In this document: positions 1-64,000 of the stretch, in pieces | Layout: each line of letters starts with the position of its first letter | How positions within the stretch are numbered: position 1 is the stretch's first letter | DNA from: Patescibacteria group bacterium | Lineage (GTDB): Bacteria > Patescibacteriota > Patescibacteriia > UBA9934 | Length of the DNA stretch: 64,000 nt | Assembly (NCBI GenBank): GCA_041660165.1 | Contig: JBAZWW010000003.1 | Coordinates: 4,352-68,351, forward strand | Reading direction: 5' to 3' | Program-made: the position numbers and the translations under genes | Notes under the pieces: model-generated | What the model saw: the letters and a program-made list of their open reading frames with translations, nothing else | Databases searched by the model: none | Told to the model about the DNA's origin: nothing

Positions 1-580
1 CTAGCTCATTCTTCTCAACCAGCCAAAGCGCGTGACCAAGAATAGTTGCGGTCAGCAAATAGAGCGCCAGCATGCTTGGTAAACCAATGGTCCCGCCGGA
101 AATACCCGTAGCCCCCTGGACAAAGGCGATCAGGACAAACACGCTCAAAAGGGCGCTTGAAACAAAAAAGACTGAAAACACCTTTCTTTGAAGATGACGG
201 TCACTGAGCAAGTGACTGCTCACAACAAGAAAGATCGCGAGCAACAAGGTTGAAAGAAAACTAATATATTCAGCCCCGCTTTCACCAAGCCAGCTGGTAT
301 AGGGCGCAATGGAAAACGAACTTGAAACCGCTGTCATGATGAGAATAAGCACCGGCAACAGGAAAAACCAGTGAGCTTTGAATGAAATCCTCCGCTCAGC
401 AATCATGCTTCCCATATATGCCAAGCTTCCAACAGTTGCCAGCACGACAAAGACAAAATTCTTATTGAAATCAAGCTGATCCGTGGTCCACGGAAAAGCC
501 ACAATCGGTATCAAGAAAACTATTGCACCCAATGATATCTGGGACACTTTTTCAAGAATTCGGCCAACGTGTATATTCAT
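1..580 (-). CDS. Polytopic membrane protein, N-terminal part; the gene runs off the left edge of the window
   Basis: ATG at 578-580 on the minus strand opens a frame with no stop before position 1. The translation MNIHVGRILEKVSQISLGAIVFLIPIVAFPWTTD... has several hydrophobic TM-like stretches. It is not in the ORF track because it is open-ended. Confidence 0.4.
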   Translation of the reverse strand, partial: MNIHVGRILEKVSQISLGAIVFLIPIVAFPWTTDQLDFNKNFVFVVLATVGSLAYMGSMIAERRISFKAHWFFLLPVLILIMTAVSSSFSIAPYTSWLGESGAEYISFLSTLLLAIFLVVSSHLLSDRHLQRKVFSVFFVSSALLSVFVLIAFVQGATGISGGTIGLPSMLALYLLTATILGHALWLVEKNEL

Positions 581-590
581 AAAACAAAAT

Positions 591-3500
591 TTACGGCGCT
601 GTAGGAGTGATGCTTGTAGCCCCCACGCCCAACGGATCAAGTATGACAGAAGCCGGATCTGTTGTCGCGGAAGCGTCAACGAGAGGAACATCGGTCGTGA
701 CGGGATCAACAGTTGATGCAATTGCTGAGGTATCGGTGGCTCCAGCAACTTCTGGTGCAGGGGCAGTCACAGAGTCAACGGGTACGTTAGTATCAGTGGG
801 GGTAGGTGTAACGGTCCCCGTGGCGGGAGTTAAAGTATCAAGGGGAGTAATCATGGGATCAGTCGCAACACTGGTTCCATTATCCGCAATGACGTCAGTT
901 GCGACGGGGCTTGTATCAAGAAGAGGGTCTGGTGCAGGTGCAGAAACAATAGGACTTATTGCTACCGGCTCAAAATCTTTTTGATAGGCAATGACAAGCC
1001 AGTCAACGGCCACGCCGTCCGTGTTAGCTGAATCATGAATCATAAAACCGCCGTTTGATTTGTCCGTGACATATATCTGGCCCGTAATACCCGCAGGCGT
1101 AACAACCACGCGATAGGAGGCGGTGTTTGAAATAACGTCGTTAAACTTTGGATCAATGGTGTCAAACACCACCTCTGACTGACCCATCATCAGCGTACTC
1201 GTTCCAGAAAGTTCGATAGTTTTCTGCCGGCTGGTAACCGCCAGCGTATCAACTAGCTCGTTCTGGTATGAAAGCACGCGCTCAGTGATTACGCCATTAG
1301 TCACAATGTCTCCATTTTGATTGATCTGCCAAGTATTGCCAATGCCCTCAAGCGAACCAACAGAGAGCATAGATCCTCCGTTCATGTTGAGCGAACCGGT
1401 GACATCAAGGTTGGACAGACTATTCATCGGAAGCTGAGAGATGGCCAGATTAGCATCGGGAGCGGAGTTTCCACCCGTGCCGGCGTAATAAGAAGCGCGA
1501 ATGAACACCACAATCTTCCCCTCGCCGGACGGCAGAGGCTCCATGGCATAGCCAAGAATCGGGCCGGCTTTCGTTGCCTTCATGGCATAGCCCGCCTTAG
1601 AGGACGTGGTTAGCGGATCGCCAATCGCCACCGCGCCATTCTCAGCCGAGACGTTCGTGGGCACTCGACCAGAGAGAGCAATCGGATAACTACCGTTAAC
1701 GTAATCGCCGGCCAGGAAGCCGGGGCGAGTTGAAACAACACCAGCCACACTCTTGTCATATGCCGTTGAGCTTGATTTTGCTACAGATTGTTCAGCTCCG
1801 CCAAACACCACCACATCGCCGGCCACGAGTGCGTCGCCGGATGGGAACATTTCTGCAAAGTCATAAGAACCAACGTTCCAACCGGCGGCGTTTGTCTTCA
1901 TGTACCCGGGGCCGGCAGTACTATCATAGAAAATGTAAGCTGTACTTTGCGCGGATCCTCGATCAGACGGGAATAGCTTGCCGGCCACAAACAAGTCGCC
2001 GGCGTTTGAAAAGGCCGCTACTTCCCCGCCAGTTCCGTCCTCAATTGAGAGACGATAATCGCCCAGGCTTGAAACCTTTGTGCGCAAACCCATGCTCACC
2101 GTCTCTGCACTTGAGCCATTCCAAGCCGAACCGTGCATCACTAAGCTGTTCGAGTTCGCAACCGGCGCGCCTGCCGTAGCCACCGCCAGAGCGGAAATAG
2201 TAATTCCGCCAGCAAACATAGGGCTTCCGTCAGGAGCGATGACATCCCCGCCGTACCAACTATTATCAACAAACACCGTAATCGTAGTCATGCCAACGCC
2301 GTTAAAGTTTGCCAGGGCACGCGCGATCACACGTCCTGGTTCCGTAGCCTTCATAGCGTATCCCGGCGTTGAAGATGCGGTCAGATAATCGCCCATCGCA
2401 ATTGGGCCGTTCTCGCTCGTAACGTGTAGTGGCACTCGGCCGTCAAGCGCAATAGGTAACGGATGCGCGCCCTGATCCTTAACGTTCGCACCGATAGTTT
2501 CATTTGGCGAAGTTGAAACAATGCCAAATAGAGTATCCGCGGAAACCGCACGGGTAAGAATTGGCAGGGTCTTCGTGACTGTGCCCGGAAGAATCTCTCC
2601 AGTGAACGCGTTACTTTCTTGAGCTTGATAGGTAAACATGGATCCCGTTAGTGCGACAATGTCGCCGTTACCTGGCGTCCCGTCGGTCTCATACCACTCA
2701 GCATAGTCAGCCGGGGCCGCAGAACAAGCCACAACATCTCGGGTGACATTTGTCGCCGCATCAACGTTCGCACCAGAATGACAAAGACCGTTTGTTGTTG
2801 CGAGGTTATCTAGACCAACAGACACAACACCCGCGGAAGTAACGCCCCACTCTATGCCACCGGTAATTGCCAGGGTACTTGTGGCATTCGCATTGCCAAT
2901 AGTAATTACGTCAGCGGTCGTACCGTTCGTGGCGATATTGATCACATCGGCGCCATCAACGGCGCCGGAGCCGCCAATATTCGTAGTGTGGCCACCGGAG
3001 ACATTGTTCAAATCCAATGAAGTATAACCAGCCACCACCACCCCGCTACCATACGTTGAAACAAATGTTACTCCGTTATTATTCCCTATGGTGATGTTGT
3101 CACCCGCAGTATTGTCAGTAGCAATGTTAATCGTATCCGCATCCGAGGAATTTGCAATATCAATCGTGTCACAGGCAACCGAACCACAAAGCGATACAGA
3201 AGTTGCATTCACATTTCCGATCGCTAGCGCCCCTGCGCCATTCGTATCCAACCCTTGGGCCGCTGCCACGGTAATCCCGCCGCTTGTCGCAACATCAAAA
3301 TTTGAAAAATCAATTGCCGCCCCGGTTCCGAGAATTACATTTGCGCCCACGTTCATTGCATTAACAATCGTGGAATCTGAGGCATCAATCGCGTCCGTAA
3401 AACCTGCAACTCCGGTCAAAATGATGCCATCATCCATCATCTCATTAGAATCTAAGTTACTGAGAGCAATCATGGCATCCGGGGTGCCGGTCAAAGCCAA

Positions 3501-5099
3501 CGGACCGCCGTCGTTAGCATTGGAAAGAGTCATCAGCGTGTTATAGGCCGTGCTTGCGGCCGCATCGTCAGTGAATGTCAGATCAATCACGTTAAGCGCG
3601 CTGTCCACGGAGTGCGTGCTGGCAATCGCTAAGTTCTCAGTTCCAGCTCCGCCTGTAACAAAGTTCATATTCACATCGGAGCCAAAAGTACCGGCATTGA
3701 ACGTGGCGGCGCCAGTCGCATCAATGCTCCAATCATTTCCGCCGGTGAGCACCAATGTGGTAGCCGCATTAGTATTTCCAATATCTACAGCATCTGGAAA
3801 AGCGGCTCCGGTACCGATATTGGTTGTTGTTCCGATTACCAAATTGTCATTAATACTAATTATTCCAGATTCTAGATTGATCGTTGACCCCGCGCTCTCG
3901 CTTCCAATGGAGACCGTATCCCCAGAAGTTCCATTCGTTGCAATGTTGATTGTATTCGCAAGATCAGTACTCACTCCGCCAATGTTAATAGTGGCCGAGC
4001 TAGCGACGGCGTCAAGAAAGTTAAACGTGGCGGATGATGATGTCAGGTCACCGCCGTTGAGCGCAAGATCACTTGCCGAGGTAATGAGTCCCGCGGTTGA
4101 AATATTCCAAGACGCTCCCCCTCCCAGCTGGAACGTCGTACCGGCGCCGGTATTTCCTATTGCTATTGCATCTGCAGTTGATCCTTCCGTAGCGATACTG
4201 ATGGTATTCCCAATATCTGCCGCGACCCCGCCAATATTGATGATCGGTGAGTTGCCAGCACCTTGCAAAAAATTGAACGTTCCCGCTGTCGAAGTGATCA
4301 CCCCACCATTAAGGGCTAGGTTGCCTGGCGTGACAAGACTATTCGAAAAAGATATTTGACCGTCCACCGTAAAAATTAAATCGCCTGTTATGTTCGTAGC
4401 AATAGTGGGGTCAGTAATAGCTCCACCCGAACTAAAAAAACGAAGAAGACCATTCGTAGTGCTATCCGTTCCGATATTCAGCTCCGCAGCGGCCGTATTG
4501 AAATACAGTGTACCTGCCGGCGGCGTGGTTCCTCCAATCACCAAGCCATCTGTGGTAGAGGTTAGGTACGTGGATGCGCCACCATCAGTCAACAAGGTAA
4601 GCGCAGTCGAGTCCAGTCCGTCGAGCGTATCAGCGTTAAGTGCGTACGGTGCCGCGACAATTTGTTTGCGTGGCGTAAGCGCCTCACCATTCACTGTCAC
4701 CTGGAGATATACCCCGGCATTGCTACCGAAAACGGTATCGGCTATTGCCGCGTAAGGAACGCCCGCGGCGGTATCGCCAAGATTTTCCGAAAAAAGCCCA
4801 TCGGTCAGGGTAACGGTTCGAGCCGTCGCGCTCGCACAAGTGGCGGATGAATTCGACCACAGACATGTGCCGGCGGAAAGAGCGTCATAAAACTCGAACA
4901 ACACGCTCGCGGTAGCCGTAGCAATAGGCACTCCGTTCGCATTCAGCAATCTGCCTTGATAACTGGTAATATTTGGGGCTGAGGCGGCCTGTACTGGCAA
5001 CACAAACAACGCGGAGAGGACCGCGTAACCAAGGAAAACAGGCACGAGGAAAATACTCGCGATTCTTTTCACGAATCGCTGAAAGACACGGTGATCCAT
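591..5099 (-). CDS. Giant secreted cell-surface repeat protein (1502 aa), beta-helix/adhesin-like, with a T/P-rich C-terminal tail
   Basis: Long ORF with N-terminal signal peptide (MDHRVFQRFVKRIASIFLVPVFLGYAVLSALFVLPVQAASA). It is extremely Thr/Gly/Ala/Asn/Ser-rich with recurring xIGNTxxxTxxxIGG / INIATxGTxxD(T/V)ITIGN repeats. There is an internal duplicated about 70-aa module (GRVPxxVSxENGxxAxGDxLTxSSxxGYAMKAT) and a C-terminal Pro/Thr/Asp linker. Confidence 0.8.
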   Translation of the reverse strand: MDHRVFQRFVKRIASIFLVPVFLGYAVLSALFVLPVQAASAPNITSYQGRLLNANGVPIATATASVLFEFYDALSAGTCLWSNSSATCASATARTVTLTDGLFSENLGDTAAGVPYAAIADTVFGSNAGVYLQVTVNGEALTPRKQIVAAPYALNADTLDGLDSTALTLLTDGGASTYLTSTTDGLVIGGTTPPAGTLYFNTAAAELNIGTDSTTNGLLRFFSSGGAITDPTIATNITGDLIFTVDGQISFSNSLVTPGNLALNGGVITSTAGTFNFLQGAGNSPIINIGGVAADIGNTISIATEGSTADAIAIGNTGAGTTFQLGGGASWNISTAGLITSASDLALNGGDLTSSSATFNFLDAVASSATINIGGVSTDLANTINIATNGTSGDTVSIGSESAGSTINLESGIISINDNLVIGTTTNIGTGAAFPDAVDIGNTNAATTLVLTGGNDWSIDATGAATFNAGTFGSDVNMNFVTGGAGTENLAIASTHSVDSALNVIDLTFTDDAAASTAYNTLMTLSNANDGGPLALTGTPDAMIALSNLDSNEMMDDGIILTGVAGFTDAIDASDSTIVNAMNVGANVILGTGAAIDFSNFDVATSGGITVAAAQGLDTNGAGALAIGNVNATSVSLCGSVACDTIDIANSSDADTINIATDNTAGDNITIGNNNGVTFVSTYGSGVVVAGYTSLDLNNVSGGHTTNIGGSGAVDGADVINIATNGTTADVITIGNANATSTLAITGGIEWGVTSAGVVSVGLDNLATTNGLCHSGANVDAATNVTRDVVACSAAPADYAEWYETDGTPGNGDIVALTGSMFTYQAQESNAFTGEILPGTVTKTLPILTRAVSADTLFGIVSTSPNETIGANVKDQGAHPLPIALDGRVPLHVTSENGPIAMGDYLTASSTPGYAMKATEPGRVIARALANFNGVGMTTITVFVDNSWYGGDVIAPDGSPMFAGGITISALAVATAGAPVANSNSLVMHGSAWNGSSAETVSMGLRTKVSSLGDYRLSIEDGTGGEVAAFSNAGDLFVAGKLFPSDRGSAQSTAYIFYDSTAGPGYMKTNAAGWNVGSYDFAEMFPSGDALVAGDVVVFGGAEQSVAKSSSTAYDKSVAGVVSTRPGFLAGDYVNGSYPIALSGRVPTNVSAENGAVAIGDPLTTSSKAGYAMKATKAGPILGYAMEPLPSGEGKIVVFIRASYYAGTGGNSAPDANLAISQLPMNSLSNLDVTGSLNMNGGSMLSVGSLEGIGNTWQINQNGDIVTNGVITERVLSYQNELVDTLAVTSRQKTIELSGTSTLMMGQSEVVFDTIDPKFNDVISNTASYRVVVTPAGITGQIYVTDKSNGGFMIHDSANTDGVAVDWLVIAYQKDFEPVAISPIVSAPAPDPLLDTSPVATDVIADNGTSVATDPMITPLDTLTPATGTVTPTPTDTNVPVDSVTAPAPEVAGATDTSAIASTVDPVTTDVPLVDASATTDPASVILDPLGVGATSITPTAP

Positions 5100-5139
5100 G
5101 TATCCTCCACTTAACTGTGATCAAGCGCGACATTCACGG

Positions 5140-7581
5140 TTAACGGCGCGGGCTCCTTCTTATCTCGGTAATCAATTGGGCGAACGATTTTCTCCGTAAA
5201 GCCAGGTTTGACGTAGCTACGTAGTACTCATTCGCGCCAAGAAGAAAAGAGTAGCGCCCTCGGCTATCCGTGAGTGTGGACTCGACAAGTTTATTATACC
5301 GCGGTTCAAAGAGCCGAACGACAACGTTCCCCAGCTGTGAGCGTGTAGCGGACTCAGTAACCAGACCCCAGCCCTTTGGCTTCTTTGGCCAGGCCAAGCG
5401 GATAGAAATAAAGAGCGAGAAAATCTGTACAATGAACATGACGACGGAGAACACGCTCGGCAACGTCAATACTACAAAAAGCGACAGCAAGACGCCGAGT
5501 GGGGACACGATCCGCTGGAAAACGCGAAAGAATCGTTTGAAGCGCAAACGGTTTTCGCCTTGAAACTGCGCTTTCGATGAAGGATCAAGAGGGATGTTCG
5601 CAGCTATCGTCGCATCCTTACTCGTCACACGGATAGCTTGCGTTGTATATACATCAAGAAAAGTGCCATCATCCTTCACGTTCGCAAGGTAAGCGCTTGG
5701 AAAGTTAAAACCGTTTTTTACCACCTTAATAATATATTCACCGGCCTCAGGAACAAACAGAAAATACTTACCTTCGGCGTTGGTAACCACGGATTTGATC
5801 AGCCGATTATCTGTCACTCGATAAAGTCTAACAATCGCCAGCTCAATGGGGATCTTGGTCATGGCGTTATAGACCACGCCAAAGTTTTTTCGTTTTCGCC
5901 TAGAGAATAAAAGCAATGGCGAGGTGATGAGATACTGAAGATACGCACCAAGGTTAAAGCTCGACGCCAGAATAATGGTAGATGAAACCGTAACGGCCGC
6001 GTTCACCGGCCCTGTAACGGTAGCCGTTGCCTGAGCCTCCGGAGACGCCAGCACGTCCGCCACGGCCTGCACAGCAACTGACGCCACCGCGCTTACGGCA
6101 GTTATTGCCTGAACCGCACCTACCGGCAGAATGGCAGAGACAACCGCCGGCACAACAGGAGCTATAGGAGGCACAATGGGAGGCGCCGGAATCTCCGCCA
6201 TTCGGCGCAACATAATTTGTCCGCCAAGAATCGTATTTCCCACAAAAATCGAGGCAGTCACTGACTCATAGCCATCGCGCTCAGCCACCAACGAATATTG
6301 CCCGTTTGGCGCATACCAACCAAAAGTGCCCCGCGCGGTTGATCGTTCGGGGTTCGCCTCTCCGTATTGCTGTGCATCAAAAAGAATCCTGGCTCCGCTG
6401 TCTATTCTATATGCGGTAACAATGACATTCTCTACCGGTACTTCCCGGCCGTCCTCCAGCGTCTCAAGCACGATTCCTGAACTTTGTGCATTGAGCGCAA
6501 TGGGTTCAATCTGCGTACCGCCGGCTTTTCTTGAAACAATAACATTGAGCACCTCATCAGCCCCGGGGGCAGTGATCATGCCGTCATACGTACCCGGACC
6601 TGATTGCGAAAGAACATACGTGGTATCCCCAACCATGACTGAAACCGCGGAGACTGCATCGGGACTTGAAACGGTCACCCGAACAATGGGCGAGGTTCCG
6701 GACAACACATTCACAGAGCCGTTAATGACCGGCAAGTTTAAACCGCCCGACGTCACGCTCACACCCACCTCAATCTGCGCGGTTGGAGTTCCGCCCCCCG
6801 GCGGAGGAGTGCTTGGACTTGGCGCCGGTGTGGGAGCAGGACCTGGCGCAGGGGCCGGAGCTGGTGCTGGTTCAGGCGCGGGGGCCGGAGGCGGTTCCGG
6901 CGGAGGAGGTTCTGGTACTGGTTCTGGAATTGGTTCTGGCGGGGGTGGGGGTGGAGGTGGAGGAGGTGGAGGCGGGAGAGAGTCGCCGGGAGGCGAAGGT
7001 GGAGACGCTACCGTCCCTGACACACCGGACGTCGATGCCGAAATAATCGGAATAGCGATTGACCCATTGTTAAGCGATGTTCCTGCAAGGTCAATGTAAT
7101 ACGTGCCAACCGTGGACGGATTTGTAATTCTATTTGCACCAGTTCCGGATGAGGATGCATTCGTACCAATTTCGATCGTAACCACATGGCCAGCCAATAC
7201 TGACCCTCCGTCTCCAGCGCAAACCGTTAGCGTAACAGTATTCGCCACCCGATCAATAGATACAGCCTCCGCGCCCGAACAATCAGGAGCCGTCGTCAGA
7301 TCCACGGCGTTATCCGCAACATCAACATCATCTTCAATGACAGAACTCACGGTGAAACCGCTTGGAAAAATAAGCGCGATGGTTTCACCGTCGTCCCATC
7401 CGGTAGCCAGCGTAAAAATAAATTTTTGATTCGAAAGCGCGCTCGTCACAAGCGTGCTCGGTTGCGAGGTTAAGGCCGAGACCGTAGCCGCACTCGCGAT
7501 CGACGAAAAAGAAAACATCCCGCTCATCAAAAAGACTGCGGAAAACAAAACAATAGCCACGCGCTTGAAATAGCCACCCAC
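5140..7581 (-). CDS. Secreted/membrane-anchored protein with poly-proline linker and three transthyretin/CarboxypepD_reg-like beta-sandwich modules
   Basis: 813-aa ORF with signal peptide (MGGYFKRVAIVLFSAVFLMSGMFSFSSIASAATV). It has a run of more than 12 Pro followed by PEPxPAP repeats, and C-terminal TM segments. Motifs such as VTAYRIDSGARILFDAQ...YSLVAERDGYE and VRLYRVTDNRLIKSVVTNAEGKYF are typical of carboxypeptidase-regulatory-like domains. Confidence 0.75.
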   Translation of the reverse strand: MGGYFKRVAIVLFSAVFLMSGMFSFSSIASAATVSALTSQPSTLVTSALSNQKFIFTLATGWDDGETIALIFPSGFTVSSVIEDDVDVADNAVDLTTAPDCSGAEAVSIDRVANTVTLTVCAGDGGSVLAGHVVTIEIGTNASSSGTGANRITNPSTVGTYYIDLAGTSLNNGSIAIPIISASTSGVSGTVASPPSPPGDSLPPPPPPPPPPPPPEPIPEPVPEPPPPEPPPAPAPEPAPAPAPAPGPAPTPAPSPSTPPPGGGTPTAQIEVGVSVTSGGLNLPVINGSVNVLSGTSPIVRVTVSSPDAVSAVSVMVGDTTYVLSQSGPGTYDGMITAPGADEVLNVIVSRKAGGTQIEPIALNAQSSGIVLETLEDGREVPVENVIVTAYRIDSGARILFDAQQYGEANPERSTARGTFGWYAPNGQYSLVAERDGYESVTASIFVGNTILGGQIMLRRMAEIPAPPIVPPIAPVVPAVVSAILPVGAVQAITAVSAVASVAVQAVADVLASPEAQATATVTGPVNAAVTVSSTIILASSFNLGAYLQYLITSPLLLFSRRKRKNFGVVYNAMTKIPIELAIVRLYRVTDNRLIKSVVTNAEGKYFLFVPEAGEYIIKVVKNGFNFPSAYLANVKDDGTFLDVYTTQAIRVTSKDATIAANIPLDPSSKAQFQGENRLRFKRFFRVFQRIVSPLGVLLSLFVVLTLPSVFSVVMFIVQIFSLFISIRLAWPKKPKGWGLVTESATRSQLGNVVVRLFEPRYNKLVESTLTDSRGRYSFLLGANEYYVATSNLALRRKSFAQLITEIRRSPRR

Positions 7582-7590
7582 AATTTTAGT

Positions 7591-8466
7591 TTACCTCCGT
7601 CTCCGCACGAAGATGATTATACCAAGCAACAAGACCGCGATGACGATGAACGCCCCGCCAAGCGACGAAACTGGAAAAAACCAAGCATTCGTTACCGCAT
7701 ATTGCGTGTTGCCATCCCAAAGCTCGAACCGATATTTGCCGAATACAAATGGCGAGAAATTCTGTACGCCATCCGGCCATTTTGCGCTCACCGAACGCGA
7801 GGTGCCGGTCGGTAGATGCTTTGGTACATTTGAAAGGAGGAATCGATCGACCTCCCTGCCAAACATATTTACCACGCGCACTTCGTTTGGAACGAAAAGC
7901 GTATCCGTTCCCGAATTTTGGGCGAGTTCTGAAAGGACAATCGGTTTGCCAAAGGAAAAACCAGGAATAGCTGAAAAATTTTGGATCTCTACTCTACTAT
8001 CATTACTCGCATCATTACTAGCAACGTGCACGAACAGAAGTGATGTCAGCGCCGTTCGCACAGAACCGGATTCATTACCGGCCGAGCCCTCAGTGACAAG
8101 TACCGCAATCGTAGGTGCCGACTCGGAAAATTCCTGCGGAATTGTCACGGAAATATTGACAGTCTTTTTCTCAGTAGCCGCAAGGGTGAATAATGACGGC
8201 GTAGCAATGACGCCCGAAGAAAGCAAAGGATTAAGCGTCCCTAATGAAAGATCCTCCGCATCCCCCCCGAATTCAGCAGACAAAAATGAAACGCGATAAC
8301 TCGCTTCTTTTGTAGAATTGTTTGTCACAACAATAGTGGCAGATGCGGATTCACCAATTTTCACCCGCAGATCGCTTGATTGAGGATTCACCGTAGTCGC
8401 AAAAGAAACACATGGCGCGCCAAGCAAACTAAGAAAGGTGAGCGCCAATAAAAATCGTGAAATCAT
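7591..8466 (-). CDS. Secreted protein with C-terminal transmembrane anchor and RRRR tail
   Basis: 291-aa ORF with N-terminal signal peptide (MISRFLLALTFLSLLGAPCVSFATT). It ends with a hydrophobic segment (GGAFIVIAVLLLGIIIFV) and then RRRR. It is tightly packed (2-nt gap) with flanking surface-protein genes on the same strand. Confidence 0.65.
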   Translation of the reverse strand: MISRFLLALTFLSLLGAPCVSFATTVNPQSSDLRVKIGESASATIVVTNNSTKEASYRVSFLSAEFGGDAEDLSLGTLNPLLSSGVIATPSLFTLAATEKKTVNISVTIPQEFSESAPTIAVLVTEGSAGNESGSVRTALTSLLFVHVASNDASNDSRVEIQNFSAIPGFSFGKPIVLSELAQNSGTDTLFVPNEVRVVNMFGREVDRFLLSNVPKHLPTGTSRSVSAKWPDGVQNFSPFVFGKYRFELWDGNTQYAVTNAWFFPVSSLGGAFIVIAVLLLGIIIFVRRRR

Positions 8467-8468
8467 AT

Positions 8469-9389
8469 TTAGTAATTACCAACAAACACGAAGGTTAGCG
8501 TTTGCGAATAGCTTCCGCCGGCCTGCGTAGCACTAACACCAACCTTCAGCGTCACAAAATCCCGCGCTTTTAGCGAGTTGTCTCCCCTGCTTGCCACCTG
8601 TTGAAGCGAAGTTGTGATAGCCGTATCCTGCGTATCAAATGTTGAGCTGGCAAGCGAGGTGTCTGAGGAGCGAGCGCCATACTCGGACGACCCCGCATCA
8701 ACTGAGCCATCTCCAACATCAGAAATCGTGTTGCCCCCATCCGATGGATTATGATTTTCGTATAAAAAAACACTATAGCCATTTGAAACATCCGCGGATG
8801 AGTCCCAACCAACGATACCAGTTGTAACTACACTACTTGAAAAGGTTCCAAGGGGAAGTGCGGTGCCAGACAGCTTATAAACGTAGTCATTCGATCCATC
8901 TATGGTCGGCGCTACACCGCCATCATGGAATTCATCCACGGTCAACGTAGAGCCTCCCACGACGGTCACTTTACCGATGGCCGAGACCTGAGAAGCACCG
9001 AGGTCCTGAACCACCGCGACGTAATCGCCTACAGAGTAGTCAACCGTGGACGTCACCGTTACCGTCGTTGAGACAAGTAGAGTGGTTGCTACCTGGGTTG
9101 AAGTATTCTCTGAGAAAACCTGGAACGCGACCGTGGGGTCATAAATACCGCCTCTATACCCCCCATCTTCGCGGTAGGAGGACGAAGAACCAATTCCCTG
9201 ATTAACTCCGATGGTGTCATGAAGCTTGTAAGAGGCGGAGGAACTCGTCTCACTTCCCCCATTTCCGACGCTATCCCACTGAATCTGATAATTGCTTGAG
9301 GACATCATTGACTCAGCCCTAAATGGAGCTAATGTTAGCAGAAAAAGAGATGCTGTAATGAAATAGTGATAACCGATATTCCTTCCCAT
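8469..9389 (-). CDS. Secreted Ser/Thr/Gly-rich protein
   Basis: 306-aa ORF with N-terminal signal peptide (MGRNIGYHYFITASLFLLTLAPFRAES). It has paired SSNYxIxWDSVGNGG...SSASYKLHDTIG motifs and is the first gene of the minus-strand surface locus. Confidence 0.6.
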   Translation of the reverse strand: MGRNIGYHYFITASLFLLTLAPFRAESMMSSSNYQIQWDSVGNGGSETSSSASYKLHDTIGVNQGIGSSSSYREDGGYRGGIYDPTVAFQVFSENTSTQVATTLLVSTTVTVTSTVDYSVGDYVAVVQDLGASQVSAIGKVTVVGGSTLTVDEFHDGGVAPTIDGSNDYVYKLSGTALPLGTFSSSVVTTGIVGWDSSADVSNGYSVFLYENHNPSDGGNTISDVGDGSVDAGSSEYGARSSDTSLASSTFDTQDTAITTSLQQVASRGDNSLKARDFVTLKVGVSATQAGGSYSQTLTFVFVGNY

Positions 9390-9422
9390 ATCGCTTATTG
9401 AGTACTATAGGTGTTCACCCCT

Positions 9423-9791
9423 TTATCCACAAGATAAAACTGTGGACAAACCTACGAACTGTAATGAAAAATCGTCATTTATACACAGATATTTTGTCTA
9501 CACCAGTGTAGCCAAATAAAGTTATCCCCAGCAATCGTTTTCATTACAGACTGTTACCAACTAATTCTATTTTTCCACCCACCAAACCATAGCAACCATC
9601 AGTTCACGTTAGGTTGCGGGTATATAAAATGGAATTCTTGGGAGGTAATCCGACCGGAATGATATTTTGTATACCTGCGACCAGCCAAGAAATTGGCGAT
9701 ACAAGTCGCTACGCATCTCATCACACATGGAACTTACAGCGTAGTTATCCTTCTCATACACATGTTATCCACAGTTTGTGGCGCTATCCAC
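9423..9791. promoter_or_regulatory. Cluster of DnaA-box-like sites in a 480-bp intergenic region upstream of the surface-protein operon
   Basis: Perfect TTATCCACA at 9423-9431 and 9764-9772. CTATCCACA at 9783-9791. TGTGGACAA at 9441-9449. A TATACACAGAT motif near 9484. Confidence 0.4.
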
Positions 9792-9837
9792 AGAGCTCAC
9801 TCAATAATACGTTCCATATGGGACATCCAAACACGAC

Positions 9838-9872
9838 AAACAAAAAACCTCCTACAAATTAGGAGATTTTCT
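9838..9872 (-). terminator. Rho-independent terminator downstream of tRNA-Ala
   Basis: Hairpin AACCTCCTacaaatTAGGAGATT; on the minus strand it is followed by TTTTTTG. Confidence 0.4.
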
Positions 9873-9873
9873 A

Positions 9874-9949
9874 TGGTGGACCAATGGGGATTCGAACCCC
9901 AGGCCTCAGCAATGCGAATGCTGCGCTCTACCAACTGAGCTATTGGCCC
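9874..9949 (-). tRNA. tRNA-Ala (anticodon CGC)
   Basis: Reverse complement is GGGCCAATAGCTCAGTTGGTAGAGCGCAGCATTCGCATTGCTGAGGCCTGGGGTTCGAATCCCCATTGGTCCACCA. It folds as a cloverleaf with a G3:U70 Ala identity pair. Anticodon loop is TTCGCAT. TTCGAAT T-loop and encoded CCA are present. Confidence 0.85.
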
Positions 9950-10104
9950 GTATATTGGCTAGTACTAGCGATTCCTTATGACAAGACTGGATAAAATTTT
10001 TCCCAGCTAGGCGCCGACGAGTGAGGACCAAAACGTATCCGTAGGATACGTAGAGGTCCGAACGACAGAGGCGACAACGCTGGGGAATATTTTAGACAGT
10101 CTTA

Positions 10105-10180
10105 TGGTGCCCCCGCCCGGAATTGAACCAGGATCTAAGGCTTAGGAAGCCCCTGTTCTATCCAATTGAACTACGGGAGC
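10105..10180 (-). tRNA. tRNA-Arg (anticodon CCT)
   Basis: Reverse complement is GCTCCCGTAGTTCAATTGGATAGAACAGGGGCTTCCTAAGCCTTAGATCCTGGTTCAATTCCGGGCGGGGGCACCA. Anticodon loop TTCCTAA, T-loop TTCAATT, encoded CCA. Confidence 0.8.
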
Positions 10181-10295
10181 ATACCCACAACCCCTCTCAC
10201 CTCAATACCGAGTGTCGTAAAACACATTTCTCACATGCTATACTGTGCATTCGTCGCGGAAAGAGTATAAACAAAGCACATAGCCTGGTCAACGT

Positions 10296-11414
10296 ATGCA
10301 ACCTGAAATTATCATCGTTATTATACTTCTCTTAGGACTTATTGGTGCAGTTATTGCGCTATATTTGAAGCTCAGCAATTCGTCCCAGTCGAAATCAGTC
10401 AGTGATCTCACCACTCGCCTCCAAGAAATGCGCGAGGAGCTCCAGCGTTCGCATTTTGAATCACGCACGGAGATGCAAATGCAATTGACTCGAGTGAATG
10501 ACAATGTTTACAAAGGACTGTCCGACTCACAGAAAACAATTCAGTCGCAATTCTCGCAGACATCGAAAATTATTGAGGACATCACCGCTAAACTGACCAC
10601 ACTTGATAACACGAACAAACAGGTGCTGGATTTTTCGTCGCAGTTGCAGAGCTTGCAAAACATTTTAAAGAATCCGAAACAGCGCGGAGTAGTTGGCGAG
10701 TATTGGCTGGAGGCATTACTCGGCAACGTTCTGCCAAAAGACTCCTATCAGATGCAGTATCACATGGGCACGGATGAAAATACCGGCAAGGAGCTCATTG
10801 CTGACGCAGTAATTTTCATTCGCGATCAAATCATTCCTATTGATGCAAAGTTTTCCTTGGAAAATTACAATCGCATCATGGAGGAACAAGATGCGGTGAA
10901 GCGCGAGCAGCTTGAAAAGGATTTGAAGACAGACATCAAGCTTCGGATTGATGAAACTGCAAAATACATCCAGCCACAGAAGGGGACCATGAATTTTTCG
11001 TTCATGTTTTTACCGGCAGAAGGCGTCTATTACAACTTGATGAATGCGGAGATAGGCAGTGGAATCAATAGCCGGAGCCTCATTGAGTATGCATTCGCAA
11101 AACACGTCATGATCGTCTCGCCTACGTCTTTCTTCGCGTATTTACAAACGGTCTTGCTTGGCATGCGTGAATTACAACTAGAAAAATCAACGCAGGATAT
11201 TTTGAAGCGCGTGGCAGATCTTGGGAAACATGTCCGTTCATATGCCGAGTGTCATGACAAAATCGGCAAACAACTCGCTACGGTAGTGGGGAACTACAAC
11301 GTCTCATCAAACGAGCTCAAAAAAGTCCACAAGGACGCGCTAAAAATTACTTCGGGCGACATGGATGATTTGATCGAGGTAGAACTCGTTGAGAAACCAC
11401 TACTTGAGGGGTAA
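10296..11414 (+). CDS. rmuC: DNA recombination protein RmuC
   Basis: 372 aa with N-terminal TM helix and coiled-coil. Conserved RmuC core: GVVGEYWLEALLGNVLP...IIPIDAKFSLENY...NFSFMFLPAEGVYY. Confidence 0.8.
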   Translation: MQPEIIIVIILLLGLIGAVIALYLKLSNSSQSKSVSDLTTRLQEMREELQRSHFESRTEMQMQLTRVNDNVYKGLSDSQKTIQSQFSQTSKIIEDITAKLTTLDNTNKQVLDFSSQLQSLQNILKNPKQRGVVGEYWLEALLGNVLPKDSYQMQYHMGTDENTGKELIADAVIFIRDQIIPIDAKFSLENYNRIMEEQDAVKREQLEKDLKTDIKLRIDETAKYIQPQKGTMNFSFMFLPAEGVYYNLMNAEIGSGINSRSLIEYAFAKHVMIVSPTSFFAYLQTVLLGMRELQLEKSTQDILKRVADLGKHVRSYAECHDKIGKQLATVVGNYNVSSNELKKVHKDALKITSGDMDDLIEVELVEKPLLEG

Positions 11415-11462
11415 TGTAGATTGACACAGATCAATGCGCGGGACAGATTTTACACAGATTAC

Positions 11463-11492
11463 AAAAGCGCAGGATCGCTCCCGCGCTTTTTG
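11463..11492. terminator. Bidirectional rho-independent terminator between convergent rmuC and rpsT
   Basis: AAAAGCGCaggatcgctcccGCGCTTTTTG hairpin flanked by A- and T-runs. It is embedded in ACACAGAT-motif inverted repeats (11419-11545). Confidence 0.5.
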
Positions 11493-11546
11493 CATCTGAT
11501 CTGTGACAATCTGTCGCACCATTCGAGATCTATGTAAATCTACTAC

Positions 11547-11813
11547 TTACTTCTTCGCTTTTGCCAGCGCTTTCATGGCTCGGCTCTTCACACGGTCAAC
11601 GGTGTTGGCTTTCATGAGGTTCTTACCGGCGGCCTTGTCCAAAACCTGGTTCAAATCGGCCATGAGCTTCTCTGCTTCTGCAAACTTTTTCTCTTCAAGC
11701 AATTTACGGAAGCTCCTTCGAATGTACTCAATCTTGGCGCGTCCATTGGCATTTCTCTCAGCACGTACCAGGGCCTGACGGAACGCTTTCTTCGCATTAT
11801 CCAAATTTGGCAT
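11547..11813 (-). CDS. rpsT: 30S ribosomal protein S20
   Basis: Internal Met of ORF 11547..11927 gives MPNLDNAKKAFRQALVRAERNANGRAK...LDKAAGKNLMKANTVDRVKSRAMKALAKAKK, a classic S20 sequence of 88 aa. Confidence 0.8.
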   Translation of the reverse strand: MPNLDNAKKAFRQALVRAERNANGRAKIEYIRRSFRKLLEEKKFAEAEKLMADLNQVLDKAAGKNLMKANTVDRVKSRAMKALAKAKK

Positions 11814-11933
11814 AGATTTTCTTACGGTCGCATTGGCGCCGTAGCAGTCGAGACGATGCTCGACCAGTGATTTAGTGAGGGGAATATAGCGGAAAAGGGC
11901 AGGTGAGTCAAGAAACCCTGGCCCCAATTCTAC

Positions 11934-11953
11934 CCCTCCTCACGTCGGGGTGG
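11934..11953. repeat. Short GC-rich intergenic repeat CCCCTCCTCACGTCGGGGTGG (type 2)
   Basis: Near-identical copies at 16348-16369 and 33686-33706. Confidence 0.5.
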
Positions 11954-11987
11954 AAAACTGAAACCCGCACATGGAACTGGTAAACAA

Positions 11988-12959
11988 CTAAATCAGCCAC
12001 TCGCTCACCAAGCGATCAACGGAAATATCTGATTTGATGCCAGATTTCATGCCAAGGTCTAGTTTTTGGGCGAGTTCGTGGGTTTTAGTGAGATCGGCCA
12101 TGGTCCAGGCTCTTACCTCGCCCAGGAGTTTTTGCGCCACAAATGGGTGAACGGATAGGGAAGTGGCGATGTCCTGTTTTTGCGCCGTAGGCTTTTCGTC
12201 TAGGACTGCTCGCGCTTGGAGCAAAAGTCGAACTTGCCGAAGTAACATGCCGAACAGTTGAAAATCCTCCGCGCCTGCTTTTCTCTCGGCAAATAACTTT
12301 TCAAGGGCTTTTCGAGGAACCGGCGAGGCGAGCGCATCCATAAAACCAAAGATATCGGCCTCATAATCCGTTCGCACCAGGAGATCAACCATCTCCATGG
12401 TCACAGATTCCTTTCCGGCATAGGCCGAGAGTTTATGAAGCTCGGCGTCTGTTCTCCAAGCATCGTCCTTCGTGCGTCGCAGGATTTCGTCGAGGATACT
12501 CGGCGCCATGACGAGTCCAAGTTTCACCACACGCTCGCGCGCCCAGGCTACAAGCTCGGCGCCCGCGAGTCTTGGCAGGGGGTAGGTGTGCACGTTCGGC
12601 AACGTCGATAATGTTTTGCCGAGTTCTTTTTTATCAAAAGCCTCTGGAGCCAAGTCGTCGAGAAAAATCACCACACTCGACTCCGGCGTCCTCGTGAATC
12701 CCTCGATCCACGGTTTTGACTCGGCCTTGGTAATGGCCTCGACCAAGTTATGAATGACGACCAGTCGTTTCTCGGACAAAAACGGCGAGGCTTGAACGGC
12801 CTGCATAATCGGCCCCGGCTCAAGATCTGCCTTGGTCCCAACTACAAATTCATCCACGTTCATACCAGTGGGATCGTATTTCTCCAGGAATTTCTGTTTG
12901 AGATCATCCGCGCGCTCCTTTACCCGCAAATGATCATCACCGTAGACAAAAAGCAACAT
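11988..12959 (-). CDS. holA: DNA polymerase III subunit delta
   Basis: ORF 11988..13001; likely start at MLLFVYGDDHLRVKERADDL. HolA-like architecture with YGDD.L motif at the N-terminus; about 323 aa. Confidence 0.65.
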   Translation of the reverse strand: MLLFVYGDDHLRVKERADDLKQKFLEKYDPTGMNVDEFVVGTKADLEPGPIMQAVQASPFLSEKRLVVIHNLVEAITKAESKPWIEGFTRTPESSVVIFLDDLAPEAFDKKELGKTLSTLPNVHTYPLPRLAGAELVAWARERVVKLGLVMAPSILDEILRRTKDDAWRTDAELHKLSAYAGKESVTMEMVDLLVRTDYEADIFGFMDALASPVPRKALEKLFAERKAGAEDFQLFGMLLRQVRLLLQARAVLDEKPTAQKQDIATSLSVHPFVAQKLLGEVRAWTMADLTKTHELAQKLDLGMKSGIKSDISVDRLVSEWLI

Positions 12960-13070
12960 ATGGCTGTAGGAGTCGACCCATGCGTCGACCCAACTGGTCA
13001 TATGAAAACACGTTTGACCGAGAAGGGGAAGACGGGATAGGGTGGTCTTCGTTCACCCCTTGGAGGTTTC

Positions 13071-13721
13071 ATGGCCCTGTCAGACGTTGAGGTTCGCCGG
13101 CTCCTTGCGGACTTAAGCGCGCGCCGGGCCACGGTCCGGGCGCTCTATGAGAACGGCATGGCGTTGATTGATATCATTGACGTCATGTGTTCTCTCGGTT
13201 CATCAGCCACCACCACGCGCCGGGATATCACACTCGCAAAGGAAACCTGCGATGCCGAGTACGATGATGCAACCTTTGCCAGACTTCTCGTGCTCCTGGC
13301 CATTCTGACGGTGAATGGGGAGTTCGATGATATGAGTGAGGATGCCGTTGCCCTGTGCCGGGAGGCGCTTGAGGAGTTTTTCCACCTCCGCAGATACCTC
13401 GGATTCATACAGGGATCCGTAAGAACTGCTGGTCTGGAGCGCGGAATAAACGCACACGCCGGAGATCCTCAAGTAATTTGGTTCAAAGCACTGTTAGGCA
13501 TCCTGAAACGCTGGGGCGAAGAAGAGACTGCCTCCAATGCGACGCATGAATTGGAATTAGAGGTCTGCAGAGTTTGCATCCTGGCCGTAGAAGAACAAAT
13601 AGCAGAAAGAGCGAAAGAGGCCTCCCTCAAGACCGCGGGAGAGAAACCATCGCAAGCCGATATTCACGATGCCATCGTCAAACTGGCTATCCTCGGGGCA
13701 GGAGAAACCGGAGAGGCGTGA
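13071..13721 (+). CDS. Hypothetical protein (GC-rich block)
   Basis: 216-aa ORF with no recognisable domain. Local GC is about 60%, well above the window average. Confidence 0.35.
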   Translation: MALSDVEVRRLLADLSARRATVRALYENGMALIDIIDVMCSLGSSATTTRRDITLAKETCDAEYDDATFARLLVLLAILTVNGEFDDMSEDAVALCREALEEFFHLRRYLGFIQGSVRTAGLERGINAHAGDPQVIWFKALLGILKRWGEEETASNATHELELEVCRVCILAVEEQIAERAKEASLKTAGEKPSQADIHDAIVKLAILGAGETGEA

Positions 13722-13807
13722 GGGACAATCGTCATGATACGCCGGGCCCGCGGGGACCGGCGTATCGTTGTTTTTATACTCGGCCAACGTGTACAATTTG
13801 GATAACT

Positions 13808-14326
13808 ATGCATCCCATCATTGCCATTGTGGCCCCAAGCGGGGCCGGGAAGACCACGCTGATTGATAGAGCAATTGCCCGGCTCCCGGACAAAATTGGC
13901 CGAATAATTTCTTTCACTACCAGGCCTCAAAGAACCGAGGCAGACACACTGTGGTATGAATTTGTTTCTCGCGAAGAAGTCGAAAAACGAAAAACTGCCG
14001 GCCTAGTGGTGCAACTTATCGAGTTCAATGGCCACATCTACGGCACCGATCGTCCGCATATAAAGCAGGTTCTCGAACATAAAATCGGCATCCTCGCCGT
14101 AGTCGAACACGGCATTCAAACCTACATTGACGCCGGCATTCCGCTCATTGTCATCAAACTAGAACCCAAAGGCTTTACCCAGCCAGCAAGCCGAATAGCA
14201 GCTGACGAACTCCGCGCCCGAATCCCAATCCACATTGATAAAACCATCAAAAACGACTTTGCCCTCGGCGGATTAGAAAAAGCAACTGAGGAACTGGTGA
14301 GCTACATCGAGTCGTTGTCATCCTGA
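13808..14326 (+). CDS. gmk: Guanylate kinase
   Basis: MHPIIAIVAPSGAGKTTLI (P-loop) ... SFTTRPQRTEADTLWYEFVSREEVE ... GHIYGT match Gmk signatures. Internal ATG of ORF 13574..14326. Confidence 0.75.
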   Translation: MHPIIAIVAPSGAGKTTLIDRAIARLPDKIGRIISFTTRPQRTEADTLWYEFVSREEVEKRKTAGLVVQLIEFNGHIYGTDRPHIKQVLEHKIGILAVVEHGIQTYIDAGIPLIVIKLEPKGFTQPASRIAADELRARIPIHIDKTIKNDFALGGLEKATEELVSYIESLSS

Positions 14327-14415
14327 GGCCGTCCGACGGCCGAAGGATCTGATTGGTCAAAATTACAAACGGCCCAGGGACGATTTCCCCGAGCCGCTAC
14401 ACGATATACGTCTGT

Positions 14416-14871
14416 TCATTTTGGGACACGAAATGTGACTGGAGGATGGTAATCTTTTGATATATTTACCCACCGCCCATCCTCGTATCCAAGCGCGTGT
14501 TTAGGGAGCTCAGAAACCTGTATCGGGCCGACAATCGCAATAGGTTCGTGTCCTGGAGGGTTGAATCCCTTCCAAGTACTACCAAGGATCGCGATGTAGC
14601 CGCATGTCGTAGGTCGATCATCATTATCCACGATAATGACCAGACGTTCATTCCACGCCACCTTGGGCAGTGAGTTGAACGCTTCAACCGGGACTCGTAC
14701 GCCATTGATGATTCGGTACATGTCGATACCGCCAAAATCCTTATTTACAACTTCAACACTGGCACGAATTGCTCCTTCCGGCATATTTCCTTCCAGCGTT
14801 TCGACGATATCGGCACGGCCATTAATCGCTACAACCTTAAATTGCGGCATGTTGCTCACCCAAGGTTTCAA
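14416..14871 (-). CDS. Hypothetical protein
   Basis: 151-aa ORF with diverse composition and no recognised domain. It lies in a GC-rich islet downstream of gmk. Confidence 0.45.
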   Translation of the reverse strand: MKPWVSNMPQFKVVAINGRADIVETLEGNMPEGAIRASVEVVNKDFGGIDMYRIINGVRVPVEAFNSLPKVAWNERLVIIVDNDDRPTTCGYIAILGSTWKGFNPPGHEPIAIVGPIQVSELPKHALGYEDGRWVNISKDYHPPVTFRVPK

Positions 14872-14944
14872 TTGACCCGCAGAACCGCCGAAACATTCAG
14901 CAGTTCTGGTGGGGGCGCAAGCCGAGCTTGCGCCAGGGGAAGAA

Positions 14945-15418
14945 TCAGCGAAGCTTCAAGGCTCCTTTCTGATACAACTCCGCGATCGCGCGTTCGATTT
15001 CGCCGCGCATCTCGGGCGGGGTCTCGAGACGGAAGGCAGTAGACTTCCAACCGGTGACCCAACCGTCGGCGCTGATCTGGCCGGCGGCAGTCACCGAGTA
15101 GTTACACCGGCCGTACTGCTCCATGGAAATGGTGTGGATCTTCGATCGCGCGTCATCGATCGACTCAGCCCGCATCTTGAACGCGGCGTAGAGCTCCGAG
15201 TGATCGTTGATCGGCCCGATCACGAGCTGACCGTCAACGACGAGAAACTTATATGCGCAGTTTCGATCGTTCCAGACGAGTCCGTCCAACGTTTCGCAAA
15301 AAGTCTTGATGACCCCAAGCGCACAGACTCTATCGATGCCCTCGAGAATGGCAATATTCACGTGTCCTCCAAGAAGTGGATGCGTCGACTGATCTGGGCG
15401 ATCGTCAACTGAGCACAA
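14945..15418 (-). CDS. Hypothetical protein
   Basis: 157-aa ORF preferred over the Arg-rich antisense ORF 14909..15412. GC-rich; no recognised domain. Confidence 0.4.
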   Translation of the reverse strand: MCSVDDRPDQSTHPLLGGHVNIAILEGIDRVCALGVIKTFCETLDGLVWNDRNCAYKFLVVDGQLVIGPINDHSELYAAFKMRAESIDDARSKIHTISMEQYGRCNYSVTAAGQISADGWVTGWKSTAFRLETPPEMRGEIERAIAELYQKGALKLR

Positions 15419-15518
15419 TACACGCGGGTTACACTATTGTCAATCACGTTTGGCTTAGACTAGCCATGATTTGACATGATGTAATGGGTATGTTTACAAT
15501 GTACTCAAATACCCCTCT

Positions 15519-16292
15519 ATGCTTAGCCAAAACGAAGTGCAGGAAATTGTGACAGATTCATTGAAGAAACTGGGGGTAGGGGAGCAAGAGGGAAGGCTGT
15601 ACATTCTTTCGCTCAAAGTTGGGCCGGCGTCCGTGGCCACGCTCGCCACACAGCTCGGCGTATCCCGCCCGCAGGCGTATAAGCTCATTGGCGAGCTGGA
15701 AAAGTTCGGTTTGGCTAATTATTCGGGGAGAAAAAAGTTTTCGCGCACATTTATTGTTGAATCGCCGTCCAAGCTTCAAGAACTCCTGCGCAAACATCAG
15801 CAACTGACCGTCCAAACAGATCAGCGTCTCACCTTTTCGATGCCTGATCTCCTTGCCATGTACCAACAGGGCGAATTGCCGACTTCGGTTCGAATAATTC
15901 AAGACAAAGAAAACTTCCTAAAGCTCTTTTTCCAAACGATTGAAGAAACGAACGAATCCTGCTGGCTTGGCTCTGCGCACGACTTTATTGGCTTCATTTC
16001 TTGGGCAGAGGAGCGAAAATGGATCGCCGAACGGATTCGACGAGCCGTGCGCGTTCGGGTGTTGCTCCTGCCGAGTGAGGAAGCCGAAGGCTTCAAGAAA
16101 ACTGACGCCGAAGAATTCCGCGAGACTCGAATCCTCGATGATGCCGAACCGTTTGAAACTCTCTATCAAGTCTTTGCCAACAAAATAATCATGTGGCAAC
16201 CAAAAACACCCGTCGCCATTCTTATTGAGGATGAATACCTCGCCAAGATGATGAAGAGTGTTTTCGAGTTATTGTGGGCGCGGGCGAAGTGA
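15519..16292 (+). CDS. TrmB-family HTH transcriptional regulator (paralog 1)
   Basis: N-terminal winged-helix region LGVGEQEGRLYILSLKVGPASVATLATQLGVSRPQAYKLIGELEKFGL is typical of TrmB regulators; 257 aa. Confidence 0.65.
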   Translation: MLSQNEVQEIVTDSLKKLGVGEQEGRLYILSLKVGPASVATLATQLGVSRPQAYKLIGELEKFGLANYSGRKKFSRTFIVESPSKLQELLRKHQQLTVQTDQRLTFSMPDLLAMYQQGELPTSVRIIQDKENFLKLFFQTIEETNESCWLGSAHDFIGFISWAEERKWIAERIRRAVRVRVLLLPSEEAEGFKKTDAEEFRETRILDDAEPFETLYQVFANKIIMWQPKTPVAILIEDEYLAKMMKSVFELLWARAK

Positions 16293-16347
16293 CGCTAGCC
16301 TCATCCCGCTCTACTTGGCAATCCCATCCCGAATGGCATCCTTGCTA

Positions 16348-16369
16348 CCCCTCCTCGCGTCGGGGTGGG
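16348..16369. repeat. GC-rich intergenic repeat (type 2 copy)
   Basis: CCCCTCCTCGCGTCGGGGTGGG. Confidence 0.5.
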
Positions 16370-16380
16370 AACCACTAGTG

Positions 16381-16430
16381 ATCGCCTCATCCTGATTACC
16401 AATCAGATCCTTCGCTCCGCTCAGGATGAC
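16381..16430. repeat. Palindromic MITE/REP-like intergenic repeat (type 1, partial left arm)
   Basis: cctCATCCTGAttaccAATCAGATCCTTCGCTCCGCTCAGGATGAC. Same family as 32302-32373, 45224-45253, 45554-45580 and 49459-49492. Confidence 0.6.
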
Positions 16431-16454
16431 AACATGCGCATGGCTCAGAATGAC

Positions 16455-19097
16455 TCATTCAATCTCCCCCCATCTCTTTCCAGTAGCCGTATCAACTACA
16501 AGCGGGATTTCCAGCCTTACTACGTCAGCCATCAGCTTTGGTACCTCGGCTTTCACGGCCTCAACGTCATCATGGTGAACTTCGAACACGAGTTCATCAT
16601 GCACCTGAAGGAGCATCTTCACGCGCAGTTTGCTTGATCTGATCCATTTATCAATTTTGATCATGGCCATTTTGATGATGTCTGCGTTTGTTCCCTGAAC
16701 CGGCATGTTCATGGCCATTCTTTCACTCGACGCAACCAGCTGGGGCATGCCCGATTGAATATCCGGCAAGTATCTCCTTCGACCGAACATCGTCTCGACA
16801 TATCCATCAACTCGCGCCTTCATCTTCGACGCATCAATAAACGCAGCGATGCCCGGATGGACCGCAAAGTATCTGTCGATGAAGTCCTTCGCTTCTTCAT
16901 AGCTCATGCCGATCCGGCGAGACAATGCTCGCGCACCTACGCCGTAAAGAATTGAAAAATTCGTGGCCTTCGCCGCCTCGCGCTGTTCCTTTGTCACCTT
17001 GTCTTCGTCGATGCCGAGAATATCGGCCGCGGTTCGGCGATGGATGTCAGCTCCTTCCTTAAAGGCTTTCAAAAATGGCTCGTCTTGGGCGAGCACAGCC
17101 GCAAGTCGAAGCTCAATCTGCGAATAATCGGCCGAGAGAAGTACATATCCTCGATCAGCAATGAAGGCGCTCCGGATCTCACGTCCAAGCTCAGACCGGA
17201 CCGGAATGTTCTGCACGTTCGGATTCATTGAGGACAAGCGTCCAGTAGCGGCAACGGTTTGGTTAAACGTCGTGTGAATTCTGCCATCCTTCGCCACAAG
17301 TTGTGGCAGGGAATCAGCGTAAGTGCTCTTGAGCTTCGCGATCTCTCGGTACTCGCCGACAAGCGGAATGATCTCATGCTCGTCCTCAAGTTTTTCAAGC
17401 TCTGGCGCCGCCGTCGAAAATCCGGTCTTCGTCTTCTTGATACCCTTCGTCGGCAAGCCGAGGTCTATGAACAAAATGTCAGCGAGTTGAGAAGGGGATT
17501 GGATGTTGAAATCCCTACCAGCGAGCTTATGAATCTTCGTTGTCAGCTTGCCGAGGGTTTTCTCAAACTCGCTTGAAAGCGAAACAAGCTTTTCCTGATC
17601 AACCGCGATGCCATCAAGCTCCATCTGGAACAACACCGGGATCAACGGCATTTCAATCTCCTCGAAAAGTTTCTGCATCCCCTCAGCCTTCACTTTCTTT
17701 TCAAGTTTTTCTTTTAAATGAATCAGGTGCGGAGCAAGCTCGTCAATCGGCGCATCCTCGGTTAGCTGTTGGCCGAGTGTCTCATTAATGACTTCGACGA
17801 ATGCAAGCTCGCGACCTCCTGGCGCCAAGAGATAGGCTGCCACCATAGTGTCGAAGATCGTTTTCGACCGAAGTTCGGCGAGCACATCAATGCCCATTTT
17901 CTGAAACACGTGATACGTAGCCTTGAGATCATGACCGATAATCATGTCCGCCCGCGAAAGCACCGCCATCACTCGCCGGGCTTCCTCCGCATTCACCTGA
18001 CTGCTCTTCCAATAGTGGTGCCCATCCGTCAGCACAATGCCGAGTGGCGATACCCCAAACAAATCCTGCTGTCCCTCCTGCAACAGAATCCCGATCTGCG
18101 AGAGATCAAGCTCGTTCAGCTCCTTCACGGCTTTTTTTCCGGCGGATCCGGGTCCGGCTTTGCCGAAAACTTTTTCAACTTTTTCAACTATCCCCGCCTC
18201 GCCCTTCTCGTCTCCCTTCTCCTCATATTTCTGAACGAGCTTCTTAAACTCAAGCCCTCGAAACAGCTCAAGCAATTTCTGCACATCCGCCGGTTTCATC
18301 TCGGATTCCTCGTACGAAAACTCAGGAATTTTCATGTCGCGCACGATCGTTACCATCTTGCGCATGAGCTCGACATTTTTCTCCTGGCCATGAAACTTCT
18401 TTTCATACCTATGTTGCAACATGCCCTCATGAAGCGCCTTCATGATCCCATCAACAGTTTTGTAGGACGACAAAAGCTCGCCGGCACCCTTCTCACCTAT
18501 CCCCTCGATCCCTGGCAAGTTATCGGATGTGTCGCCGATCAAGGTTTTCAAGTCGATCAACTGGTTCGGATTCAAGTTATATCTACTCTGCACTGCCGTT
18601 ACGTCGTATAATTTCACCTCGGACAAACCTTTGACGAAGAAAACAACCTTCGTATTCGGTGAGACGAGTTGCAACGCATCAAGGTCACCGGTCACGATCA
18701 AGGTATCAATATCGCCCCGTTCCTCATTCATCGCCGAGACGGTGCCAAGGATGTCATCGCCCTCAAATCCTTTGACTGAAAGTGAAGGAATTCCGTACGC
18801 CGTAAGAATTTCCTGAATAATCGGAATCTGTGCGTACAATTCGTCCGCTTTCTTCTCTCGATGCGCCTTGTACGGCGCATAAGCAACGTTGCGAAACGTT
18901 CCACCCGGCAAATCCCAAGCCACAGCCATGTAATCCGGCTTGTAAGCACCGAGCATTTTCTCGATAACATTGGTAAAACCGTAAACGGCATTGACCACTC
19001 GACCATCCGCGGTCGTTAGTGGGGGAATGGCGTGCCAGGCTCGATGTAAGAGTGCATTACCGTCCAGAATCAAAAATGTTTTTCGTGGGTTTGACAT
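16455..19097 (-). CDS. polA: DNA polymerase I
   Basis: 880 aa. 5'-3' exonuclease N-terminus (FLILDGNALLHRAWHAIP), a 3'-5' exonuclease-like middle region, and family A polymerase motifs (RRTAADILGI...KATNFSILYG, QVHDELVFEV). Confidence 0.9.
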   Translation of the reverse strand: MSNPRKTFLILDGNALLHRAWHAIPPLTTADGRVVNAVYGFTNVIEKMLGAYKPDYMAVAWDLPGGTFRNVAYAPYKAHREKKADELYAQIPIIQEILTAYGIPSLSVKGFEGDDILGTVSAMNEERGDIDTLIVTGDLDALQLVSPNTKVVFFVKGLSEVKLYDVTAVQSRYNLNPNQLIDLKTLIGDTSDNLPGIEGIGEKGAGELLSSYKTVDGIMKALHEGMLQHRYEKKFHGQEKNVELMRKMVTIVRDMKIPEFSYEESEMKPADVQKLLELFRGLEFKKLVQKYEEKGDEKGEAGIVEKVEKVFGKAGPGSAGKKAVKELNELDLSQIGILLQEGQQDLFGVSPLGIVLTDGHHYWKSSQVNAEEARRVMAVLSRADMIIGHDLKATYHVFQKMGIDVLAELRSKTIFDTMVAAYLLAPGGRELAFVEVINETLGQQLTEDAPIDELAPHLIHLKEKLEKKVKAEGMQKLFEEIEMPLIPVLFQMELDGIAVDQEKLVSLSSEFEKTLGKLTTKIHKLAGRDFNIQSPSQLADILFIDLGLPTKGIKKTKTGFSTAAPELEKLEDEHEIIPLVGEYREIAKLKSTYADSLPQLVAKDGRIHTTFNQTVAATGRLSSMNPNVQNIPVRSELGREIRSAFIADRGYVLLSADYSQIELRLAAVLAQDEPFLKAFKEGADIHRRTAADILGIDEDKVTKEQREAAKATNFSILYGVGARALSRRIGMSYEEAKDFIDRYFAVHPGIAAFIDASKMKARVDGYVETMFGRRRYLPDIQSGMPQLVASSERMAMNMPVQGTNADIIKMAMIKIDKWIRSSKLRVKMLLQVHDELVFEVHHDDVEAVKAEVPKLMADVVRLEIPLVVDTATGKRWGEIE

Positions 19098-19132
19098 AGG
19101 GGCTTTAGTCTAGGAACATCATACGCGACTCT

Positions 19133-20383
19133 ATGGAAAACTTCGACGTGCTGATAGTTGGGGCGAGTTTCTCTGGGCTAACCTTAGCGCATCATCTTCC
19201 TCGTCATCTGCGAGTATTGATTGTCGATGCAAAACCAGGCGCCGGCAGTACTGTCGAATCCACTGGTTTAATCACCGAAAAAACCCGCGCCGAGTTTCTC
19301 TCGTTCTTTCCGATTGACCGGTATATTACTAATCCGATCAGCTCAATTTGCGTGGTCGCTCCTAATTTTACTGACCATTTCGTTTCAACGGTGAAGGAGC
19401 CGTGGATTTATCAAACAGATACCAAGGCGCTCATCCGATCACTCGCGGATACGCTCCCCCAAAATGTAACGCTCAAAACCTCGACGATTTATCTTACGAG
19501 TAATCGGCCCCACAATCCAACCTCAGCCACTATCCGAACACTCGGCCAGGAACCAGAAGAAATCGGCCTCAAGTTCCTCGTCGGAGCCGATGGGGGACAC
19601 TCGAAAGTTGCTTCGACGAATCTCACGCTCAGCAAAAATACCCGTTTTCTTTTTGGTTACGAGCAAGTTTTCTTTGGCGAGGTGTTACTCGGCCCAAAAC
19701 CCGCAGAAACAATTTTCCACTATTGGTTTGGCGAGTTCTCCCTCGGCTACGGTGGTTGGCTCTCGCCAACGGTTGTTGAAGGACGCAAAGCCTTCCGCAT
19801 CGGCCTCGCCAAGTTAATGAAAGACAGAGGTGAAGCCAAGGGCCTCATGGAATCCTTCATGAAAAAGTTAGTCGAGCTCGGTCATATTCGAGTAGAAGGC
19901 GAAATCACTGCACCTGGATACGTTTTCGGCTCGCATATCCCTCTCGGCGGTCCTCGGTTAAAAATTGCCGACGGCAATACGCTCTTGATAGGCGATGCCG
20001 CGGGATTCTGCGGAGCCTTCGCCGCTGACGGCATCAAAGGCTCGGTCATCTCCGGCAAAGAAGCCGCGCGAGTCATTGACGACTACCTGCAAGGAAGAAC
20101 CGAAGCCGTTCACACTTTGCGCCAACGCATGAACCAGCACGGCGGAATCATGAAATATTACGTCCGCCAGCTGGCCTACCGCTTCATCTGGGACCGCATG
20201 CGGACTGATCGCTCATTCACGGCCATGTTCGGGATCATCTCCGCCGAACACGAGTCCTTCCTGGAACAATTCTGCGACAGCAAAGACAAGCACCGCTCCC
20301 TAGCCTGGACCGTCTTGAAACCAAGACATGCCGAGAAACTGGCCAGGTATGCTTGGTATTTGATTTGCGATTTGGTGAAATAA
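19133..20383 (+). CDS. FAD-dependent oxidoreductase, geranylgeranyl reductase family
   Basis: N-terminal dinucleotide-binding DVLIVGASFSGLTLA, plus LVGADGGHSKVA and GDAAGF motifs; 416 aa. Confidence 0.65.
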   Translation: MENFDVLIVGASFSGLTLAHHLPRHLRVLIVDAKPGAGSTVESTGLITEKTRAEFLSFFPIDRYITNPISSICVVAPNFTDHFVSTVKEPWIYQTDTKALIRSLADTLPQNVTLKTSTIYLTSNRPHNPTSATIRTLGQEPEEIGLKFLVGADGGHSKVASTNLTLSKNTRFLFGYEQVFFGEVLLGPKPAETIFHYWFGEFSLGYGGWLSPTVVEGRKAFRIGLAKLMKDRGEAKGLMESFMKKLVELGHIRVEGEITAPGYVFGSHIPLGGPRLKIADGNTLLIGDAAGFCGAFAADGIKGSVISGKEAARVIDDYLQGRTEAVHTLRQRMNQHGGIMKYYVRQLAYRFIWDRMRTDRSFTAMFGIISAEHESFLEQFCDSKDKHRSLAWTVLKPRHAEKLARYAWYLICDLVK

Positions 20384-20387
20384 AAAC

Positions 20388-20422
20388 GAGAGGCCTGCAC
20401 ACGGTGCAAAGCCTCTCTTCGA
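20388..20422. terminator. Bidirectional terminator hairpin between convergent genes
   Basis: GAGAGGCctgcacacggtgcaaaGCCTCTCTTCG. Confidence 0.4.
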
Positions 20423-20478
20423 GGTCCAAGGTATCTACAGGTCATCCCGCCCAGGACGATACTTCTGCAGATACACCT

Positions 20479-21442
20479 TCAGCCCGTTAGACGGCAGAAA
20501 TTTCCTGGCCGTAGCGTCACGGGCGTTGTTGTGCCATGCCATTGAACCGTCAGGCTTACGTAGGCGTACGTAGCCTTCTCCTCCGACTCGTTGCCGATAA
20601 CCAGGTCACCGAAGAGAACCTTGAGACCACTTCTGCGGTGTCGAAATTCTACCGTCCGGCCCTGGTGGTTGTGTCTGGTGGATTCTGACATGAACTCGAA
20701 TTCGCGGGAGCGCTTCAGCTCCACAAGCAACGCATCGAAGTTAATGCGGTGCTCATCAGTCCACTGCAGTATGGTCTTACTGCCTGGCGTAGTCTGCTCA
20801 TCACGAATCGGTATCGTGAAGAGGTCAGAGAAGTACGCGATCCCTGCCCCGAGATCCGCCACCCAGCGTACGAAGGCCTCGACCTTTTTCACGGAGTCCA
20901 TGTAACCAAGAGCGAGCGTGGTGCGGGTCATGACCCTGATGCCCTTACCTACCATGTGAGGAATGAGCAGGTCGAAATCAACATTCCCCATAGCTACCCC
21001 GCTCACCGCCACCCGGTCCTTCCGCGTCAGGCCGTGCAGGGACAGGTTCATGTCCTGAACCCCGAGGGCTACCAACCGATCGAGATACGTTTCCGTCGTA
21101 TCCGCCAAAATCGGTTCGAAGAGACGCACGCCGTTTGAATAGATGGTCAACAGGTCGATTTCGGCGCCATGCTGGCGCTGTTCGTTGATGAGCCGGAGTG
21201 CTCCAAAGAGCTTAGCTGGAGCATCAAGGGGCTCACCCCCCACCGGTCAGAATGATCCGACGTCCGCCGCCGCTCAGGTAGGCCTCAAGATGTTGCTCGA
21301 AGTCCCCCAGAAACGACCGCGTCTCCGCTTCCTCTACCACTGGCCGAATGAGCGGAGAGCAGAACTTGCAGCGACCACCCCGGCAGGTATTGGTGATCTC
21401 CACCTTCATCTCAACATCGGCGAATTCCTGTTCGTTGAGCAT
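20479..21442 (-). pseudogene. Radical SAM enzyme disrupted by a +1 frameshift in a G6 homopolymer
   Basis: ORF 21233..21442 encodes ...VEITNTCRGGRCKFCS...RRIILTGGG*. ORF 20479..21243 continues as GGEPLD... in the -1 frame. Removing one G from ACCGGTGGGGGGTGA restores ILTGGGEPLD, a glycine-rich SAM-binding motif. Local GC is about 58%. Confidence 0.6.
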
Positions 21443-21606
21443 TTAAGTGTCCTTTGTTGATATTGTTAAGGTGCAACCTGGATACATGATAGATGAAATC
21501 TTGGTTATTGTCAGTAAAACAGACTACCGTTTTACCCAAAACCATAAAATGCTTGCGGTTAAAGGCCACTGTGATATACTAGTGTTGTCCTAATATCGGA
21601 CAGTAT

Positions 21607-22344
21607 ATGAATACAGTCTCTTCTCTCACTAAAGTTGGGCTCAGCCAAAATGAGGCCAAGATCTATCTGTGTCTCCTTAAAATCATTGAGGGAACGGCTT
21701 TTCAGATTGCCAAACGCGCCGATATCCCTAGAACCACAGTCTATGCATCACTCGAATCGCTAAAAGCGCAGGGCCTAGTAACCTCCTTCAGGAAAAACAA
21801 CGTTTTCTATTTCACTGCTGAAAATCCAAAACAAATTCTCACCATTCTCCGCCACAAACAAGAAATAATGAATGAATTACTGCCGTCTCTGCAGGCTTTA
21901 TCAGTAGGCACGGATATCCAGCCCTCAGTAAAAATGTTTACCGGAACGCAAGGCCTGAAACTGGCCTTTGAAGACATTTTAGAAACTCTCAAAAGTACGG
22001 GTGAAAAAGTGTTGTATGCGGCCGCCTATCCGGATGTCATGGACGCCTTGCCAAAGTACTATCACGAATGGGTCAAACGAAGAGAAAAACTCGACGTGAC
22101 TACAAAAATGATCTTGCCGGAATCTGCGCGTGACAGGACAAACTTCTATGAAGGCCATAATCGCCAGGTACGGTTCATGCCAGAACCATATCTCTTCCAA
22201 TGCGCCATGGATATTTACGCCCACAAAATAGTCTACTTCGCTACCAAAGAAGGCCAAACGTATTCAATAATTCTTGAGTCCCCAATCATTGCCGATGCGT
22301 TCCTGCAATTCTTTCTCTTCGCCTTTGATCATCTCCCGCAATAA
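21607..22344 (+). CDS. TrmB-family HTH transcriptional regulator (paralog 2)
   Basis: LTKVGLSQNEAKIYLCLLKIIEGTAFQIAKRADIPRTTVYASLESLKAQGLV; 245 aa. Confidence 0.65.
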   Translation: MNTVSSLTKVGLSQNEAKIYLCLLKIIEGTAFQIAKRADIPRTTVYASLESLKAQGLVTSFRKNNVFYFTAENPKQILTILRHKQEIMNELLPSLQALSVGTDIQPSVKMFTGTQGLKLAFEDILETLKSTGEKVLYAAAYPDVMDALPKYYHEWVKRREKLDVTTKMILPESARDRTNFYEGHNRQVRFMPEPYLFQCAMDIYAHKIVYFATKEGQTYSIILESPIIADAFLQFFLFAFDHLPQ

Positions 22345-22418
22345 TGACCCCATCTCTGGAAATAACTTGATTTTTCGGCCAATATCTGCTACTCTATTCA
22401 GCGTTATGCATTTTTGCT

Positions 22419-22493
22419 GCCCTGGTAGCTCAACGGATAGAGCGGGGCTCTTCTAAGGCCATGATGTTGGTTCGATTCCAACCCGGGGCACCA
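22419..22493 (+). tRNA. tRNA-Arg (anticodon TCT)
   Basis: GCCCTGGTAGCTCAACGGATAGAGCGGGGCTCTTCTAAGGCCATGATGTTGGTTCGATTCCAACCCGGGGCACCA. Anticodon loop CTTCTAA, T-loop TTCGATT, acceptor GCCCTGG/CCGGGGC, encoded CCA. Confidence 0.75.
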
Positions 22494-22533
22494 ATAGTGC
22501 ACAAAAGTAAAAGTCTCCCAAATCGGGAGACTT

Positions 22534-22863
22534 TTATGTTAACTGGAGCATCTTCTTTAATCGAGAATCCACGCCCTGCATAAGTGTTGGCTCAATCTGC
22601 CCCAATTCCCCAAGGACAATCTTCTTCTGAAGCGTGGCTAGTTTATTAACCTTGATGACCGAATCCTTTTTGAGTCCATTCGAACGTGTTGCTTTGATCC
22701 TTAAATCAAACGCCCCCAATTTAGCCTTTTGGATAGAGGAAATGAATGACACGATACAATCGTCGCCAGTCTTCTGCTCATAAAGGACTACGCAGGGGCG
22801 AACTTTATTCCCCGAAAGATCAGTGAACGGAAACGGAACGAGGACAATGGTTCCTTTAAGCAT
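22534..22863 (-). CDS. mazF: Type II toxin, PemK/MazF family mRNA interferase
   Basis: MLKGTIVLVPFPFTDLSGNKVRPCVVL matches the MazF/PemK N-terminal signature; 109 aa. It overlaps the upstream antitoxin by 8 nt. Confidence 0.75.
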   Translation of the reverse strand: MLKGTIVLVPFPFTDLSGNKVRPCVVLYEQKTGDDCIVSFISSIQKAKLGAFDLRIKATRSNGLKKDSVIKVNKLATLQKKIVLGELGQIEPTLMQGVDSRLKKMLQLT

Positions 22864-23107
22864 ATCTCTTCTTCAAATCCGCCACCGAGTACAACTCCGG
22901 CTCTTCCTGCAAAAAATCAAAGCTCCTGGACGCAGTGTTGATATTCGTAATCTCATTAACATCCTTGTTGTAGTAGCTTGGAAATTGAATCACGAGCGCG
23001 TCAATTGAGTGACGCCTACCAATGCCGAATACTTCGCCGTGCGTTTTTACGCGGTCAATGATGTGGCTCATCTGTTTCCTGGCGTTTGTAGTCGTCACAA
23101 CGTGCAT
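22856..23107 (-). CDS. Phd/YefM-like antitoxin
   Basis: Internal start MHVVTTTNARKQMSHIIDRVKTHGEVFGIGRRHSIDALVI resembles Phd/YefM; 83 aa. It is immediately upstream of, and overlapping, mazF. Confidence 0.55.
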   Translation of the reverse strand: MHVVTTTNARKQMSHIIDRVKTHGEVFGIGRRHSIDALVIQFPSYYNKDVNEITNINTASRSFDFLQEEPELYSVADLKKRYA

Positions 23108-23222
23108 ATGTACAAATTGTACAAAATGAATGCAAATCACACAAGATGTTGGCGAATCTCGCATAAAATCAACAGCGGCCGGGAATTCGTTCCCGACCGC
23201 TGATAGTTTGTCTACCCGTTTC

Positions 23223-23768
23223 TCACTGATACTCGTGCACCATCTTCCGCAACTTCATACGGGCAGAAAACAAGCACCGTTTCACCTTTCTCCGCGGAAT
23301 ACCCAAGACGTCTGAGATCTCCCTATACGAGAGACCTTCGAGCTCGCGCAGGAGGATCACTTTCTTCTGATCAATCGGCAGTTTATCAAGCGCATCCAAA
23401 ACTTTCCTATGTAACCGCCTACGCTCCTGGGCACCTAACGATACATCATTGTCTCGATCTGCCATCTGTAGCCCTACTTCCTCCGCGTCCGAACTCCGCT
23501 TTTTCTTTCGTTTGCCGAGGAACTCCACCGCCAACTTCATGGCGATGCCGTACAACCAGAGGTGGAACTTGGACTCAAGAGAAAAGCTGTCCAGGTTGGT
23601 GTATGCCTCCACGAAGGAATTCTGCGTAATGTCGCGAGCATCCTCCCGGTTACGGAGCATGCCGAACATGAGAGAATACACTTGCACATGATATTTCTCG
23701 ACAATGAGTCGGTAGGCGGGGGCGTCACCATCCTTCACCGCCATAAGAATCTCGAGATCGTCGTACAT
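23223..23768 (-). CDS. RNA polymerase sigma-70 factor, ECF subfamily
   Basis: Region 2 (YRLIVEKYHVQVYSLMFGMLRNREDARDITQNSFVEAY) and region 4 (ILLRELEGLSYREISDVLGIPRRKVKRCLFSARMKL); 181 aa. Confidence 0.8.
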   Translation of the reverse strand: MYDDLEILMAVKDGDAPAYRLIVEKYHVQVYSLMFGMLRNREDARDITQNSFVEAYTNLDSFSLESKFHLWLYGIAMKLAVEFLGKRKKKRSSDAEEVGLQMADRDNDVSLGAQERRRLHRKVLDALDKLPIDQKKVILLRELEGLSYREISDVLGIPRRKVKRCLFSARMKLRKMVHEYQ

Positions 23769-23848
23769 GTTGCCCCCAATCTGTCAGTTCTGAGCTATCG
23801 ATGTATTCGATCGCTCGGATCTGAACGCGAGGAGAGATGATGGTCATC

Positions 23849-24088
23849 TCAATCCTCGCGCGACGGCTTTTGAGCTGCCGTCATGTCAGCAGACGGCTCT
23901 GCATGAACTGATCGTACAAGGTCGAGATCATGACGAGTGGGTTCCATAAGATCGATAATCCGCTCGTCAATCTTCAGACCCGTTCGCATGACTGCAGCGA
24001 TATACGCTTTGTGAGCCAATTGGCGTATATCCGATATGTCAGAATCAGAAATAGTTCCCCAGCAATCAATCGGATCTCCAACGTGCAA
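23849..24088 (-). CDS. Hypothetical small protein upstream of the ECF sigma gene
   Basis: 79-aa ORF on the same strand as the sigma gene, with no recognised domain. Confidence 0.3.
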   Translation of the reverse strand: MHVGDPIDCWGTISDSDISDIRQLAHKAYIAAVMRTGLKIDERIIDLMEPTRHDLDLVRSVHAEPSADMTAAQKPSRED

Positions 24089-24199
24089 AGTCCACCTCCT
24101 GGCTGTATGATTGGGTAAGAATTTGCCTTACCGCACGGTTACAGGATATCATAAATCACAGCTTTTGTCAACCTAACAGGGTGATAATAATAGAATACT

Positions 24200-24961
24200 G
24201 TGGCTAAAATAGAGCTAAAATCAGCCCTTATATCGCTGGGCGTTACGGAACAGGAGACTGAGGTCTATTTAGCGCTGGCCGAGCTTGGAGCATGTACCAG
24301 CGGGCCGATTATTGAAAAAACTGGCCTGCACAGAAATGTTGTCTACACGGCGCTAGAACACTTAATCGCTCGCAAATTCGTCCTCGAATCCCAAGTAAAA
24401 GGTAAAAAACAGTTTGTAGTGGCTGATCCGACTGTCATTTCTACAGAATTCTCGCAAAAAGCCGAGATAGCCCGTGATGTGGCACTCGGAATTCAGACCC
24501 TCGCCAAACGCCAGAGGCAGGAAATCTCCGTGCATGAGGGAAATGAGGAATACCTCGCGCTGTTAGCCAGGCTGATTCGCGAACTGCCTCGAGGTGCCAC
24601 CAAGTACGTCCTTGGCACCGGCGGGGAAGCATTCATGGCCCTAACCATGCGTCCCATTTGGCGCAAATATCACAAAGTAGCCAAAGAGCAGGGGATTAAG
24701 ATCAAAATGATTGCATATGAGTCACAAAGGGCCGCGCTTGAACAGGATGTAACAAAAGAGGGGATCTATGAGGTGCGCTATCTGCCAGACGAAATTGAGA
24801 ATCCTTCCGGCGTTCATATCTACCCAGAAGCGAACACCATGCTGAACATAATTTACTCAACTACTGAACAACCTGTAACCGCCATTCGCATAAAAAATCC
24901 CGACCTTGTCCAAGGACAGCTCAACCTGTTCAAAAATCTTTGGAAGACGGCCAAGCCCTAG
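24200..24961 (+). CDS. TrmB-family HTH transcriptional regulator (paralog 3)
   Basis: LGVTEQETEVYLALAELGACTSGPIIEKTGLHRNVVYTALEHLIARKFV; 253 aa. Its end overlaps the convergent TIM-barrel gene by 4 nt. Confidence 0.65.
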   Translation: MAKIELKSALISLGVTEQETEVYLALAELGACTSGPIIEKTGLHRNVVYTALEHLIARKFVLESQVKGKKQFVVADPTVISTEFSQKAEIARDVALGIQTLAKRQRQEISVHEGNEEYLALLARLIRELPRGATKYVLGTGGEAFMALTMRPIWRKYHKVAKEQGIKIKMIAYESQRAALEQDVTKEGIYEVRYLPDEIENPSGVHIYPEANTMLNIIYSTTEQPVTAIRIKNPDLVQGQLNLFKNLWKTAKP

Positions 24962-25659
24962 CCTGCTCTCAAGTACCCCGTTATATATTCAAACTCCGTC
25001 TTCACCTCTTCAATGGCGTCAAACGTACTTTCAATAACCATCGGCACGTCGAGCTGTTTAGCGTAATCAAGGATGATCAGCTGTTGTGTTTGATAAAGCG
25101 GTTCGTGATAGCCCGCGTATCCGCTGATGTGCAGTTGTTTGATGCGGGCGCGGAACTCGGCGATAAATTCGTCAGCAAGTTTCATTGAGGGGTCGTTAGA
25201 AAAACAATGATTGAGGTCAAGAACCATGCCCCATGAATCATTCTCCTCAAAAAACTTTTTCAAGTCATCAACATTCTTAAAAGCCTTGTTTCGACAATCC
25301 ATGTTTTCCGCCGAGAAATTCATCGGATACTGACCGAATAACTCGGTGCTATCAATGAGATCCGGGTGTACAACAACGAGCTCAGCACCAATTGCTTGAT
25401 ACAACTCAAATGCCTTATCAAGCACGGCCTTTGTAACATCATCATTCGCGTAACGAACATCAGACGGCAGATGGATGGACGTTCTTGGATACTGTTTAGC
25501 AAACGGCGCAACCTCCATAAGCCGTTCTCCTTCCGCCAAATTGTTCCAACAAATCTCCAGCAATTCGCTCCCGCTCTTGGCATAGGCCTCAAACGCCCGC
25601 GGAGAAAACTTATCCGGTAGTCTATACAACGCCCCGTGAGTAAAGCCAATTTTCGGCAT
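24958..25659 (-). CDS. Sugar phosphate isomerase/epimerase (xylose-isomerase-like TIM barrel)
   Basis: 233 aa with VVHPD, LDLNHCF and LHISGYAGYHEPL metal-site-like motifs typical of the AP-endonuclease-2/xylose-isomerase TIM fold. It is the last gene of the HD / AlaRS-like / TIM-barrel operon. Confidence 0.6.
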   Translation of the reverse strand: MPKIGFTHGALYRLPDKFSPRAFEAYAKSGSELLEICWNNLAEGERLMEVAPFAKQYPRTSIHLPSDVRYANDDVTKAVLDKAFELYQAIGAELVVVHPDLIDSTELFGQYPMNFSAENMDCRNKAFKNVDDLKKFFEENDSWGMVLDLNHCFSNDPSMKLADEFIAEFRARIKQLHISGYAGYHEPLYQTQQLIILDYAKQLDVPMVIESTFDAIEEVKTEFEYITGYLRAG

Positions 25660-25670
25660 AAGAATGTTGA

Positions 25671-26807
25671 CTATCTTGTTGAAGCAATTTTATCTGCTAA
25701 CGTTTCTTTAATATATTCACGCTTTGCTTCAAACTCAGGAAATAGTACCCCAAAAAGATCAATCGCATTATCTGTCAGATTGGCAATGGTGACCGGCGAG
25801 TTGCGGAGCGACAACCGTTCGGCGCTATTATTAAAATTACGTATATATTTGTTAAATAGATACTTGCGGCTCCGATTTTTACTGCCGTGAAGTTCGCATA
25901 CCCCGTCATGCACTAAAAATACCAGTCCGCGGATATGGTCACACATAATGATCGCTTCTCTGTGAAGTTCTGGAGGAACAACCCCAAGCTGTCCCTTGAG
26001 ATTGTCGAGTATTGAAATATCGCCGATATCGGCAACCTGTTCAAATATTCTCATCAAACGTTGAGGCCCGAAACCTGCAGCAATGGCTGATTGGCTCATA
26101 GGCGTCAAGTCAAAATGCGATTCGCCGGTTTTGGTTTTCGTCACGCTGACCTCAAGGCTGTAAAGAACGTGGGTAAAAAACTCAAGCACTCCGCCTGTCT
26201 GTTCCGCAGCCCAAAATTCTGCCGGTGTTAATGCAATGCGCGATTCCTGCAAATCATAAAAGAATTCGCACCGCGGACCGCCAACAGGTTCAACCGTATT
26301 CGCCACAAAGCATTCCATCGGCGCACTGAGAAGCGTAGGAATGATGTGATCTGCTTGAAAACCAAGCGAAAGCAAAATGTCCCGCACTTCGTTATCAGGT
26401 TCAAAGGCGATGCCCTTGATCTCACCCCCGGCAAAATATGTGGCGTAGATTCTTGAGGCATCAAGATGGAGCTGTTTCGTAAAGAATTCTAAAAAGTGCC
26501 CAAGAACTTCAGTGCGAGTGAACCCGCCAATGCTATCGGCAACAAACATATTAAAAAATGATAGATGCTTACCGTCTCCCGTCAAATCAATATCCCAATG
26601 CCGGATACATGGCTGATTAACAATGTGGTTCCCCTGCAAAGAAGTATCACCACGCCAAAATTTATAGGCCAAATCAGGACCACCGCTCATGGTAAATGTT
26701 GTGGGGAAAATAGAAGAAACCAATTTCTCCCTCTCGCGGACTGCGTACCCCTTGGCAATCATGAAATTCTGAAACTGGAGATGAAGCTGGTAAAAATCAT
26801 TTTTCAT
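25671..26807 (-). CDS. Alanyl-tRNA synthetase catalytic-domain-only paralog (class II AlaRS core without tRNA-binding, editing or C-Ala domains)
   Basis: 378 aa that align along the AlaRS N-terminal catalytic domain. FQNFMIAKGYAV matches FLDFFxSKGH. NQPCIRHWDIDLTGDGKHLSFFNMF matches TSQRCVRxxDxxxVGxTxRHHTFFEMLGNFSFGDY. RIYATYFAGGE matches RLWVTVYExDDE. GGPRCEFFYD matches GPCGPCTEIFYDH. GFGPQRLMRIF matches GMGLERL. MCDHIRGLVFLVHDGV matches ADHIRAxAFLIADGV. Confidence 0.75.
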   Translation of the reverse strand: MKNDFYQLHLQFQNFMIAKGYAVREREKLVSSIFPTTFTMSGGPDLAYKFWRGDTSLQGNHIVNQPCIRHWDIDLTGDGKHLSFFNMFVADSIGGFTRTEVLGHFLEFFTKQLHLDASRIYATYFAGGEIKGIAFEPDNEVRDILLSLGFQADHIIPTLLSAPMECFVANTVEPVGGPRCEFFYDLQESRIALTPAEFWAAEQTGGVLEFFTHVLYSLEVSVTKTKTGESHFDLTPMSQSAIAAGFGPQRLMRIFEQVADIGDISILDNLKGQLGVVPPELHREAIIMCDHIRGLVFLVHDGVCELHGSKNRSRKYLFNKYIRNFNNSAERLSLRNSPVTIANLTDNAIDLFGVLFPEFEAKREYIKETLADKIASTR

Positions 26808-26907
26808 AAGACCTTTAAACCCAGCTTAACACGCCAGCCATGGGTTGGGTAATTTTCTGCGAGTAAAACAAAATGAGCCCTTTTAAAGACCTGCTCAGGT
26901 CTGACGG

Positions 26908-28395
26908 CTAATCGTTCTTGGCGTGGATGAGGTCATTCGCCAGACGGATAGCGGATTCGCGGACGGTGCGCGTGGGCACCAGCGGGGAACGGGGGACTTC
27001 CATGTAGAGCCGGACCATGCTCGCTTCTTGATCACGGAGCGTACACATGATGGCGGACTCTTGGAACCAGGTGGATTCCGCAGTCGAACAGCTGTACTTG
27101 CTCTCCGCATCGAATCCCACCAGGTACGAACCCTTCTCAATGTCCTTCATGGCCCGAAGCGGACGCCGATCCATAATGAAATGGATCTCCGGATACTGCT
27201 TCTGTAGTCCCTCCAGGAGCGGGCCACAGAGCCAGGTCTCTCTGGCCTTGAAGGCCCATACCCGCTTCCATAGCTTTCGTTCCTGAATCAATCTGGCCAG
27301 CTCAGAGATCCGTTCATTCGCCGGAAAGCCGGGTCGAAGAGTCCCCGTCAGCAGGCCCAGAAACATTTCATCGCCCAAGAAGAGGTAACTCTCCGTGAAC
27401 GAATCCAAACTTTCCATGTTCACTGGAGTGAGGCCCTGCCGGGTTGCCTCTTCTCCAATGGTCTGGAGCATGAGCTCCGCGGCTCGGTTGGTCTTGTTAA
27501 AATAGAACCCGCGGAACATCTGGAACCTCCCCCAGATGAAGGTCTCAATGGCTGAGAGTCCGCTTTCCCGCCAGCCCAGGCGGTAGCAGTCAGCTCCATC
27601 TGCATCGCGCACACAGAGCGCGGACTTGAGAATGCGGTGCTGATCGTAGTGTCCGCAGGTCACACCCGTAGCCCGCGAGTCCCGCAACAGGTAGTCCATA
27701 CGGTCCGCGTCCACTGGCGCAGAACTCACCATGTCCCGAATGAACGGGATCCACGGCCGGAGCTCTTCCGGCACGTTGAGGGCGTCCTCTCCAAGAAGAA
27801 CGGAAGCCACCACTCGGGGCATCCATTCATCTCCGCCAACATCGTTCCAAATGCAGGCGAACATGATGACGGACACCGTCTCATGGTGGACTCGGCCGGA
27901 CTTGGAAGCGATCAGCACGTTGCGGTACGGCGCGATTGCTTTGAGTCGAGGGTCATCCAGCACGCGATCGACGTCCTTCACGCTGGGCGCAAAGGCGTCA
28001 AAATTGTGGGACAACGGCCCGTGTCCCAGGTCATGCACGAGCGCGCACAGCCTGAGTACCCGGCGGATCTGCGCGTACTCCGCGGGCGGGAGATCAGCCA
28101 GACAAACCGCCTGTCCCGGCTTTGCATCCCGGAGCGCATAGAGCTTCCCGCGGATCTTCACGGATTCCCGATTGACCGCCTTCAGGATCCTGTTCGCCAT
28201 GGCCATCGTTCCCACTGAATGTTCAAACCGCGTGTGAACCGCGGACGGGAACACCAGGTGGAGCAGGCCGGTCTGACGAATATGCTTCATGCGCTGGAAA
28301 AGGCTGTGATCAATCACCGCCATCTCTTCATCAGTGAGATTCACAATACCGTGCAGACTATCCACGATAGTCCGCGATAGAACAAACAGACCCAT
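26908..28395 (-). CDS. HD-domain dGTPase/SAMHD1-like dNTP triphosphohydrolase family protein
   Basis: 495 aa. HTRFEHSVGTMAMANRI...LCALVHDLGHGPLSHNFD (HD motif) and VDADRMDYLLRDSRATGV (dGTPase-family signature). GC is about 60%, far above the flanking genes. Confidence 0.75.
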   Translation of the reverse strand: MGLFVLSRTIVDSLHGIVNLTDEEMAVIDHSLFQRMKHIRQTGLLHLVFPSAVHTRFEHSVGTMAMANRILKAVNRESVKIRGKLYALRDAKPGQAVCLADLPPAEYAQIRRVLRLCALVHDLGHGPLSHNFDAFAPSVKDVDRVLDDPRLKAIAPYRNVLIASKSGRVHHETVSVIMFACIWNDVGGDEWMPRVVASVLLGEDALNVPEELRPWIPFIRDMVSSAPVDADRMDYLLRDSRATGVTCGHYDQHRILKSALCVRDADGADCYRLGWRESGLSAIETFIWGRFQMFRGFYFNKTNRAAELMLQTIGEEATRQGLTPVNMESLDSFTESYLFLGDEMFLGLLTGTLRPGFPANERISELARLIQERKLWKRVWAFKARETWLCGPLLEGLQKQYPEIHFIMDRRPLRAMKDIEKGSYLVGFDAESKYSCSTAESTWFQESAIMCTLRDQEASMVRLYMEVPRSPLVPTRTVRESAIRLANDLIHAKND

Positions 28396-28450
28396 AAACC
28401 ACCTCCGGCTCTAGTTGTTACAAATTTACTAGGAGATGTCAAAGCTCGCC

Positions 28451-29128
28451 CTAGTCCAAATAGTAGCCCGTCCCCCAACTCATTCCGACCCCGAGAGTTT
28501 CAGTATTTTGCGACCAAGTAGCTGGTTCTGAGTCGACGATTGTATACGTTCCCGGTTCAAGGGTTACATCTGGCGAGACGTTCCAATAAACACTCGGTGC
28601 GCCACCTTGGCCGTCCGAGGTCGTCACTGACCACGGGCCGTACGTTTTTCCACTCGCATCTTTTAGGCCGAGTGTCCCGCCGGTCGCGCCCTTCGCATCA
28701 TTCCAATGGTAGGTCGACATGGTTTTCAACTGCGCTTTCTTGGCGAGGGTAAAGGTAGCCGGGGTTCCGCCGTTAAACACCGCCATGATACTGCCGATAT
28801 TAAACAGCTCTACCGTTGGCTGGCTTGGCGTATCTTCATATTTCAACACCTCGCCCGTTCCATCAGTATCTGATGTGGTCGAAGCTGGAGCTGGCGCTGG
28901 AACCGAAGCCGGTTTGCTATCTGCATCTCGTAAATCGCTTAACGGCGTTGTCTTGCCATCTTCGGTCTCAACATATATCTGGTCAGTCGACTTATTTGGA
29001 TTCTCATTTGCGTATTGCTCCGCAGCTGCTCTGGTGCTCCTATAAACCTCATCACATCCGGCCGTTACCAGAAACGCCGACATCACCCCGACCACCATCA
29101 AACCTCGACCAAAAGAATATTTGTTCAT
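28451..29128 (-). CDS. Lipoprotein
   Basis: Internal start MNKYSFGRGLMVVGVMSAFLVTAGC gives a lipobox with Cys. The mature part is Ser/Thr/Gly/Pro-rich; about 225 aa. Confidence 0.5.
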   Translation of the reverse strand: MNKYSFGRGLMVVGVMSAFLVTAGCDEVYRSTRAAAEQYANENPNKSTDQIYVETEDGKTTPLSDLRDADSKPASVPAPAPASTTSDTDGTGEVLKYEDTPSQPTVELFNIGSIMAVFNGGTPATFTLAKKAQLKTMSTYHWNDAKGATGGTLGLKDASGKTYGPWSVTTSDGQGGAPSVYWNVSPDVTLEPGTYTIVDSEPATWSQNTETLGVGMSWGTGYYLD

Positions 29129-29195
29129 AAGTTGCCCAAAGTATAACCAACAAACAAACAAAAACAAAAAACCTCCCGTTCGGGAGATTCTTTGC

Positions 29196-29271
29196 TGGGG
29201 TGGCTAACGGGAATTGAACCCGTACTAGAGGTACCACAAACCTCTGTGATAACCATTTCACCATAGCCACC
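29196..29271 (-). tRNA. tRNA-His (anticodon GTG) with genomically encoded G-1
   Basis: Reverse complement is G-GTGGCTATGGTGAAATGGTTATCACAGAGGTTTGTGGTACCTCTAGTACGGGTTCAATTCCCGTTAGCCACCCCA. Anticodon loop TTGTGGT, extra 5' G opposite discriminator C, T-loop TTCAATT, encoded CCA. Confidence 0.85.
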
Positions 29272-29433
29272 ATGACACGAACGGAGGCATGATAGCAGGG
29301 AAAAGGGGATAAATCAAGGCTTCATCCCGATGACAATACGCAATCGGTAATTGACGAAAACGTACTTACAAGGCACTCTCTCACGTCGATCGTCCACCGA
29401 TGACCGACCGATCCCCACGTTTCGGAGGTCACC

Positions 29434-29964
29434 ATGCTCGCACTCCTTCTGCTCGGTTCCGCGTTGGCCGGCGACACCTTTGTTCAGCTCCAGGCTGATA
29501 CGGCGGTCACCCTCGCTGATGGCGCGGTTGACGAGCGCGCTAAGGTGCTCATTGACGATCCGCTCAATAAGAAATGGAGCGTGAGCGTTTTCACGCTCGT
29601 AACGCCAAACTACGGCGAGCTCATCCTTGGGCCAACGCTTCACGTCAACGACTTCGCGCTCACCGTGAGCATCGGCATCGAAACTGCAGAGATGCCCCTG
29701 CGTGGCGAGTTCTCACTCTACTGGGCGCACCGTCATCTTGAAGTGCTCATCTCCGCTGAAACCGGCGGGTCAGGGCCATGGTACGTCAGCTTCGTGAAGG
29801 AACACATTGGATGCCTCACGGTCGGTATTCTCACCCAACGATTCGACGGCATTGGCCCGCGCATCGGCCTTGCGACGGACAGATCCGAATTCTGGATCTC
29901 GCCCATGTACGACTACGAGGACGGCGCGTTCAACATCCTAGCCGGTCTCAGCTGGACGCCGTAA
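29434..29964 (+). CDS. Secreted hypothetical protein (GC-rich, beta-rich)
   Basis: Strong RBS GGAGGTcaccATG. Signal peptide MLALLLLGSALAG. 176 aa with alternating hydrophobic pattern; about 62% GC. Confidence 0.45.
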   Translation: MLALLLLGSALAGDTFVQLQADTAVTLADGAVDERAKVLIDDPLNKKWSVSVFTLVTPNYGELILGPTLHVNDFALTVSIGIETAEMPLRGEFSLYWAHRHLEVLISAETGGSGPWYVSFVKEHIGCLTVGILTQRFDGIGPRIGLATDRSEFWISPMYDYEDGAFNILAGLSWTP

Positions 29965-30060
29965 CTACCGTGCCCGCAAACAAAGCCCCGACGGCGTTCG
30001 TCGGGGCTTTAATTATTTCAGTTGAATGATACTGAAAGACGCGCTACGCTTTAAAAAAGT

Positions 30061-30456
30061 ATGCTGCACATCAAGTATAAACTTGCCCCCTCAATACATC
30101 ACGGCATCGGTCTTTTTGCCGATCAAAATATACAAAAGAATCAGCTGATTTACTCGGCCAGCCCGTTGCTCGACGTTAATATCTCTCCCGAAGAATTCAG
30201 TAAATTATCGCTCTCGGAACAAGCCGAGATTTCGTATTGGGGTTTTCTCGATAAACAATCTGGCCTTTGGCACGTTGATTTTGATGTTTCAAAATTTATC
30301 AATCACTCTTCAGCGCCAAATATCACGCAAGATCCTATCTCAACAGAAACTCGCCTCATTGCCCTAAAAGACATTTCCGCCGGCGAGGAACTGACGCAAA
30401 ACTATCTTGAATTTGAAACAAAAGAAGATCTGAAGAGAAGAGGGATCAGTACTTAA
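30061..30456 (+). CDS. SET-domain protein (putative protein-lysine methyltransferase)
   Basis: 131 aa. INHSSAPN matches the SET NHSCxPN motif and GEELTQNY matches GEELTxxY; preceded by a GIGLFA-like N-SET segment. Confidence 0.6.
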   Translation: MLHIKYKLAPSIHHGIGLFADQNIQKNQLIYSASPLLDVNISPEEFSKLSLSEQAEISYWGFLDKQSGLWHVDFDVSKFINHSSAPNITQDPISTETRLIALKDISAGEELTQNYLEFETKEDLKRRGIST

Positions 30457-31298
30457 CCTTTTAACTTTTTCTGCTTAGGCGGGAGCTGGCCGATTTTTCG
30501 GCGAACAAGGTCTTTAATGTGCTCTTGGGCTGGCCGGTCTTCAGGCATGGGGGCATTTAATTTTTGGATGGTCTCACGGACGGCCTGTCCAACCTTAAAG
30601 TGCGTGTAGCTAGCGGGATCTTCGCCTGTAATACCATCTCTTATTAGTAATTCGTTGGTCTGAGTGATGCGGAAAAGATTGGCTGCTAACTCAGCCGACC
30701 CGGCAAAATCTAAAATATCACCCTCACTAATTCCTTTCTTCTTGCGAATATCGCTTGCCGTTAGTCCGTAAAGACCAACGTAGCCAAAATTATTGAACTT
30801 CCCGAAATTTTCTACACCGGCATCTTTAGCGGTTCTAAATAACCGATTATTATGCGAAGCCACCTGACGTCTTATCTGCAACCGATTCCCATCGTCATCA
30901 ATCACCTCTAATAGCTCTTGCTTCCTGGTCTGCACAGCAAAATATGTTTGCGCAAAAGCGATCTCGGGCTTTCGAGGATCACCATTTTGAGCAATTAGAT
31001 AACAAGCAAAGCGGGAAAGCTGATAATCAATAATCTTACGCCTCGCCTCTCTCGGCGTGTTTTTGCCAATGATTATCATTTTCGGGTCGACCCGAAAATG
31101 ATCCTCAAGCGACTGACTCGTACTAGCACAAACTGCTTGGGCCCGACGAATAGTCTTATGGAAGTCCTCCCATCTCGAATAATCGAGTAATGACATCAAC
31201 TCCCTGGCCTCCCAATATTCAAAACCCTGCTCATCTACCTTCTTAATTGACTCAAAATCCTTATGTAACGAAACCGGCACAATGGCATTGTTCGGCAT
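30453..31298 (-). CDS. dinD: DNA-damage-inducible protein D family protein
   Basis: EYWEARELMSLLDYSRWEDFHKTIRRAQAVC...DHFRVDPKMIIIG...LSRFACYLIAQNGDPRKPEIAFAQTYFAVQTRKQEL closely follows the E. coli DinD N-terminal domain; 281 aa. Confidence 0.7.
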   Translation of the reverse strand: MPNNAIVPVSLHKDFESIKKVDEQGFEYWEARELMSLLDYSRWEDFHKTIRRAQAVCASTSQSLEDHFRVDPKMIIIGKNTPREARRKIIDYQLSRFACYLIAQNGDPRKPEIAFAQTYFAVQTRKQELLEVIDDDGNRLQIRRQVASHNNRLFRTAKDAGVENFGKFNNFGYVGLYGLTASDIRKKKGISEGDILDFAGSAELAANLFRITQTNELLIRDGITGEDPASYTHFKVGQAVRETIQKLNAPMPEDRPAQEHIKDLVRRKIGQLPPKQKKLKG

Positions 31299-31363
31299 AT
31301 GTTCGTATCATACGACGAACAAATTTTGTCGCAAAACGGTTTGTACACACCAAAAAAGCGCCT

Positions 31364-32290
31364 CTATTTCTTTTTTTTGTCGTGGAACTCTTTGTACACG
31401 CGCCCCAGCTCTTTATCCGTAATATGGGTATACACCTGCGTCGTCGTAATCGACTCGTGTCCAAGCAATGATTGCACCGCGCGAATATCGGCGCCGTTTC
31501 GCAGTAAGTCTGTAGCGTAAGTATGTCGCAACGTGTGCGGGGTTACGCGTTTAGTGATCCCCGCTTCTCGAGCGTAGCGATCGACGATCCGCTGAACCGA
31601 GCGGGGAGTGAGCGGTTGGGCGCTCGCCGAAGAACGTCGAGCTCGATCATGCCGTACAAAAAGATAAGGCGAGGTGTCCTTGCGATGATCGAGATACGCC
31701 TTAATCGAACGCTTGGCATCGTCCGACAAGTAGACAATGCGATGTTTCTTGCCTTTGCCGAGCACCGTGAACTCATCCCGTTTCAAATTGATATTTTCGA
31801 TCTTCAAAGTCGAAGCCTCGGACACGCGCATACCGGTCGAAAACAAAAGCTCGAGCATGGCCTTGTCGCGATAACCAACAATGGTTGGGTCGTTCAACGG
31901 GCCGGCGCGAAATCTTTCGAACTCGTCGGCTTCGAGAAAACTCACATGCCTGGTGCCTTGTTTCGCGAGTTCGATCTTCTCAGCAGCCATGCTCTTAATA
32001 TCTCTCTTCGCGAGGTACTTCAGGAACGCTCGCAAAGCGATCAGGTGATAATTTTGCGTATTCTTTTTCAAATTCGCTTCCTCTCGCCCCGCAATGTCTC
32101 GGTTCAAATGAAGCCGGTACTTCCGCACCATTTCCTGCGTAATCTCCTGCGGATTGGGATGCTTGGCCCAATCCGAAAACCTGCTCAGATAAAAATGGTA
32201 ATTTTTCACCGTCTTATCCGACCGCCCACGCTCGATCTCCAGGTACTCAAGAAATTCTTTAATGTATTTGGCAAGTATGTTCTTTGGCAT
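31364..32290 (-). CDS. Tyrosine-type site-specific recombinase/integrase (XerC/XerD-like)
   Basis: 308 aa. N-terminal SAM-like core-binding domain. Catalytic motifs GMRVSEASTL (R), HTLRHTYATDLLRNGADIRAVQSLLGHESITTTQVYTH (H-x-x-R...Y). Confidence 0.85.
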   Translation of the reverse strand: MPKNILAKYIKEFLEYLEIERGRSDKTVKNYHFYLSRFSDWAKHPNPQEITQEMVRKYRLHLNRDIAGREEANLKKNTQNYHLIALRAFLKYLAKRDIKSMAAEKIELAKQGTRHVSFLEADEFERFRAGPLNDPTIVGYRDKAMLELLFSTGMRVSEASTLKIENINLKRDEFTVLGKGKKHRIVYLSDDAKRSIKAYLDHRKDTSPYLFVRHDRARRSSASAQPLTPRSVQRIVDRYAREAGITKRVTPHTLRHTYATDLLRNGADIRAVQSLLGHESITTTQVYTHITDKELGRVYKEFHDKKKK

Positions 32291-32301
32291 ATTACGATGT
32301 T

Positions 32302-32373
32302 GTCATCCCGAGCAGAGCGAGGGATCTGAATGGCCAATCAGATCCTTCGTCGCTAAAAGCTCCTCAGGATGAC
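32302..32373. repeat. Complete palindromic MITE/REP-like element (type 1 exemplar) abutting the integrase start
   Basis: GTCATCCCGAGCAGAGCGAGGGATCTGA-atggccaa-TCAGATCCTTCGTCGCTAAAAGCTCCTCAGGATGAC forms a long imperfect hairpin. Confidence 0.65.
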
Positions 32374-32705
32374 ACTGACCGTGTGTCGCACATTGTACAC
32401 CCGCGGTACCGTATAAAGAGTTGACCTCAGCCATTTTCCGGTGTATCCTCCTGCCTCTGCGTCGCCTGACGCGGATCGAGTTCCTTTCGTTCCATGGAGA
32501 GTTCGTGCCCCTGCCTCATGAGGCTCCCAGCCTCCCGCCCGTTGATCCCTTTGGCGAGCAACCGCTCGCGACCTTTGACGAGAGGGAAGACTTTCGCCCG
32601 CGCCTGTCAATCTACAAATTGCCCGGTACAGGCAGGTTGCCCCTTGTCCCAACGTCTCACCCTAGCCCAGCCGTACCGTACGAGCTGGAAAAATCATGGA
32701 GAGCG

Positions 32706-32901
32706 AATGCCGACGGATGAAACGAGTGATGCAGATCACCCATCCTGCCACTACAACGACTACGAAGCAGATGCCCCGGTGGCAGGTAACGGAAACCCCC
32801 GCCCGCCGGAACGCTGTGACACCGTGGTCACACGGCGCGCGGACGGCACGTTCGTTTCCGAAACGAGCATCCTGAATGACGGAAAAACCTTCTGGAGGTA
32901 G
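32706..32901 (+). CDS. Putative small protein (64 aa) in GC-rich intergenic block
   Basis: GGAGAGcgaATG RBS-like context; MPTDETSDADHPSCHYNDYEADAPVAGNGNPRPPERCDTVV.... The stop overlaps the RBS of the next small ORF. Weak evidence. Confidence 0.25.
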
Positions 32902-33136
32902 ACCGATGAGCCGAGACGATCGTTTTATTGATGCATTCACCGTGTTCAATGACCCCGTGGATCCGTGCTTCGTGGTTTACGACCTGGTGGCAACAGGTCA
33001 TATCCCGCCCACGGCGAAACCGCCTGTTATGTCGCCGGCCAACGAACCGCCCAATATCGACGGCGAAAAGTCTGCCACGGCGCCAACCAGCGGATACGGC
33101 CACTTCGGCACCACCCGCGGTGGGAGCCGGCACTAG
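32897..33136 (+). CDS. Putative small protein (79 aa) in GC-rich intergenic block
   Basis: Strong RBS GGAGGTagaccgATG; MSRDDRFIDAFTVFNDPVDPCFVVYDLVATGHIPPTAKPPVM.... No homolog recognised. Confidence 0.3.
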   Translation, partial: GRPMSRDDRFIDAFTVFNDPVDPCFVVYDLVATGHIPPTAKPPVMSPANEPPNIDGEKSATAPTSGYGHFGTTRGGSRH

Positions 33137-33306
33137 CATTGAACGCCTTGAACCCCGCTCTCTTCGTGAGACGCGGGGTTCTGCATTTCTTGACCATTTC
33201 GGCATTCTCGACTATTCTTTCCCTGCATTCATTTATACAGCCGTTTACCACGGTTTTTGGCTAGAGCAAGCCTTTTACTGAGACAATCGGCACAACTCAT
33301 ACTGCT

Positions 33307-33573
33307 ATGCTCGACAAGACAAAGAAAGATAAGGTCATTAAGAAGTTCCGCACCCATGAGTCAGACACCGGCTCACCACAGGTGCAGATCGCCATTCTGA
33401 CGGAGGAAATCAAGGAGCTGACTAAGCACTTGAAGACCCACCGCAAGGATTTCAGCTCACGCCGTGGACTTGTAAAGAAGGTCTCGGAACGCCGCCGCCT
33501 CTTGAAGTACTTGGAGCGCGAGAATGAAAAGGCGTATGCAGAGATCATTGCAGAGCTTGGTTTGAAGAAATAA
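33307..33573 (+). CDS. rpsO: 30S ribosomal protein S15
   Basis: MLDKTKKDKVIKKFRTHESDTGSPQVQIAILTEEIKELTKHLKTHRKDFSSRRGLVKKVSERRRLLKYL is a canonical S15 sequence of 88 aa. Confidence 0.85.
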   Translation: MLDKTKKDKVIKKFRTHESDTGSPQVQIAILTEEIKELTKHLKTHRKDFSSRRGLVKKVSERRRLLKYLERENEKAYAEIIAELGLKK

Positions 33574-33579
33574 AGGAAC

Positions 33580-33616
33580 AGCCGACCTTGCACCTTGGTG
33601 TCCGGTCGGCTTTTTA
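33580..33616 (+). terminator. Rho-independent terminator after rpsO
   Basis: AGCCGACCttgcaccttggtgtccGGTCGGCTTTTTAT. Confidence 0.6.
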
Positions 33617-33685
33617 TCTCACCCCGAGGTAACGAGGGGTAGCATGGAGGTCATTGGTTCAAACAAGTTTCAGTAGCCAATTCTA

Positions 33686-33706
33686 TCCCTCCTCACGTCG
33701 GGATGG
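33686..33706. repeat. GC-rich intergenic repeat (type 2 copy)
   Basis: TCCCTCCTCACGTCGGGATGG. Confidence 0.45.
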
Positions 33707-33756
33707 AGATCAGTCCGGTTGTTCGACAGATATAATTCATTCACTTTTTTCTTGCT

Positions 33757-34425
33757 ATGTTAGACTTTTCGAATCGTCGGGTTGGAGTTTTCATTGACGT
33801 GCAGAACATGTATTACAGTGCCAGGAATATTTACGGAAGCAAGGTGAACTTTGGCAACATTGTGAAGGTGGCAGCGGGGGATCAGAAGCTCATCCGCGCC
33901 GTGGCCTACACCATTTCGACCAAGACGGGGGACGAACTTCCATTCTTTGAGGCTTTGCACAAGTCAGGCATCGAGGTAAACACAAAGGAGCTTCTCGAAT
34001 ACGATTCAGGACACAAAAAAGGGGACTGGGACGTAGGAATTACGGTCGATATCATCCGCATGCTTGATACCGTGGACGTGGTGGTCATCGTGTCCGGCGA
34101 CGGCGACTACATTCCGCTTGGCGAGTACATCAAAAATCGCGGACGCATCTTCCATGTGGTGTCCTTCCGCGAATCAACGTCAAGCAAACTGGTCGAAGCT
34201 GCGGACATTTACACAAACTTATCAGACAACTTGGGCGAGTTCCTAATCCGTGATCCAAAGTACCGGCCAACGCAACAGCGCAAGCCGTCAACTACAGATA
34301 CATTCGATGACGTGATTGCTGAACAGGGCGAGCATGCCTTCAAGCCGATTGGACATGAAGCCGAAACGCCAGACGCAAACGCACCGCGTCGCCGAGGCCG
34401 TCCAGCAAAGAATCCAGCGGCGTAA
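33757..34425 (+). CDS. NYN-domain (LabA/DUF88-like) putative RNase with C-terminal AT-hook-like tail
   Basis: MLDFSNRRVGVFIDVQNMYYSAR...AVAYT...VVVIVSGDGDYIPL matches the NYN/LabA fold. C-terminal RRRGRPAKNPAA; 222 aa. Confidence 0.7.
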   Translation: MLDFSNRRVGVFIDVQNMYYSARNIYGSKVNFGNIVKVAAGDQKLIRAVAYTISTKTGDELPFFEALHKSGIEVNTKELLEYDSGHKKGDWDVGITVDIIRMLDTVDVVVIVSGDGDYIPLGEYIKNRGRIFHVVSFRESTSSKLVEAADIYTNLSDNLGEFLIRDPKYRPTQQRKPSTTDTFDDVIAEQGEHAFKPIGHEAETPDANAPRRRGRPAKNPAA

Positions 34426-34450
34426 ACGATCGAGCAACCGGACGGGTTCC

Positions 34451-34532
34451 CATCCCGAGCAATGCGAGGGATCCGACTTTCCCCTGTGACAGTGGAGAGG
34501 GTCGGGCCCTTCGCTCTCGCTCAGGGTGGGAT
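34451..34532. repeat. Long palindromic intergenic repeat (type 3 copy)
   Basis: CATCCCGAGCAATGCGAGGGATCCGAC...GTCGGGCCCTTCGCTCTCGCTCAGGGTGGGAT. Related to 53121-53200 and 61379-61467. Confidence 0.6.
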
Positions 34533-34593
34533 AAGATGAGCACTTCGTGCACACCGAATAGGAACTAACGTAAAAGGGTAAAATAATAAAACT

Positions 34594-36795
34594 ATGGACT
34601 TGAAATCGTATTCGATTGATTTTGGCGGAAAGAAACTGACGATTGAGACAGGGAAGTTTGCCAAGGCAGCTAATGGAAGCTGTACCGTGCGTTACGGAGA
34701 CACCGTTGTGCTCGCCACGGCCGTGATGAGCAAAGACGTGCGACCAGGACTAAGCTTTTTCCCGCTCATGGTTGATTTTGAAGAAAAGCTTTACGCAGCG
34801 GGCCGGATCAAAGGATCTCGCTTTATCAAGCGCGAAGGACGTCCGACTGATGAGGCAGTCCTCGCCGCTCGTTTTATTGACCGAGCAATCAGACCGCTGT
34901 TCGATCAACGAATTGCTAACGACGTGCAGGTCATCATTTCGGTCATCGCGTTTGATCAAGAAAATGACGCCGACATTCCAGGTTTGATCGCCGCGTCCTG
35001 CGCGCTTCACATGAGCGATATTCCGTGGAACGGCCCAATTGCTGTGGCTCGCATCAACGCTGACGCCGAGGGCAAATTCATTCTGAACGGTACATATGCT
35101 GAACGCGAAATTGCCAAATTTGACGTAGACGTAGCCGGTAATTCAGAAAAAGTCATCATGATTGAAGCCGGTTGTGATGAAGCGCCGGAAGATGAAGTGA
35201 TTGACGCCATTGCCTACGGACGCGAGAGCCTTGGCCCGGTTATCGAGCTGATTGAAAAGGTTCGCTCTGAATGCGGAAAACCAAAAGTCGATCTCATCAC
35301 GCCCAAAACGGACAGTGCAAAACGGATTGCCGAAAAAACGGATGATCTACGCGCTCTCCTTGCCCCATTCACAAGAAAAACGATCCAGGAACTTTTCTTT
35401 GCCGTACCAAAAGCCACAAAATCCGAACGCGCTCTGGCCAAGGATCAAATGAAAAAACTCACCGTCGCCTTCTTAACTGAACAAGGCCAAGATGAAGAGG
35501 GGATTATCATTGGCAAGTCCTTGCTCGGCGAATTACTCGACGCAGAAATCACGCGCACAATTATTGAGGACGGCAAGCGCGTTGACGGACGCGGACTTTA
35601 TGACGTGCGCGAACTTTCAAGCGAAGTGGCGCTCTTCCCGTGCGTGCACGGTTCCGGTTTCTTTAACCGCGGTGAAACACAGGTGCTGTCGATCGTAACG
35701 CTTGGCGCTCCTGGCGATAAGCAGACGCTGGACGGCATGGAATTAGTCGGCGAGAGACGATTCATGCACCACTACAACTTCCCCCCATTCTCTGTGGGCG
35801 AGGCCAAACCATTACGCGGAGCCGGACGCAGAGAAATTGGCCACGGCGCACTGGCAGAAAAAGCCCTCGCTTTCATGATTCCGGACAAGGAAACGTTCCC
35901 CTACACCATTCGCGTGGTATCCGAAGTACTCGGTTCTAATGGATCGAGTTCTATGGGCTCAACCTGCGGTACCTCACTCGCACTTATGGACGCTGGCGTG
36001 CCGATCAAGGCCGCAGTTGCTGGAATCGCCATGGGACTGGCGTCGAACGGCAAGAAATATCAGGTCATTACTGATCTCCAGGATCTCGAAGATGGCGAAG
36101 GCGGAATGGACTTCAAGATTACAGGCACTCGAAAAGGTATTACGGCTATTCAGCTCGACACCAAGACGGACGGCATCCCGCATGACGTTATTGTTGAGGC
36201 CGTTACCCGCTCGCAAACTGCCCGCATGAAAATTCTCGACGTGATGGCAACGGCCATCCCCACGCCTCGAGCCGAGCTTTCACCAAACGCTCCGCGCATC
36301 ATTAACATTCAAATCAATCCAGACAAGATCCGCGAAGTTATTGGTTCGGGCGGAAAGACAATCAATGAGATTATCGAGAAGACGGGTGTTTCAGATATCG
36401 ACATCGAACAAACCGGTCTTGTTATGATCACCTCATCTGACGCGGAATCAGCCCAGAAAGCATATGATTGGATCTACAACCTGACGCGTGATCTCCAGGT
36501 AGGCGAGGTCTTCTACGGTGAAGTGGTCCGCCTCATGGACTTTGGCGCCTTCGTTCAGGTGCTCCCCGGAAAAGATGGCCTGGTCCATGTTTCCGAGATG
36601 GCCCCATGGAGGGTCGAGAAGGTAACAGACGTCGTGAACGTTGGCGATAAGGTTCATGTGAAGGTCATCGAGATAGATGAAAAAGGCCGAGTGAACCTCT
36701 CCATGAAACAGGCCGAAGGAAACGTGTACACTGATGAGATGAAAGCCAAGGCTTCCACGGGATCTTCAAAACCCGCCGGCAAGCGCTACGTGTAA
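34594..36795 (+). CDS. pnp: Polyribonucleotide nucleotidyltransferase (PNPase)
   Basis: 733 aa. Two RNase PH-like domains, KH (IREVIGSGGKTINEI) and S1 (GEVFYGEVVRLMDFGAFVQVLPGKDGLVHVSE) domains. Confidence 0.9.
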   Translation: MDLKSYSIDFGGKKLTIETGKFAKAANGSCTVRYGDTVVLATAVMSKDVRPGLSFFPLMVDFEEKLYAAGRIKGSRFIKREGRPTDEAVLAARFIDRAIRPLFDQRIANDVQVIISVIAFDQENDADIPGLIAASCALHMSDIPWNGPIAVARINADAEGKFILNGTYAEREIAKFDVDVAGNSEKVIMIEAGCDEAPEDEVIDAIAYGRESLGPVIELIEKVRSECGKPKVDLITPKTDSAKRIAEKTDDLRALLAPFTRKTIQELFFAVPKATKSERALAKDQMKKLTVAFLTEQGQDEEGIIIGKSLLGELLDAEITRTIIEDGKRVDGRGLYDVRELSSEVALFPCVHGSGFFNRGETQVLSIVTLGAPGDKQTLDGMELVGERRFMHHYNFPPFSVGEAKPLRGAGRREIGHGALAEKALAFMIPDKETFPYTIRVVSEVLGSNGSSSMGSTCGTSLALMDAGVPIKAAVAGIAMGLASNGKKYQVITDLQDLEDGEGGMDFKITGTRKGITAIQLDTKTDGIPHDVIVEAVTRSQTARMKILDVMATAIPTPRAELSPNAPRIINIQINPDKIREVIGSGGKTINEIIEKTGVSDIDIEQTGLVMITSSDAESAQKAYDWIYNLTRDLQVGEVFYGEVVRLMDFGAFVQVLPGKDGLVHVSEMAPWRVEKVTDVVNVGDKVHVKVIEIDEKGRVNLSMKQAEGNVYTDEMKAKASTGSSKPAGKRYV

Positions 36796-36796
36796 A

Positions 36797-38035
36797 ATGG
36801 AAAAATTGAATATCCCATTACAAGAAAATCCAATCCCCCAAAAATTTTGGGGGATTGTGGCGTTTGTATTACCGAGCATCCTGGTCGCAGTCACCTCGAT
36901 GATCGCTTTTCGAGCTGTCCTTGCCATGGATACGCTCAGTTCGCTTGCCCCAAAGGATACAAACTACGCCGTACGTCTGTTAAAAACACCGATGACCCGC
37001 CAAGCACTCGATGACCGTTTTCACGGCATCCTTGTCTTCAATGACGCGCCGTGGACAATAGACGGAATACTCGATCGATCCCACCGTAATGCCATTTTTT
37101 TCTTTAACGATTCAGGAATTTCGGGCGTTGCTTTTGACGGCAAGCTCGATGAAACCGATAAACAAACTGCTGAGGCCCTGCATTTCACGGTTTCAAAAAC
37201 CGATGCTGGCACCTATATTGGCCGGGAAGCTCCTTTTGATACTCAACTAAGGCCAAGATTCAGCCTGGCCTCTTTTATGCCCTGGGCCAATGGGGAAGTA
37301 AGCGTGTTCACGAATGGCCAGCGTCAATCCGCCGGACTTCGCCTGACTAAGGATTCACTGCGCATCTACGGACTTGGCAGAGGTGCTCGCCTGCGCTCAC
37401 CGCTCGATGACGCGGGCGCCAAGGTAGCAGCGGCCTTCTCAATGACCGCCGGCGAGTTCAAAACGATCCTTTCGCCTGACGTCCCGCTGGTCTACCCGGG
37501 TATCAGAGCCCTGTTCGCGGAGGCTGGCGCCAAGGGACTCTCCTTCGTACTTGGCCAAGATCAAGCCGGCACAGCCTTCTCACTTACTATCCCAGGCGGA
37601 TCGCTGGCGCGCGAGGATTTAGAAAGCGCCACAAGCGAGCTCTTCGCCCTTGATCACCTAAAGACCACCGAGTACGAGGATGTCTACACCAGACTGGACG
37701 AAATAGTGTCATCAAGCACCGAAAAACCAGTTACGACGAGCGAGCCAGGCATCACCATTACAAGTCTCCGCGAAAATGATGGCCGGGTGGTCCGGGCGAC
37801 CCAGACGAATCAGAGCCTTATCATCACCAATAGAGAAACAAAAATCCAAGGAAAATCGCCAACTGTAAAGGAGAAATCAAGCTGTCTGCGTGGGACAAAT
37901 CAGTTTATCCTGCCGGAAGTAGCTGGCGCACTCGCCCCACAACAAATTATCGTTTCACCGAGGACAATTGTGACCATGTTACTAGCCAGTAATGAGATTG
38001 CCTTCGCTGACACCTCAACGAAGGCCTGCTGGTGA
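36797..38035 (+). CDS. Hypothetical membrane-anchored protein co-transcribed with pnp
   Basis: 412 aa. The start codon is 2 nt after the pnp stop. N-terminal TM helix (FWGIVAFVLPSILVAVTSMIAF); no recognised domain. Confidence 0.5.
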   Translation: MEKLNIPLQENPIPQKFWGIVAFVLPSILVAVTSMIAFRAVLAMDTLSSLAPKDTNYAVRLLKTPMTRQALDDRFHGILVFNDAPWTIDGILDRSHRNAIFFFNDSGISGVAFDGKLDETDKQTAEALHFTVSKTDAGTYIGREAPFDTQLRPRFSLASFMPWANGEVSVFTNGQRQSAGLRLTKDSLRIYGLGRGARLRSPLDDAGAKVAAAFSMTAGEFKTILSPDVPLVYPGIRALFAEAGAKGLSFVLGQDQAGTAFSLTIPGGSLAREDLESATSELFALDHLKTTEYEDVYTRLDEIVSSSTEKPVTTSEPGITITSLRENDGRVVRATQTNQSLIITNRETKIQGKSPTVKEKSSCLRGTNQFILPEVAGALAPQQIIVSPRTIVTMLLASNEIAFADTSTKACW

Positions 38036-38125
38036 TAACTGTGGATAACTTGGGTATAAGTAGGATAACTTGCACACTTCTTGTACTCAAAGGGTGAACA
38101 CCCCCTGTACTCGATTATCCACATG
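38033..38125. promoter_or_regulatory. DnaA-box cluster (second oriC-like element) with adjacent AT-rich stretch
   Basis: TGTGGATAA at 38040-38048. Three GGATAACTTG-type repeats (38033-38070). TTATCCACA at 38115-38123. AT-rich 38150-38205 (agatatataaattgtttacaatttgtac). Confidence 0.4.
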
Positions 38126-38596
38126 ACTAACGTATTTGGCTAATCCTAGAGATATATAAATTGTTTACAATTTGTACTCAGGTTATATACTGAATCCTGT
38201 AATCGTTCTTTCTAAATTCCGTCCTGTGGGTAAAACCACGGGAGTGACTCGGGGAAATTGCCGAAGCCCCACAAGATCTTCGGGATGACCTCACTTGCGC
38301 TCCTCACTCCATGGCTCCGCGGTTGATGGCGGTAGCATTTCGGGAAACCGTCACCTCATGGTCAGGGTAGGGCAATCAGTCAGTAGGTTTGGCAGGCAAG
38401 TGCATTCTGGCGTTGTGTCTGGTGTACGAGGACCCTCGCACTCCGAACCCAATGTCAGAGTTCATGAACCCCCAATCCGCCCGGTCGGGCTATGCTCGAC
38501 CACGGGGACTCGATCGCGGGGATATCTATCAGAAATCCCTTTGCAACCGAGCCCCCTTTTCTTTTTCAGGCGAATCGTATATCGTCTATCAATCAT

Positions 38597-38980
38597 ATGG
38601 CCAAAGCTATTTCCAAAGCATTTATTGAAGAGATGAAAGCTCTTCTCGTTGCCGAGTCCGCAAAACTCGAAACCGAACTTTCGCATATTGCCCACCGTAA
38701 CCCCAAAGAAAACGGGGAATTGATTACGGATTATAAAGACGTAGGAAGCGATGAAGGCGAAAACGCTTTTGAAGTTGCCCAATTTAGCGACAATCTTTCA
38801 CTCGAACAGGAGCTGGAGTCCGCTCAAAAGGACGTAAACTCGGCCTTGAAAGCTATTGAGAAAGGATCCTACGGCACCTGCAAATACTGCAAACAGCAAA
38901 TTTCCGAAGCCCGCCTGCGCATTCGCCCAACCTCAACGTCCTGCGTGGCCTGTAAGAAAACACTCACCCAAGAGCTCTAG
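38597..38980 (+). CDS. DksA/TraR-family C4-type zinc-finger protein
   Basis: Internal start MAKAISKAFIEEMKALL.... C-terminal CKYCKQQISEARLRIRPTSTSCVACK (CxxC-x17-CxxC); about 127 aa. Confidence 0.6.
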   Translation: MAKAISKAFIEEMKALLVAESAKLETELSHIAHRNPKENGELITDYKDVGSDEGENAFEVAQFSDNLSLEQELESAQKDVNSALKAIEKGSYGTCKYCKQQISEARLRIRPTSTSCVACKKTLTQEL

Positions 38981-38981
38981 T

Positions 38982-39455
38982 ATGACCAAAGGACGCTTCC
39001 TTGCGGGGGTGGCCGTCCTCACGCTCCTTGCCGTACTCGACGCCATACTCAAGTCGCTCGCCATCAATCACGCCGGTCCCGCGAATAGTTCGAGCATTCC
39101 GCTACTTTTCGCCTTCGCTCTTCATAAAAATCCCGGCATCGCTTTTGATATTCCGCTCCCGCTTGCGATCATTCTTCCGCTCACCCTTGTCATTGGTGGT
39201 ATTTTCGGCGCGTATTTCGGCGCTTCGGCTGTTCGTTCTCACAAATACATTGAAGCCCTAGCCTGCGCCTCAATCTGTATAGGTGCCCTCGGTAATTTCA
39301 TTGACCGAGCCGTTAACGGTTTTACCACCGACTACCTCATTCTCTTCAGAACCTCGGCCATCAATCTCTCTGACCTCATGATCCTGGCCGGCATGATCGC
39401 TTTTTTGTGGTACCATAAAGGCATCCCCAGTAGTGAGGCACCGAAAACAATCTAA
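38982..39455 (+). CDS. lspA: Lipoprotein signal peptidase (signal peptidase II)
   Basis: MTKGRFLAGVAVLTLLAVLDAILK.... Four TM segments. GNFIDRAVNGFTTDYL matches the LspA GNxxDR...DF motif. The ATG follows the TraR stop directly. Confidence 0.8.
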   Translation: MTKGRFLAGVAVLTLLAVLDAILKSLAINHAGPANSSSIPLLFAFALHKNPGIAFDIPLPLAIILPLTLVIGGIFGAYFGASAVRSHKYIEALACASICIGALGNFIDRAVNGFTTDYLILFRTSAINLSDLMILAGMIAFLWYHKGIPSSEAPKTI

Positions 39456-39510
39456 ATTAAAACTCCCCATACTTTTTTGTATGGGTTTTGCTTTTGTGAG
39501 TTCCGCTACC

Positions 39511-41025
39511 ATGTTTGGTCTTGAAGCCTTGCATGTGCGAGTAGAAACAGACATTTCAGGCGGTCTGCCCAGGTTTCACCTTGTTGGCCTGCCTGATACA
39601 GCAACGACCGAGGCACGCGAACGCGTGAAGGCTGCTATCAAAAATACCGGCCTGCAGTTTCCAAGGCCAGTGATTACCGTAAATCTCGCGCCGGCCGAGG
39701 TGAAGAAGCATGGTTCGGCGTACGATCTGCCGATTGCCATCAGCATCCTGGTGGCCGACGATCAGATTCCTGACAGCGACTTTCTGCGCGGAACAATGTT
39801 CTTGGGCGAACTGGCACTCGACGGAAACGTCAGATCGACAAATGGCGTCCTGCCCTGCGTCCTCTTGGCAAAAAAACTCGGCTTCACGGCGGTGGTTGTG
39901 CCGTTTGAAAACGCGCGCGAGGCATCTCTCGTACAGGGCATTAACGTTCACGCGGTGAAAACACTCGACGAGCTGGCTGGCGCGCTGAAAGACGGACGAT
40001 CATTGCCGGTGGTCGAGTACATCGCGGACGATTCGCCGTGCGACTTCGGCATTATTGCCAGTGATTTCAAACACATTGTCGGGCAAGACAGAGCCAAGAG
40101 GGCGCTGGAAATTGCCGCGGCCGGCGGGCATAACGTCCTACTTTCCGGCAGTCCGGGAAGTGGAAAGACTTTGCTCGCCCGCTCGCTTCCAGGAATTCTC
40201 CCGCCGTTATCGTTTGATGAATCACTCGAAGTCACCGCGATCCACTCGGTTCATGGCACCTTGCCGAAAGACCGGGTATTGATTCGCAACCGGCCGTTCC
40301 GCTCGCCCCATCACTCGGCCAGCGGGGTGGCGCTCGTGGGCGGAGGCGGGAACCCAAAACCGGGCGAGATCACCCTCGCGCACCACGGCGTCTTGTTTCT
40401 GGATGAGTTCCCCGAATTCCCAAGACACGCCCTTGAACATCTGCGCCAACCGCTGGAAGAAGGCAAGGTCACGGTCTCACGAGCCTCCGGCACCGTCGTC
40501 TTTCCCGCGCGCTTCATGCTGGTGGCCGCCATGAATCCCTGCCCGTGCGGGTATGCCTTTGACAAAGAACGCCCGTGTACGTGTTCAGAAATTTCTCGAC
40601 AACGCTACAGACAAAAAATATCCGGCCCTTTGCTTGACCGCATTGACCTGGTGGTCGAAGTTCCTCGATTGCCACTAACGAGTTTCAGCGATGCCGAGCG
40701 CGAACCATCAAGCGCTGTAGCACAACGAGTCGCGAACGCTCGTGCCTACGCGCAAACGCGATACGCGGGCGAACACATAGCCACGAACGCTGAGCTGACC
40801 AGCGCGCATCTACGAACACACTGCAAGCTAGACCCCGCTGATGCGGAGTATTTCCAACGCTCGGCTGAGAGGCTCAAGTTATCCGCGCGAGCGTACTCGC
40901 GAATGCTCAAAGTAGCGCGCACGATTGCGGATTTAGAACAAACACCCGCGATCACTCGCGGGCATCTCATGGAAGCACTACAGTTCAGATCAAACCTTAC
41001 CGGAGATACTCGTATGGGTTCTTGA
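39511..41025 (+). CDS. comM: YifB/ComM family Mg-chelatase-like AAA+ ATPase
   Basis: MFGLEALHVRVETDISGGLPRFHLVGLPDTA (Lon-like N-domain) ... LLSGSPGSGKTLLARSLPGILPPL (Walker A) ... VLFLDEFPEF (Walker B). About 504 aa from the internal Met; ORF 39433 overlaps the lspA end. Confidence 0.8.
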   Translation: MFGLEALHVRVETDISGGLPRFHLVGLPDTATTEARERVKAAIKNTGLQFPRPVITVNLAPAEVKKHGSAYDLPIAISILVADDQIPDSDFLRGTMFLGELALDGNVRSTNGVLPCVLLAKKLGFTAVVVPFENAREASLVQGINVHAVKTLDELAGALKDGRSLPVVEYIADDSPCDFGIIASDFKHIVGQDRAKRALEIAAAGGHNVLLSGSPGSGKTLLARSLPGILPPLSFDESLEVTAIHSVHGTLPKDRVLIRNRPFRSPHHSASGVALVGGGGNPKPGEITLAHHGVLFLDEFPEFPRHALEHLRQPLEEGKVTVSRASGTVVFPARFMLVAAMNPCPCGYAFDKERPCTCSEISRQRYRQKISGPLLDRIDLVVEVPRLPLTSFSDAEREPSSAVAQRVANARAYAQTRYAGEHIATNAELTSAHLRTHCKLDPADAEYFQRSAERLKLSARAYSRMLKVARTIADLEQTPAITRGHLMEALQFRSNLTGDTRMGS

Positions 41026-42331
41026 ATTTACCGCCAATGATGACTTCAAAGTGCAAATGGGTGCCGGTTGAATTACCAGTTGAACCACACCGACCAAGCG
41101 GAGTACCGGCCGTCACCTGCTGGCCCACCTTCACGTAAAGCTGATGGAAATGGCCGTACCGCGTAGTAATACCGTTGCCGTGATTGATTTCAACCGCGTT
41201 TCCGTAACCGCCCTTTACGCCAGCAAACTGCACAATACCGTCCGCGGCGGCATAGTTTGTGGCCGTACTAGTACCATCTGCATGGCCATCACAATCAATA
41301 TCGAGTCCGGTGTGATACCAGCTCAATCCGCGAACCACGTAATGGCCGTCGGATGGCCACAACATCTTGCCCAAAGCTGGCTTTACATCGCCACCAGCCG
41401 GTTTAGGCGTTCCGCTTGGGGCCGTAAAAATGTTCTTGACCGCGATTGGCCGAACCGATTTCACCGGCGGAGGGGCAATAAACTCACCGCCCGGCACAAT
41501 CAGTGTGGCGCCAACCGTGAGCGCAGATCCGCTCTGCATCTTGTTAAAGGCCAGCACGTCATCAGCACTTGCGCCGTACTTCTTGGCAATCGCCAGCAAG
41601 GTATCGCCTTTTTTCACCGTGTAGGAAACACCAGAGACGGGAAGAATGCTCAAATTGTCTCCAGGCTTAATGACCGAACGCACCGTCAAATTATTCGCCC
41701 AAAGAAGCGTATCAAGCGTGATAGCGAATTTATGCGCCACCGTTGAAAGTGTATCCCCATCTAACACTTTATAGACAATCGTGGTCTCTCTTGGCGCAAC
41801 AGAATCAACTGTGGTGGTAGTTGAAACCACGGACGTGGAAATGATCCCCTCGCCCAAAACCGAACTTACCGGTACGCCCTGCTCCGTATTTGAAGCAACC
41901 GGCGCCGGTCTAAGCGTACTATCGCCAAGATAGGAAATACCGGCAGAACCTGGGCGCGAGTAATCCGCATACTCCTCAATAACCTGCACCGGCTCTTGGG
42001 TGACGATGTTATACAGCAAACTTTTTTTGCCAAAGTCATCCCACTCCGCTCTCACCTCTCCAAATTGTAAATTTACGCCAATAGCCACAAATGCGACCAG
42101 AAGAACAATGCCGTGAACGGAATACCGGTTTGAAAGAAAGAACATGAACCTGTTTTTAGCCGGCCGGTACCATACGCTCATCTGGCGCTCTACTCCATAC
42201 AAAAGTCCGTAGGCCGGAATGACAAGAAAGCTGATAAAGATACGCCCAAGCGGAGAAAATACCCGGCTGACAAGCCGTGAAACGGAGAAAAAGGCGCGCT
42301 TTGTCATGACCAAGAGGCCAACAAAGAGCAA
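40997..42331 (-). CDS. M23-family metallopeptidase with two LysM domains
   Basis: N-terminal TM. LysM repeats (YKVLDGDTLSTVAHKF..., YTVKKGDTLLAIAKKYG...). C-terminal M23 motifs HTGLDID...HGNGITTRYGHF...GSTGNSTGTHLHFEV. 444 aa; start uncertain. Confidence 0.75.
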   Translation of the reverse strand: MLFVGLLVMTKRAFFSVSRLVSRVFSPLGRIFISFLVIPAYGLLYGVERQMSVWYRPAKNRFMFFLSNRYSVHGIVLLVAFVAIGVNLQFGEVRAEWDDFGKKSLLYNIVTQEPVQVIEEYADYSRPGSAGISYLGDSTLRPAPVASNTEQGVPVSSVLGEGIISTSVVSTTTTVDSVAPRETTIVYKVLDGDTLSTVAHKFAITLDTLLWANNLTVRSVIKPGDNLSILPVSGVSYTVKKGDTLLAIAKKYGASADDVLAFNKMQSGSALTVGATLIVPGGEFIAPPPVKSVRPIAVKNIFTAPSGTPKPAGGDVKPALGKMLWPSDGHYVVRGLSWYHTGLDIDCDGHADGTSTATNYAAADGIVQFAGVKGGYGNAVEINHGNGITTRYGHFHQLYVKVGQQVTAGTPLGRCGSTGNSTGTHLHFEVIIGGKFKNPYEYLR

Positions 42332-42464
42332 CCCGATCCTGACAAAAAATGGCGAATTTAAGCGAGGAATATGTTAGCAAGGTTACCAACGTAGTATACC
42401 GCAACCGAGTTGACGTTTCAAGAAAATCAACTATAATCCCGGAATCAAAATCAATAGCTGTCCT

Positions 42465-43754
42465 ATGCCTTACGTTGTTGAAAAGTCCGAAAAGAATCGC
42501 GTCAAGCTCACTATCACTATTCCTAAAGAGGCTGTTGAAGCCGGCATGCGCCACTCGGCTGAACACTTGAGTGAAGACACCACTATTCCCGGTTTCCGTC
42601 CCGGCAAAGCGCCGTATGAGACTATAGTTCAGCGTTATGGCGAAATGAAAATCCTTGAGGCAGCAACTGAAGAACTCATTAAAGCCGCCTTTGTCGAGGC
42701 CATGCTTGACGAGGACCTGGAAACCGTTGGCCAGCCCTATTTCAACATGGTGAAGCTGGCCCCTGGAAATGAAATGGTGTTTACCGCCGAGATGTCACTG
42801 ATGCCGGAAGTAAAAAAACTCGCCGATTACAAATCGTTCTCGATCAAGGCCGAATCAACCACGCCAAGCCCAGAGACGATTGAACAAGCAAAAACTGACC
42901 TCACGCGCATGAAGATGAAGGAAACCCGGGCAGAAGCCGGCCGAGTACTTGCTCAAGGCGACAAGGCAGTCGTGAAACTGACCATGAAGAAAGACGGCGT
43001 AGAAATTGAGGGAGGAAGCTCAGAAAACCATGGCATTTACACCAACGAACCGCACTACATCCCGGGCTTTGTCGAGAAAATAATCGGCGCCAAGGAAGGC
43101 GAGGAACGATTGTTCACGCTAAAATTCCCGGCCGATCATTACCAGAAGCACTTGGCCGGAAAGGACTTGGACTTCCACGTGAAGGTGAACGAAATCTTTA
43201 CACTTGATATTCCAGCACTTGACGATGAGTTTGCCAAAGGCCTTGGTCTGCCAAGCGCTGATGAGCTCATGAAGAAGCTTCACGAAAATCTCTCAGCTGA
43301 AAAGATTGAGCAGGAAAACCGCCGTCAGGAAAAAGAATTACTCGAACTGCTGGCCGAAAAGTCTACGTTCGATGAATTCTCTGATCTTCTCGTTAACCAA
43401 GAGATAGACAAGATGGTCGAAGAATTGAAACAGTGGGTTGATAAAAACGGCATGGAATGGGACAAGTATCTTGTCTCAACCAACAAATCAATCACCGAAA
43501 TCAAGCTCGACTTCACGCCCCAGGCGATTATCCGTCTCAAGGTCGCACTCGTCTTGAACGAAGTAGCCAAGCTCGAGAAAATCACCCCCACAATTGAGGA
43601 AGTTGATCACGAACTGGACGAACTCGCCAAAACAATCGAAAACAATCCCGAAGCTAAGGAGTACGTCTACTCTCCCGCCTTCCGCGAACGAATTGAACAC
43701 CAAGTCCGCAACCGCAAAACCCTGGAGTTCCTGAAGAAGACCATGGTTAAGTAA
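42465..43754 (+). CDS. tig: Trigger factor
   Basis: 429 aa. MPYVVEKSEKNRVKLTITIPKEAVE...IPGFRPGKAPYETIVQRYG match the trigger-factor N-domain. PPIase-like middle and C-terminal arm regions follow. Confidence 0.85.
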   Translation: MPYVVEKSEKNRVKLTITIPKEAVEAGMRHSAEHLSEDTTIPGFRPGKAPYETIVQRYGEMKILEAATEELIKAAFVEAMLDEDLETVGQPYFNMVKLAPGNEMVFTAEMSLMPEVKKLADYKSFSIKAESTTPSPETIEQAKTDLTRMKMKETRAEAGRVLAQGDKAVVKLTMKKDGVEIEGGSSENHGIYTNEPHYIPGFVEKIIGAKEGEERLFTLKFPADHYQKHLAGKDLDFHVKVNEIFTLDIPALDDEFAKGLGLPSADELMKKLHENLSAEKIEQENRRQEKELLELLAEKSTFDEFSDLLVNQEIDKMVEELKQWVDKNGMEWDKYLVSTNKSITEIKLDFTPQAIIRLKVALVLNEVAKLEKITPTIEEVDHELDELAKTIENNPEAKEYVYSPAFRERIEHQVRNRKTLEFLKKTMVK

Positions 43755-43813
43755 ACAAATTGCTCTCGAGACATCTCGAGGGCTTTTGTTTTATGTGCTA
43801 ATCTATCAGTTAT

Positions 43814-44665
43814 ATGAGACTCGGTGCACACGTATCGGCAGCAGGTGGCTTGTGGAAAGCCGGGATTTATGGCGAGGAGTTGGGTTGCGAGGTGATTCAG
43901 ATATTTACTCGGCCTCCGCAGAGTTTTTCGGTCAAGCCGATCACGGATGAAGATGCCGAGAAGTTCAAAACCTCGATGAAAGAACACAAAATCCAAGACG
44001 TGTATATTCACGCCCCGTACCTGGTCAATCTCGCCTCCGGCAATAACCGCGTCTATCACGGTTCTATCAGCATGATCCGCGGAGAGCTTGAGCGTGGCAC
44101 TCAACTCGGCGCAAAAGCTGTCATGTTCCACCCCGGCTCAGCCAAGGACGTTGGTCGAGGGAAGGGAATCGAGATGGTTTCAAAGGCGCTCGACAAAATG
44201 CTCGAGGGATATGAAGGTTCGACGCAGTTGCTGATCGAAATCTCGGCCGGTGCAGGGGAAATCATGGGTGATTCATTCGAAGAAATCACGGCGTTTATAG
44301 ACGGTTCGAAATATGGCAAGGACATTGGCGTGTGTTTTGATACTCAGCATGCATTCGCGAGCGGTTACGATCTTCGCACAGCCAAAGACGTCGAAAAGAC
44401 CTTTAAGTTGTTCGACAAAACCATCGGCCTCAAAAAACTCGTCGCTTCGCATTGCAACGACTCGAAAGTAGAGTTCGAAGCGCACAAGGACAGACACGAA
44501 CATCTCGGCAAAGGTTCGATGGGCGTTGAGGCGTTCAAAGCCATCGTCCAAAGCAAACTCCTGAAACACGTCGACTTAATCCTCGAAACTCCTTACGAGG
44601 GCGGGGGAGGGAATGATCCAGAACGAGTAGAGGATATGAAATTATTAAAGGGTTTCCGCAAATAA
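43814..44665 (+). CDS. nfo: Endonuclease IV (AP endonuclease, TIM barrel)
   Basis: MRLGAHVSAAGG...VYIHAPYLVNLAS...VMFHPGS...LLIEISAG...VCFDTQHAFASGYD...ETP match Nfo metal-binding motifs; 283 aa. Confidence 0.85.
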   Translation: MRLGAHVSAAGGLWKAGIYGEELGCEVIQIFTRPPQSFSVKPITDEDAEKFKTSMKEHKIQDVYIHAPYLVNLASGNNRVYHGSISMIRGELERGTQLGAKAVMFHPGSAKDVGRGKGIEMVSKALDKMLEGYEGSTQLLIEISAGAGEIMGDSFEEITAFIDGSKYGKDIGVCFDTQHAFASGYDLRTAKDVEKTFKLFDKTIGLKKLVASHCNDSKVEFEAHKDRHEHLGKGSMGVEAFKAIVQSKLLKHVDLILETPYEGGGGNDPERVEDMKLLKGFRK

Positions 44666-44702
44666 CCTATGAAAATAACTCTCTGCGGTAGTCTCAAATT
44701 TC

Positions 44703-44984
44703 TTGATGACATGGTTTCGACAAAGAATGAACTCGAGTCTCTCGGTCATTCAGTCTACATGCCACCAACTCAGATTACGTTGCCTGACGGACGCGAGATC
44801 AGTACGGCTGAAATGTATGCGACTTACAAAACCGCCTAAGAGCGAGCCCCGTTGGTACGCACTCGGCAAAACGAACGAGGGACGCTTACTCTTCCTGGCC
44901 TTCACCATCCGCCATGAAAAAATCCGTATCATCTCAGCGCGAGACATGAGTAAACATGAACGACAAGCATATGCAAAAGCTTAA
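44703..44984 (+). pseudogene. BrnT-like toxin remnant (C-terminal half only)
   Basis: Only residues from about 44844 (EPRWYALGKTNEGRLLFLAFTIRHEKIRIISARDMSKHERQAYAK) match BrnT/DUF497. The expected N-terminal half is absent. The preceding 56-aa ORF 44669-44839 (MKITLCGSLKF...) is unrelated. Confidence 0.45.
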
Positions 44985-45225
44985 AATGATCCCGCAATTC
45001 AAAAACGAAGCCGCTGAACAGGCTTTCTGGGAGAAACACGACTCCAGTGAATATCTTGACTGGTCAAAAGCCAAACTGGCTGTTTTTCCTGAATTAAAAA
45101 CTTCAACGGAAGCAATTTCTCTGCGTTTGCCCACTTCGCTTCTCAGCCGTATAAAGTCGGCGGCCAATAAGATCGACGTCCCGTATCAGTCGTTCATCAA
45201 GATGATTATCGACAAAGCCGTCTAA
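44956..45225 (+). CDS. BrnA-like antitoxin
   Basis: 89 aa. EAAEQAFWEKHDSSEYLDW...ISLRLPTSLLSRIKSAANKIDVPYQSFIKMII matches BrnA (RHH-like) antitoxins. It overlaps the BrnT remnant. Confidence 0.6.
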   Translation: MNDKHMQKLKMIPQFKNEAAEQAFWEKHDSSEYLDWSKAKLAVFPELKTSTEAISLRLPTSLLSRIKSAANKIDVPYQSFIKMIIDKAV

Positions 45226-45253
45226 TCAGATCCCTCGCTTTGCTCGGGATGAC
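45224..45253. repeat. MITE/REP-like repeat (type 1 half-copy) immediately after the brnA stop
   Basis: AATCAGATCCCTCGCTTTGCTCGGGATGAC. Confidence 0.55.
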
Positions 45254-45259
45254 ACATAT

Positions 45260-45514
45260 ATGATCCTCTCCATCCACGTTAAACCAAAAGCCCACGAGAC
45301 AAAGTTCGTGAGCTGGCTAGACGACCACACGGCGGTTATTGCGATTCATGCGACGCCAAGTGATGGCGAGGCTAATCTCGAGCTGATCAAATTCCTTTCG
45401 GCCAAACTCAACGTCCCCAAAACGTTCATTCTTCTAAAAAGCGGGCACACCAGCCGGGTCAAAAAGGTTGAACTGCCGGAGGGGACTTCTCTTTCGGGGC
45501 TCTCTTCCCAGTAA
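45260..45514 (+). CDS. DUF167 (YggU) family protein
   Basis: MILSIHVKPKAHETKFVSWLDDHTAVIAIHATPSDGEANLELIKFLSAKLNVPKTFILLKSGHTSRVKKV fits the YggU family; 84 aa. Confidence 0.65.
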   Translation: MILSIHVKPKAHETKFVSWLDDHTAVIAIHATPSDGEANLELIKFLSAKLNVPKTFILLKSGHTSRVKKVELPEGTSLSGLSSQ

Positions 45515-45553
45515 AGCTACATTGTAGCTTTAGCAAAATGCTCTCGACCGATG

Positions 45554-45580
45554 CAGATCCCTCGCTCTGCTCGGGATAAC
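45554..45580. repeat. MITE/REP-like repeat (type 1 half-copy)
   Basis: CAGATCCCTCGCTCTGCTCGGGATAAC. Confidence 0.5.
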
Positions 45581-45598
45581 ACATCTCGGGATGGCGCG

Positions 45599-45838
45599 TC
45601 ACGGCTGATCAATACCGCCGTCAGTCCACGGATGACATCTCAAAACTCTTCCCCCTCCTTTAAAAGCTCCCCTCAGAACCCCGTATTTCAGAATGGCCTG
45701 CCGAGTGTACTCGGAACACGATGGATAGAATGGACAATACCCATACGGATACAAAATTTTCAAAGGACCGTGATCAAAGGACACGGTCTTTTGATAGGCC
45801 AGAATTGGCAAGCAAGCCAGATTTCTTAAGAACGCCTT
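45599..45838 (-). CDS. yidD: Membrane protein insertion efficiency factor YidD
   Basis: ...LAYQKTVSF...GYCPFYPSCSEYTRQAILKYGVLRGAFKGGGRVLRCHPWTDGGID matches YidD. No ATG is available, so the proposed start is a TTG preceded by AGGAA. It overlaps the 3' end of rnpA. Confidence 0.6.
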   Translation of the reverse strand, partial: KAFLRNLACLPILAYQKTVSFDHGPLKILYPYGYCPFYPSCSEYTRQAILKYGVLRGAFKGGGRVLRCHPWTDGGIDQP

Positions 45839-46145
45839 CAAGGCGCTGTTCCTTTGCTGAAAAATCAAGGTCAAGCGCTCCTTTGCCGGCCAAGAGAATA
45901 AGGTCATAGCCTGGAGTAATCCTTGGTAACATTTTTTTCATGATTTCCTGATACTGGCGCCTGACCCAGTTGCGATCAACAGCCCGCTTGCTCACCTTGA
46001 GGCCGGTCACGACGGTTACTCGAACAGTAGTTGTGCCGTTCTTGCTGTACTTCACTCCACACACGGCATCAAACACGCCCTTCTTGGCCTTAAGGACTTT
46101 GGCAATATCCGCGTCTTTCTTCAGGCGTTGGCTCTTCTTTAACAT
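45774..46145 (-). CDS. rnpA: Ribonuclease P protein component
   Basis: MLKKSQRLKKDADIAKVLKAKKGVFDAV...RAVDRNWVRRQYQEI... is a typical RnpA of 123 aa, located directly downstream of rpmH. Confidence 0.75.
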   Translation of the reverse strand: MLKKSQRLKKDADIAKVLKAKKGVFDAVCGVKYSKNGTTTVRVTVVTGLKVSKRAVDRNWVRRQYQEIMKKMLPRITPGYDLILLAGKGALDLDFSAKEQRLEGVLKKSGLLANSGLSKDRVL

Positions 46146-46162
46146 AAAAGAAAACCCCCGTT

Positions 46163-46315
46163 CTAGCGGGGGCGCTCTTTGAGCGTAAGTTTCTTGCGTC
46201 CCTTAGCGCGTCTGCGCTTCAAAACAGCTCGGCCGTCCTTGGTCTTCATCCGCTGGCGGAAGCCGTGCACCTTGGCCCGTCTGACCTTCTTTGGTTGGTA
46301 TGTTCGCTTAGGCAT
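46163..46315 (-). CDS. rpmH: 50S ribosomal protein L34
   Basis: Not in the ORF track (50 aa). Reverse-strand translation [50 protein letters not shown] is a canonical L34. Confidence 0.85.
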
Positions 46316-46383
46316 ATATAAAGTACCGAGAGGATAGGGTAGTTTGGAGAAAACGTCAACTGCTTAAGCAATAATACCCTATT

Positions 46384-46572
46384 TTACACAGATCGCAAAA
46401 ACGACGACAGATTTAACACAGATATGAGGTCCGATCCATGTCCATCTGTGTTTATCTGTGACAGAGGGCGATCTGTGTTCATCGAATGTCGAGTTACCCA
46501 CAGCCTATCCACACTTATCCACAACTTCACAGAAAGCTCAACACTTGCAATAGTTTGTGGGCTGTGGATAGA
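46384..46572. promoter_or_regulatory. oriC-like region upstream of dnaA: DnaA boxes plus ACACAGAT-type repeats
   Basis: CTATCCACA 46505-46513. TTATCCACA 46516-46524. TGTGGATAG 46564-46572. Five (T/A)ACACAGAT / ATCTGTG repeats at 46384-46485. Confidence 0.55.
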
Positions 46573-46616
46573 TTGGCTATGATACTTGATGTCGTTACTC
46601 CTAAACGCAATGCGCT

Positions 46617-48020
46617 ATGGAAATTGGTTCGCCCATGAATACTCACGAACTTTGGCAGGCTGTTCTGGCCCGCCTTGAACTCAAGCTGAGTAAAGCGCAT
46701 TTCAGTACGTGGTTCCGCCAAACCTTTGTTTGCGAATACCGAATAGGGGAGGCCATCATTGCCGTGCCGAACAACATTGCCCAGTCGTGGCTGGAAAAGA
46801 AGTATTACAAAGACATCCTTGAAGCACTCCAGGCCGTGACGGACCAGCCGATCCGTAAACTAACGGTTCGCATTGAAACAAAGCCCCTTCCGCCACAACC
46901 CATTCAGCTCACCGCGCAGAAGCCCGCCCCCGCTGATGACTACGGTTTCCTGCCAACCAATGGCGCAGAGCCAATGCAGGCGCCAACGGGCAACATTTCC
47001 GTTAATCCCATCTACACCTTTCAAACATTCGTCGTCGGCAAACAGAACGAACTCGCCCACGCCGCGTCACAGGCCGTCTCCTCTCAACCCGGCGGAACGT
47101 ATAACCCGCTCTTCATTTATGGAGGCGTCGGACTCGGCAAAACCCACCTACTGCATGCCATAGCCAACGAAATCCGCAGAAAGTGGCAAAACGCCCGTAT
47201 CATGTATGTAACGTGCGAGCATTTCACGAACGACTTCATTCACTCTATCCGCTCTGGTAAGGGCAAGGAATTCAAGGATCGCTACCGCAATGTTGATCTC
47301 CTGCTGATCGACGACATTCAGTTTATTACCGGCAAAGAGGGGACTCAGGAAGAGTTCTTCCATACCTTTAACACGCTCCACCAGGACAACAAGCAGATCG
47401 TCATCTCATCAGACCGTCCACCGAAATCGATCGCCGGCCTTGAAAAACGCCTGCAGTCCCGGCTCGAATGGGGCATGCTCGTAGACGTTGGCACGCCGGA
47501 TCTCGAAACCAGGATCGCCATTCTCGAAAAGAAGTGTCTCGAGAAAGGCTTTCCTCTAAATAAGGAGATCCTGCAGTACGTTGCCTCAACTGTTTCATCG
47601 AACGTTCGCGAACTTGAAGGCGCTTTGAACAAAATCATCGCCGTTCACCAGTTCCGCAACATGGAAGCAACCCTAGACACCATCAAACCGATTATTTCCA
47701 CGTTTGAGTCCGAAAACATCAAGAAAACTGTGACACCCAAGCAGGTCATCATGATCGTGGCGGCCTATTTCGACATTCAGATTGAGGACGTACTTGGCAA
47801 GTCTCGTGAAAAACGCCTAGCCTTCCCCCGACAGATCATCATGTTCTTACTTCGCGAGGAAATGAAGTCCTCGTACCCCACCATTGGCACAGAACTTGGC
47901 GGTAGAGATCACACCACTGCCATGCACGCACACTCAAAGATCATGAATATGCTTGATTCTGATGATAAACTTCAGAAAGACCTCGAGCTTATCAAGCAAC
48001 GCCTGTACACCGGTGTATAA
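46617..48020 (+). CDS. dnaA: Chromosomal replication initiator protein DnaA
   Basis: 467 aa. ELWQAVLARLELKLSKAHFSTWF (domain I). Walker A GGVGLGKTHLL. Walker B LLLIDDIQF. Sensor/box VII. C-terminal DNA-binding helix (HTTAMHAHSKI). The start may be the internal Met at 46635. Confidence 0.9.
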   Translation: MEIGSPMNTHELWQAVLARLELKLSKAHFSTWFRQTFVCEYRIGEAIIAVPNNIAQSWLEKKYYKDILEALQAVTDQPIRKLTVRIETKPLPPQPIQLTAQKPAPADDYGFLPTNGAEPMQAPTGNISVNPIYTFQTFVVGKQNELAHAASQAVSSQPGGTYNPLFIYGGVGLGKTHLLHAIANEIRRKWQNARIMYVTCEHFTNDFIHSIRSGKGKEFKDRYRNVDLLLIDDIQFITGKEGTQEEFFHTFNTLHQDNKQIVISSDRPPKSIAGLEKRLQSRLEWGMLVDVGTPDLETRIAILEKKCLEKGFPLNKEILQYVASTVSSNVRELEGALNKIIAVHQFRNMEATLDTIKPIISTFESENIKKTVTPKQVIMIVAAYFDIQIEDVLGKSREKRLAFPRQIIMFLLREEMKSSYPTIGTELGGRDHTTAMHAHSKIMNMLDSDDKLQKDLELIKQRLYTGV

Positions 48021-48063
48021 AAGGGGGACAACCTGTGAACTGAGGAAAACTTGTGTACAACCC

Positions 48064-48295
48064 CGTGGATAAGGGGAGGGATAACCAGTAGGATAACGCG
48101 GTGCATAAATGGGGGATAGATCGAGGAGCTTCAAACCTCGCTGACTTGCCCACCATCCGTCCAGTGCTCCGCGCAGGTTTTCTACACAACCGATAATCTC
48201 AAATAGGCCGATAGATAAAAGGCTTGCCGAGTTATCCGCCTTATCCACAGACTCTCTATTGTTACTGGTTCTTATATATAAATAATTCAGAAGCA
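48064..48295. promoter_or_regulatory. oriC between dnaA and dnaN: DnaA boxes and AT-rich DUE
   Basis: CGTGGATAA 48064-48072. GGGATAACC and AGGATAACG. TTATCCGCC 48232-48240. TTATCCACA 48241-48249. AT-rich cttatatataaataattcag 48271-48292. Confidence 0.55.
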
Positions 48296-48299
48296 ATCT

Positions 48300-49433
48300 G
48301 TGAAACTCTCCTGCACCCGTGAAAATTTACACCAAGGACTTTCCATTGTGAGTCATATAAGTGGAAAATCAGTGAACCTGCCCATTTTGAACAATGTCCT
48401 CTTTAGGGCGGATATCAGTGGACTCAAGCTAACGGCAACTAACCTGGACATGACCGTCACTTGCTCGGTCAGAAGCAAGGTAGACCAGCCCGGCGAGTAC
48501 ACCGTTCCCGCTAAGCTCATTGCCGATTACGTTTCGTTACTGCCGGACGAACGGGTTGATCTTGATCTTCTTGATACTTCGCTTTCTGTCGTCTGTGGAT
48601 CCTCGAAAACGAAAATCAACGGTTTGGCTCCAAGCGAGTTCCCACTCGTTCCTCAAGTTACAGGCGGAGTGAAATTCATCGTGCCCGTAGCCCCGTTTGA
48701 TAGCGCCCTCGGTCAGACGCTCTTCTCGGTTTCAACAAGCGAGGCCCGGCAGGTACTTACCGGTGCGTATCTTGAGTTCAACGGCGACAAGAAAATGCTC
48801 ACCATTGCGGCGACAGACTCGTACAGGCTGGGCGAGCGTCAGATTGCGCTTACGGGCGACATCATGGGCGAGCGCAAGGTTGTGGTCCCCTCAAGGACGC
48901 TGGCCGAACTGCGCCGGATTATTGGCGTTCTGCGCGACGCGGTCGAGATTCCCGAAACGCTCGAAATAGAAATTACCGATAACCAAGTTGCTTTCCGCTA
49001 CGGAAGCGTTGAGCTATCGAGCAGAACAATCGACGGCGTTTATCCCGATTATCGACAGATTATCCCCAAGACGAGCATGACAGAGATCATCGTTAATAAA
49101 ACGCTGTTCTCTCAGGCTGTACGGCGTGCGAGTCTCTTCTCGAAGGCCGGCCTGTTCGATGTAAAGCTCGAAGTGAAGGCCGGGACGAACGAAGTTGTCC
49201 TCTCGGCTACGGACGCTGGCAGAGGTGAGCACACAGTGGCAGTCGAGGGCGAGGTGACGGGCACAGACAACGCCGTCACGCTCAACTATCGCTATCTCTT
49301 GGACGGTATTAGCGCCATGAACTCGGATAAAGTAATCGTGAAGTTCATAGACGCTACAAACCCCTGCCTAGTTGTCCCGAACGAAAAGCCAGACGAGAAA
49401 TATCTGTACATTGTGATGCCGATTCGGCAATAG
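48300..49433 (+). CDS. dnaN: DNA polymerase III subunit beta (sliding clamp)
   Basis: 377 aa. MKLSCTRENLHQGLSIVSHISGKSVNLPILNNVLFRA... shows the three-domain beta-clamp pattern and follows dnaA directly. Confidence 0.9.
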   Translation: MKLSCTRENLHQGLSIVSHISGKSVNLPILNNVLFRADISGLKLTATNLDMTVTCSVRSKVDQPGEYTVPAKLIADYVSLLPDERVDLDLLDTSLSVVCGSSKTKINGLAPSEFPLVPQVTGGVKFIVPVAPFDSALGQTLFSVSTSEARQVLTGAYLEFNGDKKMLTIAATDSYRLGERQIALTGDIMGERKVVVPSRTLAELRRIIGVLRDAVEIPETLEIEITDNQVAFRYGSVELSSRTIDGVYPDYRQIIPKTSMTEIIVNKTLFSQAVRRASLFSKAGLFDVKLEVKAGTNEVVLSATDAGRGEHTVAVEGEVTGTDNAVTLNYRYLLDGISAMNSDKVIVKFIDATNPCLVVPNEKPDEKYLYIVMPIRQ

Positions 49434-49458
49434 TGATCTGAATTACCATCTCATTTTC

Positions 49459-49492
49459 GGCCAATCAGATCCCTCGCTCCGCTCGGGATGAC
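49459..49492. repeat. MITE/REP-like repeat (type 1 half-copy) after dnaN
   Basis: GGCCAATCAGATCCCTCGCTCCGCTCGGGATGAC. Confidence 0.55.
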
Positions 49493-49537
49493 AGAATGGT
49501 TGAGACGGTAGAAAGATCGAAACGACAAAACAAAAAA

Positions 49538-49570
49538 AAGACCCCCGAGGATGCTCGAGGGCCTTTTTAG
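49538..49570. terminator. Bidirectional terminator between dnaN and the 3D-domain gene
   Basis: AAAAAAGACCCCCGAGGatgcTCGAGGGCCTTTTTAG. Confidence 0.5.
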
Positions 49571-49571
49571 T

Positions 49572-50117
49572 TTACTTGCTCTTGTAGATTTCGATCTTGA
49601 CCGTCTTACGGCCAAAATGCTTGGCCACGGAGAGATCGTCCATCCAGATGTCCACATTGTTCTTGTAACGGGTATTCATGCGGTCTTCTACAATGAAGAC
49701 CTTGTCGCCGTAGAGTTCCGGCATTTTAATGCGGGTACCAAACGGCAACTGGTTTGTGGCTACCACGCCGTCACGCACGTGCGTATTTGATGCAGTGATG
49801 AACGGGGTAGAGTCACATTCCTGAACGCGGGACGTATAGGCAGAAACCTGCATATAGCGCACGGACACGCCCTTACGATCCTTAGCGGTAGGAAGGACGC
49901 CGAAATCCTTGGTTTGGTTCTGCATGGCAGAGATCTCAAGGGCCGTGGACTTGTCATTTACCGGGTTAAGGTTAGTGCTAGCGTCCACGCTAGAGGGGAG
50001 GACGAATGAACCAAGCATGAGGACCATAACGGCAATGACGCCAGTTTCCATGGGAGACTTGGTGATGGCCTTTTGGAGCTTACGAATGGTGTTCATCATA
50101 GAGATACAGTATAGCAA
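49572..50117 (-). CDS. 3D-domain (MltA/YuiC-like) cell-wall-associated protein
   Basis: N-terminal TM/signal. C-terminal AYTSRVQECDSTPFITASNTHVRDGVVATNQLPFGTRIKMPELYGDKVFIVEDRMNTRYKNNVDIW with three conserved Asp, typical of the 3D domain. 181 aa. Confidence 0.6.
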   Translation of the reverse strand: MLYCISMMNTIRKLQKAITKSPMETGVIAVMVLMLGSFVLPSSVDASTNLNPVNDKSTALEISAMQNQTKDFGVLPTAKDRKGVSVRYMQVSAYTSRVQECDSTPFITASNTHVRDGVVATNQLPFGTRIKMPELYGDKVFIVEDRMNTRYKNNVDIWMDDLSVAKHFGRKTVKIEIYKSK

Positions 50118-50236
50118 AAATTCGCCCCTTTGTCAATCAAAAAATGCCATATTTTGGCTAATATTAGAGAATGGCTAAGGCAAGCCTTTTGTGCTATTTC
50201 ATGCCCTCAAGTATCATGGCGGAAACGGTCATTTTT

Positions 50237-53119
50237 ATGCGAAAATACATCCAGGGACGGCTTAAAACAGGATTTTCGGCTTTTGGTGAAAAGATCAAAA
50301 AATACTGGAAATCGGCAAATAAGCTAACCATAGCCAAGAATATCGTTTTGGCGGGTTTTGCCTGCGTTCTCTTTTTTGTCATCGTTGTGGCTGGTACTTT
50401 TGCTTGGTATGCCAAAGACCTGCCAAATCCGAATGGCTTGGCCAACCGCAATGTTTCTCAGTCTACGAAGATTTACGACCGTACCGGTACGCATCTTCTT
50501 TATGAAATTGCGCTCGACGAAAACCGAACGCTGGTGACACTCGACAATATCCCGGACAGCTTAGAAAAGGCCACCATCACCGCTGAGGATAGGGGCTTTT
50601 ACCAGCATCAGGGGTTTAGTTTGCGCGGGTATGCCAGAAGCGCTATGCATTTTGTGCTGTCGTTTGGCCGAGTGCGGGAGGGTGCGTCAACGATCACGCA
50701 ACAGCTCGTGAAGAACGCCATTCTTTCAAACGAAAAAACACTGTCTCGCAAGGTGAAGGAACTCATGCTGTCCGTGGCGCTTGAACAAGTTTATTCGAAA
50801 GATCAAATTCTGCAGATGTACTTGAATGAGATCCCGTACGGCCAGACGAACTACGGAATTGAGTCTGCTTCGGATGCGTATTTCGGCAAGAAAGCAAAGG
50901 ATCTCACACTCGCTGAAAGCGCCACGCTGGCTGCTTTGCCCCAGTCTCCAACCACGTATCTGAATAACCCGGTTAAGCTGAAGGCCAGAAAAAACTGGAT
51001 TTTGAACGGCATGGTGGACGCTGGCTATGTTTCCAGAGCAGACGCGGACACGGCCATCGCTACGGAAACGCCGGTGACGAACCATGTTGGCGGGATTGAA
51101 GCCCCGCACTTTGTGTTTTGGGTGAAGTCATTACTCGAGGATAAGTACTCGACCAAAATTGTTGAAACCGGTGGGCTTAGGGTCATCACTACCCTCGACT
51201 ATGATAAACAGAAAATGGCCGAGCAGGCTGTGACAGACGGCGTAGCAAAAAATGGCAAGGCCTACGGTTTCACGACCGGCGGTTTATTGTCCCTCGATCC
51301 TAAGAATGGGGAAGTGCTGGCTATGGTTGGCTCGGCCGATTTCAGAAACAACGATATTGACGGCCAGGTGAACGTCACCATCCAACCGTTACAACCTGGG
51401 TCCAGCATTAAGCCCATTGTCTACGCGGCCGCTTTTGAGAAGGGCTACACGCCGAATACGCTCCTGTGGGACGTGAACACCGTTTTCCCCACTGCCACCG
51501 GTCCTTACCCGCCACAGAACTACGACGGCAAGGAGCACGGCATTGTTTCCATGCGTAAGGCGCTTCAGGGATCGCTTAACATTCCCGCGGTGAAGACGCT
51601 TTACCTGGTTGGTATTGATACTGCCGTTAAATTTGCCCACCGTTTGGGCTACACCACGCTCAATGATCCATCGAAGATTGGATTGTCTATGGTGCTCGGT
51701 GGAGCGGAAGTGAAACTCATTGACCACGCCGCCGCATACGGTGTGTTCGCGAACGGCGGAACGTATCACGCGCCAGTGGGCATTTTGAAGGTTGAGGCTC
51801 CAGACGGCTCAACAATGGAGGAATTCAAGCCCGAGGAAAACCAGGGCGAGCGGGTACTCGACGTAAACATTGCTTCTATCATGAGCAACGTCTTGTCTGA
51901 CAATGAAGCCAGGTCCTACGTTTTCACCACGAATAACTGGCTGGTCCTGCCGAACCGCCCGGTGGCGGCTAAGACGGGTACGACCAACTCGTACAAAGAC
52001 GCCTGGACTATGGGTTACACGCCGTCTCTCGTGGCCGGCGTTTGGGTGGGCAATGCCAACGGTTCGTTCATGAATAAGAAGGCCGATGGTTCGCAAGTAG
52101 CCGCTCCTATTTGGAACCAGTACATGAAGAACGCTTTGCAGGGAACACCTGTGGAAGCGTTTCCGAAGGCGAGTATTCCTCAGACCGGCAAGCCCGTTCT
52201 TGACGGCAAACTTCCCGGTACGCCCGTGGTTCTTGATACTGCGTCTGGCAAGCTCGCTACGGATTTGACGCCTGAACGTTTCCGCAAAGAGATGCTCTGT
52301 GGCGAGTATCACACCATTTTAAAATATGTGGACAAGGATCAGCCAACAGATCCCGCTCCGAACCGGCCAGAAAATGACCCCGATTACCTGGTGTGGGAAA
52401 AAGCCGTGCAAGATTACATCACGCGCCATAACGCTTCTCTCAAAGAAGGCGAGAAGCCGTATGAAACTTGCGTGGTGCCCACGGAATCTGATGACATGCA
52501 TACCCTTGAGAACAAACCAGGCATCACCATGATGCAACCGCAAAATGATTGGGCGGTTGGCCGAACGATTGACGTGCAAGTCTCCCTTGAAACTCGTCGA
52601 ATGTTTGGCCGGGTCGAGTATTCAGTAGACGGCGTATTCATCGCCTCATCATCAAGTACAGGCGGGGCGATCATCTCGCTTCCCGGCTGGGTGAGCATTG
52701 GCTCACACTCGTTTACAGCCACCGTTTATGATGACGTAGATAACTCGGCCAGCGCCACGGCACTTCTCAACGTGAATGAAGCTGGTTCCCAAGGTGCGTT
52801 TAGAATTACGAATCCGTTTACCAACCAAACCATTGAAAAGTCCGGTTCGGCCTACGCGGTGGTGGTTGAGGTTCCGCATTCTGGCGACTATGCAACGCTT
52901 TCCATCATTGCGCGTAATCTCTGGGACGGTGCCACCACTACGGTCGGAACGATCTCAAAGGTTTCAGCGATCAGCACAGTCAACTGGACACTTCCCACGG
53001 CGGGTGATTACACTTTGGGAGCTGAGGCTACCCGGATAACCGGCGAGGTTGAGGAAACCGTGCCCGTAAAGGTCTTTGTGCGAGAGCCGGTCGTTACTTC
53101 GATTACACCAATTCCATAA
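50237..53119 (+). CDS. mrcA: Class A penicillin-binding protein (PBP1A-type transglycosylase/transpeptidase) with C-terminal Ig-like extension
   Basis: N-terminal TM. GT51 motifs (EDRGFYQHQGF, RQEGASTITQQLVKN). Transpeptidase SxxK (GSSIKP), SxN and KTGT. About 270-aa C-terminal beta-rich extension. ORF begins at 50171; the Met at 50237 is an alternative start. Confidence 0.85.
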   Translation: MRKYIQGRLKTGFSAFGEKIKKYWKSANKLTIAKNIVLAGFACVLFFVIVVAGTFAWYAKDLPNPNGLANRNVSQSTKIYDRTGTHLLYEIALDENRTLVTLDNIPDSLEKATITAEDRGFYQHQGFSLRGYARSAMHFVLSFGRVREGASTITQQLVKNAILSNEKTLSRKVKELMLSVALEQVYSKDQILQMYLNEIPYGQTNYGIESASDAYFGKKAKDLTLAESATLAALPQSPTTYLNNPVKLKARKNWILNGMVDAGYVSRADADTAIATETPVTNHVGGIEAPHFVFWVKSLLEDKYSTKIVETGGLRVITTLDYDKQKMAEQAVTDGVAKNGKAYGFTTGGLLSLDPKNGEVLAMVGSADFRNNDIDGQVNVTIQPLQPGSSIKPIVYAAAFEKGYTPNTLLWDVNTVFPTATGPYPPQNYDGKEHGIVSMRKALQGSLNIPAVKTLYLVGIDTAVKFAHRLGYTTLNDPSKIGLSMVLGGAEVKLIDHAAAYGVFANGGTYHAPVGILKVEAPDGSTMEEFKPEENQGERVLDVNIASIMSNVLSDNEARSYVFTTNNWLVLPNRPVAAKTGTTNSYKDAWTMGYTPSLVAGVWVGNANGSFMNKKADGSQVAAPIWNQYMKNALQGTPVEAFPKASIPQTGKPVLDGKLPGTPVVLDTASGKLATDLTPERFRKEMLCGEYHTILKYVDKDQPTDPAPNRPENDPDYLVWEKAVQDYITRHNASLKEGEKPYETCVVPTESDDMHTLENKPGITMMQPQNDWAVGRTIDVQVSLETRRMFGRVEYSVDGVFIASSSSTGGAIISLPGWVSIGSHSFTATVYDDVDNSASATALLNVNEAGSQGAFRITNPFTNQTIEKSGSAYAVVVEVPHSGDYATLSIIARNLWDGATTTVGTISKVSAISTVNWTLPTAGDYTLGAEATRITGEVEETVPVKVFVREPVVTSITPIP

Positions 53120-53120
53120 A

Positions 53121-53200
53121 CGGTTCTCCATCCTGAGCGAGAGCGAAGGATCCGACCCTCACCGGTGAAAGTCGGACCCTTCGCATAGCTCAGGGTGGGA
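53121..53200. repeat. Long palindromic intergenic repeat (type 3)
   Basis: GGTTCTCCATCCTGAGCGAGAGCGAAGGATCCGACcctcaccggtgaaaGTCGGACCCTTCGCATAGCTCAGGGTGGGAT forms a near-perfect hairpin of about 80 bp. Confidence 0.65.
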
Positions 53201-53215
53201 TCCCAACCAATCAAT

Positions 53216-53737
53216 ATGAAAAAAATCGTTCTGGCATTCGTCGCCCTCGTTCTTGCCGGTGCTGGTTGTGTGCCGGTCGCGAACAAGCCCATTGACGGCA
53301 AGTGGCGCCTGGCCTTTGATCTGCCGTCTGGCTGGGTGATGGTTGAGCCGTATAGCGTTCCGGGAAAGACCGAGAAATTGAAACCACTCGACGAGAACGT
53401 GAAACGTGACGATTCAGAAATCTATCTCCAGAGCCTTGATAAAGCCATCTGTTGGACCGGCGGGAATTGCGCCGAGGGATCTGCAACTGAGGGCGAGCAG
53501 ATCAAGGCATCCGCGCTCGACTCTCACCGCGTACTCGATCTCAAAGAATTGAAGGACTTGGGAAACGGTTTCTACGTTCGGCTGGACAAGGCTGACACAT
53601 ATTACCTCGTGACTGATTCCGCGAAGTATCAGTTCAACGCGGTTGGCGATGCTGAGGCGCTCAAGAAAATTATTCTCTCGGCCAAGGTTGTGAATCACTA
53701 TACTGACAGAGCAACGATCGAAGTGAAGTCGAAATAA
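53216..53737 (+). CDS. Lipoprotein
   Basis: MKKIVLAFVALVLAGAGC provides a lipobox; 173 aa. Confidence 0.5.
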   Translation: MKKIVLAFVALVLAGAGCVPVANKPIDGKWRLAFDLPSGWVMVEPYSVPGKTEKLKPLDENVKRDDSEIYLQSLDKAICWTGGNCAEGSATEGEQIKASALDSHRVLDLKELKDLGNGFYVRLDKADTYYLVTDSAKYQFNAVGDAEALKKIILSAKVVNHYTDRATIEVKSK

Positions 53738-53745
53738 AAGGAAAA

Positions 53746-53776
53746 GGAGCCGCGCGAGACGAGGCTCCTTTTTTTG
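53746..53776 (+). terminator. Rho-independent terminator
   Basis: GGAGCCgcgcgagacgaGGCTCCTTTTTTTG. Confidence 0.55.
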
Positions 53777-53800
53777 ACGGGCACGCCCGAACAGCCTGGA

Positions 53801-54208
53801 CTACAGAAGGTCAGCGTGGCTGACGTGCTTCAGGATGGCCTGACGGGTTTCAGCGTACGTAGGGTTGTCCTCGTCGATCCCATCGTCCGGCACCTTGCGC
53901 CACAGCTCTGCGAGCGTCTGCTTCACGAGCTGGTCGGCGAGCTCCTGGGCGCGCTCGAGCTCTGCGGGATCGGCCCCGGCCTTCAGTTCACCCTCCACGC
54001 TGTAGAAGCATTGGAGATGAACGTCTCGGCAGGCCGAGACCACGTACCGCAGATACCGAGCGGTGATGCTGTCGCTCCGTTGGATGTTCTGGAGGAAGTG
54101 TTCCTTGAGTCCGTTCAGGACCTCTTCCGGCGTCCCCCTCAAATTCGAGGCCAAGAGGGTGTAGCCCTCACTCGCCATGATTCGCCTGACAGTCAAATAG
54201 GGTTCCAT
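53801..54208 (-). CDS. Hypothetical protein (GC-rich)
   Basis: ORF 53801..54250, likely starting at MEPYLTVRR.... It is preferred over the Arg-rich antisense ORF 53774..54403, which would run through tRNA-Cys. Confidence 0.35.
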   Translation of the reverse strand: MEPYLTVRRIMASEGYTLLASNLRGTPEEVLNGLKEHFLQNIQRSDSITARYLRYVVSACRDVHLQCFYSVEGELKAGADPAELERAQELADQLVKQTLAELWRKVPDDGIDEDNPTYAETRQAILKHVSHADLL

Positions 54209-54283
54209 GACACAGCCTCCCGTGAATGTGGCCGGGGGATGTTTTATCACAAAAACACAAAACCCCCAAATCTGGGGGTTTCA

Positions 54284-54359
54284 TGGAGGCCGCGGCCGGG
54301 GTTGAACCGGCGCATAAGAGTTTTGCAGACTCCCGCGTTAACCACTTCGCCACGCGGCC
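54284..54359 (-). tRNA. tRNA-Cys (anticodon GCA)
   Basis: Reverse complement is GGCCGCGTGGCGAAGTGGTTAACGCGGGAGTCTGCAAAACTCTTATGCGCCGGTTCAACCCCGGCCGCGGCCTCCA. Anticodon loop CTGCAAA, U73 discriminator typical of Cys, encoded CCA. Confidence 0.8.
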
Positions 54360-54408
54360 ATGCTGAGCTATTTTACGGCATTCGACTGAAAATGCAAGGC
54401 TAACCCGC

Positions 54409-54777
54409 TCACTTCATCGCTTTGATCAATGCTTTGTCGAAGGTAATCACATCGTGTTCCTTGGAGAGGAGCAGAAGGAAGACGTCGACGAACGAAAGTT
54501 TTTTGTGAGTTATCTGTCTGGACAGAGAGCAGGTTGCGGAAAAAGTGTCTTTTCCAGCATAAAGTAGTTCGACATCACCCCCCGTCACTACTTCGAGAAA
54601 ACGATCGGCAGTAATTTTTCCGGCTCGCTGTGTCAATACATTGCATACCTCAACTGCAATGTATTCTGGCAAGAGGATTGGACGTTTAGCCTTTTGTTCG
54701 ACACTTTTGGCCTTTGCATGAAGTGAATCGTTCGCATTCAAAAGCGCAACCCAAACATTTGCATCAAAGACCACCAT
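54409..54777 (-). CDS. vapC: PIN-domain toxin (VapC-like)
   Basis: MVVFDANVWVALLNANDSLHAKA... with conserved acidic residues of the PIN fold; 122 aa. Confidence 0.65.
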   Translation of the reverse strand: MVVFDANVWVALLNANDSLHAKAKSVEQKAKRPILLPEYIAVEVCNVLTQRAGKITADRFLEVVTGGDVELLYAGKDTFSATCSLSRQITHKKLSFVDVFLLLLSKEHDVITFDKALIKAMK

Positions 54778-54779
54778 AA

Positions 54780-55010
54780 TTAACTGTACAGAATTTTATC
54801 GATGTCTCTGCTCAAGTGCTTATCGCCTTTATAAATGCCTACGAGATCAGCAATTTTGTATGTTTTCGGTTCGACTGCCTCAGGCTCGGCAATACTGAAC
54901 AGCGGTCTGGCATGACGGACAACGATATATCTCTGGCCACGCTTCACTGCGGCTCCTATTGCCGGCATGTTCTGGTGAAGTTCTCGAACAGTGATAGTTT
55001 TAACGTTCAT
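54780..55010 (-). CDS. Antitoxin (Phd/YefM- or VapB-like)
   Basis: 76 aa. TITVRELHQNMPAIGAAVKRGQRYIVVRHARPLFSI resembles Phd/YefM antitoxins. It sits 2 nt upstream of vapC. Confidence 0.5.
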   Translation of the reverse strand: MNVKTITVRELHQNMPAIGAAVKRGQRYIVVRHARPLFSIAEPEAVEPKTYKIADLVGIYKGDKHLSRDIDKILYS

Positions 55011-55097
55011 AATTGTTTAACAAGTGTTTAACAATATTCTACCACTCCGATCGTTGTCGTCAAGAAATATGCGGTAGACAGAGCTCGCGGTATAATC

Positions 55098-56897
55098 ATG
55101 GAAGATATGCCGAAACAGGAGGAGAAGTTCGGCTGGCGGGGAGTGTGGGGCATGCTGGCCCCATCTTTCCGTGGAACCGGCATGTTTTATGCTGGCGTTT
55201 TGTTGTTGATCATCATCGCCGCTGCAGGCCAGGTAGCCGAGCCGTTGATCTACGGAAAAATTATTGACGGCATCGTTTCTGGCATTTCGAATCACACTCT
55301 CTCGACGCTCTCAACCGATCTCTTAGTTTTTATTATCGCTTGGGCTGGCGCTACATTGCTCGGCAGCGCGGCGAAGGAATTAAGTCAGTGGCTGAGCTAC
55401 AAAGCTGGCAATAAAATTTGGGAGCAGTTTTCTGAATCCGCCTTGAAACGTATTTTGAGCTGGGATCCTGAACGTTTTGGTCGAGTATCCCTCGGCTCGC
55501 TCGCGAAACGGTTAGACCGCGCGGGCGAGGCCTCTTGGGAGCTTGGCGCTCGTACATTAGTAGACATCGTGCCGACGATTGTCACCTTTGCCGTCTTCTT
55601 CATTGTGGGCATGGTGCTTGATTGGCGCATGACGCTGGTCTCACTCGCCACCATTCCGATCCTGTTATTACTAACTATTGTTGCCTATCAATGGGCTGAT
55701 AAACGGCAGGACGAATTGAACGAGGCCTGGGAAGACGTCTCGCGCAAACTGTACGAGATAGTAGCAAACATCGTGCCAATCAAATCCTTTGTCGCCGAGC
55801 GTCGAATGCTCCGCGAGTACACGCATCTGATTGACATCGGCCTGGCCAGACAAACTCGCCTAAACACAGTTTGGACTACGCTCGACTTTTTGAATACAGG
55901 GACGAGGTTTCTCGCGCGTCTCTTCACCCTCGGCGCTGGCGTGTATTTCATTTCTCAGGGTTCGCTGACACTTGGCACGCTGATCACCTTTCTTGGCATG
56001 ATGGCCTTCATTCTGGCGCCGTTTGATTATCTGCTGGCCGACATCCTGCGGAGAACGAGCGAAACAAAGAACGCTTTTGTCAGGCTTGCCGATGACTGGC
56101 ACGCTGAGATTAAAGTGGCCGAGGTGGAGAAGCCCAAACATTTGCGCGAACTAAAGGGCGAGTTAGTTTTTGAGAAGATTTCTTACCGCTACAAGGGCTC
56201 GCAAAATGACGTTCTCTCAAATATTACGCTTCACGTTCCTGCCGGCACGTCTCTAGCGATCGTCGGTCCGTCCGGCGGAGGCAAGAGCACGCTGGTTCGT
56301 TTGATCAATCGTTTTCTCGACCCAACCGCTGGCTCGCTTTTTCTTGATGGCATCAACGTGAAGGAGGCTGATATCGAGGAATTACGCCGATCAGTCGGCG
56401 TGGTGCATCAAGATACCGTCATGTTCAACGAAAGTATTCTCGAAAATATTAAATTCGCCAAACCTTCCGCCACCAAAGACGAAATTATCTCGGCTGCCAA
56501 AAAAGCGCAGGCGCACGAATTCATTGTCAGAATGAAGGACGATTATGAAACCCTTGTTGGCGAACGCGGAGCCAAGCTGTCCGGCGGTGAGCGCCAGCGT
56601 TTAGCGCTTGCTCGCGTCTTCCTGGCCGACCCGCCAATCCTAATCCTTGACGAATCTACAAGCGCCCTTGATTCAGAAACTGAGGCTCGCCTGCAGGTTG
56701 CTCTTCGTTCCGCCATGAAGGGCCGGACCACGATCATCATCGCCCACAGACTTTCGACTGTTTATATGGCCGAGCAAATCGCCGTCATTGAGCAAGGCAA
56801 ACTCGTCGAACTCGGCACGCATGATGAACTCCTCGCGGAAGGAGGGTTGTACGAGAAATTGTGGCGGTTACAGAGCGGGGGATACTTGCCGGGGTAA
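55098..56897 (+). CDS. ABC transporter, fused permease/ATP-binding protein (exporter type)
   Basis: 599 aa with six TM helices. Walker A GPSGGGKST. ABC signature LSGGERQR. Walker B ILILDEST. H-loop IIAHRLST. Confidence 0.85.
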   Translation: MEDMPKQEEKFGWRGVWGMLAPSFRGTGMFYAGVLLLIIIAAAGQVAEPLIYGKIIDGIVSGISNHTLSTLSTDLLVFIIAWAGATLLGSAAKELSQWLSYKAGNKIWEQFSESALKRILSWDPERFGRVSLGSLAKRLDRAGEASWELGARTLVDIVPTIVTFAVFFIVGMVLDWRMTLVSLATIPILLLLTIVAYQWADKRQDELNEAWEDVSRKLYEIVANIVPIKSFVAERRMLREYTHLIDIGLARQTRLNTVWTTLDFLNTGTRFLARLFTLGAGVYFISQGSLTLGTLITFLGMMAFILAPFDYLLADILRRTSETKNAFVRLADDWHAEIKVAEVEKPKHLRELKGELVFEKISYRYKGSQNDVLSNITLHVPAGTSLAIVGPSGGGKSTLVRLINRFLDPTAGSLFLDGINVKEADIEELRRSVGVVHQDTVMFNESILENIKFAKPSATKDEIISAAKKAQAHEFIVRMKDDYETLVGERGAKLSGGERQRLALARVFLADPPILILDESTSALDSETEARLQVALRSAMKGRTTIIIAHRLSTVYMAEQIAVIEQGKLVELGTHDELLAEGGLYEKLWRLQSGGYLPG

Positions 56898-56966
56898 CTA
56901 TCGGCTAGACTTTTTATTAGTTTTATTGTACGATCACCCGTCCGAAATCTGCAGACCGGAGGGGAA

Positions 56967-57737
56967 ATGGACAAGAAAAAGGGACGCGAGGACCGGAGTG
57001 ACTATCGCGGGTGGGTCATGGTACTGACGATTGTGCTTGGGCTCCTTGGGGTGCTGGTGCTTCCGAGTATCCCCACCGGTTCGGCCCTGGACATGAAGGC
57101 CATCCACATGGAGACGGGCAAGCCGTCAATTGCACCCGCAACACCCGGGTTCGTTCTCACCGTCGGGGCCATGAGCGACTCTCTGCGCGTCTCCGAAGAG
57201 AAACGGTACAGGGCGTTTGTGTTCCAGACGCTAATGCCACTCGCAACGGAAATCGCGGAAAGCTACCCGATCGAGGGGCTCCGCGATGAGTTCCGCCCAG
57301 TCTTCGAACAGACGCTTGTGACGGAGGTCATGAGCGGGGCCATGAATCCGAATGTCTTCGCTCAGTGCGTGGGCCCCGGAAACGGCTATGGCCAAATCGA
57401 GATCTTCCTGCCAAAGGCGGAGCTCGAATACAGCCGGCTGGACAGGGAAACATTTAAGGACATGTTCTTGACGGTTTTCCTGCACGAACACCGGCACTTC
57501 GTGACCTCTGGTTGTAGGCAGGACGCGCCGTTTAAGGAGGCGTTCATCAACGAGTCCGAAACGTGGTGGTGGATGTGCGAACACCTCCTTGTGCCGATGC
57601 GGGCCAACGGTCGCCTGGCCGGTTTGCGGTCGCCACATACGTTCCTGACCGCGCTCGTTGCTTACGACGCGTCTCATGGGGACATCACTTCTCCGAAGTG
57701 GACCGCCTTTGCAGACGAGCATCTGCAGGTTCACTAG
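56967..57737 (+). CDS. Membrane-anchored hypothetical protein with HExxH motif (putative metallopeptidase)
   Basis: N-terminal TM (WVMVLTIVLGLLGVLVL). FLHEHRHFV contains HEHRH. GC about 58%; no further family assignment. Confidence 0.4.
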   Translation: MDKKKGREDRSDYRGWVMVLTIVLGLLGVLVLPSIPTGSALDMKAIHMETGKPSIAPATPGFVLTVGAMSDSLRVSEEKRYRAFVFQTLMPLATEIAESYPIEGLRDEFRPVFEQTLVTEVMSGAMNPNVFAQCVGPGNGYGQIEIFLPKAELEYSRLDRETFKDMFLTVFLHEHRHFVTSGCRQDAPFKEAFINESETWWWMCEHLLVPMRANGRLAGLRSPHTFLTALVAYDASHGDITSPKWTAFADEHLQVH

Positions 57738-57756
57738 CTCGGGGCGGAATCGAAAA

Positions 57757-57793
57757 GGAGTCGCGAACGCCGCGGCTCCTTCTTTGTATTTTT
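57757..57793 (+). terminator. Rho-independent terminator
   Basis: GGAGTCGCGaacgCCGCGGCTCCTTCTTTGTATTTTT. Confidence 0.45.
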
Positions 57794-57828
57794 GACCCCC
57801 ACAAGTACGAATGATAGGATAAGGACAT

Positions 57829-58032
57829 ATGGTTTCACTTGCAGTAAAATTGCAGCAGAAGGAAGCGAAGACTTTACATTTGGAGATTGACCGTCCGCGG
57901 TTTGAGCGGTTGGCAGGCATTTTTGGATTTTTTGGCCAAGGATTTTTGCGGAGTATTGATCGGGCAGAGGATGATATTCGTGCTGGTCGAATTACTAAGT
58001 TGAGTTCTTTGAAGGATTTACGAAAAAGTTAG
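57829..58032 (+). CDS. Putative antitoxin of RelE/ParE pair
   Basis: 67-aa ORF immediately upstream of a RelE/ParE-family toxin gene. Confidence 0.4.
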   Translation: MVSLAVKLQQKEAKTLHLEIDRPRFERLAGIFGFFGQGFLRSIDRAEDDIRAGRITKLSSLKDLRKS

Positions 58033-58049
58033 CGCTTCCAGAGGTTTTC

Positions 58050-58313
58050 TTGACCGATGAATTCACTCGCCGTTATAGCGAATTGCCTTTAAGCATTCAA
58101 AAGAAAGCAGAACTTCGAGAAGAGATTTTTCGACAGAATCCGTTTCACCCCTCTCTCCACACCGAAAAGTTGAATCCGCGGAAAAAGGAGATTTGGAGTT
58201 TTAGAATAGACTATAGCTATCGCATTCTTTTTCGTTTCGCCGAAAACAATGCAATTTATTTTCTCTCTGTCGGTCCGCACAGCTGGATTTACCGTTACAT
58301 GAACAGAATATAA
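58050..58313 (+). CDS. RelE/ParE-family toxin
   Basis: LSIQKKAELREEIFRQNPFHPSLHTEKLNPRKKEIWSFRIDYSYRILFRF...IYFLSVGPHSWIY fits the RelE/ParE (HigB/StbE-like) pattern; 87 aa. Confidence 0.65.
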   Translation: MTDEFTRRYSELPLSIQKKAELREEIFRQNPFHPSLHTEKLNPRKKEIWSFRIDYSYRILFRFAENNAIYFLSVGPHSWIYRYMNRI

Positions 58314-58370
58314 AAGACCATCGAGACGTTTCGATGGTCTTTTTCTGATAGCTTATACGGTTTGTATGAT

Positions 58371-58781
58371 TTACCCCTCGACCAAAATGCGTACAATATT
58401 CGCCAGATCCATGCTGGCCAAGTTCTTCGGCACCGTTTCGCTGATGTGTTTGAGAACGTCAGTGTGCATGTGCGTAGCGAAGTGAGATTTGTTTACTTCA
58501 GGGACGCAGGCAATGATGGTGGCGTAACCGTCGTGATCGACGAGCTCAAGCAGGCGTTTTGAAAGCGCGCTATACAGTTCCTTGAGACGGTGAAGTTTCA
58601 TCTGATCAAGATCCGTGTACATTTCTGTCACGCGGTCAGTTTCGGCCGTTTCAGGGGTTTCAATGACCTCGAGTTCATCAACTTCACGGCCTTCGGCTAC
58701 GAACAGCCGAGCCTTTTCATTATTGGTAACCGCGATCAGGGTCTTTTTCTCAAACGGACTGTAATGGTCTGAGATGTGCAT
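58371..58781 (-). CDS. Host-attachment-protein family (PF10116-like) protein
   Basis: 136 aa. KTLIAVTNNEKARLFVAEG...HRLKELYSALSKRLLELVDHDGYATIIACVPEVNKSHFATHMHTDVLKHISETVPKNLASMDLANI resembles the 'protein required for attachment to host cells' family. Confidence 0.45.
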   Translation of the reverse strand: MHISDHYSPFEKKTLIAVTNNEKARLFVAEGREVDELEVIETPETAETDRVTEMYTDLDQMKLHRLKELYSALSKRLLELVDHDGYATIIACVPEVNKSHFATHMHTDVLKHISETVPKNLASMDLANIVRILVEG

Positions 58782-58839
58782 ATTGGTTAAAGCTTAACAC
58801 GGAAAGGCTATAGGTGGTAGGTGGGGTATACTTTTAGGC

Positions 58840-59838
58840 ATGTCCATCCTGCATCGCCTCACAAAAGTCCGGGCGCCTGAATTTCCGAAAGGAATGACGT
58901 GGCTGAACTCAAAATCGCTCAAACTCGCTGACCTGAAGGGGAAAGTGGTGCTGATTGATTTTTGGACGTTTTCTTGCGTGAACTGCCAACGCACGCTACC
59001 GCATGTCACGAGGTGGCATAGAACCTATAAGGATCTCGGCCTGGTTATCATTGGCGTTCACTCGCCGGAGTTTGCGTTTGAGAAAGATGAGGATAACGTG
59101 AAGATAGCGGTGACTGAGGCGGGGATCGAGTACCCGGTAGTGCTCGACCCTGACTTTGCCATTTGGAAGCTGTACGCGAATAAGTACTGGCCCCAAAAAT
59201 ACCTCGTGAACAGATCGGGCTACATTGTTTACGACCATGCGGGCGAGGGTGACTACGCGCAGACGGAGATGGAGATTCAAAAGGCGCTGAGCGAGCTTGG
59301 TCCCGTAGACTTGCCGGCCATTGGCCCGGATGATTCCGTGGGCGGAAGCGTTTGCTATAGGACTACGCCTGAAACGTATCTTGGCTATCTCCGCGGACGG
59401 ATTGGCAACATGGCCGAAATTTTGCCGGACGTTGAAGAGGCGTTTACGGATAAGGGCGAGCACCATGACGACGTTCCGTATCTTCATGGCCATTTCAAGG
59501 TGGGTGCAGAGTATGTCGAGCATTCCCGAGCGCTCCCCTCGGCCAACGAATATCTATCGCTCAAGTACAGCGCCTTCTCTGTGAATCTCGTGATGGGCAC
59601 TTCAGACAGTAAGACTGCCGTGCTCGAAATCGAGCTGGACGGCAAACCGCTTCCCAAGGATATGGCCGGCGCGGATGTTCGAGTGATGAAAGACGGCCGA
59701 GCTGAAATAATTATCAAAGACGCACGCATGTATCAGTTGGTGAGCGCGAAGGTGTATCACCGCGGGACGCTGAAATTGAAAACCGGGAGCGGAAATTTGC
59801 GGATGTATGCGTTTACGTTTGGCGGGTGTGTCGAGTGA
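58840..59838 (+). CDS. Thioredoxin-fold (redoxin/TlpA-like) protein with about 200-aa C-terminal extension
   Basis: GKVVLIDFWTFSCVNCQRTLPHV (CxxC) ... VIIGVHSPEF ... YWPQKYLVNRSGYIV are typical of TlpA/ResA-like oxidoreductases. 332 aa. Confidence 0.6.
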   Translation: MSILHRLTKVRAPEFPKGMTWLNSKSLKLADLKGKVVLIDFWTFSCVNCQRTLPHVTRWHRTYKDLGLVIIGVHSPEFAFEKDEDNVKIAVTEAGIEYPVVLDPDFAIWKLYANKYWPQKYLVNRSGYIVYDHAGEGDYAQTEMEIQKALSELGPVDLPAIGPDDSVGGSVCYRTTPETYLGYLRGRIGNMAEILPDVEEAFTDKGEHHDDVPYLHGHFKVGAEYVEHSRALPSANEYLSLKYSAFSVNLVMGTSDSKTAVLEIELDGKPLPKDMAGADVRVMKDGRAEIIIKDARMYQLVSAKVYHRGTLKLKTGSGNLRMYAFTFGGCVE

Positions 59839-59921
59839 CCCATTGATCGAGCGTTCATCCTGATGAGCCCCGGAGGGCGACCGGGGGGGGGTGGTCGCCG
59901 CCTTCCCAGGCGGTTCATCTT

Positions 59922-61082
59922 TTGCTAATCTTGTATCTCTCTATGTACCTCGACTACGCCTCAGCCACCCCCGTTCGCAAGGAAGCGCTCAAAGTCATGC
60001 TTCCGTACTTTTCGAAATCATTCGGGAATCCGTCGAGCATTCACAAGATGGGAATTGAGGCCAAGTGGGCGATTGAAGACGCTCGCCGTCACGTGGCCGA
60101 ACTGGTTGGTGCGCGACCGGACTCGGTCGTCTTCACGAGCGGAGCGACTGAGTCCATCAACCTCGCGCTTTTTGGCGCGCTGAAAGCGCATCGAGGGACT
60201 GGCCGTCACGTCGTCGTCTCTGCCGTTGAGCACAAGGCCACGCTCGAGGCGCTCAAGAACGAGGGCTTTGAGGTGTCGATTGTGCCCGTTGATCGTGGCG
60301 GGCTCGTCAAGGTTGAAGATGTTATGGCCGTTGTCCGGCCAGACACGGTTGTAGTTTCAATCATGGCCGTCAACAATGAGGTTGGCACGGTCAATCCGAT
60401 CAATGAGATTGGCCGAGAAATTTTGCGCTTGAAGAAACCAAGGCCCGGCCTTCCTCCGCCCAAGACCCCGCTTTTTCACGTTGACGCCGCGCAAGCTGTG
60501 CAATATCTCGATCTTTTTGTCGAGCGCAACCACATTGATCTCTTGAGTTTCGGTTCTGCAAAGATTGGTGGTCCCAAGGGCGTTGGCGCACTCGTCATAT
60601 CGCCGAACGCCAGGATCGAGCCCATGCTATTCGGGGGCAATCAGGAGCATGGACTCCGAGCTGGCACGGAAAACGTTCCCGGCATTGTGGGCTTTGGCAA
60701 GGCGTCCGAGTTGGTACTCGCCGAACGTGAGAAGGAGGCAAAAAGACTCGGCGGTCTGCGCAGAATGTTCATTCGCGAACTTCATCGAGAAATTCCTGGT
60801 GCTATCGTCAATGGTGATCCAAAACTCGTCGCTCCCCATATCGTTAACGTGCAAATCCCCGGTAAAGATTCCGAAGAAATTGTTCTCAGGCTCGACGCCA
60901 AGGACATTTTCATCTCCTCGGCCAGCGCCTGCACGAATCCGAGCGCTCGCAGTCATGTCCTTCGAGCAATGGGCTACTCTGAGGACGAAATCAGGTCGAG
61001 TGTTAGAATATCCTTTGGACATGGGACGAAACGGACAGATGTGTTTGGACTCATTACGGCATTGACCGAAGTATCCCGCTAA
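59922..61082 (+). CDS. Cysteine desulfurase (IscS/NifS family, PLP-dependent)
   Basis: YLDYASATPV...FTSGATESINLA...SFGSAKIGGPKGVGALV (PLP-Lys)...SSASACT (active-site Cys). 386 aa. Confidence 0.85.
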   Translation: MLILYLSMYLDYASATPVRKEALKVMLPYFSKSFGNPSSIHKMGIEAKWAIEDARRHVAELVGARPDSVVFTSGATESINLALFGALKAHRGTGRHVVVSAVEHKATLEALKNEGFEVSIVPVDRGGLVKVEDVMAVVRPDTVVVSIMAVNNEVGTVNPINEIGREILRLKKPRPGLPPPKTPLFHVDAAQAVQYLDLFVERNHIDLLSFGSAKIGGPKGVGALVISPNARIEPMLFGGNQEHGLRAGTENVPGIVGFGKASELVLAEREKEAKRLGGLRRMFIRELHREIPGAIVNGDPKLVAPHIVNVQIPGKDSEEIVLRLDAKDIFISSASACTNPSARSHVLRAMGYSEDEIRSSVRISFGHGTKRTDVFGLITALTEVSR

Positions 61083-61100
61083 ACGTATCCTTTCCCCCGT

Positions 61101-61367
61101 ATGAAACTTCGCATCATTGTAGACCCCGATCTTTGCATCGGCGCAGCTAGTTGTGTGACGGTAGCCCCGGATTCATTTGTGATGAACCCGGAAAATAAGG
61201 CTGAAGTGCTTGACGCTGGACGCTCGCCTGAAGGGCCGAAGTATGAGAGAACGGTTGAGGTTTCTGAGGCTGAGAAGGAGAACTTAATCGTGGCTGCCCA
61301 GTCCTGCCCAACGCTGGCGATCTCCATTTTTGATGAAGTCGGCACACAGTTGTATCCCACGAGCTAG
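61101..61367 (+). CDS. Ferredoxin (single-cluster, Fd-I-like)
   Basis: IIVDPDLCIGAASCVTVAPDSF...AAQSCP gives a Cx2..Cx..C...CP ligand pattern; 88 aa. Confidence 0.65.
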   Translation: MKLRIIVDPDLCIGAASCVTVAPDSFVMNPENKAEVLDAGRSPEGPKYERTVEVSEAEKENLIVAAQSCPTLAISIFDEVGTQLYPTS

Positions 61368-61378
61368 AGATTCATAAT

Positions 61379-61467
61379 GGTTCTCCATCCTGAGCCATGC
61401 GAAGGATCCGACTTTCCCTGCGAGACGCCGGGAGGGGCGGACCCTTCGCTCTCGCTCAGGGTGGGAT
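61379..61467. repeat. Long palindromic intergenic repeat (type 3)
   Basis: GGTTCTCCATCCTGAGCCATGCGAAGGATCCGAC...GGACCCTTCGCTCTCGCTCAGGGTGGGAT. Confidence 0.65.
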
Positions 61468-61494
61468 AGGGGGCATTGGCATAGATACATACAC

Positions 61495-62670
61495 ATGAAA
61501 AACATCATTATCATCGGCGGAGGAATAGCCGGCACCACAGCGGCCGATGAAATTCGGGCGCGCGATAAGGAATGCTCGATTACTATTTTAGATGCAGAAG
61601 TGCATCCGTGTTATTCGCGCGTTCTGTTAACGCACTACGTGAAAGGCGTGGTGGGCCGGGAGAAGGTTTTTTTGAAGCAGCCACAGTGGTATTACGATAA
61701 GAATATTGAGGTCATGCTGGGCGTGCGCGCAGAGGAAATCAATTTGAAAAATAAGTTTGTACGCACAAGTGAGGGCCGAGAATTGCCGTATGACGAATTG
61801 CTCGTCACTACCGGCACGGAAATTGATCTGCTGAATGATGACCGCCGGGGCGTCTCTTATTTGAACACGCTTGATGATGCGGACGCGCTGATTTCGCTCA
61901 TTGGTGAACTAAAAACTCGCCCAACTGCTGACCGGCGGGCGTTTATTTATGGCGGGGGATTTATTGCCCTTGAGTACGCGAACATTTTTTCCCATCACGG
62001 GATTCCATTCGGCATAGCTATGCGGGGCAAGGGTTTTTGGTCGAAGGTTCTGTCTCCGGCTAGCCAGCAGGTGCTCGCTCGTCACGCCGAAAAGAATAAT
62101 GTGCCAATGTATTTGAATGAACCGTCTATTGAGTTGCTTGGCGATGAAGAGCTGATGGGCGTGCGTTTGGCGTCAGGCAAGGATATTCCCTGCGGGATTC
62201 TTGGCGTAGGGATTGGCCACAGGGCAAATGAGAAAGTGGTCATAGATGCCGGTATCCCTACGAATCATGGCATTCTGGCGAACGAATATCTCGAAACAAG
62301 CGTGGAACATGTGTATACTGCAGGTGATGCGGCTGAGTTTGACGATACGATCATTGGCCGGCGCATTCGCTACGGCAACTGGACAAACGCCTTGATGCAG
62401 GGCCGGACAGTAGCTAAAACTATCTGTGGCGAGCGGACGGCCAGCCGTTTTGTGCCGGCCTTTTCTATCGCCTTTCTGGACATGCAGATTGTGTTCATTG
62501 GCGATACGGCGCGGGAATTTGCTGATGAAATTCGGCAGACCGTGGCAGAGACGGACAAGGCATGTGAGCTGTTTTTGCGGGGGGGCAAGCTGGTTGGCGC
62601 GGTTCTGATCGGGGACATTGCTTCGAGAGCAATCCTCACCAAGAATATTGGTCAAACCTATGGTGCTTGA
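61495..62670 (+). CDS. FAD/NAD(P)-dependent pyridine nucleotide-disulfide oxidoreductase (ferredoxin/rubredoxin reductase-like)
   Basis: MKNIIIIGGGIAGTTAA (FAD GxGxxG) ... AFIYGGGFIALEYA (NAD GxGxxA) ... YTAGDAAEF. 391 aa. Located downstream of the ferredoxin gene. Confidence 0.7.
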   Translation: MKNIIIIGGGIAGTTAADEIRARDKECSITILDAEVHPCYSRVLLTHYVKGVVGREKVFLKQPQWYYDKNIEVMLGVRAEEINLKNKFVRTSEGRELPYDELLVTTGTEIDLLNDDRRGVSYLNTLDDADALISLIGELKTRPTADRRAFIYGGGFIALEYANIFSHHGIPFGIAMRGKGFWSKVLSPASQQVLARHAEKNNVPMYLNEPSIELLGDEELMGVRLASGKDIPCGILGVGIGHRANEKVVIDAGIPTNHGILANEYLETSVEHVYTAGDAAEFDDTIIGRRIRYGNWTNALMQGRTVAKTICGERTASRFVPAFSIAFLDMQIVFIGDTAREFADEIRQTVAETDKACELFLRGGKLVGAVLIGDIASRAILTKNIGQTYGA

Positions 62671-63724
62671 TACGGACGATATTTATAAAAAGTTTGATCC
62701 CGATGATATTGCTTTCGGTGTTGAGAATTTACCCGAGCAAGTAAAAATTGCTTGGCATGACACGCGTGATTTGATTCTGCCAAGAGGATACTCGGAGGTA
62801 TCAAACATCGTGGTGGCCGGCATGGGCGGTTCCGCGCTTGGCCCGCACATGCTCAAAGCGCTTTTTGCAGATCGACTGGATGTCCCTTTTGAAATTGTTG
62901 GCGGGTACACTTTGCCGAAGTATGTGTCTAAAGACACGCTGGTCATTTTGTCGAGTTACTCCGGCACCACTGAGGAGGTGATCGCTTGTGCTGAACAGGC
63001 TAAGGATTGTCGAGCGAAAATTGCTGTCGTCGCTGCTGGTGGCGTGCTCGCCGACATGGCATCTAGTGAAGGCTGGCCCGCCTATATTTTCGAACCCGGC
63101 GATTTGGCCAAGCAACCGCGCTACGGCACCGGTTTCTCGCTCATTGGCATCCTCGGTATCCTCGAACGCGCCGGCCTCGTCAAGGTCAAGGAAGCCGAGC
63201 TTCAAGCCATGATGTCTGCCATGGGCGAGGTGATTGATACGTGCGCCGTGGACGTGCCAACTGCTGAGAATCCTGCCAAAGAAGTAGCGCTCGCTCTTGC
63301 TAATCATAACGTCATTATTGTGGGCGCTGAGCATCTGGCCGGGAACGCGCATATCATGGCTAACCAGTTGAACGAATCTGCCAAGCAGTTCGCTACATAT
63401 CAATTATTGCCCGAGCTGAACCATCACTTTCTAGAAGGCTTAAAATTCCCGTCAGGTCTCGCCGAGAATACGACTGTCGTTCTCCTTGAATCCGATCACT
63501 ATCACGAGCGCACGCAGAAGCGTTGTAAAATCACTGCCGATATTTTTGAGAAAAAGGGCATCTCTGTCATTGACTATGGTTGCCGTGGCGCTTCAAAAAT
63601 GGATGAAGTGGGCGAGGTTCTCCAATTCGGCAGTTACCTTGGCCTCTACCTGGCACTCCTGAATGGTGTGGTAACGACTGACACGGCTACAGTGTTCGAG
63701 TTTAAGAAACGGATGGATGAATAG
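62660..63724 (+). CDS. Bifunctional phosphoglucose/phosphomannose isomerase (SIS-domain, PGI/PMI family)
   Basis: Internal start MVLDTDDIYKKFDPDDI.... VVAGMGGSALG and LVILSSYSGTTEE SIS motifs. Two SIS domains; about 354 aa. Confidence 0.7.
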   Translation: MVLDTDDIYKKFDPDDIAFGVENLPEQVKIAWHDTRDLILPRGYSEVSNIVVAGMGGSALGPHMLKALFADRLDVPFEIVGGYTLPKYVSKDTLVILSSYSGTTEEVIACAEQAKDCRAKIAVVAAGGVLADMASSEGWPAYIFEPGDLAKQPRYGTGFSLIGILGILERAGLVKVKEAELQAMMSAMGEVIDTCAVDVPTAENPAKEVALALANHNVIIVGAEHLAGNAHIMANQLNESAKQFATYQLLPELNHHFLEGLKFPSGLAENTTVVLLESDHYHERTQKRCKITADIFEKKGISVIDYGCRGASKMDEVGEVLQFGSYLGLYLALLNGVVTTDTATVFEFKKRMDE

Positions 63725-63789
63725 CGAAGGATCCATTTCTTAGACCCTGACGTAAGGAAGGGTCTACAGGCGGCGCATTGGAAATCAAT

Positions 63790-63822
63790 AGCAAAATCCC
63801 CCCATTTGGGAGGATTTTTCTA
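63790..63822. terminator. Bidirectional terminator hairpin
   Basis: AAAATCCCCCCATTTGGGAGGATTTTTCT lies between convergent genes. Confidence 0.4.
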
Positions 63823-64000
63823 TACCATGTCTTGCATCTTCGCCATCATCATGGCATCCATGGAGGCCAGGTCAGCGCCAGCCATTTTGTCAGCATGTTT
63901 GGCCAGAGCGTGCTCCGTCAGCATGGTTTTCACGTCCTCTGCCGTGCTTCCTCTAGTTACGAACTCGCAATCCACTACGCCCATGTCTTTGCACGAAAGG
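63821..64000 (-). CDS. DUF1059-family small protein (start just beyond the window edge)
   Basis: Reverse-strand translation ...SCKDMGVVDCEFVTRGSTAEDVKTMLTEHALAKHADKMAGADLASMDAMMMAKMQDMV* matches the DUF1059 SCKDxGxDCxF signature. The stop is at 63821-63823. Confidence 0.55.

Follow-up and report, generated by a model that had tools for sequence, protein, structure and literature searches.

The locus examined here raises the question of what is done by a protein of 378 residues that resembles the N-terminal part of alanyl-tRNA synthetase (AlaRS) and is encoded as a gene of its own in a Patescibacteria group bacterium. AlaRS is regarded as being among the most evolutionarily stable, single-copy synthetases (PMC5388404). 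The gene lies in a 64,000-nucleotide stretch of DNA, the whole of which we call the window, and its product (P0001) is identical to MFA5945764.1 and MFA6591381.1, named 'MAG: alanine--tRNA ligase-related protein [Patescibacteria group bacterium]' by NCBI. The gene and the two parts of its product are located as follows:

25671-26807, minus strand: AlaRS-like gene, an intact ATG-to-stop open reading frame of 378 amino acids plus stop
26058-26807, minus strand: class II catalytic core, residues 1-250, delimited by family alignments and profile alignment
25674-26057, minus strand: helical domain, residues 251-378, equivalent to the first half of the AlaRS tRNA-recognition ('ATL') domain

The window protein is a true AlaRS homologue with the AlaRS fold. 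PF01411 is the sole Pfam domain detected in it (E=7.4e-23, protein residues 11-371, profile positions 5-352 of 552), AlaRS fragments in the PDB were matched by profile alignment at E=7e-13, and the AlphaFold model (pLDDT 93.2, pTM 0.91, confident up to the last helix) matched the AlaRS catalytic fragments 4XEM, 3HXU, 1RIQ and 9JDN in Foldseek with E values of ~1e-22 and TM scores of ~0.8. The GFGPQR and FFNMF segments that the initial annotation had noticed, the former motif-3-like, line up with GMGLER and FFEML of AlaRS. Its description of a residue-by-residue match was overstated, identity to AlaRS being about 20-24%, and the span covered is not the first about 440 amino acids but E. coli residues ~3-362. 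Against the alaS equivalog models TIGR00344 (E=8e-23, 80.6 bits, cutoff 457) and NF002436 (76.2 bits, cutoff 529), the protein scores below cutoff.

The protein had also been described as a truncated AlaRS paralog consisting of the catalytic domain only. Truncated and a paralog it is, but the tRNA-recognition domain, at whose beginning it was thought to end, is present in its first, helical half. The AlphaFold model is all-helical from residue 248, residues ~250-378 correspond to that half, and only the distal D400 subdomain is missing, since the sequence stops near E. coli residue 362-368. N303 and D400 are the AlaRS residues that read G3:U70 (PMC10036535). The basic helix GSKNRSRKYLFNKYIRNF aligns with the E. 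coli N303 region, N311 of the window protein being aligned to N303 itself, and residues 300-335 carry a net charge of +5. The lack of an editing domain (tRNA_SAD) and of C-Ala had been recognized correctly, PF01411 alone being detected, and the beta-barrel is absent as well. The C-terminal end falls within a few residues of the same position in more than 45 homologues from unrelated organisms, and ~60 homologue clusters have this end point in common. The retained tRNA-recognition half does not figure in the initial annotation, and the linkage to tRNA-Cys and YbaK described below is visible only in related loci and not in the window sequence.

The residues that line the AlaRS alanine pocket are M43, R69, W170, N212, D235 and G237 (PMC12467997). 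Three of these, together with the motif-3 Arg, map to the window as follows:

26601-26603, minus strand: R69, the motif-2 Arg, retained
26172-26174, minus strand: T212 (equivalent to N212), pocket remodelled
26079-26081, minus strand: A243 (equivalent to D235), pocket remodelled
26058-26060, minus strand: R250, the motif-3 Arg, retained

Two of the six pocket residues, R69 and G237, are retained, and the other four are changed in every member of the clade to which the window protein belongs (M43G, W170V/F, N212T and Asp235 to Ala); in the window protein, M43 is G43 and W170 is represented by F167/V168. On the ATP/adenylate side, R69, the FFxM strand, E209 and the motif-3 Arg are invariant across the clade, and the catalytic core of the window protein likewise keeps its FFNM strand, E209, V214 and G245 (equivalent to G237). 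P0001-P0034 share an identical 31-column signature, with R69, E209, R250, T212 and A243 invariant, and W71, N170, E173, R179 and Y216 are invariants specific to the clade. Among the active-site Arg, Asp, Trp and Gly residues whose conservation the initial annotation had singled out, Arg (R69, R250) and Gly (G237) are thus conserved and Asp235 and W170 are replaced clade-wide. The equivalence of Asp235 and Ala243 was obtained with three alignment methods and agrees with the deposited E. coli chains; the residue mapping was checked on these chains (3hxu/3hxz, the G237A mutant entry among them), and 9jdn was used in the profile alignment as well.

In AlaRS this Asp is universal and pins the alpha-amino group of alanine, and even conservative substitutions of it cripple the use of alanine (PMC3158927). 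As judged from the alignments, the alanine pocket has been rebuilt and enlarged, and W71, N170, E173, R179 and Y216 appear as new invariant polar residues, some of which may line it. With the alpha-amino anchor gone, the site may bind no amino acid whatsoever. The systematic replacement of four pocket residues in combination with a preserved ATP site is the hallmark of a specificity for a new substrate and not of decay. The initial annotation had reasoned from the truncation that the protein cannot be the housekeeping alaS. We find this conclusion very probably right, because Asp235 and three other alanine-pocket residues are replaced family-wide, but truncation by itself is no bar to AlaRS activity, since mini- and small-AlaRS made up of the catalytic core plus ATL domain are functional or have been proposed to be so (PMC10036535; bioRxiv 10.1101/2023.05.29.542759).

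The clade is rare and patchily distributed, with members in CPR, DPANN, Acidobacteriota, Nitrospira, Bacteroidales and others, and a pattern scan found it in 11 of ~186,000 species genomes. We found no description of it in the literature. It comprises rare, undescribed, AlaRS-derived, stand-alone class II synthetase-like enzymes that consist of the core and the helical half that faces the acceptor stem. A sister AlaRS-like clade carries fused GAF and histidine-kinase modules. The window protein is placed in the crown group, beside members with the genomic links described next, and the links to tRNA-Cys and to TrmB-like genes span the clade.

We surveyed the neighbours of about 34 family loci by all-against-all clustering. 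In four of them a tRNA-Cys gene abuts the family gene on the same strand at a distance of 4-13 nt:

L009: tRNA-Cys with CCA, 7 nt, then the ATG of the family gene
L006: tRNA-Cys, about 13 nt, then the ATG of the family gene
L014: stop of the family gene, 9 nt, then tRNA-Cys
L026: stop of the family gene, 4 nt, then tRNA-Cys

All four same-strand tRNAs within 20 nt of a family gene are tRNA-Cys, as against 1 of the 17 other tRNAs of these loci and the window (Fisher p = 8e-4). The four stand among ~34 independent loci, the window not being one of the four, and their adjacencies are not fully independent events because three of them come from related crown lineages. L047, considered as a further tRNA-Cys-adjacent fusion locus, has the same sequence as L026 and was discounted, and no tRNA-Cys was found at the fusion locus L046. 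The adjacent tRNAs are ordinary tRNA-Cys species with a GCA anticodon, U73 and C:G or A:U at 3:70, so the idea of a special tRNA-Cys, with G3:U70 or some other oddity, was dropped.

A second link is to a YbaK-type deacylase, which occurs in four loci, fused to the family protein in P0011, P0021 and P0022 and encoded by a separate downstream gene in L011. This domain scores 84 bits against an equivalog cutoff of 153, and its best PDB relative is an uncharacterized archaeal protein. A canonical class I CysRS is encoded nearby in at least one genome with a YbaK fusion, and the enzyme therefore does not replace CysRS there. The third link is to helix-turn-helix (HTH) proteins. A TrmB-like HTH gene is a neighbour in six independent loci including the window; full-length TrmB-like homologues (about 25% identity, E ~1e-13) are divergent and directly upstream in L016, L020, L038 and L043, and one is also found in L009. 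An XRE-HTH gene lies directly upstream (4 bp) in L001/L023, and a MerR/excisionase-type HTH is fused at the N-terminus in P0032-34 only, the window protein beginning at the AlaRS N-terminal helix. Finally, a Liv-type amino-acid-binding protein is encoded directly upstream in seven basal loci, and the operons of basal members also encode a B12-radical SAM enzyme and large proteins of unknown function.

No other conserved partner was found across the about 34 loci, which fits an enzyme whose partners (ATP, amino acid, tRNA) are universal. The same loci contain no nucleoside-sulfamate biosynthetic cluster and no carrier-protein neighbour, and the fold is of the AlaRS type, not the SerRS type of the SerRS-like amino acid:carrier-protein (aaCP) ligases; the amino-acid:carrier ligase suggested in the initial annotation thus finds no support in the survey. 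Rfam scans for a riboswitch, T-box or leader upstream returned only tRNAs, and a sub-threshold Phe_leader match that overlaps a tRNA-Arg was treated as chance.

In the window itself, the surroundings of the gene are the following:

24200-24961, plus strand: TrmB-family HTH protein, 253 amino acids (PF01978, E=1.5e-8)
24958-25659, minus strand: TIM-barrel protein, 233 amino acids, 11 bp downstream and co-directional (PF01261, E=7e-5, below cutoff)
26908-28395, minus strand: SAMHD1/EF1143-like HD-domain dNTP triphosphohydrolase homologue, 495 amino acids, 100 bp upstream and co-directional
54284-54359, minus strand: tRNA-Cys(GCA) with U73 and encoded CCA, about 27.5 kb from the gene and not linked to it

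The TrmB-family gene is the only protein-coding neighbour in the window that recurs beside family genes elsewhere; here it is convergent to the AlaRS-like gene, with the TIM-barrel gene between them. The TIM-barrel assignment of the downstream protein was borne out by its weak PF01261 match and by a full-length match to PDC-M70B of PADLOC (E=2.8e-27). No partner for a PDC-M70B protein was found, and PDC-M70 is absent from the literature. At all other loci, neither the TIM-barrel gene nor the HD gene lies beside a family member. A functional operon of the HD, AlaRS-like and TIM-barrel genes was considered and rejected, as the neighbours are not conserved and GC3 is very different (0.71, 0.45 and 0.52, respectively). 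A hairpin after the HD gene is no better than in shuffled sequence (z = -0.85) and gives no clear boundary between transcription units. These two neighbours are incidental, and the gene itself, foreign in composition, has been inserted into a chromosomal region that is a mosaic. That region also encodes MazF, Bro-N and an integrase, and HicA and Bro-N lie near the family gene in L049; a mobile-element backbone common to the window and L049, both with Bro-N, was rejected because only the family gene is homologous between them.

By analogy with the related loci, the unlinked tRNA-Cys of the window is a candidate acceptor. The window tRNA-Ala keeps G3:U70. An 880-amino-acid open reading frame at 16455-19097, considered as a full-length alaS, proved to be DNA polymerase I, and a tblastn search of the window with small-AlaRS matched the AlaRS-like gene alone. 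Similarity to the AlaRS C-terminal part was found nowhere in the window in any frame, and YbaK-like sequence was not found in it either.

All of these observations lead us to infer, tentatively, that the window protein is an ATP-dependent enzyme that activates an acid other than alanine and acts on tRNA, possibly on tRNA-Cys. The parts of this proposal differ in strength. A catalytically active, adenylate-forming enzyme with a non-alanine substrate is probable; a tRNA as the acceptor has a nearly even chance; and tRNA-Cys specifically as that acceptor is possible but on the doubtful side. The enzyme would use ATP to form an acyl-adenylate, not from L-alanine but from another substrate, probably a larger amino acid or an acid resembling one, and in the basal subclade the Liv-type binding protein encoded directly upstream may supply this substrate. 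The acyl group would then be moved to the 3' end of a tRNA gripped by the basic KNRSRKY helix. We consider tRNA-Cys the best candidate because it abuts the family gene in four loci and because a YbaK-type proofreading domain, of the Cys-tRNA deacylase family, is fused or encoded downstream in one subclade. Expression or activity is probably coupled to the TrmB-like HTH protein, and elsewhere to the XRE or fused MerR-like one.

Taken further, the protein could be an unrecognized synthetase that acylates tRNA-Cys, either as a class II route to Cys-tRNA-Cys or as the first step in loading a non-canonical or precursor residue, whose product would be proofread by the dedicated YbaK-type domain in one subclade; we regard this as unlikely. 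LysRS is known in two structural classes, and a class II CysRS would be a parallel to it.

A rather unlikely alternative, live but weaker, is that the protein has no ATP activation of its own. It would bind a charged tRNA (e.g., Cys-tRNA-Cys) via the AlaRS-like scaffold and hand its aminoacyl group on to an acceptor, either a small molecule or a peptide, that occupies the former ATP/alanine site, and the amino-acid:nucleoside ligase of the initial annotation would be of this kind. The precedent is AcmF, the Ala-tRNA-dependent aminoacyltransferase of ascamycin biosynthesis (Zheng et al. 2024, reviewed in PMC12945691), a truncated AlaRS-like protein with a mutated Asn/Asp pair and Ala-tRNA-Ala as donor. 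The equivalent Asn and Asp are also replaced in the clade, the tRNA-Cys adjacency suits a tRNA-dependent enzyme, and the basal B12-radical SAM operons look biosynthetic. However, AcmF has reportedly lost most ATP-binding residues, whereas the clade keeps R69, E209, the FFxM strand and the motif-3 Arg, and the replacements themselves are different, D to A and N to T as against D232E and N219Q. The CPR and DPANN loci are without biosynthetic neighbours, and proofreading by a YbaK domain in cis would suit a producer of aminoacyl-tRNA better than a consumer.

A regulatory role, also put forward in the initial annotation, is a live rival in view of the HTH fusions and neighbours, albeit a somewhat improbable one. 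The AlaRS-like domain would sense a metabolite, ATP or whether a tRNA is charged, in the manner of BirA or HisZ and possibly via a bound adenylate as in BirA, and would control transcription by way of an HTH protein that is fused to it or serves as its partner, in the window the TrmB-like one. No contextual feature of the family is commoner than association with an HTH (TrmB-like at six loci, XRE at two, fused in P0032-34), the GAF and histidine-kinase fusions of the sister clade show that the fold has been recruited for sensing, and a BirA-type mechanism would be compatible with the conservation of the catalytic residues. Yet most loci, many on long contigs among them, have no HTH partner, and TrmB-family genes are very common in CPR genomes (two lie within 3 kb in the window), so that some of the adjacency may be ordinary regulation of the gene. 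The sensor reading also leaves the YbaK fusions and the Liv/radical-SAM operons unexplained.

A role in defence, likewise suggested from the start, has circumstantial support only, and we consider it very unlikely. A mobile enzyme of this kind would mis-acylate or sequester a tRNA and arrest translation on phage infection, as the effector of a defence or toxin-antitoxin system with the HTH gene as antitoxin or regulator. Horizontal transfer is suggested by the patchy spread over distant phyla and by the low GC3 of the gene in the window. In L001/L023 the XRE-HTH gene, only 4 bp upstream, is reminiscent of a toxin-antitoxin arrangement, and MazF, the PDC-M70B TIM barrel, the SAMHD1-like dNTPase, Bro-N and the integrase of the window region, like HicA and Bro-N near L049, would be in keeping with such a role. 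Against this, the AlaRS-like protein has no match in PADLOC-DB v2 at E <= 0.01, the family was not found in viral contigs (IMG/VR), and many of its loci are plainly housekeeping (aaRS genes, ABCE1/Pelota, RecQ, rRNA). The putative defence neighbours in the window are not conserved with the gene, and fusion to a proofreading domain is hard to square with a toxin.

It is scarcely credible that the protein is a genuine minimal AlaRS with a housekeeping or back-up function, like the Tupanvirus mini-AlaRS or the small-AlaRS of CPR/DPANN. Catalytic-plus-ATL cores can work, as noted above, CPR genomes are streamlined, and the fold and ATP site are intact, but the Asp that binds the amino group is Ala in every member, with M43, W170 and N212 replaced too. 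A true small-AlaRS recovered in the same search (P0047, 588 amino acids) keeps N212, D235, the GPxGP segment and all pocket residues; its PF01411 score is 447 bits, compared with 81 for the window protein, whose alaS score of 81 bits is likewise far from the cutoff of 457. A sparse clade that includes Acidobacteriota, Nitrospira and Bacteroidales is far too rare for a housekeeping gene, and the D400 reader is missing from the protein even though the window tRNA-Ala has its G3:U70. The weakest explanation, a pseudogene left by a frameshifted or truncated full-length alaS, for which nothing speaks but the truncation itself, had been called unlikely in the initial annotation and is dismissed by the shared ends of the more than 45 homologues, the absence of further AlaRS-like sequence from all frames of the window, the part downstream of the gene included, the unrelated TIM barrel that follows 11 bp later at 24958-25659 and a model that is confident to the last helix.

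The preferred reading, a non-alanine acyl-activating enzyme that acts on tRNA, is of interest because an AlaRS core survives here as an independent, horizontally spread enzyme with a universal Asp replaced. Its wiring to tRNA-Cys and to a YbaK-type domain yields a concrete and cheaply testable hypothesis, namely which acid is loaded onto which tRNA. If correct, it would add a new synthetase-like activity to CPR and DPANN, whose translation and amino-acid economy are poorly understood, and would offer those who engineer orthogonal tRNA acylation a compact (about 380 amino acids), acceptor-stem-directed scaffold. Should the clade prove to be regulatory instead, it would add a new case of a synthetase fold turned to sensing.

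Among known systems, residues 1-441 of E. coli AlaRS (3HXU) share with the window protein the fold, the motif-2 and motif-3 Arg, E209, V214, G237, the helical domain that follows and an Asn at N303, and the clade differs from canonical AlaRS in its pocket and in having no D400 subdomain, beta-barrel, editing domain or C-Ala. The small-AlaRS of CPR/DPANN/Asgard (catalytic, ATL and editing domains) and the Tupanvirus mini-AlaRS are reduced architectures found in the same kinds of organisms, in which the catalytic and ATL core is self-sufficient; these keep the alanine pocket, whereas the clade does not, and its recognition domain is shorter. BirA, the biotin protein ligase/repressor, and HisZ are class II synthetase-like proteins that combine ligation with regulation or serve in regulation alone. 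They show the class II fold detached from translation, and P0032-34 carry an N-terminal HTH as BirA does, but the lineage of the clade is of the AlaRS/GlyRS-alpha type and not that of BirA or HisRS, and an HTH is lacking in the window protein itself. Trans-editing by YbaK/ProXp proteins accompanies ProRS in a 'triple sieve' (PMC6344894, PMC3973320), and the YbaK subclade similarly pairs a class II core with a deacylase of the INS/YbaK superfamily, although its partner is AlaRS-like, the linked tRNA is tRNA-Cys and not tRNA-Pro, and the window protein is without a YbaK domain. Finally, AcmF is likewise a stand-alone, truncated AlaRS-like protein made up of aminoacylation and tRNA-recognition parts, with the alanine-binding Asn and Asp mutated. 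By description, the clade is set apart from it by the reported loss of most ATP-binding residues in AcmF and by its N to Q and D to E changes, and AcmF belongs to a Streptomyces nucleoside-antibiotic cluster, a context that the clade does not have in CPR/DPANN. AcmF demonstrates that tRNA-linked chemistry beyond the synthesis of Ala-tRNA-Ala can be built on this scaffold.

The AlaRS-like gene is an intact reading frame of 378 codons, from ATG to TAG, and the homology to alanyl-tRNA synthetase (AlaRS) that the initial annotation had claimed for its product is real. The window features considered here are:

25671-26807, minus strand, AlaRS-like gene
24958-25659, minus strand, TIM-barrel gene (233 aa), co-directional, 11 bp downstream
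26908-28395, minus strand, HD-domain gene (495 aa), co-directional, 100 bp upstream
24200-24961, TrmB-like gene
46617-48020, dnaA
48300-49433, dnaN

Residues 11-371 match the class II AlaRS core of Pfam (PF01411, profile positions 5-352 of 552; E=7.4e-23), crystallised AlaRS fragments are matched with E=7e-13, and the NCBIfam alaS models give about 80 bits against cutoffs of 457 and 529. The NCBI entry reads 'MAG: alanine--tRNA ligase-related protein [Patescibacteria group bacterium]'. An AlphaFold2 model, built from a 32-sequence family alignment, is confident over its full length (mean pLDDT 93.2, pTM 0.91), and Foldseek matches it to human, E. coli, A. aeolicus and other AlaRS catalytic fragments (TM ~0.8, E 1e-22 to 1e-19), the runners-up, bacterial GlyRS-alpha and then HisRS/AsnA, being far weaker. 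The extent of the protein differs from that first described. Rather than covering the first ~440 residues of AlaRS, the alignment stops near E. coli residue 362, short of the end of the 441-residue catalytic fragment, and the chain does not end where the tRNA-recognition domain begins, as its last 130 residues are the all-helical equivalent of the first half of that domain.

Within this helical portion (residues 251-378, aligned to E. coli ~245-362), the best-conserved element is a strongly basic helix (GSKNRSRKYLFNKYIRNF in the window protein; net charge +5 across residues 300-335), the Asn of which aligns with the U70-reading Asn of AlaRS. That reader is N303 in Met-1 numbering and the second reader is D400 (PMC10036535); the subdomain bearing D400 is absent from the window protein. 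We infer that acceptor-stem binding is kept and that specificity for G3:U70 is lost.

The family was aligned to AlaRS in three ways (MAFFT, hmmalign, and the family profile against deposited PDB sequences), with numbering fixed by the E. coli chains 3hxu and 3hxz (G237A mutant) in the PDB profile search. On the ATP/adenylate side the motif-2 Arg (R69), the next HxD, the F-F-x-M strand and E209 are invariant in the clade, as are V214, G237 (G245 in the window protein) and the motif-3 Arg (R250). The E. coli substrate pocket consists of M43, R69, W170, N212, D235 and G237 (PMC12467997), and four of these six are changed in every clade member: M43 to Gly, W170 to Val or Phe, N212 to Thr and D235 to Ala. 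D235, the 'universally conserved active site aspartate', holds alanine by its alpha-amino group, and its change to Glu, Asn or Gln leaves AlaRS much poorer with alanine (PMC3158927). The AlaRS segment W-x-M-G-D-T-G-P-C-G-P-C becomes F-V-A-N-x-V-E-P-V-G-G-P-R, which is just as invariant, and W71, N170, E173, R179 and Y216 are new invariant polar residues. Because all the replacements go to smaller side chains, the pocket is likely enlarged. A kept ATP site beside a rebuilt and strictly conserved substrate site is the picture of a change of substrate, not of decay.

A word-indexed search found 46 relatives of the window protein, and 175 of the 1.84 billion cluster representatives that were searched exhaustively with a profile matched below 1e-30. 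Diagnostic columns split these matches into four groups: true AlaRS (signature EENVMDGGR, 590-880 aa); the window clade (W71, FVANxxEP, R179, T212, Y216, A243), whose proteins are mostly 340-420 aa long and fall into about 55-60 representatives at 50% identity; a clade marked 'EENLIEVGR', in which Glu replaces Asp, as is reported for AcmF; and a clade marked 'ERxDH', ~360 aa in length. Truncation of AlaRS-like proteins is therefore a wider phenomenon, largely uncharted within the literature searched. Some EENLIEVGR members carry tandem AlaRS-like domains (P0055, P0060 and P0063), fused in the latter two to GAF and HATPase_c histidine-kinase modules (1448-1488 aa), which suggests recruitment of the AlaRS core as a sensory input domain. 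The window clade itself is clearly rare, with a patchy distribution. With one genome taken per species, a pattern scan of 185,579 species yielded 11 loci, a lower bound since exact peptide patterns are required, in Patescibacteria, Nanoarchaeia and other archaea, Acidobacteriota, Nitrospira, Bacteroidales, Omnitrophota and two doubtfully binned short contigs; the viral contigs searched held no member. In one Nanoarchaeia MAG (L018, 7992-12552) the gene lies ~1 kb from the archaeal 23S/16S rRNA operon, which confirms that some members are truly archaeal and not mis-binned.

Clustering of all neighbouring ORFs at 49 loci (~34 independent after de-replication) revealed four recurrent associations. 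First, four independent loci have a tRNA-Cys(GCA) directly beside the gene and on its strand: 7 nt separate CCA from ATG in L009 and ~13 nt separate the tRNA from ATG in L006, while the tRNA follows the stop codon by 9 nt in L014, a distant, basal member, and by 4 nt in L026. No other isotype abuts the gene on the same strand among the collected loci (Fisher's exact p = 8e-4 against 17 other tRNAs, one of them tRNA-Cys, in the loci and window, shared ancestry being ignored). The upstream and downstream arrangements span the family tree, and the tRNAs are ordinary tRNA-Cys with U73 and without G3:U70. As a prospective test L046 was probed and had no adjacent tRNA-Cys; L047 was positive, although it is the same sequence as L026 and was not counted. 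Second, a YbaK-type domain is fused C-terminally in three protein clusters (P0011, P0021, P0022) and in L011 has a gene of its own, 27 bp downstream. Its best family is YbaK/EbsC, Cys-tRNA(Pro)/Cys-tRNA(Cys) deacylases (TIGR00011, E=1e-23, short of the equivalog cutoff), the archaeal YbaK-like protein APE2540 is its closest relative in the PDB, and two of the three fusion loci have the adjacent tRNA-Cys. Third, HTH proteins recur: six independent loci encode a TrmB-like protein of ~250 aa near the gene, directly upstream and divergent in L009, L016, L020, L038 and L043; L001 and L023 have an XRE-HTH gene 4 bp upstream; and P0032-34 carry an N-terminally fused HTH of the MerR/excisionase type. 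The window's TrmB-like gene is a full-length homologue of the others, one gene further off; a paralogue at 21607-22344 (22% identity, within 3 kb) does not group clearly with them. Finally, seven independent loci of the basal subclade, which includes Acidobacteriota and Nitrospira among others, share a 4-bp overlap of the gene with the end of a gene for a Liv-type periplasmic amino-acid-binding protein; components of ABC transporters, a B12-radical SAM enzyme and large proteins of unknown kind are encoded nearby. At L015, L017, L019, L033, L034, L036 and L048 the operon order is conserved (Liv-type importer components, binding protein, in some cases the B12-binding radical SAM gene, AlaRS-like gene, and a protein of 330-1040 aa with no Pfam domain), and it resembles an as yet uncharacterised cluster for amino-acid-dependent biosynthesis or modification.

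The most economical reading would be an ATP-dependent acyl-activating enzyme that uses a substrate other than alanine and still acts at the tRNA 3' end, since the ATP site is intact, the acceptor-stem-facing helix is kept, a YbaK-type domain is fused and there is no other conserved partner. Aminoacyl-tRNA hydrolysis is the sole known job of YbaK-type domains, and the lack of a further partner is expected if the partners are universal (ATP, amino acid, tRNA). tRNA-Cys is the best candidate acceptor, being indicated independently by the neighbouring tRNA gene and by the family to which the editing domain belongs. In at least one fusion-bearing genome a class I CysRS is encoded 7 kb away, so the enzyme would there be an addition and not a replacement. 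The tRNA-Cys/YbaK hypothesis, concrete and testable, raises the interest of what we classify as a synthetase-like paralogue above the ordinary. Homology, fold, conservation pattern and synteny are shown, whereas statements on catalysis, substrate and acceptor are inferential; this, together with the absence of the link from the window, tempers the interest.

A BirA/HisZ-like sensor working with an HTH partner is kept open by the HTH links and by the sensor-kinase fusions of the sister clade, but it leaves the YbaK and Liv contexts unexplained. The case for a defence or toxin-antitoxin-type effector, a further rival kept open, is circumstantial. The TIM-barrel protein matches the PADLOC phage-defence candidate PDC-M70B over its full length (E=2.8e-27), with a sub-threshold Pfam AP_endonuc_2 match and a weak CbiR-like match besides; by sequence it has no relative in the PDB. 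The vicinity yielded no recognisable PDC-M70A partner, and the name PDC-M70 is absent from the searchable literature. The HD protein is related to the dNTP triphosphohydrolases SAMHD1 and E. faecalis EF1143 (PDB, E=1e-24 to 1e-15) and matches phrog_35128 (E=4e-59). Both neighbours are treated as incidental because neighbour clustering placed them in no other family locus and composition differs strongly, GC3 being 0.71 in the HD gene, much above the surrounding genes, and 0.45 in the AlaRS-like gene.

The latter value is the lowest of the region (housekeeping genes 0.56-0.63) and is consistent with horizontal acquisition. The dnaA and dnaN genes coincide with the cumulative GC-skew minimum (~46-48 kb); the window is therefore chromosomal and spans the replication origin of the MAG. 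A cluster of tRNA-His(GTG), a Bro-N protein (30453-31298; phrog_8036, E=5e-82; low GC3, 0.46) and a tyrosine integrase (31364-32290) at 29196-32290 may be an integrated-element remnant edging a mosaic region that includes the AlaRS-like gene. At 22419-23164, a MazF/PemK-type toxin gene (22534-22863) comes after tRNA-Arg(TCT), and a 102-aa ORF that overlaps the toxin gene on its upstream side (22856-23164) probably encodes the antitoxin; an Rfam Phe_leader match over the tRNA (E=0.064, sub-threshold) is probably chance. A 1502-aa ORF (591-5099, minus strand; no Pfam match at E <= 1e-5) and the adjacent 813-aa ORF (5140-7581; carboxypeptidase-regulatory-like repeats only) are probably large CPR surface proteins.

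An aminoacyl-tRNA-dependent transferase like AcmF is likewise kept open as a rival but is disfavoured, as AcmF is reported to have lost ATP-binding residues (PMC12945691) that the clade keeps. The earlier statement that the gene cannot be the housekeeping alaS is borne out by the defining features of AlaRS that it lacks: scores fall far below the cutoffs, D235 and the pocket are replaced, and D400, the editing domain and C-Ala are absent, though the protein has the fold and the class II arginines in common with AlaRS. The tRNA-Ala of the window retains its G3:U70 identity pair, which implies a putative canonical AlaRS encoded elsewhere in the genome; in the window, an 880-aa ORF that could have been alaS is DNA polymerase I. 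A broken alaS, including the frameshifted 5' fragment that the initial annotation named as its refuting case, is effectively excluded because more than 45 homologues from unrelated organisms end at the same point to within a few residues, a tblastn search with a true small-AlaRS found no other AlaRS-like sequence in any frame of the 64-kb window, and the next ORF downstream is the unrelated TIM-barrel protein.

The literature searched holds no description of the clade. Its architecture is like that of AcmF, from which it differs in the state of the ATP site and in its substitutions. A genuine mini-AlaRS is likewise effectively excluded, since the small AlaRS of CPR/DPANN and the mini-AlaRS of Tupanvirus keep the alanine pocket whereas the clade does not, a comparison for which P0047, a true small AlaRS of 588 aa, serves as the internal control.

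Follow-up and report, generated by a model that had tools for sequence, protein, structure and literature searches.

The interval at positions 29,434 to 32,290 of the window, the 64-kb stretch of DNA (64,000 nucleotides) that we analyzed, is very probably an ordinary chromosomal neighborhood of a Patescibacteria (CPR) bacterium rather than a mobile element. Its tyrosine recombinase appears, from sequence and gene order, to be the core, vertically inherited chromosomal Xer of the lineage and not the integrase of an island. The predicted roles of the four gene products of the interval are separate, and no functional link between them is evident. The most unexpected feature of the interval is a conserved DNA palindrome inside the DinD gene.

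The window lies on a 73-kb metagenomic contig from an uncultured Patescibacteria (CPR) bacterium, whose PNPase is 61-57% identical to that of the nearest species-representative genomes, MAGs assigned to Patescibacteria, Uhrbacteria and Magasanikbacteria. Because dnaA (46617-48020) and dnaN (48300-49433) both sit at the cumulative GC skew minimum, xer lies approximately 14 kb from the origin. An earlier note on this DNA had placed four genes next to a tRNA-His, and ORF calls, ARAGORN and Rfam agreed on all five (Table 1). The tRNA-His is a conserved neighbor of sec176, with the same adjacency in two related genomes (L088 and L089) and additionally implied by an over-extended gene call, P0125. 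Two ORFs in the xer-rpsO spacer (32707-32901 and 32906-33136) had no detectable homologues in close relatives and no match in Pfam.

Table 1. Features of the interval and its surroundings, in window coordinates.
Feature	Position	Strand	Basis
tRNA-His(gtg)	29196..29270	-	ARAGORN, Rfam
sec176, secreted 176-aa protein	29434..29964	+	ORF
Terminator-like hairpin, perfect 11-7-11, GC-rich	29982..30010		
440-bp indel with SET ORF (30061-30456)	30019..30458	+	Junction comparison with L092, L088
DinD, 281 aa, Bro-N-type N-terminal domain	30453..31298	-	NCBIfam NF008573
28-bp perfect palindrome inside DinD ORF	31075..31102		Repeat search
Xer-type tyrosine recombinase, 308 aa	31364..32290	-	Pfam, NCBIfam, synteny
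Two-armed hairpin, MITE-like repeat	32301..32381		Folding, copy count, L088 comparison
xer-rpsO spacer, GC-rich (57%), not conserved	32382..33211		Comparison with close relatives
rpsO, NYN-domain gene and pnp, conserved housekeeping block anchoring xer	33307..36795	+	ORFs, Pfam, synteny

The description of the recombinase as XerC/D-like held up. The protein matched the Phage_integrase family (PF00589, E = 2.9e-46) and the N-terminal SAM-like core-binding domain (PF02899, E = 6.9e-14), candidate catalytic residues could be assigned by motif (R155, K181/182, H252, R255, H278 and Y287), and similarity to XerC and XerD was about equal. It scored below the cutoffs of both the XerC equivalog (245.8 bits, cutoff 335.15) and the XerD equivalog (238.4 bits, cutoff 329.6), and of these models it passed only the archaeal XerA-type NF040815 (231.5, cutoff 220). 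Its best solved relatives were Pyrococcus XerA (4a8e, E = 1e-40) and E. coli XerD (1a0p). No second tyrosine recombinase was found within the 64 kb.

The earlier note had raised the possibility that an island has its integrase end here; such an island would be seated at tRNA-His (or tRNA-Arg) and carry sec176, SET and DinD as cargo. The variable zone is indeed flanked by tRNA genes and mixed in base composition, the 9-kb stretch from tRNA-Arg(tct) to xer includes genes of accessory type (those for a PemK toxin, an ECF sigma factor, TrmB regulators and an HD-domain protein, along with candidate-defence-family matches), and DinD adjoins an integrase in Streptococcus satellite phages. Gene order in relatives contradicts this reading. 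Conserved synteny, which the note had named as evidence against an island, was found in seven other genomes, where xer stands head-to-head (divergently) with rpsO-NYN-pnp; Xer identity is 55-61% in five of them (L005, L006, L007, L009 and L021), all with tRNA-Arg(tct) directly downstream of xer and no cargo between, and 91% in the other two (L088 and L094). The GC3 of xer, 0.61, is host-typical among the 42 ORFs of the window over which GC3 was compared (range 0.43-0.75). The tRNA-His is oriented away from the four-gene module, which lies on its 5' side, contrary to an island there. The att repeats that the note had suggested looking for did not appear: a search with five tRNA sequences gave chance-length matches only, with no flanking direct repeat or partial tRNA copy of at least 14 nt. 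The putative cargo genes also failed to show joint presence and absence among relatives, as Xer was always present, DinD and sec176 occurred in close relatives only, and SET, among the relatives compared, was confined to the window genome. The island reading appears largely refuted by synteny, and we regard it as very improbable. For CPR genomes more widely, a tyrosine recombinase, odd genes and a tRNA would be insufficient to call an island, and synteny, even with distant relatives, can quickly settle such calls.

A second suggestion of the note, a Xer recombinase with hitch-hiking cargo, stands insofar as a Xer is accompanied by unrelated neighbors, but these neighbors do not form one cargo unit. 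The variable genes could alternatively have been inserted by Xer itself, either in an IMEX-like manner at a dif-like site or in the manner of integron cassettes with hairpin sites. In line with this, gene content beside xer differs between close relatives, the terminator-like hairpin that follows sec176 bounds the variable slot and is present in two copies in L088, and a weak match of the recombinase to integron integrases was seen (TIGR02249, 138 bits). That score, however, is below the model's cutoff of 265, and the same holds for PRK15417 (83, cutoff 435). The repeated hairpin, a simple GC stem flanked by runs of A and T, resembles an intrinsic terminator and not attC, and the slot genes lie in mixed orientations; on these three counts the integron reading of the hairpin was rejected. 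No dif-like site, which the note had suggested looking for, was found in the 64-kb window at a threshold of at least 19 of 28 positions to six known dif consensus sequences, and the locus is beside the origin, not the terminus. Comparison of the xer flanks of eight genomes gave no common motif besides the xer start-codon context. We consider insertion by Xer itself very unlikely, if slightly less so than an island.

Under the preferred reading as a chromosomal neighborhood, Xer would have been vertically inherited in a fixed head-to-head arrangement with rpsO-NYN-pnp, and its presumed role is chromosome dimer resolution, at a dif site that would lie by the replication terminus and well away from this origin-proximal locus. 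The zone downstream of xer, where distant relatives have tRNA-Arg(tct) directly, would be subject to local gene turnover in this clade through insertion, loss, inversion and shuffling of genes between closely related genomes. L088 retains DinD (69% identity), sec176 (69%) and a lipoprotein (70%), and has a 254-aa gene and an HD gene at the place of the window's SET gene. DinD and the barrel gene (sec176) are back to back in L092 with nothing between them. In L094, xer and DinD are separated by MazE-PemK, a 157-aa gene and TrmB, whereas the window has similar PemK and TrmB genes at a distance of 9 kb. The ancestor that the window genome shares with its closest relatives probably already had DinD and sec176 in this zone, with SET representing a separate one-gene, 440-bp indel that was gained here or lost elsewhere, and a small hairpin repeat has landed in the xer promoter region. 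Because the GC3 of SET (0.43, the lowest of the 42 ORFs) and DinD (0.46, third-lowest) is low and that of the barrel gene (0.73, second highest) is high, a horizontal origin of single genes at some time is plausible.

The hairpin beside xer lies 10 nt upstream of the start codon, with a folding energy as DNA of -22.9 kcal/mol (z = -2.9). The window has five copies of the 27-nt arm, where none is expected, and the arm belongs to a dispersed repeat unit of 27-31 nt. Relative to L088, the copy at 32301 is an insertion, with the native xer-proximal sequence resuming at 32382-32401. The earlier note had called this a complete MITE hairpin; a two-armed hairpin is present, but only at 32301, the other four copies being single arms. 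Of the features expected of a MITE, inverted arms and insertion were seen at 32301, and no target-site duplication was evident. The hairpin downstream of sec176 resembles a bidirectional terminator and marks the left edge of the variable slot. Its equivalent stands directly against the end of DinD in L092, and two equivalents flank the 254-aa gene and the HD gene in L088. Two further repeats were considered and set aside. Perfect inverted copies of 15 nt on either side of the module (29462-29476 and 33030-33044), which could delimit an invertible segment, are absent in L088 and L089 and lie on one side in non-conserved sequence, and were treated as chance; a 25-nt direct repeat shared by the DinD promoter and the xer 3' end (31324-31348 and 31375-31399), 80% identical and present in two copies, was indistinguishable from chance.

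The second gene had been described as a 131-aa SET-domain protein with NHSSAPN and GEELTQNY motifs, and the protein matched Pfam SET (PF00856, E = 1.1e-13, 52 bits against a gathering threshold of 22.4) with the motifs present as G15-x-G17, N81-H82-S83 and G108EELTQNY115. A structural model, used for fold class only given its low confidence (pLDDT 63), retrieved exclusively SET methyltransferases in a fold search. The claim that such proteins are rare in bacteria does not apply to Patescibacteria: we found 585 homologues at about 60-67% identity, and all those with a source name come from Patescibacteria. Among 30 diverse members of this family, which is uniform in length at ~130 aa, mean column identity is 72% with 42 invariant columns, and G15, G17, N81, H82, E110 and Y115 are invariant. 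A search of 2.9 million viral contigs returned two remote matches only. Comparison with L092 and L088 places the gene, as a single-gene indel of 440 bp, between the sec176 terminator hairpin and the DinD stop codon.

SET effectors are known in intracellular pathogens, and the window's SET protein could by analogy be a secreted host-targeting effector acquired by an episymbiont, as in Legionella and Chlamydia; that the gene is an indel on its own and that no other ORF of the window has a lower GC3 are compatible with this. However, its N-terminus (MLHIKYKL) shows no signal peptide, and the four gene contexts seen, with unrelated neighbors in the three other genomes, have no adjacent secretion genes. 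The phylum-wide identity, uniform length and invariant columns fit a conserved endogenous substrate better than an arms race. An effector role is therefore unlikely in our view. From its motifs, the protein is predicted to be a lysine methyltransferase that uses S-adenosylmethionine, one of a phylum-wide family, and it probably has an endogenous substrate. This conserved family may offer a way into the study of protein methylation in these reduced genomes.

The third gene was confirmed as a DinD homologue by the NCBIfam equivalog NF008573 (303.1 bits, cutoff 242, residues 11-268). It matched E. coli DinD (PRK11525) over its full length at 47% identity and PADLOC candidate defence family PDC-S13 (E = 1.5e-95). 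E. coli DinD restrains RecA. DinD also adjoins xer in L088, where one continuous nucleotide alignment at 73% identity covers both genes, and lies near xer in L094. The note's remark that mobile elements frequently carry DinD is borne out in general, with 43 full-length matches among phage records and 30 among those of plasmids; a general link between DinD and recombinases was not seen, as only 2 of 80 metagenomic DinD loci had a tyrosine recombinase within 3 kb. Points against a chromosomal neighborhood include the scores of Xer below the XerC and XerD cutoffs, the GC3 extremes of SET, DinD and sec176 and the position of DinD beside integrases in Streptococcus satellite phages. A promoter-like region by the DinD ATG, TTGcGACA-N17-TATGAT, is conserved. 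A LexA-like operator upstream of the gene (TGTTCGT-N8-ACGAACA, 31300-31321) was rejected, since the palindrome, which overlaps the promoter-like region, is not conserved in L092 and L094 and only the promoter-like hexamers are kept. By its domain content, DinD would be a Bro-N-type DNA-binding protein, and its family figures among candidate anti-phage genes. Literature searches on PDC-S13, on CPR SET proteins and on CPR Xer/dif systems returned nothing relevant.

The perfect 28-bp palindrome inside DinD, ATCATTTTCGGGTC/GACCCGAAAATGAT, covers codons D66-M74. A dyad element of ~28 bp with the consensus ACCATTTT-N6/N6'-AAAATGGT recurs, with covariation and codon bias, in some 90 genes for DinD and phage antirepressors. 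These genes are drawn from several phyla and span CPR bacteria, Proteobacteria, Firmicute satellite phages and actinobacteriophages. Paired positions co-vary despite amino-acid change, from H..M to Q..L or L..K and from F..K to F..E, and inner-arm pairs also include R..P, V..D, T..G and A..G. Non-coding copies of the dyad adjoin dinD at five loci. We observed no sense-strand G-U bias in the palindrome (32 GT against 45 AC mismatches), a comparison that favors neither the RNA nor the DNA reading. No description of the element was found in Rfam or in the searchable literature, including that on DinD/Bro-N palindromes. On balance, the covariation suggests that DinD/Bro-N antirepressor genes carry an intragenic dyad kept by nucleotide-level selection, a cis-acting site tied to the gene family. 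It could be an operator or a target recognized by a structure-specific protein, possibly by the Bro-N domain itself; a cruciform, a recombination site and an mRNA hairpin are further candidates. If true, the palindrome would provide a rare instance, in bacteria, of an intragenic nucleic-acid element that overrides protein sequence.

The first gene, described as a secreted beta-protein of 62% GC with a strong RBS, measured 59.1% GC, and its RBS (GGAGGT at 29424-29429) lies five bases ahead of the ATG. Searches of Pfam and NCBIfam with sec176 gave no match. AlphaFold supported the secreted beta-protein, modeling a signal helix followed by 12 strands (pLDDT 84.7, pTM 0.73), from just 8 sequences and with two of the five models scoring below 50. 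The top Foldseek matches of this model were the outer-membrane barrels KdgM, NanC and OmpG and the intimin/invasin beta-domains (TM 0.55-0.65). Ten of the 12 predicted strands are amphipathic, the AxA cleavage motif is conserved, and the orthologues that L088 and L089 carry at this position are 61-69% identical. These features point to a predicted exported, porin-like 12-stranded beta-barrel. Related secreted porin-like beta-barrel proteins form 582 clusters, whose members with a source name or mapped locus come from a phylum thought to be without an outer membrane. Patescibacteria are generally regarded as lacking this membrane, and barrels of the sec176 type raise the question of which membrane holds them.

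Compared with known systems, the Xer resembles the dimer-resolution enzymes (XerC/XerD and the single-enzyme XerA, XerS and XerH) in its two domains and R-K-H-R-H-Y residues, and in being conserved, chromosomal and single-copy-looking within 64 kb. Unlike XerS/difSL and XerH/difH, it has no dif site found beside its gene; it also falls under both the XerC and XerD equivalog cutoffs, and its gene is near the origin. The locus shares flanking tRNAs, mixed composition, accessory-type genes and a recombinase at the edge with tRNA-linked islands that carry a terminal tyrosine integrase, but differs in that its recombinase appears core and syntenic, att repeats are absent and the genes do not travel together. 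In contrast to E. coli DinD, no LexA box was identified for the window DinD. Like the KdgM/NanC porins and intimin/invasin beta-domains, sec176 is predicted to have a signal peptide, 12 antiparallel amphipathic strands and a similar size (TM 0.60-0.65); unlike them, it is 7-13% identical, amounting to no sequence similarity, and has no Pfam family, and its C-terminus ends in W-T-P without the terminal aromatic residue of outer-membrane barrels. The SET protein is similar to PBCV-1 vSET (119 aa), S. pombe Set7 and archaeal and chlamydial SET proteins in size, in its bare domain without pre- or post-SET modules and in its intact motifs, but shares only about 20-28% identity with any SET domain of solved structure and belongs to a tightly conserved Patescibacteria family of its own.

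The four genes following tRNA-His were present as the earlier note described them, with ORF coordinates and domain matches in agreement, including the ribosome-binding site of the first gene and the SET domain of the second. The GC content of the first gene, given there as 62%, was 59%. A 73-kb metagenome contig carries xer, and a second sample has the same four genes with identical proteins. Among species-representative genomes, the closest PNPases (61-57% identity) came from Patescibacteria, Uhrbacteria and Magasanikbacteria MAGs. All four genes fall into known families; the lineage that carries them has been little studied.

Features of the locus and its surroundings (window positions unless a fetched relative, L088 or L092, is named)
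Feature	Position	Strand	Details
tRNA-His(gtg)	29196-29270	minus	
ORF 1, sec176 (secreted beta-protein)	29434-29964	+	GGAGGT five bases 5' of ATG
Terminator-like hairpin	29982-30010; L088 about 10560-10600 and 13074-13102; L092		arms AAAGCCCCGACGG..CGTCGGGGCTTT
ORF 2, SET	30061-30456	+	PF00856, E 1.1e-13
ORF 3, DinD	30453-31298	-	NCBIfam DinD equivalog passed, 303 bits vs cutoff 242; Bro-N domain
Perfect 28-bp palindrome	31075-31102		within DinD ORF; halves ATCATTTTCGGGTC and GACCCGAAAATGAT; codons D-H-F-R-V-D-P-K-M
ORF 4, Xer	31364-32290	-	two-domain tyrosine recombinase
Dispersed intergenic repeat	16405, 32301, 45228, 45555, 49467		TGTCATCCCGAGCRGAGCGAGGGATCT; five copies vs none expected; arm 27 nt
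dnaA	46617-48020		
dnaN	48300-49433		

The earlier note had proposed either the integrase end of an island or a Xer recombinase with hitch-hiking cargo. To place the recombinase, we searched 80 PNPase-anchored loci with the window proteins using tblastn. Orthologues with 55-61% identity were found in five loci (L005, L006, L007, L009, L021), immediately upstream of rpsO-NYN-pnp and on the other strand; tRNA-Arg(tct) directly followed xer in 5/5. The same xer/rpsO-NYN-pnp layout was observed in L088 and L094, loci from much closer relatives (Xer 91%, PNPase 85%). Xer has a host-typical GC3 of 0.61 and the expected catalytic residues, and there was no second tyrosine recombinase elsewhere within the 64-kb window. 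Xer is a core gene. Its description as XerC/D-like was partly borne out, as the protein resembled XerC and XerD to about the same degree (246 and 238 bits) but fell below both cutoffs; it passed the archaeal XerA-type model (231.5 vs 220), and its best solved relatives were Pyrococcus XerA and E. coli XerD. An integron reading was discarded, with integron-integrase models far from satisfied.

The earlier note had taken a sole Xer recombinase in the genome, with conserved synteny and a dif site nearby, as evidence against an island. Synteny beside rpsO-NYN-pnp was indeed conserved, while no dif site was found in the window and no dif-like motif was common to the xer flanks across eight genomes. 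Cumulative GC skew reaches its minimum at dnaA and dnaN. The replication origin therefore lies within the window, ~14 kb from xer, and a dif site of the terminus would not be expected at such a position. The search for att-like repeats or partial tRNA copies was also negative. A perfect 15-nt inverted repeat (29462-29476 and 33030-33044) brackets the whole module; relatives do not share it, and it probably arose by chance.

The neighbours of xer were compared with those in close relatives. The order in L088 is tRNA-Arg(tct), lipoprotein, tRNA-His, a 159-aa gene, sec176, a 254-aa gene, HD, DinD, Xer and rpsO. Its lipoprotein, sec176 and DinD are each ~69-70% identical to the window copies, and the DinD-xer junction falls within a single continuous 1.8-kb nucleotide alignment, which together indicate that DinD and the beta-protein were at this locus already in the common ancestor. 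The terminator-like hairpin after sec176 marks the edge of a slot whose genes differ between relatives. In the window the slot holds SET, a clean 440-bp difference in the junction comparison (30019-30458) that also alters the last DinD codon; in L092, another close relative, DinD and the barrel gene sec176 lie back to back with the hairpin alone between them; and in L088 two other genes occupy the slot, flanked by two copies of the hairpin, a duplication that hints at recombination between hairpin copies. In L094, xer and DinD are separated by a MazE-PemK pair, a 157-aa gene and a TrmB regulator, whereas the window PemK and TrmB genes are 9 kb off, beside tRNA-Arg(tct). The zone between the fixed xer and tRNA genes is thus one of local turnover, not an element.

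Two further differences were noted. The alignment of the L094 DinD (10001-10830) is broken into two parts that differ in frame, which indicates a frameshift, due either to gene decay into a pseudogene or to an error in assembly. L088 lacks the 6 kb that separate tRNA-Arg(tct) from the lipoprotein gene (22534-28395); this stretch resembles an accessory or defence region, encoding a PemK toxin, an ECF sigma factor, a TrmB regulator, an AlaX-like protein, a GC-rich HD-domain protein and a 233-aa protein matching the candidate defence family PDC-M70B.

On the other side of xer, an 81-nt hairpin (32301-32381) begins 10 nt upstream of the start codon; compared with L088, it has been inserted. The complete MITE hairpin reported at this position is a two-armed, MITE-like structure with a repeated arm, but the second, inverted arm was found only here, and the other four copies are single-armed. 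Two of these (45228 and 45555) sit just upstream of dnaA. Apart from the insertion, the xer-rpsO spacer could not be aligned with L088 save for ~80 bp before rpsO. At 32382-33211 the spacer is GC-rich (57%), and its two short ORFs, of 64 and 76 aa, have no homologues in close relatives; L088 and L094 carry unrelated sequence in its place.

DinD homologues number in the thousands, many in CPR bacteria. The protein matches candidate defence family PDC-S13, and 43 phage and 30 plasmid records contain it at full length. DinD adjoins the integrase in Streptococcus satellite phages; in one of them, Javan729 (L097), its immediate neighbour is the tyrosine integrase of the element, with a RelE-type toxin close by, and this type of arrangement is what makes the window locus look mobile. 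The claim that DinD is often carried on mobile elements accordingly holds for these records, but a tyrosine recombinase lay within 3 kb of DinD at only 2/80 metagenomic loci, and the Xer-DinD adjacency is a lineage accident. The hitch-hiking proposal is close to the data in that the recombinase is Xer-type, but its neighbours are not one unit and differ among relatives; with xer a syntenic core gene, the island proposal is contradicted. What looked like a module is a chance grouping of genes around a core Xer gene, and as a candidate mobile element it is unremarkable and largely accounted for. Further work could pay off for the SET family, the barrel family and, above all, a palindrome within DinD.

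SET proteins of this type, which the earlier note considered rare in bacteria, are not rare in this phylum. We identified 585 homologues of near-constant length (~60-67% identity), and all those bearing a source name were from Patescibacteria. Mean column identity across 30 aligned homologues was 72%, with invariant cofactor and catalytic motifs, and three homologues on long contigs had entirely different neighbours. Only two relatives, both remote, were detected in 2.9 million viral contigs, and the SET protein has no signal peptide. It is thus a stand-alone, phylum-wide minimal SET protein, for which an endogenous substrate is predicted to be more likely than a host target. A literature search on the family found no paper.

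No Pfam family was found for sec176, and a profile search returned 582 clusters of similar size, a family without a Pfam model whose members with a source name or mapped locus were from Patescibacteria. Its AlphaFold model (pLDDT 84.7, from a thin alignment of eight homologues) has a signal helix and, after it, 12 strands, 10 of which alternate hydrophobic and polar faces, and Foldseek placed it among outer-membrane barrels (KdgM, NanC, intimin/invasin beta-domains; TM 0.60-0.65). The protein thus models as a 12-stranded porin-like barrel. Patescibacteria are generally considered to lack an outer membrane, which makes such a barrel worth noting.

The DinD palindrome was first picked up by a scan for 11-N6-8-11 palindromes aimed at recombination sites. 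Close relatives keep it with other inner bases, both arms and the encoded residues changing together (HFTGAGKM, HFRGAPKM, HFRGAPKM). Eighty diverse DinD loci (43-56% identity) gave 66 unique sequences, in which complementarity was 0.50 at the centre and, moving outward, 0.74-0.98 at positions 2-14, before falling to ~0.29, near chance; the mean was 12.2/15 pairs, compared to 3.8 for 10,876 control positions taken from these genes. In a formal count over 65 sequences, the 12-pair helix was 92.6% paired, with both-sided changes at 7/12 pairs. The covariation score was 0.366 vs 0.165 in shuffles (observed value reached in 0/500) and at most 0.16 with partners slid, and a flanking control helix stayed at chance level. 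Codons at the site favour pairing relative to elsewhere in the same genes (CAT 0.92 vs 0.64, TTT 0.91 vs 0.66, AAA 0.86 vs 0.67). The outer arms co-vary from CAT..ATG (H..M) to CAA..TTG (Q..L), and with TTC..GAA the conserved K becomes E.

Pairing continues through the centre, where the second pair also co-varies, and mismatches on the sense strand showed no excess of G-T over A-C (32 vs 45). These sequence patterns lean towards a DNA-level dyad, either a protein site or a cruciform, over a plain mRNA hairpin, which would fold at -20.5 kcal/mol. Free-standing copies beside dinD were found at five loci: non-coding copies 35-200 nt upstream in L120, L132, L147 and a Thiothrix plasmid, which has lost the internal copy, and, in L135, one that follows the stop codon by 30 nt. 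Upstream of DinD (31299-31345), the window, L092 and L094 share a conserved promoter-like TTGcGACA-N17-TATGAT ending ~7 nt before the start codon, where there is no Shine-Dalgarno sequence, which suggests that the mRNA leader is very short or absent.

Rfam gave no match to the palindrome, and literature searches found no description of it. Compensatory changes have kept it over ~90 DinD and phage antirepressor genes (including L088, L092, L094 and loci among L100-L188). It is degenerate in E. coli dinD (10/14) and reaches 12/14 in N. gonorrhoeae, and Mycobacterium and Gordonia phage antirepressors, which share only the N-terminal domain with DinD, carry it at the same codons (for example, CAATTTCCCGGC with GCCGGGAAATTG, and CTTTTTGGGAGC with GCCCCCAAAAAG).

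Follow-up and report, generated by a model that had tools for sequence, protein, structure and literature searches.

The short palindromic repeats dispersed through the stretch of Patescibacteria DNA analysed here (64 kb in full, hereafter the window) are probably hairpin recognition modules of the Ssn/SRM kind, the DNA partner of stand-alone GIY-YIG nucleases of approximately 95 amino acids. Each module is an independent hairpin, and what looks like one complete element is a pair of such modules in inverted arrangement. The repeats are not a new kind of element but a variant, so far uncatalogued, of a repeat/nuclease system that is already known, and the window itself is an ordinary instance of an Ssn-type system.

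The window holds 13 type-1 modules, two half-copies and two remnants at nine intergenic sites, with the core consensus T-GTCAT-CCY-GA-GC-NNN-GC-GA-RGG-ATC-T. An earlier note on this DNA had described a 72-bp element at 32302-32373, which is present exactly as given, and had recognized a dispersed, intergenic and palindromic family resembling REP and MITE sequences, a description that stands. Its estimate of at least eight copies in 64 kb understated their number. A search with the 28-mer GTCATCCCGAGCAGAGCGAGGGATCTGA, allowing up to three mismatches, gave five matches against 0.00 expected from 100 shuffles, the further copies lying on the minus strand at 16403-16430, 45226-45253, 45553-45580 and 49465-49492; a looser core gave eight matches against 0.10 expected. 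These four further sites had been listed before as half or partial copies; those at 16381 and 49435 retain what is left of a partner arm that was deleted or truncated. A second subfamily (B), of the form CCCAT/CCCAC ... GGATCCGAC, is represented by three full doublets. The type-1 features of the window are as follows.

14316..14356, plus strand: single module whose apical stem is extended, GTCATCCTGAG-GCCGTC-CGA-CGGC-CGAAGGATC, followed by TGATTGG; the module proper is 14317-14349.
16381-16398: collapsed remnant of a partner arm, in the minus-strand site 16381..16454.
16406-16430, minus strand: module with the inner extension CCAATCAGATCC, same site.
16431-16454, minus strand: 5'-half 'stutter' copy GTCATTCTGAGCCATGCGCATGTT, same site, adjoining the polA stop at 16455-16457.
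32301..32374, no single strand: full doublet of a simple and an inverted 'two-tier' module, each arm self-folding.
32301-32327, plus strand: simple module T-GTCATCCCGAGCAGAGCGAGGGATC-T of this doublet, followed by the spacer GAATGGCCAATC.
32340-32374, minus strand: inverted 'two-tier' module GTCATCCTGAG-GAGC-TTTT-AGCGA-CGAAGGATC of the same doublet.
34447..34533, no single strand: subfamily-B doublet CCCATCCCGAGC-AAT-GCGAGGGATCCGAC ... GTCGGGCCCTTCGC-TCTC-GCTCAGGGTGGG, between an NYN-domain gene and the next plus-strand gene.
45222..45254, minus strand: single module, between the stop of a CopG-antitoxin gene (45225) and the start of a DUF167 gene (45260).
45553-45580, minus strand: single module, a GTTAT variant, in the site 45549..45594, with the convergent DUF167 and yidD genes on either side.
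45581-45594, minus strand: 5'-half stutter copy CCATCCCGAGATGT, same site.
49435-49447: inner-arm remnant GATCTGAATTACC of a partner module, in the minus-strand site 49435..49493, directly 3' of the dnaN stop.
49468-49492, minus strand: module with an inner extension, same site.
53125..53202, no single strand: subfamily-B doublet, between the stop of a PBP1 gene (53119) and the next start (53217).
61383..61468, no single strand: subfamily-B doublet, upstream of the oxidoreductase gene 61495-62670.

All of these copies are intergenic, several lie between co-directional genes, and their orientation relative to the neighbouring genes is mixed. The previous assertion that they always sit just after stop codons does not hold, since the element at 32302-32373 lies upstream of the Xer-type recombinase gene 31364-32290 on the minus strand, with 12 bp between it and the gene start. 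The G.A form of the module at 45222..45254 is antisense to both the CopG-antitoxin and the DUF167 gene, and the module at 14316..14356 provides, through its own CCTGAG, the TGA stop (14324-14326) of ORF 13574-14326. In the window, GTCAT...ATC is kept in subfamily A, and CCCAT/CCCAC...ATCC/GTCC is found in subfamily B. The expectation that such repeats would generate spurious conserved 'proteins' was correct, and ORF clusters carrying VILSAAKDL, CHPERSEGS, ILRCAQDD and DPSLRSG were found.

Given that a tyrosine recombinase gene adjoins the element, integron attC sites were considered and rejected. The recombinase is Xer-like: its scores are 246 and 238 bits with the XerC and XerD models, under all of the curated cut-offs, and 138 bits with the integron integrase model, for which the cut-off is 265. 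Nor do the copies resemble an array of attC sites that share one orientation, since they are dispersed among housekeeping genes and point both ways.

The hairpin of a module consists of an A-T and a T-A pair, three variable base pairs, the tandem G.A step, two more base pairs and a loop, with GTC on its 5' side and C on its 3' side. Covariation was assessed in 42 distinct 25-mers taken from loci ascertained by protein only, and because the search pattern set the GTCA prefix and the final TC, invariance at those positions is not independent evidence. Within this sample, 98% of stem cells are paired (20-49% in slid controls), five of the seven stem pairs exhibit compensatory changes, and double-change cells number 46 versus 10.7 in shuffles, with none of 500 shuffles attaining 46. 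Pairs of the G.U type are nearly missing among the covarying positions (4 of 294 cells), and the window modules fold in the register of the covariation alignment. The GTC...C flanks are independently backed by the window copies, which came from a repeat search, and by the bases outside the module, where T is found at position -1 in 83% and at position +1 in 82%. For single 27-nt modules, nearest-neighbour energies do not reach significance (z = -1.1 and -0.3), and the case for the module hairpin rests on covariation; the DNA hairpin of the module at 14316..14356 has an energy of -9.9 kcal/mol (z = -3.71). The apical part varies freely and includes the 'two-tier' form, which carries two G.A steps. 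In 11% of modules, tandem 5'-half 'stutter' copies border the outer edge. The earlier note missed both the self-standing nature of each half and the existence of a nuclease partner.

Modules are found either alone or in inverted pairs (doublets). In 93 of 134 doublets the stem sequence is not the same in both arms, and 82 of 105 differing arm positions still form Watson-Crick pairs within their own arm. Given that the arms differ and yet are internally compensated, we prefer per-module hairpins, and have rejected a long inter-arm hairpin as the selected structure. No target-site duplication is apparent among 183 doublets (direct flank identity is near zero, with three at width 1), which does not support the status of a classical MITE. 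The flanking base is inverted-identical (T...A) in 154 of these 183 doublets, and thus the palindrome simply extends outward. Doublet spacers have a bimodal length distribution (2-150 nt and approximately 300-400 nt). Because a subterminal segment of about 35 nt is common to the short doublets and the gene-bearing unit described below, as judged by manual alignment, the short doublets look like non-autonomous derivatives produced by internal deletion; BLAST comparison of short-doublet spacers with the gene-bearing element returned nested modules as the sole matches. No presence/absence polymorphism was seen among the other contigs found, which end inside the repeat (locus L001) or cover a module-free region (L206).

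At least 120 stretches of DNA from other genomes, representing roughly a dozen phyla, contain the exact 25-mer core, so that the copies are not confined to the window. Most carriers belong to phyla that are not named in the published survey of the Ssn system (PMC11893778), including Chloroflexota, Acidobacteriota, Gemmatimonadota, Patescibacteria, Bacteroidota and Cyanobacteriota. The sole recurrent neighbour at 120 loci ascertained by the repeat is a small GIY-YIG protein of approximately 95 amino acids, encountered at six to seven loci, and no transposase-like protein recurs beside the modules at these loci. We also examined the association in the reverse direction, using 80 loci ascertained by the protein alone and accepting an oriented module within 150 nt of the gene. 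Such a module is present upstream at 40 of 75 loci, downstream at 44 of 74 and on both sides at 25 of 69, compared with about 1% expected per side from a module background of 0.126 per kb. The gene order in other genomes is module > ssn-like gene < module, and an ssn-like gene is accompanied by several doublets on annotated plasmids of Planktothrix agardhii (given as linear in its record) and Spirosoma oryzicola (circular and complete). The nucleases of these two species have the accessions WP_083616022.1 and WP_232563592.1, respectively. By itself, this association may mean that the nuclease spreads the repeats or that it merely targets them.

The associated protein carries PF01541 as its only domain, and residues Y10, Y20, R30, H34, E67 and N86 are invariant. 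Its identity to the 94-aa SsnA orthologue of N. gonorrhoeae, which has Y6, Y17 and E64 and is surrounded by 16 dRS3/NTS repeats in 3.3 kb, is 47% (E = 3e-26). Membership of the Ssn family (CDD cd10448) has been defined by homology to SsnA of N. meningitidis with a tblastn E value below 1e-10 (PMC11893778). As judged from its sequence, the associated protein falls within this family, being a single-domain protein of about 95 amino acids that keeps the catalytic Tyr/Tyr/Glu set; this assignment was made through identity to the gonococcal orthologue. Many database homologues have N-terminal extensions of 20-60 amino acids. An AF2 model of the protein (pLDDT 91.6) has UPF0213 and Slx1 as its best folds. 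Its closest structural matches are stand-alone GIY-YIG proteins of the Slx1 and UPF0213 (YhbQ-like) types (1zg2, 6seh, 4xlg and 1ywl), and the catalytic Tyr, Tyr, Arg and Glu are kept; however, sequence similarity is marginal (E = 0.002 to 1zg2). Slx1 is a structure-specific enzyme for branched double-stranded DNA that requires Slx4. The link to Ssn emerged from the dRS3 repeats around the gonococcal nuclease homologue.

Ssn nucleases bind single-stranded DNA hairpins of this sort (NTS/SRM, extended dRS3), and their cut falls just upstream (Chenal et al. 2025, PMC11893778). They cut single-stranded DNA only and do not bind RNA, and the C directly after the palindrome is crucial for binding, whereas the three nucleotides upstream (GTC) are crucial for cleavage (PMC11893778). 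The modules described here have these very flanks. They share with SRMs a length of 25-35 nt, an orientation that follows from the conserved (H)GTCAT on the 5' side and C on the 3' side, intergenic copies in the hundreds, an SRM-ssn-SRM gene architecture and a single-domain GIY-YIG partner of about 94 amino acids. They are inverted-repeat hairpins within the 20-50 nt range of SRMs, the 5' GTC and 3' C are kept in subfamily A of the window, and in other genomes they flank ssn genes on both sides in inverted orientation. The frequency of association is also similar: at least one SRM accompanies 71% of ssn genes, and SRMs are present on both sides of 42% (Chenal et al. 2025, Nat Commun 16:2388, PMC11893778), while our strict pattern gives 53-59% for a single side and 36% for both. 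The chief difference is an invariant tandem G.A that interrupts the stem (CCY-GA-GC...GC-GA-RGG), whereas the SRM stem is continuous (TTCCCGCG). The published SRM string, HGTCWYN(0-2)YYVSBRHN(0-5)WNVSBRGN(0-2)RNCYNB, matches the positive controls (the gonococcal NTS and the hairpin of locus L104) but none of 399 tandem-G.A modules and no module of the window, where its sole match (40497-40529) lies outside the modules; one match was found in 80 loci of the associated protein subclade. Literature searches by exact repeat sequence, by encoded peptide and by GIY-YIG together with REP/MITE-type repeats returned nothing relevant.

The modules also resemble the dRS3/NIME repeats (ATTCCC-N8-GGGAAT), in that extended dRS3 (cGTCATTCCCGCGCAGGCGGGAATCtag) is built on an identical GTCAT...ATC frame and clusters around the gonococcal ssnA orthologue. 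However, the dRS3 stem sequence is different and lacks a G.A step, and no ATTCCC-N8-GGGAAT element is present in the window. Moreover, dRS3 is specific to Neisseria, whereas the tandem-G.A module is common to many phyla in almost unchanged form.

If the repeats serve as recognition modules in this way, an Ssn-type nuclease encoded outside the window would recognize the GTCAT... strand, that is, the G.A form. By analogy with the published enzymes, its binding would be to module hairpins in single-stranded DNA and limited to one strand, and the cut would fall a few nucleotides upstream of the module. Recognition would occur whenever the DNA becomes single-stranded, for example during transformation, conjugation, replication or repair, and would leave a nick just upstream. 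The repeat family may have spread as an IS-like or REPIN-like system, either selfish or domesticated, and its cellular effect would be the restriction of single-stranded DNA or the modulation of recombination, as in Neisseria (PMC11893778), and not transcription termination. We advance more tentatively, and with considerable doubt, the idea that the tandem-G.A hairpin (T-GTCAT-YYY-GA-GC-loop-GC-GA-RRR-ATC-T) constitutes a separate Ssn specificity class and that the module-ssn-module unit is an active, horizontally moving mini-element. The GIY-YIG hydrolase of about 95 amino acids would then drive its own copying and that of the gene-less doublets via nicks in single-stranded DNA. This mobility would create no target-site duplication and would not be based on known transposase chemistry, and the 5'-half 'stutter' copies would be footprints of the copying process.

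Several other explanations deserve consideration. A role for the repeats as RNA, in the form of 3'-UTR hairpins that terminate transcription or shield mRNAs from 3' exonucleases as some REPs do, would fit copies that are all intergenic and in several cases directly 3' of stop codons, and the whole doublet at 32301..32374 folds stably as RNA (-35.7 kcal/mol, z = -4.23; as DNA, z = -4.79). Yet no T tract follows any module, and none of the five elements between 44.5 and 62 kb is among the 31 terminator-like sites called there, whereas genuine terminators adjoin, such as the canonical bidirectional one at 49535-49568 that is separate from the dnaN-side module and downstream of it. These observations led us to reject the terminator use suggested earlier. 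In addition, orientation relative to the genes on either side varies, with one copy ahead of a start codon and another antisense between co-directional genes. No Rfam family matches the repeats: tRNAs alone pass gathering thresholds in the window, and nothing meaningful appears around the element at E ≤ 10. The scarcity of G.U among the covarying pairs, the DNA-nuclease partner and the absence of RNA binding by published Ssn enzymes (PMC11893778) point to DNA and not RNA, and we consider a function at the RNA level very unlikely. We give even less credence to REPs or REPINs mobilized by a RAYT (Y1 HUH transposase), or to classical MITEs derived from a DDE insertion sequence, despite inverted doublets of short palindromes that closely resemble REPINs and a dense intergenic distribution (13 modules in 64 kb). 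REP/REPIN-RAYT and IS200/IS605 systems, with the palindrome-associated derivatives of the latter, likewise feature short imperfect palindromes, hairpin recognition in single-stranded DNA, repeats that flank the partner gene and intergenic expansion, and the missing target-site duplication suits HUH-type transposition. MITEs such as Correia, RUP and Nezha are similarly short, non-autonomous inverted-repeat elements, and some of the present elements resemble them in seeming to derive from a gene-bearing unit by internal deletion. However, the only recurrent neighbour in 120 loci is the GIY-YIG protein, and it is ssn-like genes with which the modules are strongly associated on both sides. A GIY-YIG hydrolase in place of a Y1 HUH transposase implies no covalent intermediate and no known strand-transfer chemistry, and the type-1 foot is GTCAT/ATC, without the GTAG/CTAC tetranucleotide. 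A DDE-type MITE is further opposed by the lack of target-site duplication and of a DDE transposase, and by the fact that the 'terminal inverted repeats' here are self-folding hairpins that also exist as singletons.

It is also conceivable, if improbable, that the repeats are orphans whose ssn gene was lost or never present, and that the hairpins persist or multiply by recombination or gene conversion, or come in on transferred DNA, with no present nuclease partner and perhaps in the service of other host proteins. No ssn-like gene is present in the 64-kb window or in an additional 4.4 kb of the contig, and consequently the nuclease partner in this genome is assumed and not seen. These 68 kb represent under 2% of a typical genome, and thus the missing gene says little. 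An ssnA homologue is lacking in 19% of genomes with more than 200 SRMs (Chenal et al., PMC11893778), viral contigs carry the module in 82 stretches with an ssn gene in none of 80 loci scanned, and several window copies are truncated or collapsed. On the other hand, stem covariation and the GTC...C flanks are well kept in the window, including in the lineage-specific subfamilies A and B, which suggests ongoing constraint or recent spread.

Hairpins of this type are abundant in many phyla, including uncultured ones, and are a source of broken assemblies, spurious ORFs and false N-terminal extensions; once known as Ssn-type motifs, they can be masked and named. Because the survey string misses the tandem-G.A class, the reach of the Ssn system and the share of ssn genes with a cognate repeat have probably been underestimated. 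The tandem G.A step is a clear and testable candidate for a recognition feature. Ssn enzymes are being promoted as site-specific cutters of single-stranded DNA, and their range of specificities would be widened by a common enzyme/site pair whose target is different and well defined.

A second repeat (type 2) occurs in the window at 11933, 16348 and 33686 (three matches versus 0 expected). Its copies are as follows.

11930..11956, minus strand: single type-2 copy, with the G.A form on the minus strand.
16345..16371, minus strand: single type-2 copy, the sole one adjoining a type-1 element.
33617-33645, plus strand: arm CCCC-GA-G-GTAA-C-GA-GGGG-TAG of a type-2 doublet, site 33617..33709.
33683-33709, minus strand: inverted arm CCAT-CCC-GA-C-GTGA-G-GA-GGG-ATAG of the same doublet.

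Type 2 had been said often to sit beside type 1, which applies to the copy at 16348 but not to the other two of the three places. The design is again a tandem-G.A hairpin, with a GNRA loop and a TAG flank, and type 2 is a sibling family of type 1. Unlike those of type 1, type-2 modules terminate in (G)TAG.

The repeat unit of the type-1 family is a module of approximately 27 nucleotides rather than a 72-bp palindrome, and the element at 32302-32373, whose sequence is exactly as the earlier note gave it, is a doublet of two inverted modules. The dispersed family reported there is confirmed, in that the left 28-mer of this element has five matches in the window, itself included, at up to three mismatches (0.00 expected), and the looser core ATCCYGAGCNNAGCGARGGAT, again with up to three mismatches, has eight (0.10 expected). 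Repeat finding and reading of the sequence added four copies to those previously listed, so that the window contains 13 modules, together with two copies of the 5' half and two remnants of arms, spread over nine intergenic sites.

Added type-1 copies, and genes of the window referred to in the text
14317-14349, lone module with a long apical stem (apex GCCGTC-CGA-CGGC)
34447-34533, full doublet, second subfamily
53125-53202, full doublet, second subfamily
61383-61468, full doublet, second subfamily
31364-32290, minus strand, Xer-like recombinase gene, start 12 bp from the reported element
44703-44984, ORF of 93 aa, preceding and overlapping the antitoxin gene
44956-45225, CopG-type antitoxin gene (PF12441), a module immediately downstream
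46617-48020, dnaA, at the cumulative GC skew minimum

The window covers the origin region of a bacterial chromosome, with dnaA and dnaN at 46.6-49.4 kb, where cumulative GC skew reaches its minimum; its source is a metagenome assembly (ENA ERZ27249449, contig k141_1595947). Every module is intergenic, and orientation relative to the neighbouring genes is mixed. Copies had been said to lie always after stop codons; however, the reported element is located 12 bp upstream of the Xer-like recombinase start, and several others lie between co-directional genes. The inner extensions GGATCTGAWTGG and GGATCCGAC are found in the window copies and were not seen elsewhere, and therefore represent lineage-specific subfamilies.

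Modules conform to the consensus T-GTCAT-CCY-GA-GC-NNN-GC-GA-RGG-ATC-T, and each folds on itself: an A-T and a T-A pair are followed by three variable pairs, the tandem step G.A/A.G, another two pairs and a loop. Because single modules have unremarkable nearest-neighbour energies (z = -1.1 and -0.3), the case for this hairpin rests on covariation. To avoid circularity, 25-mers were taken from 80 loci ascertained by a protein query alone (the partner protein described below), using a search pattern that held GTCA, both GA dinucleotides and the final TC fixed, and 42 distinct sequences resulted. Among these, 98% of cells are paired, both sides have changed at five of the seven pairs, and one position exhibits T-A, C-G, G-C and A-T. 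Double-change cells number 46 versus 10.7 in shuffles (none of 500 reached 46), pairing falls to 20-49% when the 3' partner is slid, and G.U occupies only 4 of 294 cells. The G.A step is invariant in the 42 sequences by construction, the search pattern having fixed it, and the relevant support is its constancy in copies found otherwise. The apex varies, being a triloop, a tetraloop, a long extra stem (as at 14317) or a second G.A tier, the last exemplified by the right arm of the reported element (GAG-GAGC-TTTT-AGCGA-CGA).

In 200 fetched loci plus the window, 183 convergent module pairs lie within 600 nt of one another, versus 65 divergent pairs, and the doublet spacers are bimodal (2-150 nt and approximately 300-400 nt). 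In 93 of 134 short doublets the two arms have unlike stem sequences, and at 82 of 105 differing stem positions both arms remain internally Watson-Crick paired, which indicates selection on each hairpin rather than on a long duplex between arms. A target-site duplication is absent: the flanks show essentially no direct identity, and in 154 of the 183 doublets the bases just beyond the two ends are identical when inverted (T...A); T occupies position -1 in 83% of modules and position +1 in 82%. One to three tandem 5'-half 'stutter' copies (TGTCATCCTGAGC plus about 7 nt; period approximately 19-22) precede about 11% of modules (60/525) at their outer edge. They might be traces left by repair after upstream nicking, or serve as alternative partners in pairing.

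Stutter copies
16431-16454 and 45581-45594, window
Loci L031, L047, L110 and L157
Locus L289 (Planktothrix plasmid), 18540-18614 and 19180-19255

The family extends far beyond the window. The exact pattern GTCATCCYGAGCNNAGCGARGGATC, for which approximately 0.07 chance occurrences are expected in 596 Gb, is present both in species-representative genomes (at least 120 stretches) and in viral contigs (82 stretches). By record title, hosts among the matches listed include Acidobacteriota, Chloroflexota, Gemmatimonadota, Patescibacteria, Omnitrophota, Planctomycetota, Bacillota, Bacteroidota, Nitrospirota, Verrucomicrobiota, Bdellovibrionales and alpha-, beta- and gamma-proteobacteria, with isolates such as Hymenobacter glaciei and Acidicapsa dinghuensis represented.

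When all ORFs within 400 nt of the repeat were clustered for 120 loci among the matches listed, one real recurrent family emerged, a GIY-YIG-domain protein of approximately 95 aa; the remaining clusters are translations of the repeat itself, the spurious peptides that the earlier note had anticipated. In these repeat-found loci the gene is bracketed by inverted modules, which in one case (L082) lie 22 nt from its start and 36 nt from its stop. For the reverse test, metagenome contigs were searched with a protein alignment (584 of 600 candidates confirmed, 80 kept). Among the protein-found loci, 40 of 75 have a strict, correctly oriented module no more than 150 nt upstream of the start, 44 of 74 have one no more than 150 nt downstream of the stop, and 25 of 69 have modules at both ends of the gene. 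At distances above 600 nt these loci have a background of 0.126 modules per kb, counting both strands, or about 1% per side. On two annotated plasmids, one from Planktothrix agardhii (given as linear in its record) and one from Spirosoma oryzicola (complete, circular), the gene is accompanied by several doublets located in further intergenic spaces. Short Chloroflexota doublets have about 35 nt of subterminal sequence in common with a gene-bearing unit, as would be expected if short doublets are internal-deletion derivatives.

GIY-YIG is the sole Pfam domain of the partner protein, which matches no NCBIfam model; its invariant catalytic positions are Y10, Y20, R30, H34, E67 and N86. The family comprises 13,308 clusters at 50% identity with E <= 1e-3 (4,094 at E <= 1e-10), and members are still approximately 70% identical across phyla, and their names go no further than 'GIY-YIG nuclease family protein' or 'putative endonuclease'. 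AlphaFold models the protein with confidence (pLDDT 91.6), and the best matches of this model among solved structures are UPF0213 BH0048, Slx1-Slx4 and EF2693, ahead of UvrC.

This family has been named Ssn (cd10448) by Chenal et al. 2025 (PMC11893778). Neisseria meningitidis SsnA, a 94-aa protein for which Y6, Y17 and E64 are essential, binds its hairpin target (NTS) only as single-stranded DNA and on one strand only, cuts a few nucleotides upstream, and does not act on double-stranded DNA or RNA; binding depends most on the C directly after the palindrome, cleavage on the three nucleotides that precede the palindrome (PMC11893778). In Neisseria the system restricts incoming transforming single-stranded DNA, and the authors compared NTS-ssnA-NTS to an insertion sequence and to REP/RAYT. 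Their Ssn-related motif (SRM), defined by a degenerate string, lies near 71% of homologues and on both sides of 42%, and among genomes in which SRMs number more than 200, 81% have a gene for a homologue (PMC11893778). Our partner protein and the gonococcal orthologue, in which Y6, Y17 and E64 are present, share 47% identity (E = 3e-26). A tblastn hit in Neisseria gonorrhoeae led to the homologue there (94 aa), which sits among 16 dRS3 repeats in 3.3 kb; the extended dRS3 cGTCATTCCCGCGCAGGCGGGAATCtag and the window modules share the frame GTCAT...ATC.

Window modules and SRMs have in common a hairpin, oriented GTC...C flanks, intergenic abundance, gene architecture and the partner family. However, the module stem contains an invariant tandem G.A, whereas the SRM stem is continuous. 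The published string matches none of 399 tandem-G.A modules, no window module, and only one sequence in the 80 loci of the partner-protein subclade, although it does match the gonococcal NTS and a hairpin in locus L104. Given that the stem differs and that the modules formally do not match the published search string, we assign the window modules to a variant class of the Ssn/SRM kind, not to SRMs as operationally defined. The Ssn system itself is already known (2025); the modules represent a form of its DNA motif that is very widespread and had not been catalogued. This finding is ordinary for the window, and the wider point, that the published definition misses the tandem-G.A class, is worth a specialist's attention.

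The analysis has shown the structure of the modules, their architecture, their association with the gene and the homology of its product. On that footing we consider it likely that the modules are recognition hairpins for an Ssn-type single-stranded DNA endonuclease, whose presence elsewhere in this genome we infer. The substrate would be the strand reading GTCAT, nicked just 5' of GTCAT whenever that strand is single-stranded, with some presumed consequence for the cell, and the copies of the family would be derivatives of module-ssn-module units that spread in non-autonomous form. There is no ssn-type gene within the window or the extra 4.4 kb of contig, and it is possible, though rather unlikely, that these are orphan repeats without a current partner (68 kb examined).

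The earlier note had viewed the elements as selfish, REP-like sources of spurious ORFs, a characterization that stands, and also as terminators, which does not, since no module in the window is accompanied by a T tract. The terminator-like sites in 44.5-62 kb include none of the five elements there, and convincing terminators lie close to modules, for example at 49535-49568, just beyond the dnaN copy. The missing T tracts, mixed module orientation and scarcity of G.U pairs together make a role at the RNA level, as terminator or stabilizer, very improbable. We give almost no credence to mobilization of the REP-RAYT or DDE-MITE kind, for which the 120 loci among the matches listed have no such recurrent neighbour gene and the duplication is absent.

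The type-2 repeat is a sibling of type 1. Its form, CCA[CT]-CCC-GA-S-GNRA-S'-GA-GGG-[GA]TAG, follows the same design, with 4-5 bp, a tandem G.A, a closing pair that covaries between G-C and C-G, a GNRA loop and a (G)TAG end; the foot pair also covaries. A nuclease or RAYT partner specific to type 2 may exist.

Type-2 copies in the window
11930-11956
16345-16371
33617-33709, inverted doublet

Several minor observations concern the window. The genes at 44703-45225 are probably a toxin-antitoxin pair. Most gene starts adjoining elements (53200-53220, 61480-61497, 34580-34596, 45254-45262) lack a Shine-Dalgarno sequence, a hint of a host of the Bacteroidota/FCB type. A short minus-strand ORF at 32353-32434, with ATG at 32434 and a Shine-Dalgarno-like GGAGG, runs into the reported element (MAEVNSLYGTAGVQCATHGQCHPEELLATKDLIGHSDPSLCSG*); ORFs between 32374 and 33600 have no Pfam matches, and this 1.2-kb stretch beside the element is unannotated. 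DnaA-box-like TTATCCACA-type sequences (AGTTATCCTTCTCATACACATGTTATCCACAGTT / AACTGTGGATAACTTGGGTATAAGTAGGATAACT) lie within inverted-repeat pairs at 9743-9776 and 38037-38125, 8-37 kb from dnaA.

Modules can also provide the stop codon and final residues of an upstream gene, as for ORF 13574-14326, whose TGA (14324-14326) lies in a module, and for an ssn-like ORF in locus L080 (1156-1180), which ends ...DPSLRSG*. In two unrelated records (L289, 13848-19131; L203, 3164-6282), an ssn-like gene is directly downstream of an MmeI-type restriction-modification gene. The former is Planktothrix agardhii plasmid p1 (NZ_LR882964.1), where both genes lie inside a DISARM operon and the annotated 4.7-kb MmeI CDS contains three module doublets (15456-15551, 17094-17168, 17178-17273), which are either in-frame insertions or a sign of over-extended annotation. 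A rhizobial ssn homologue with 52% identity (L292, Sinorhizobium meliloti CP090106.1, around 1492-1782) lies between two directly oriented copies of another palindromic repeat (CATCCCTGTGCTCGTCACAGGGATG then GCGCCGCGTCTGCGGCGC), which may be a further cognate motif class.
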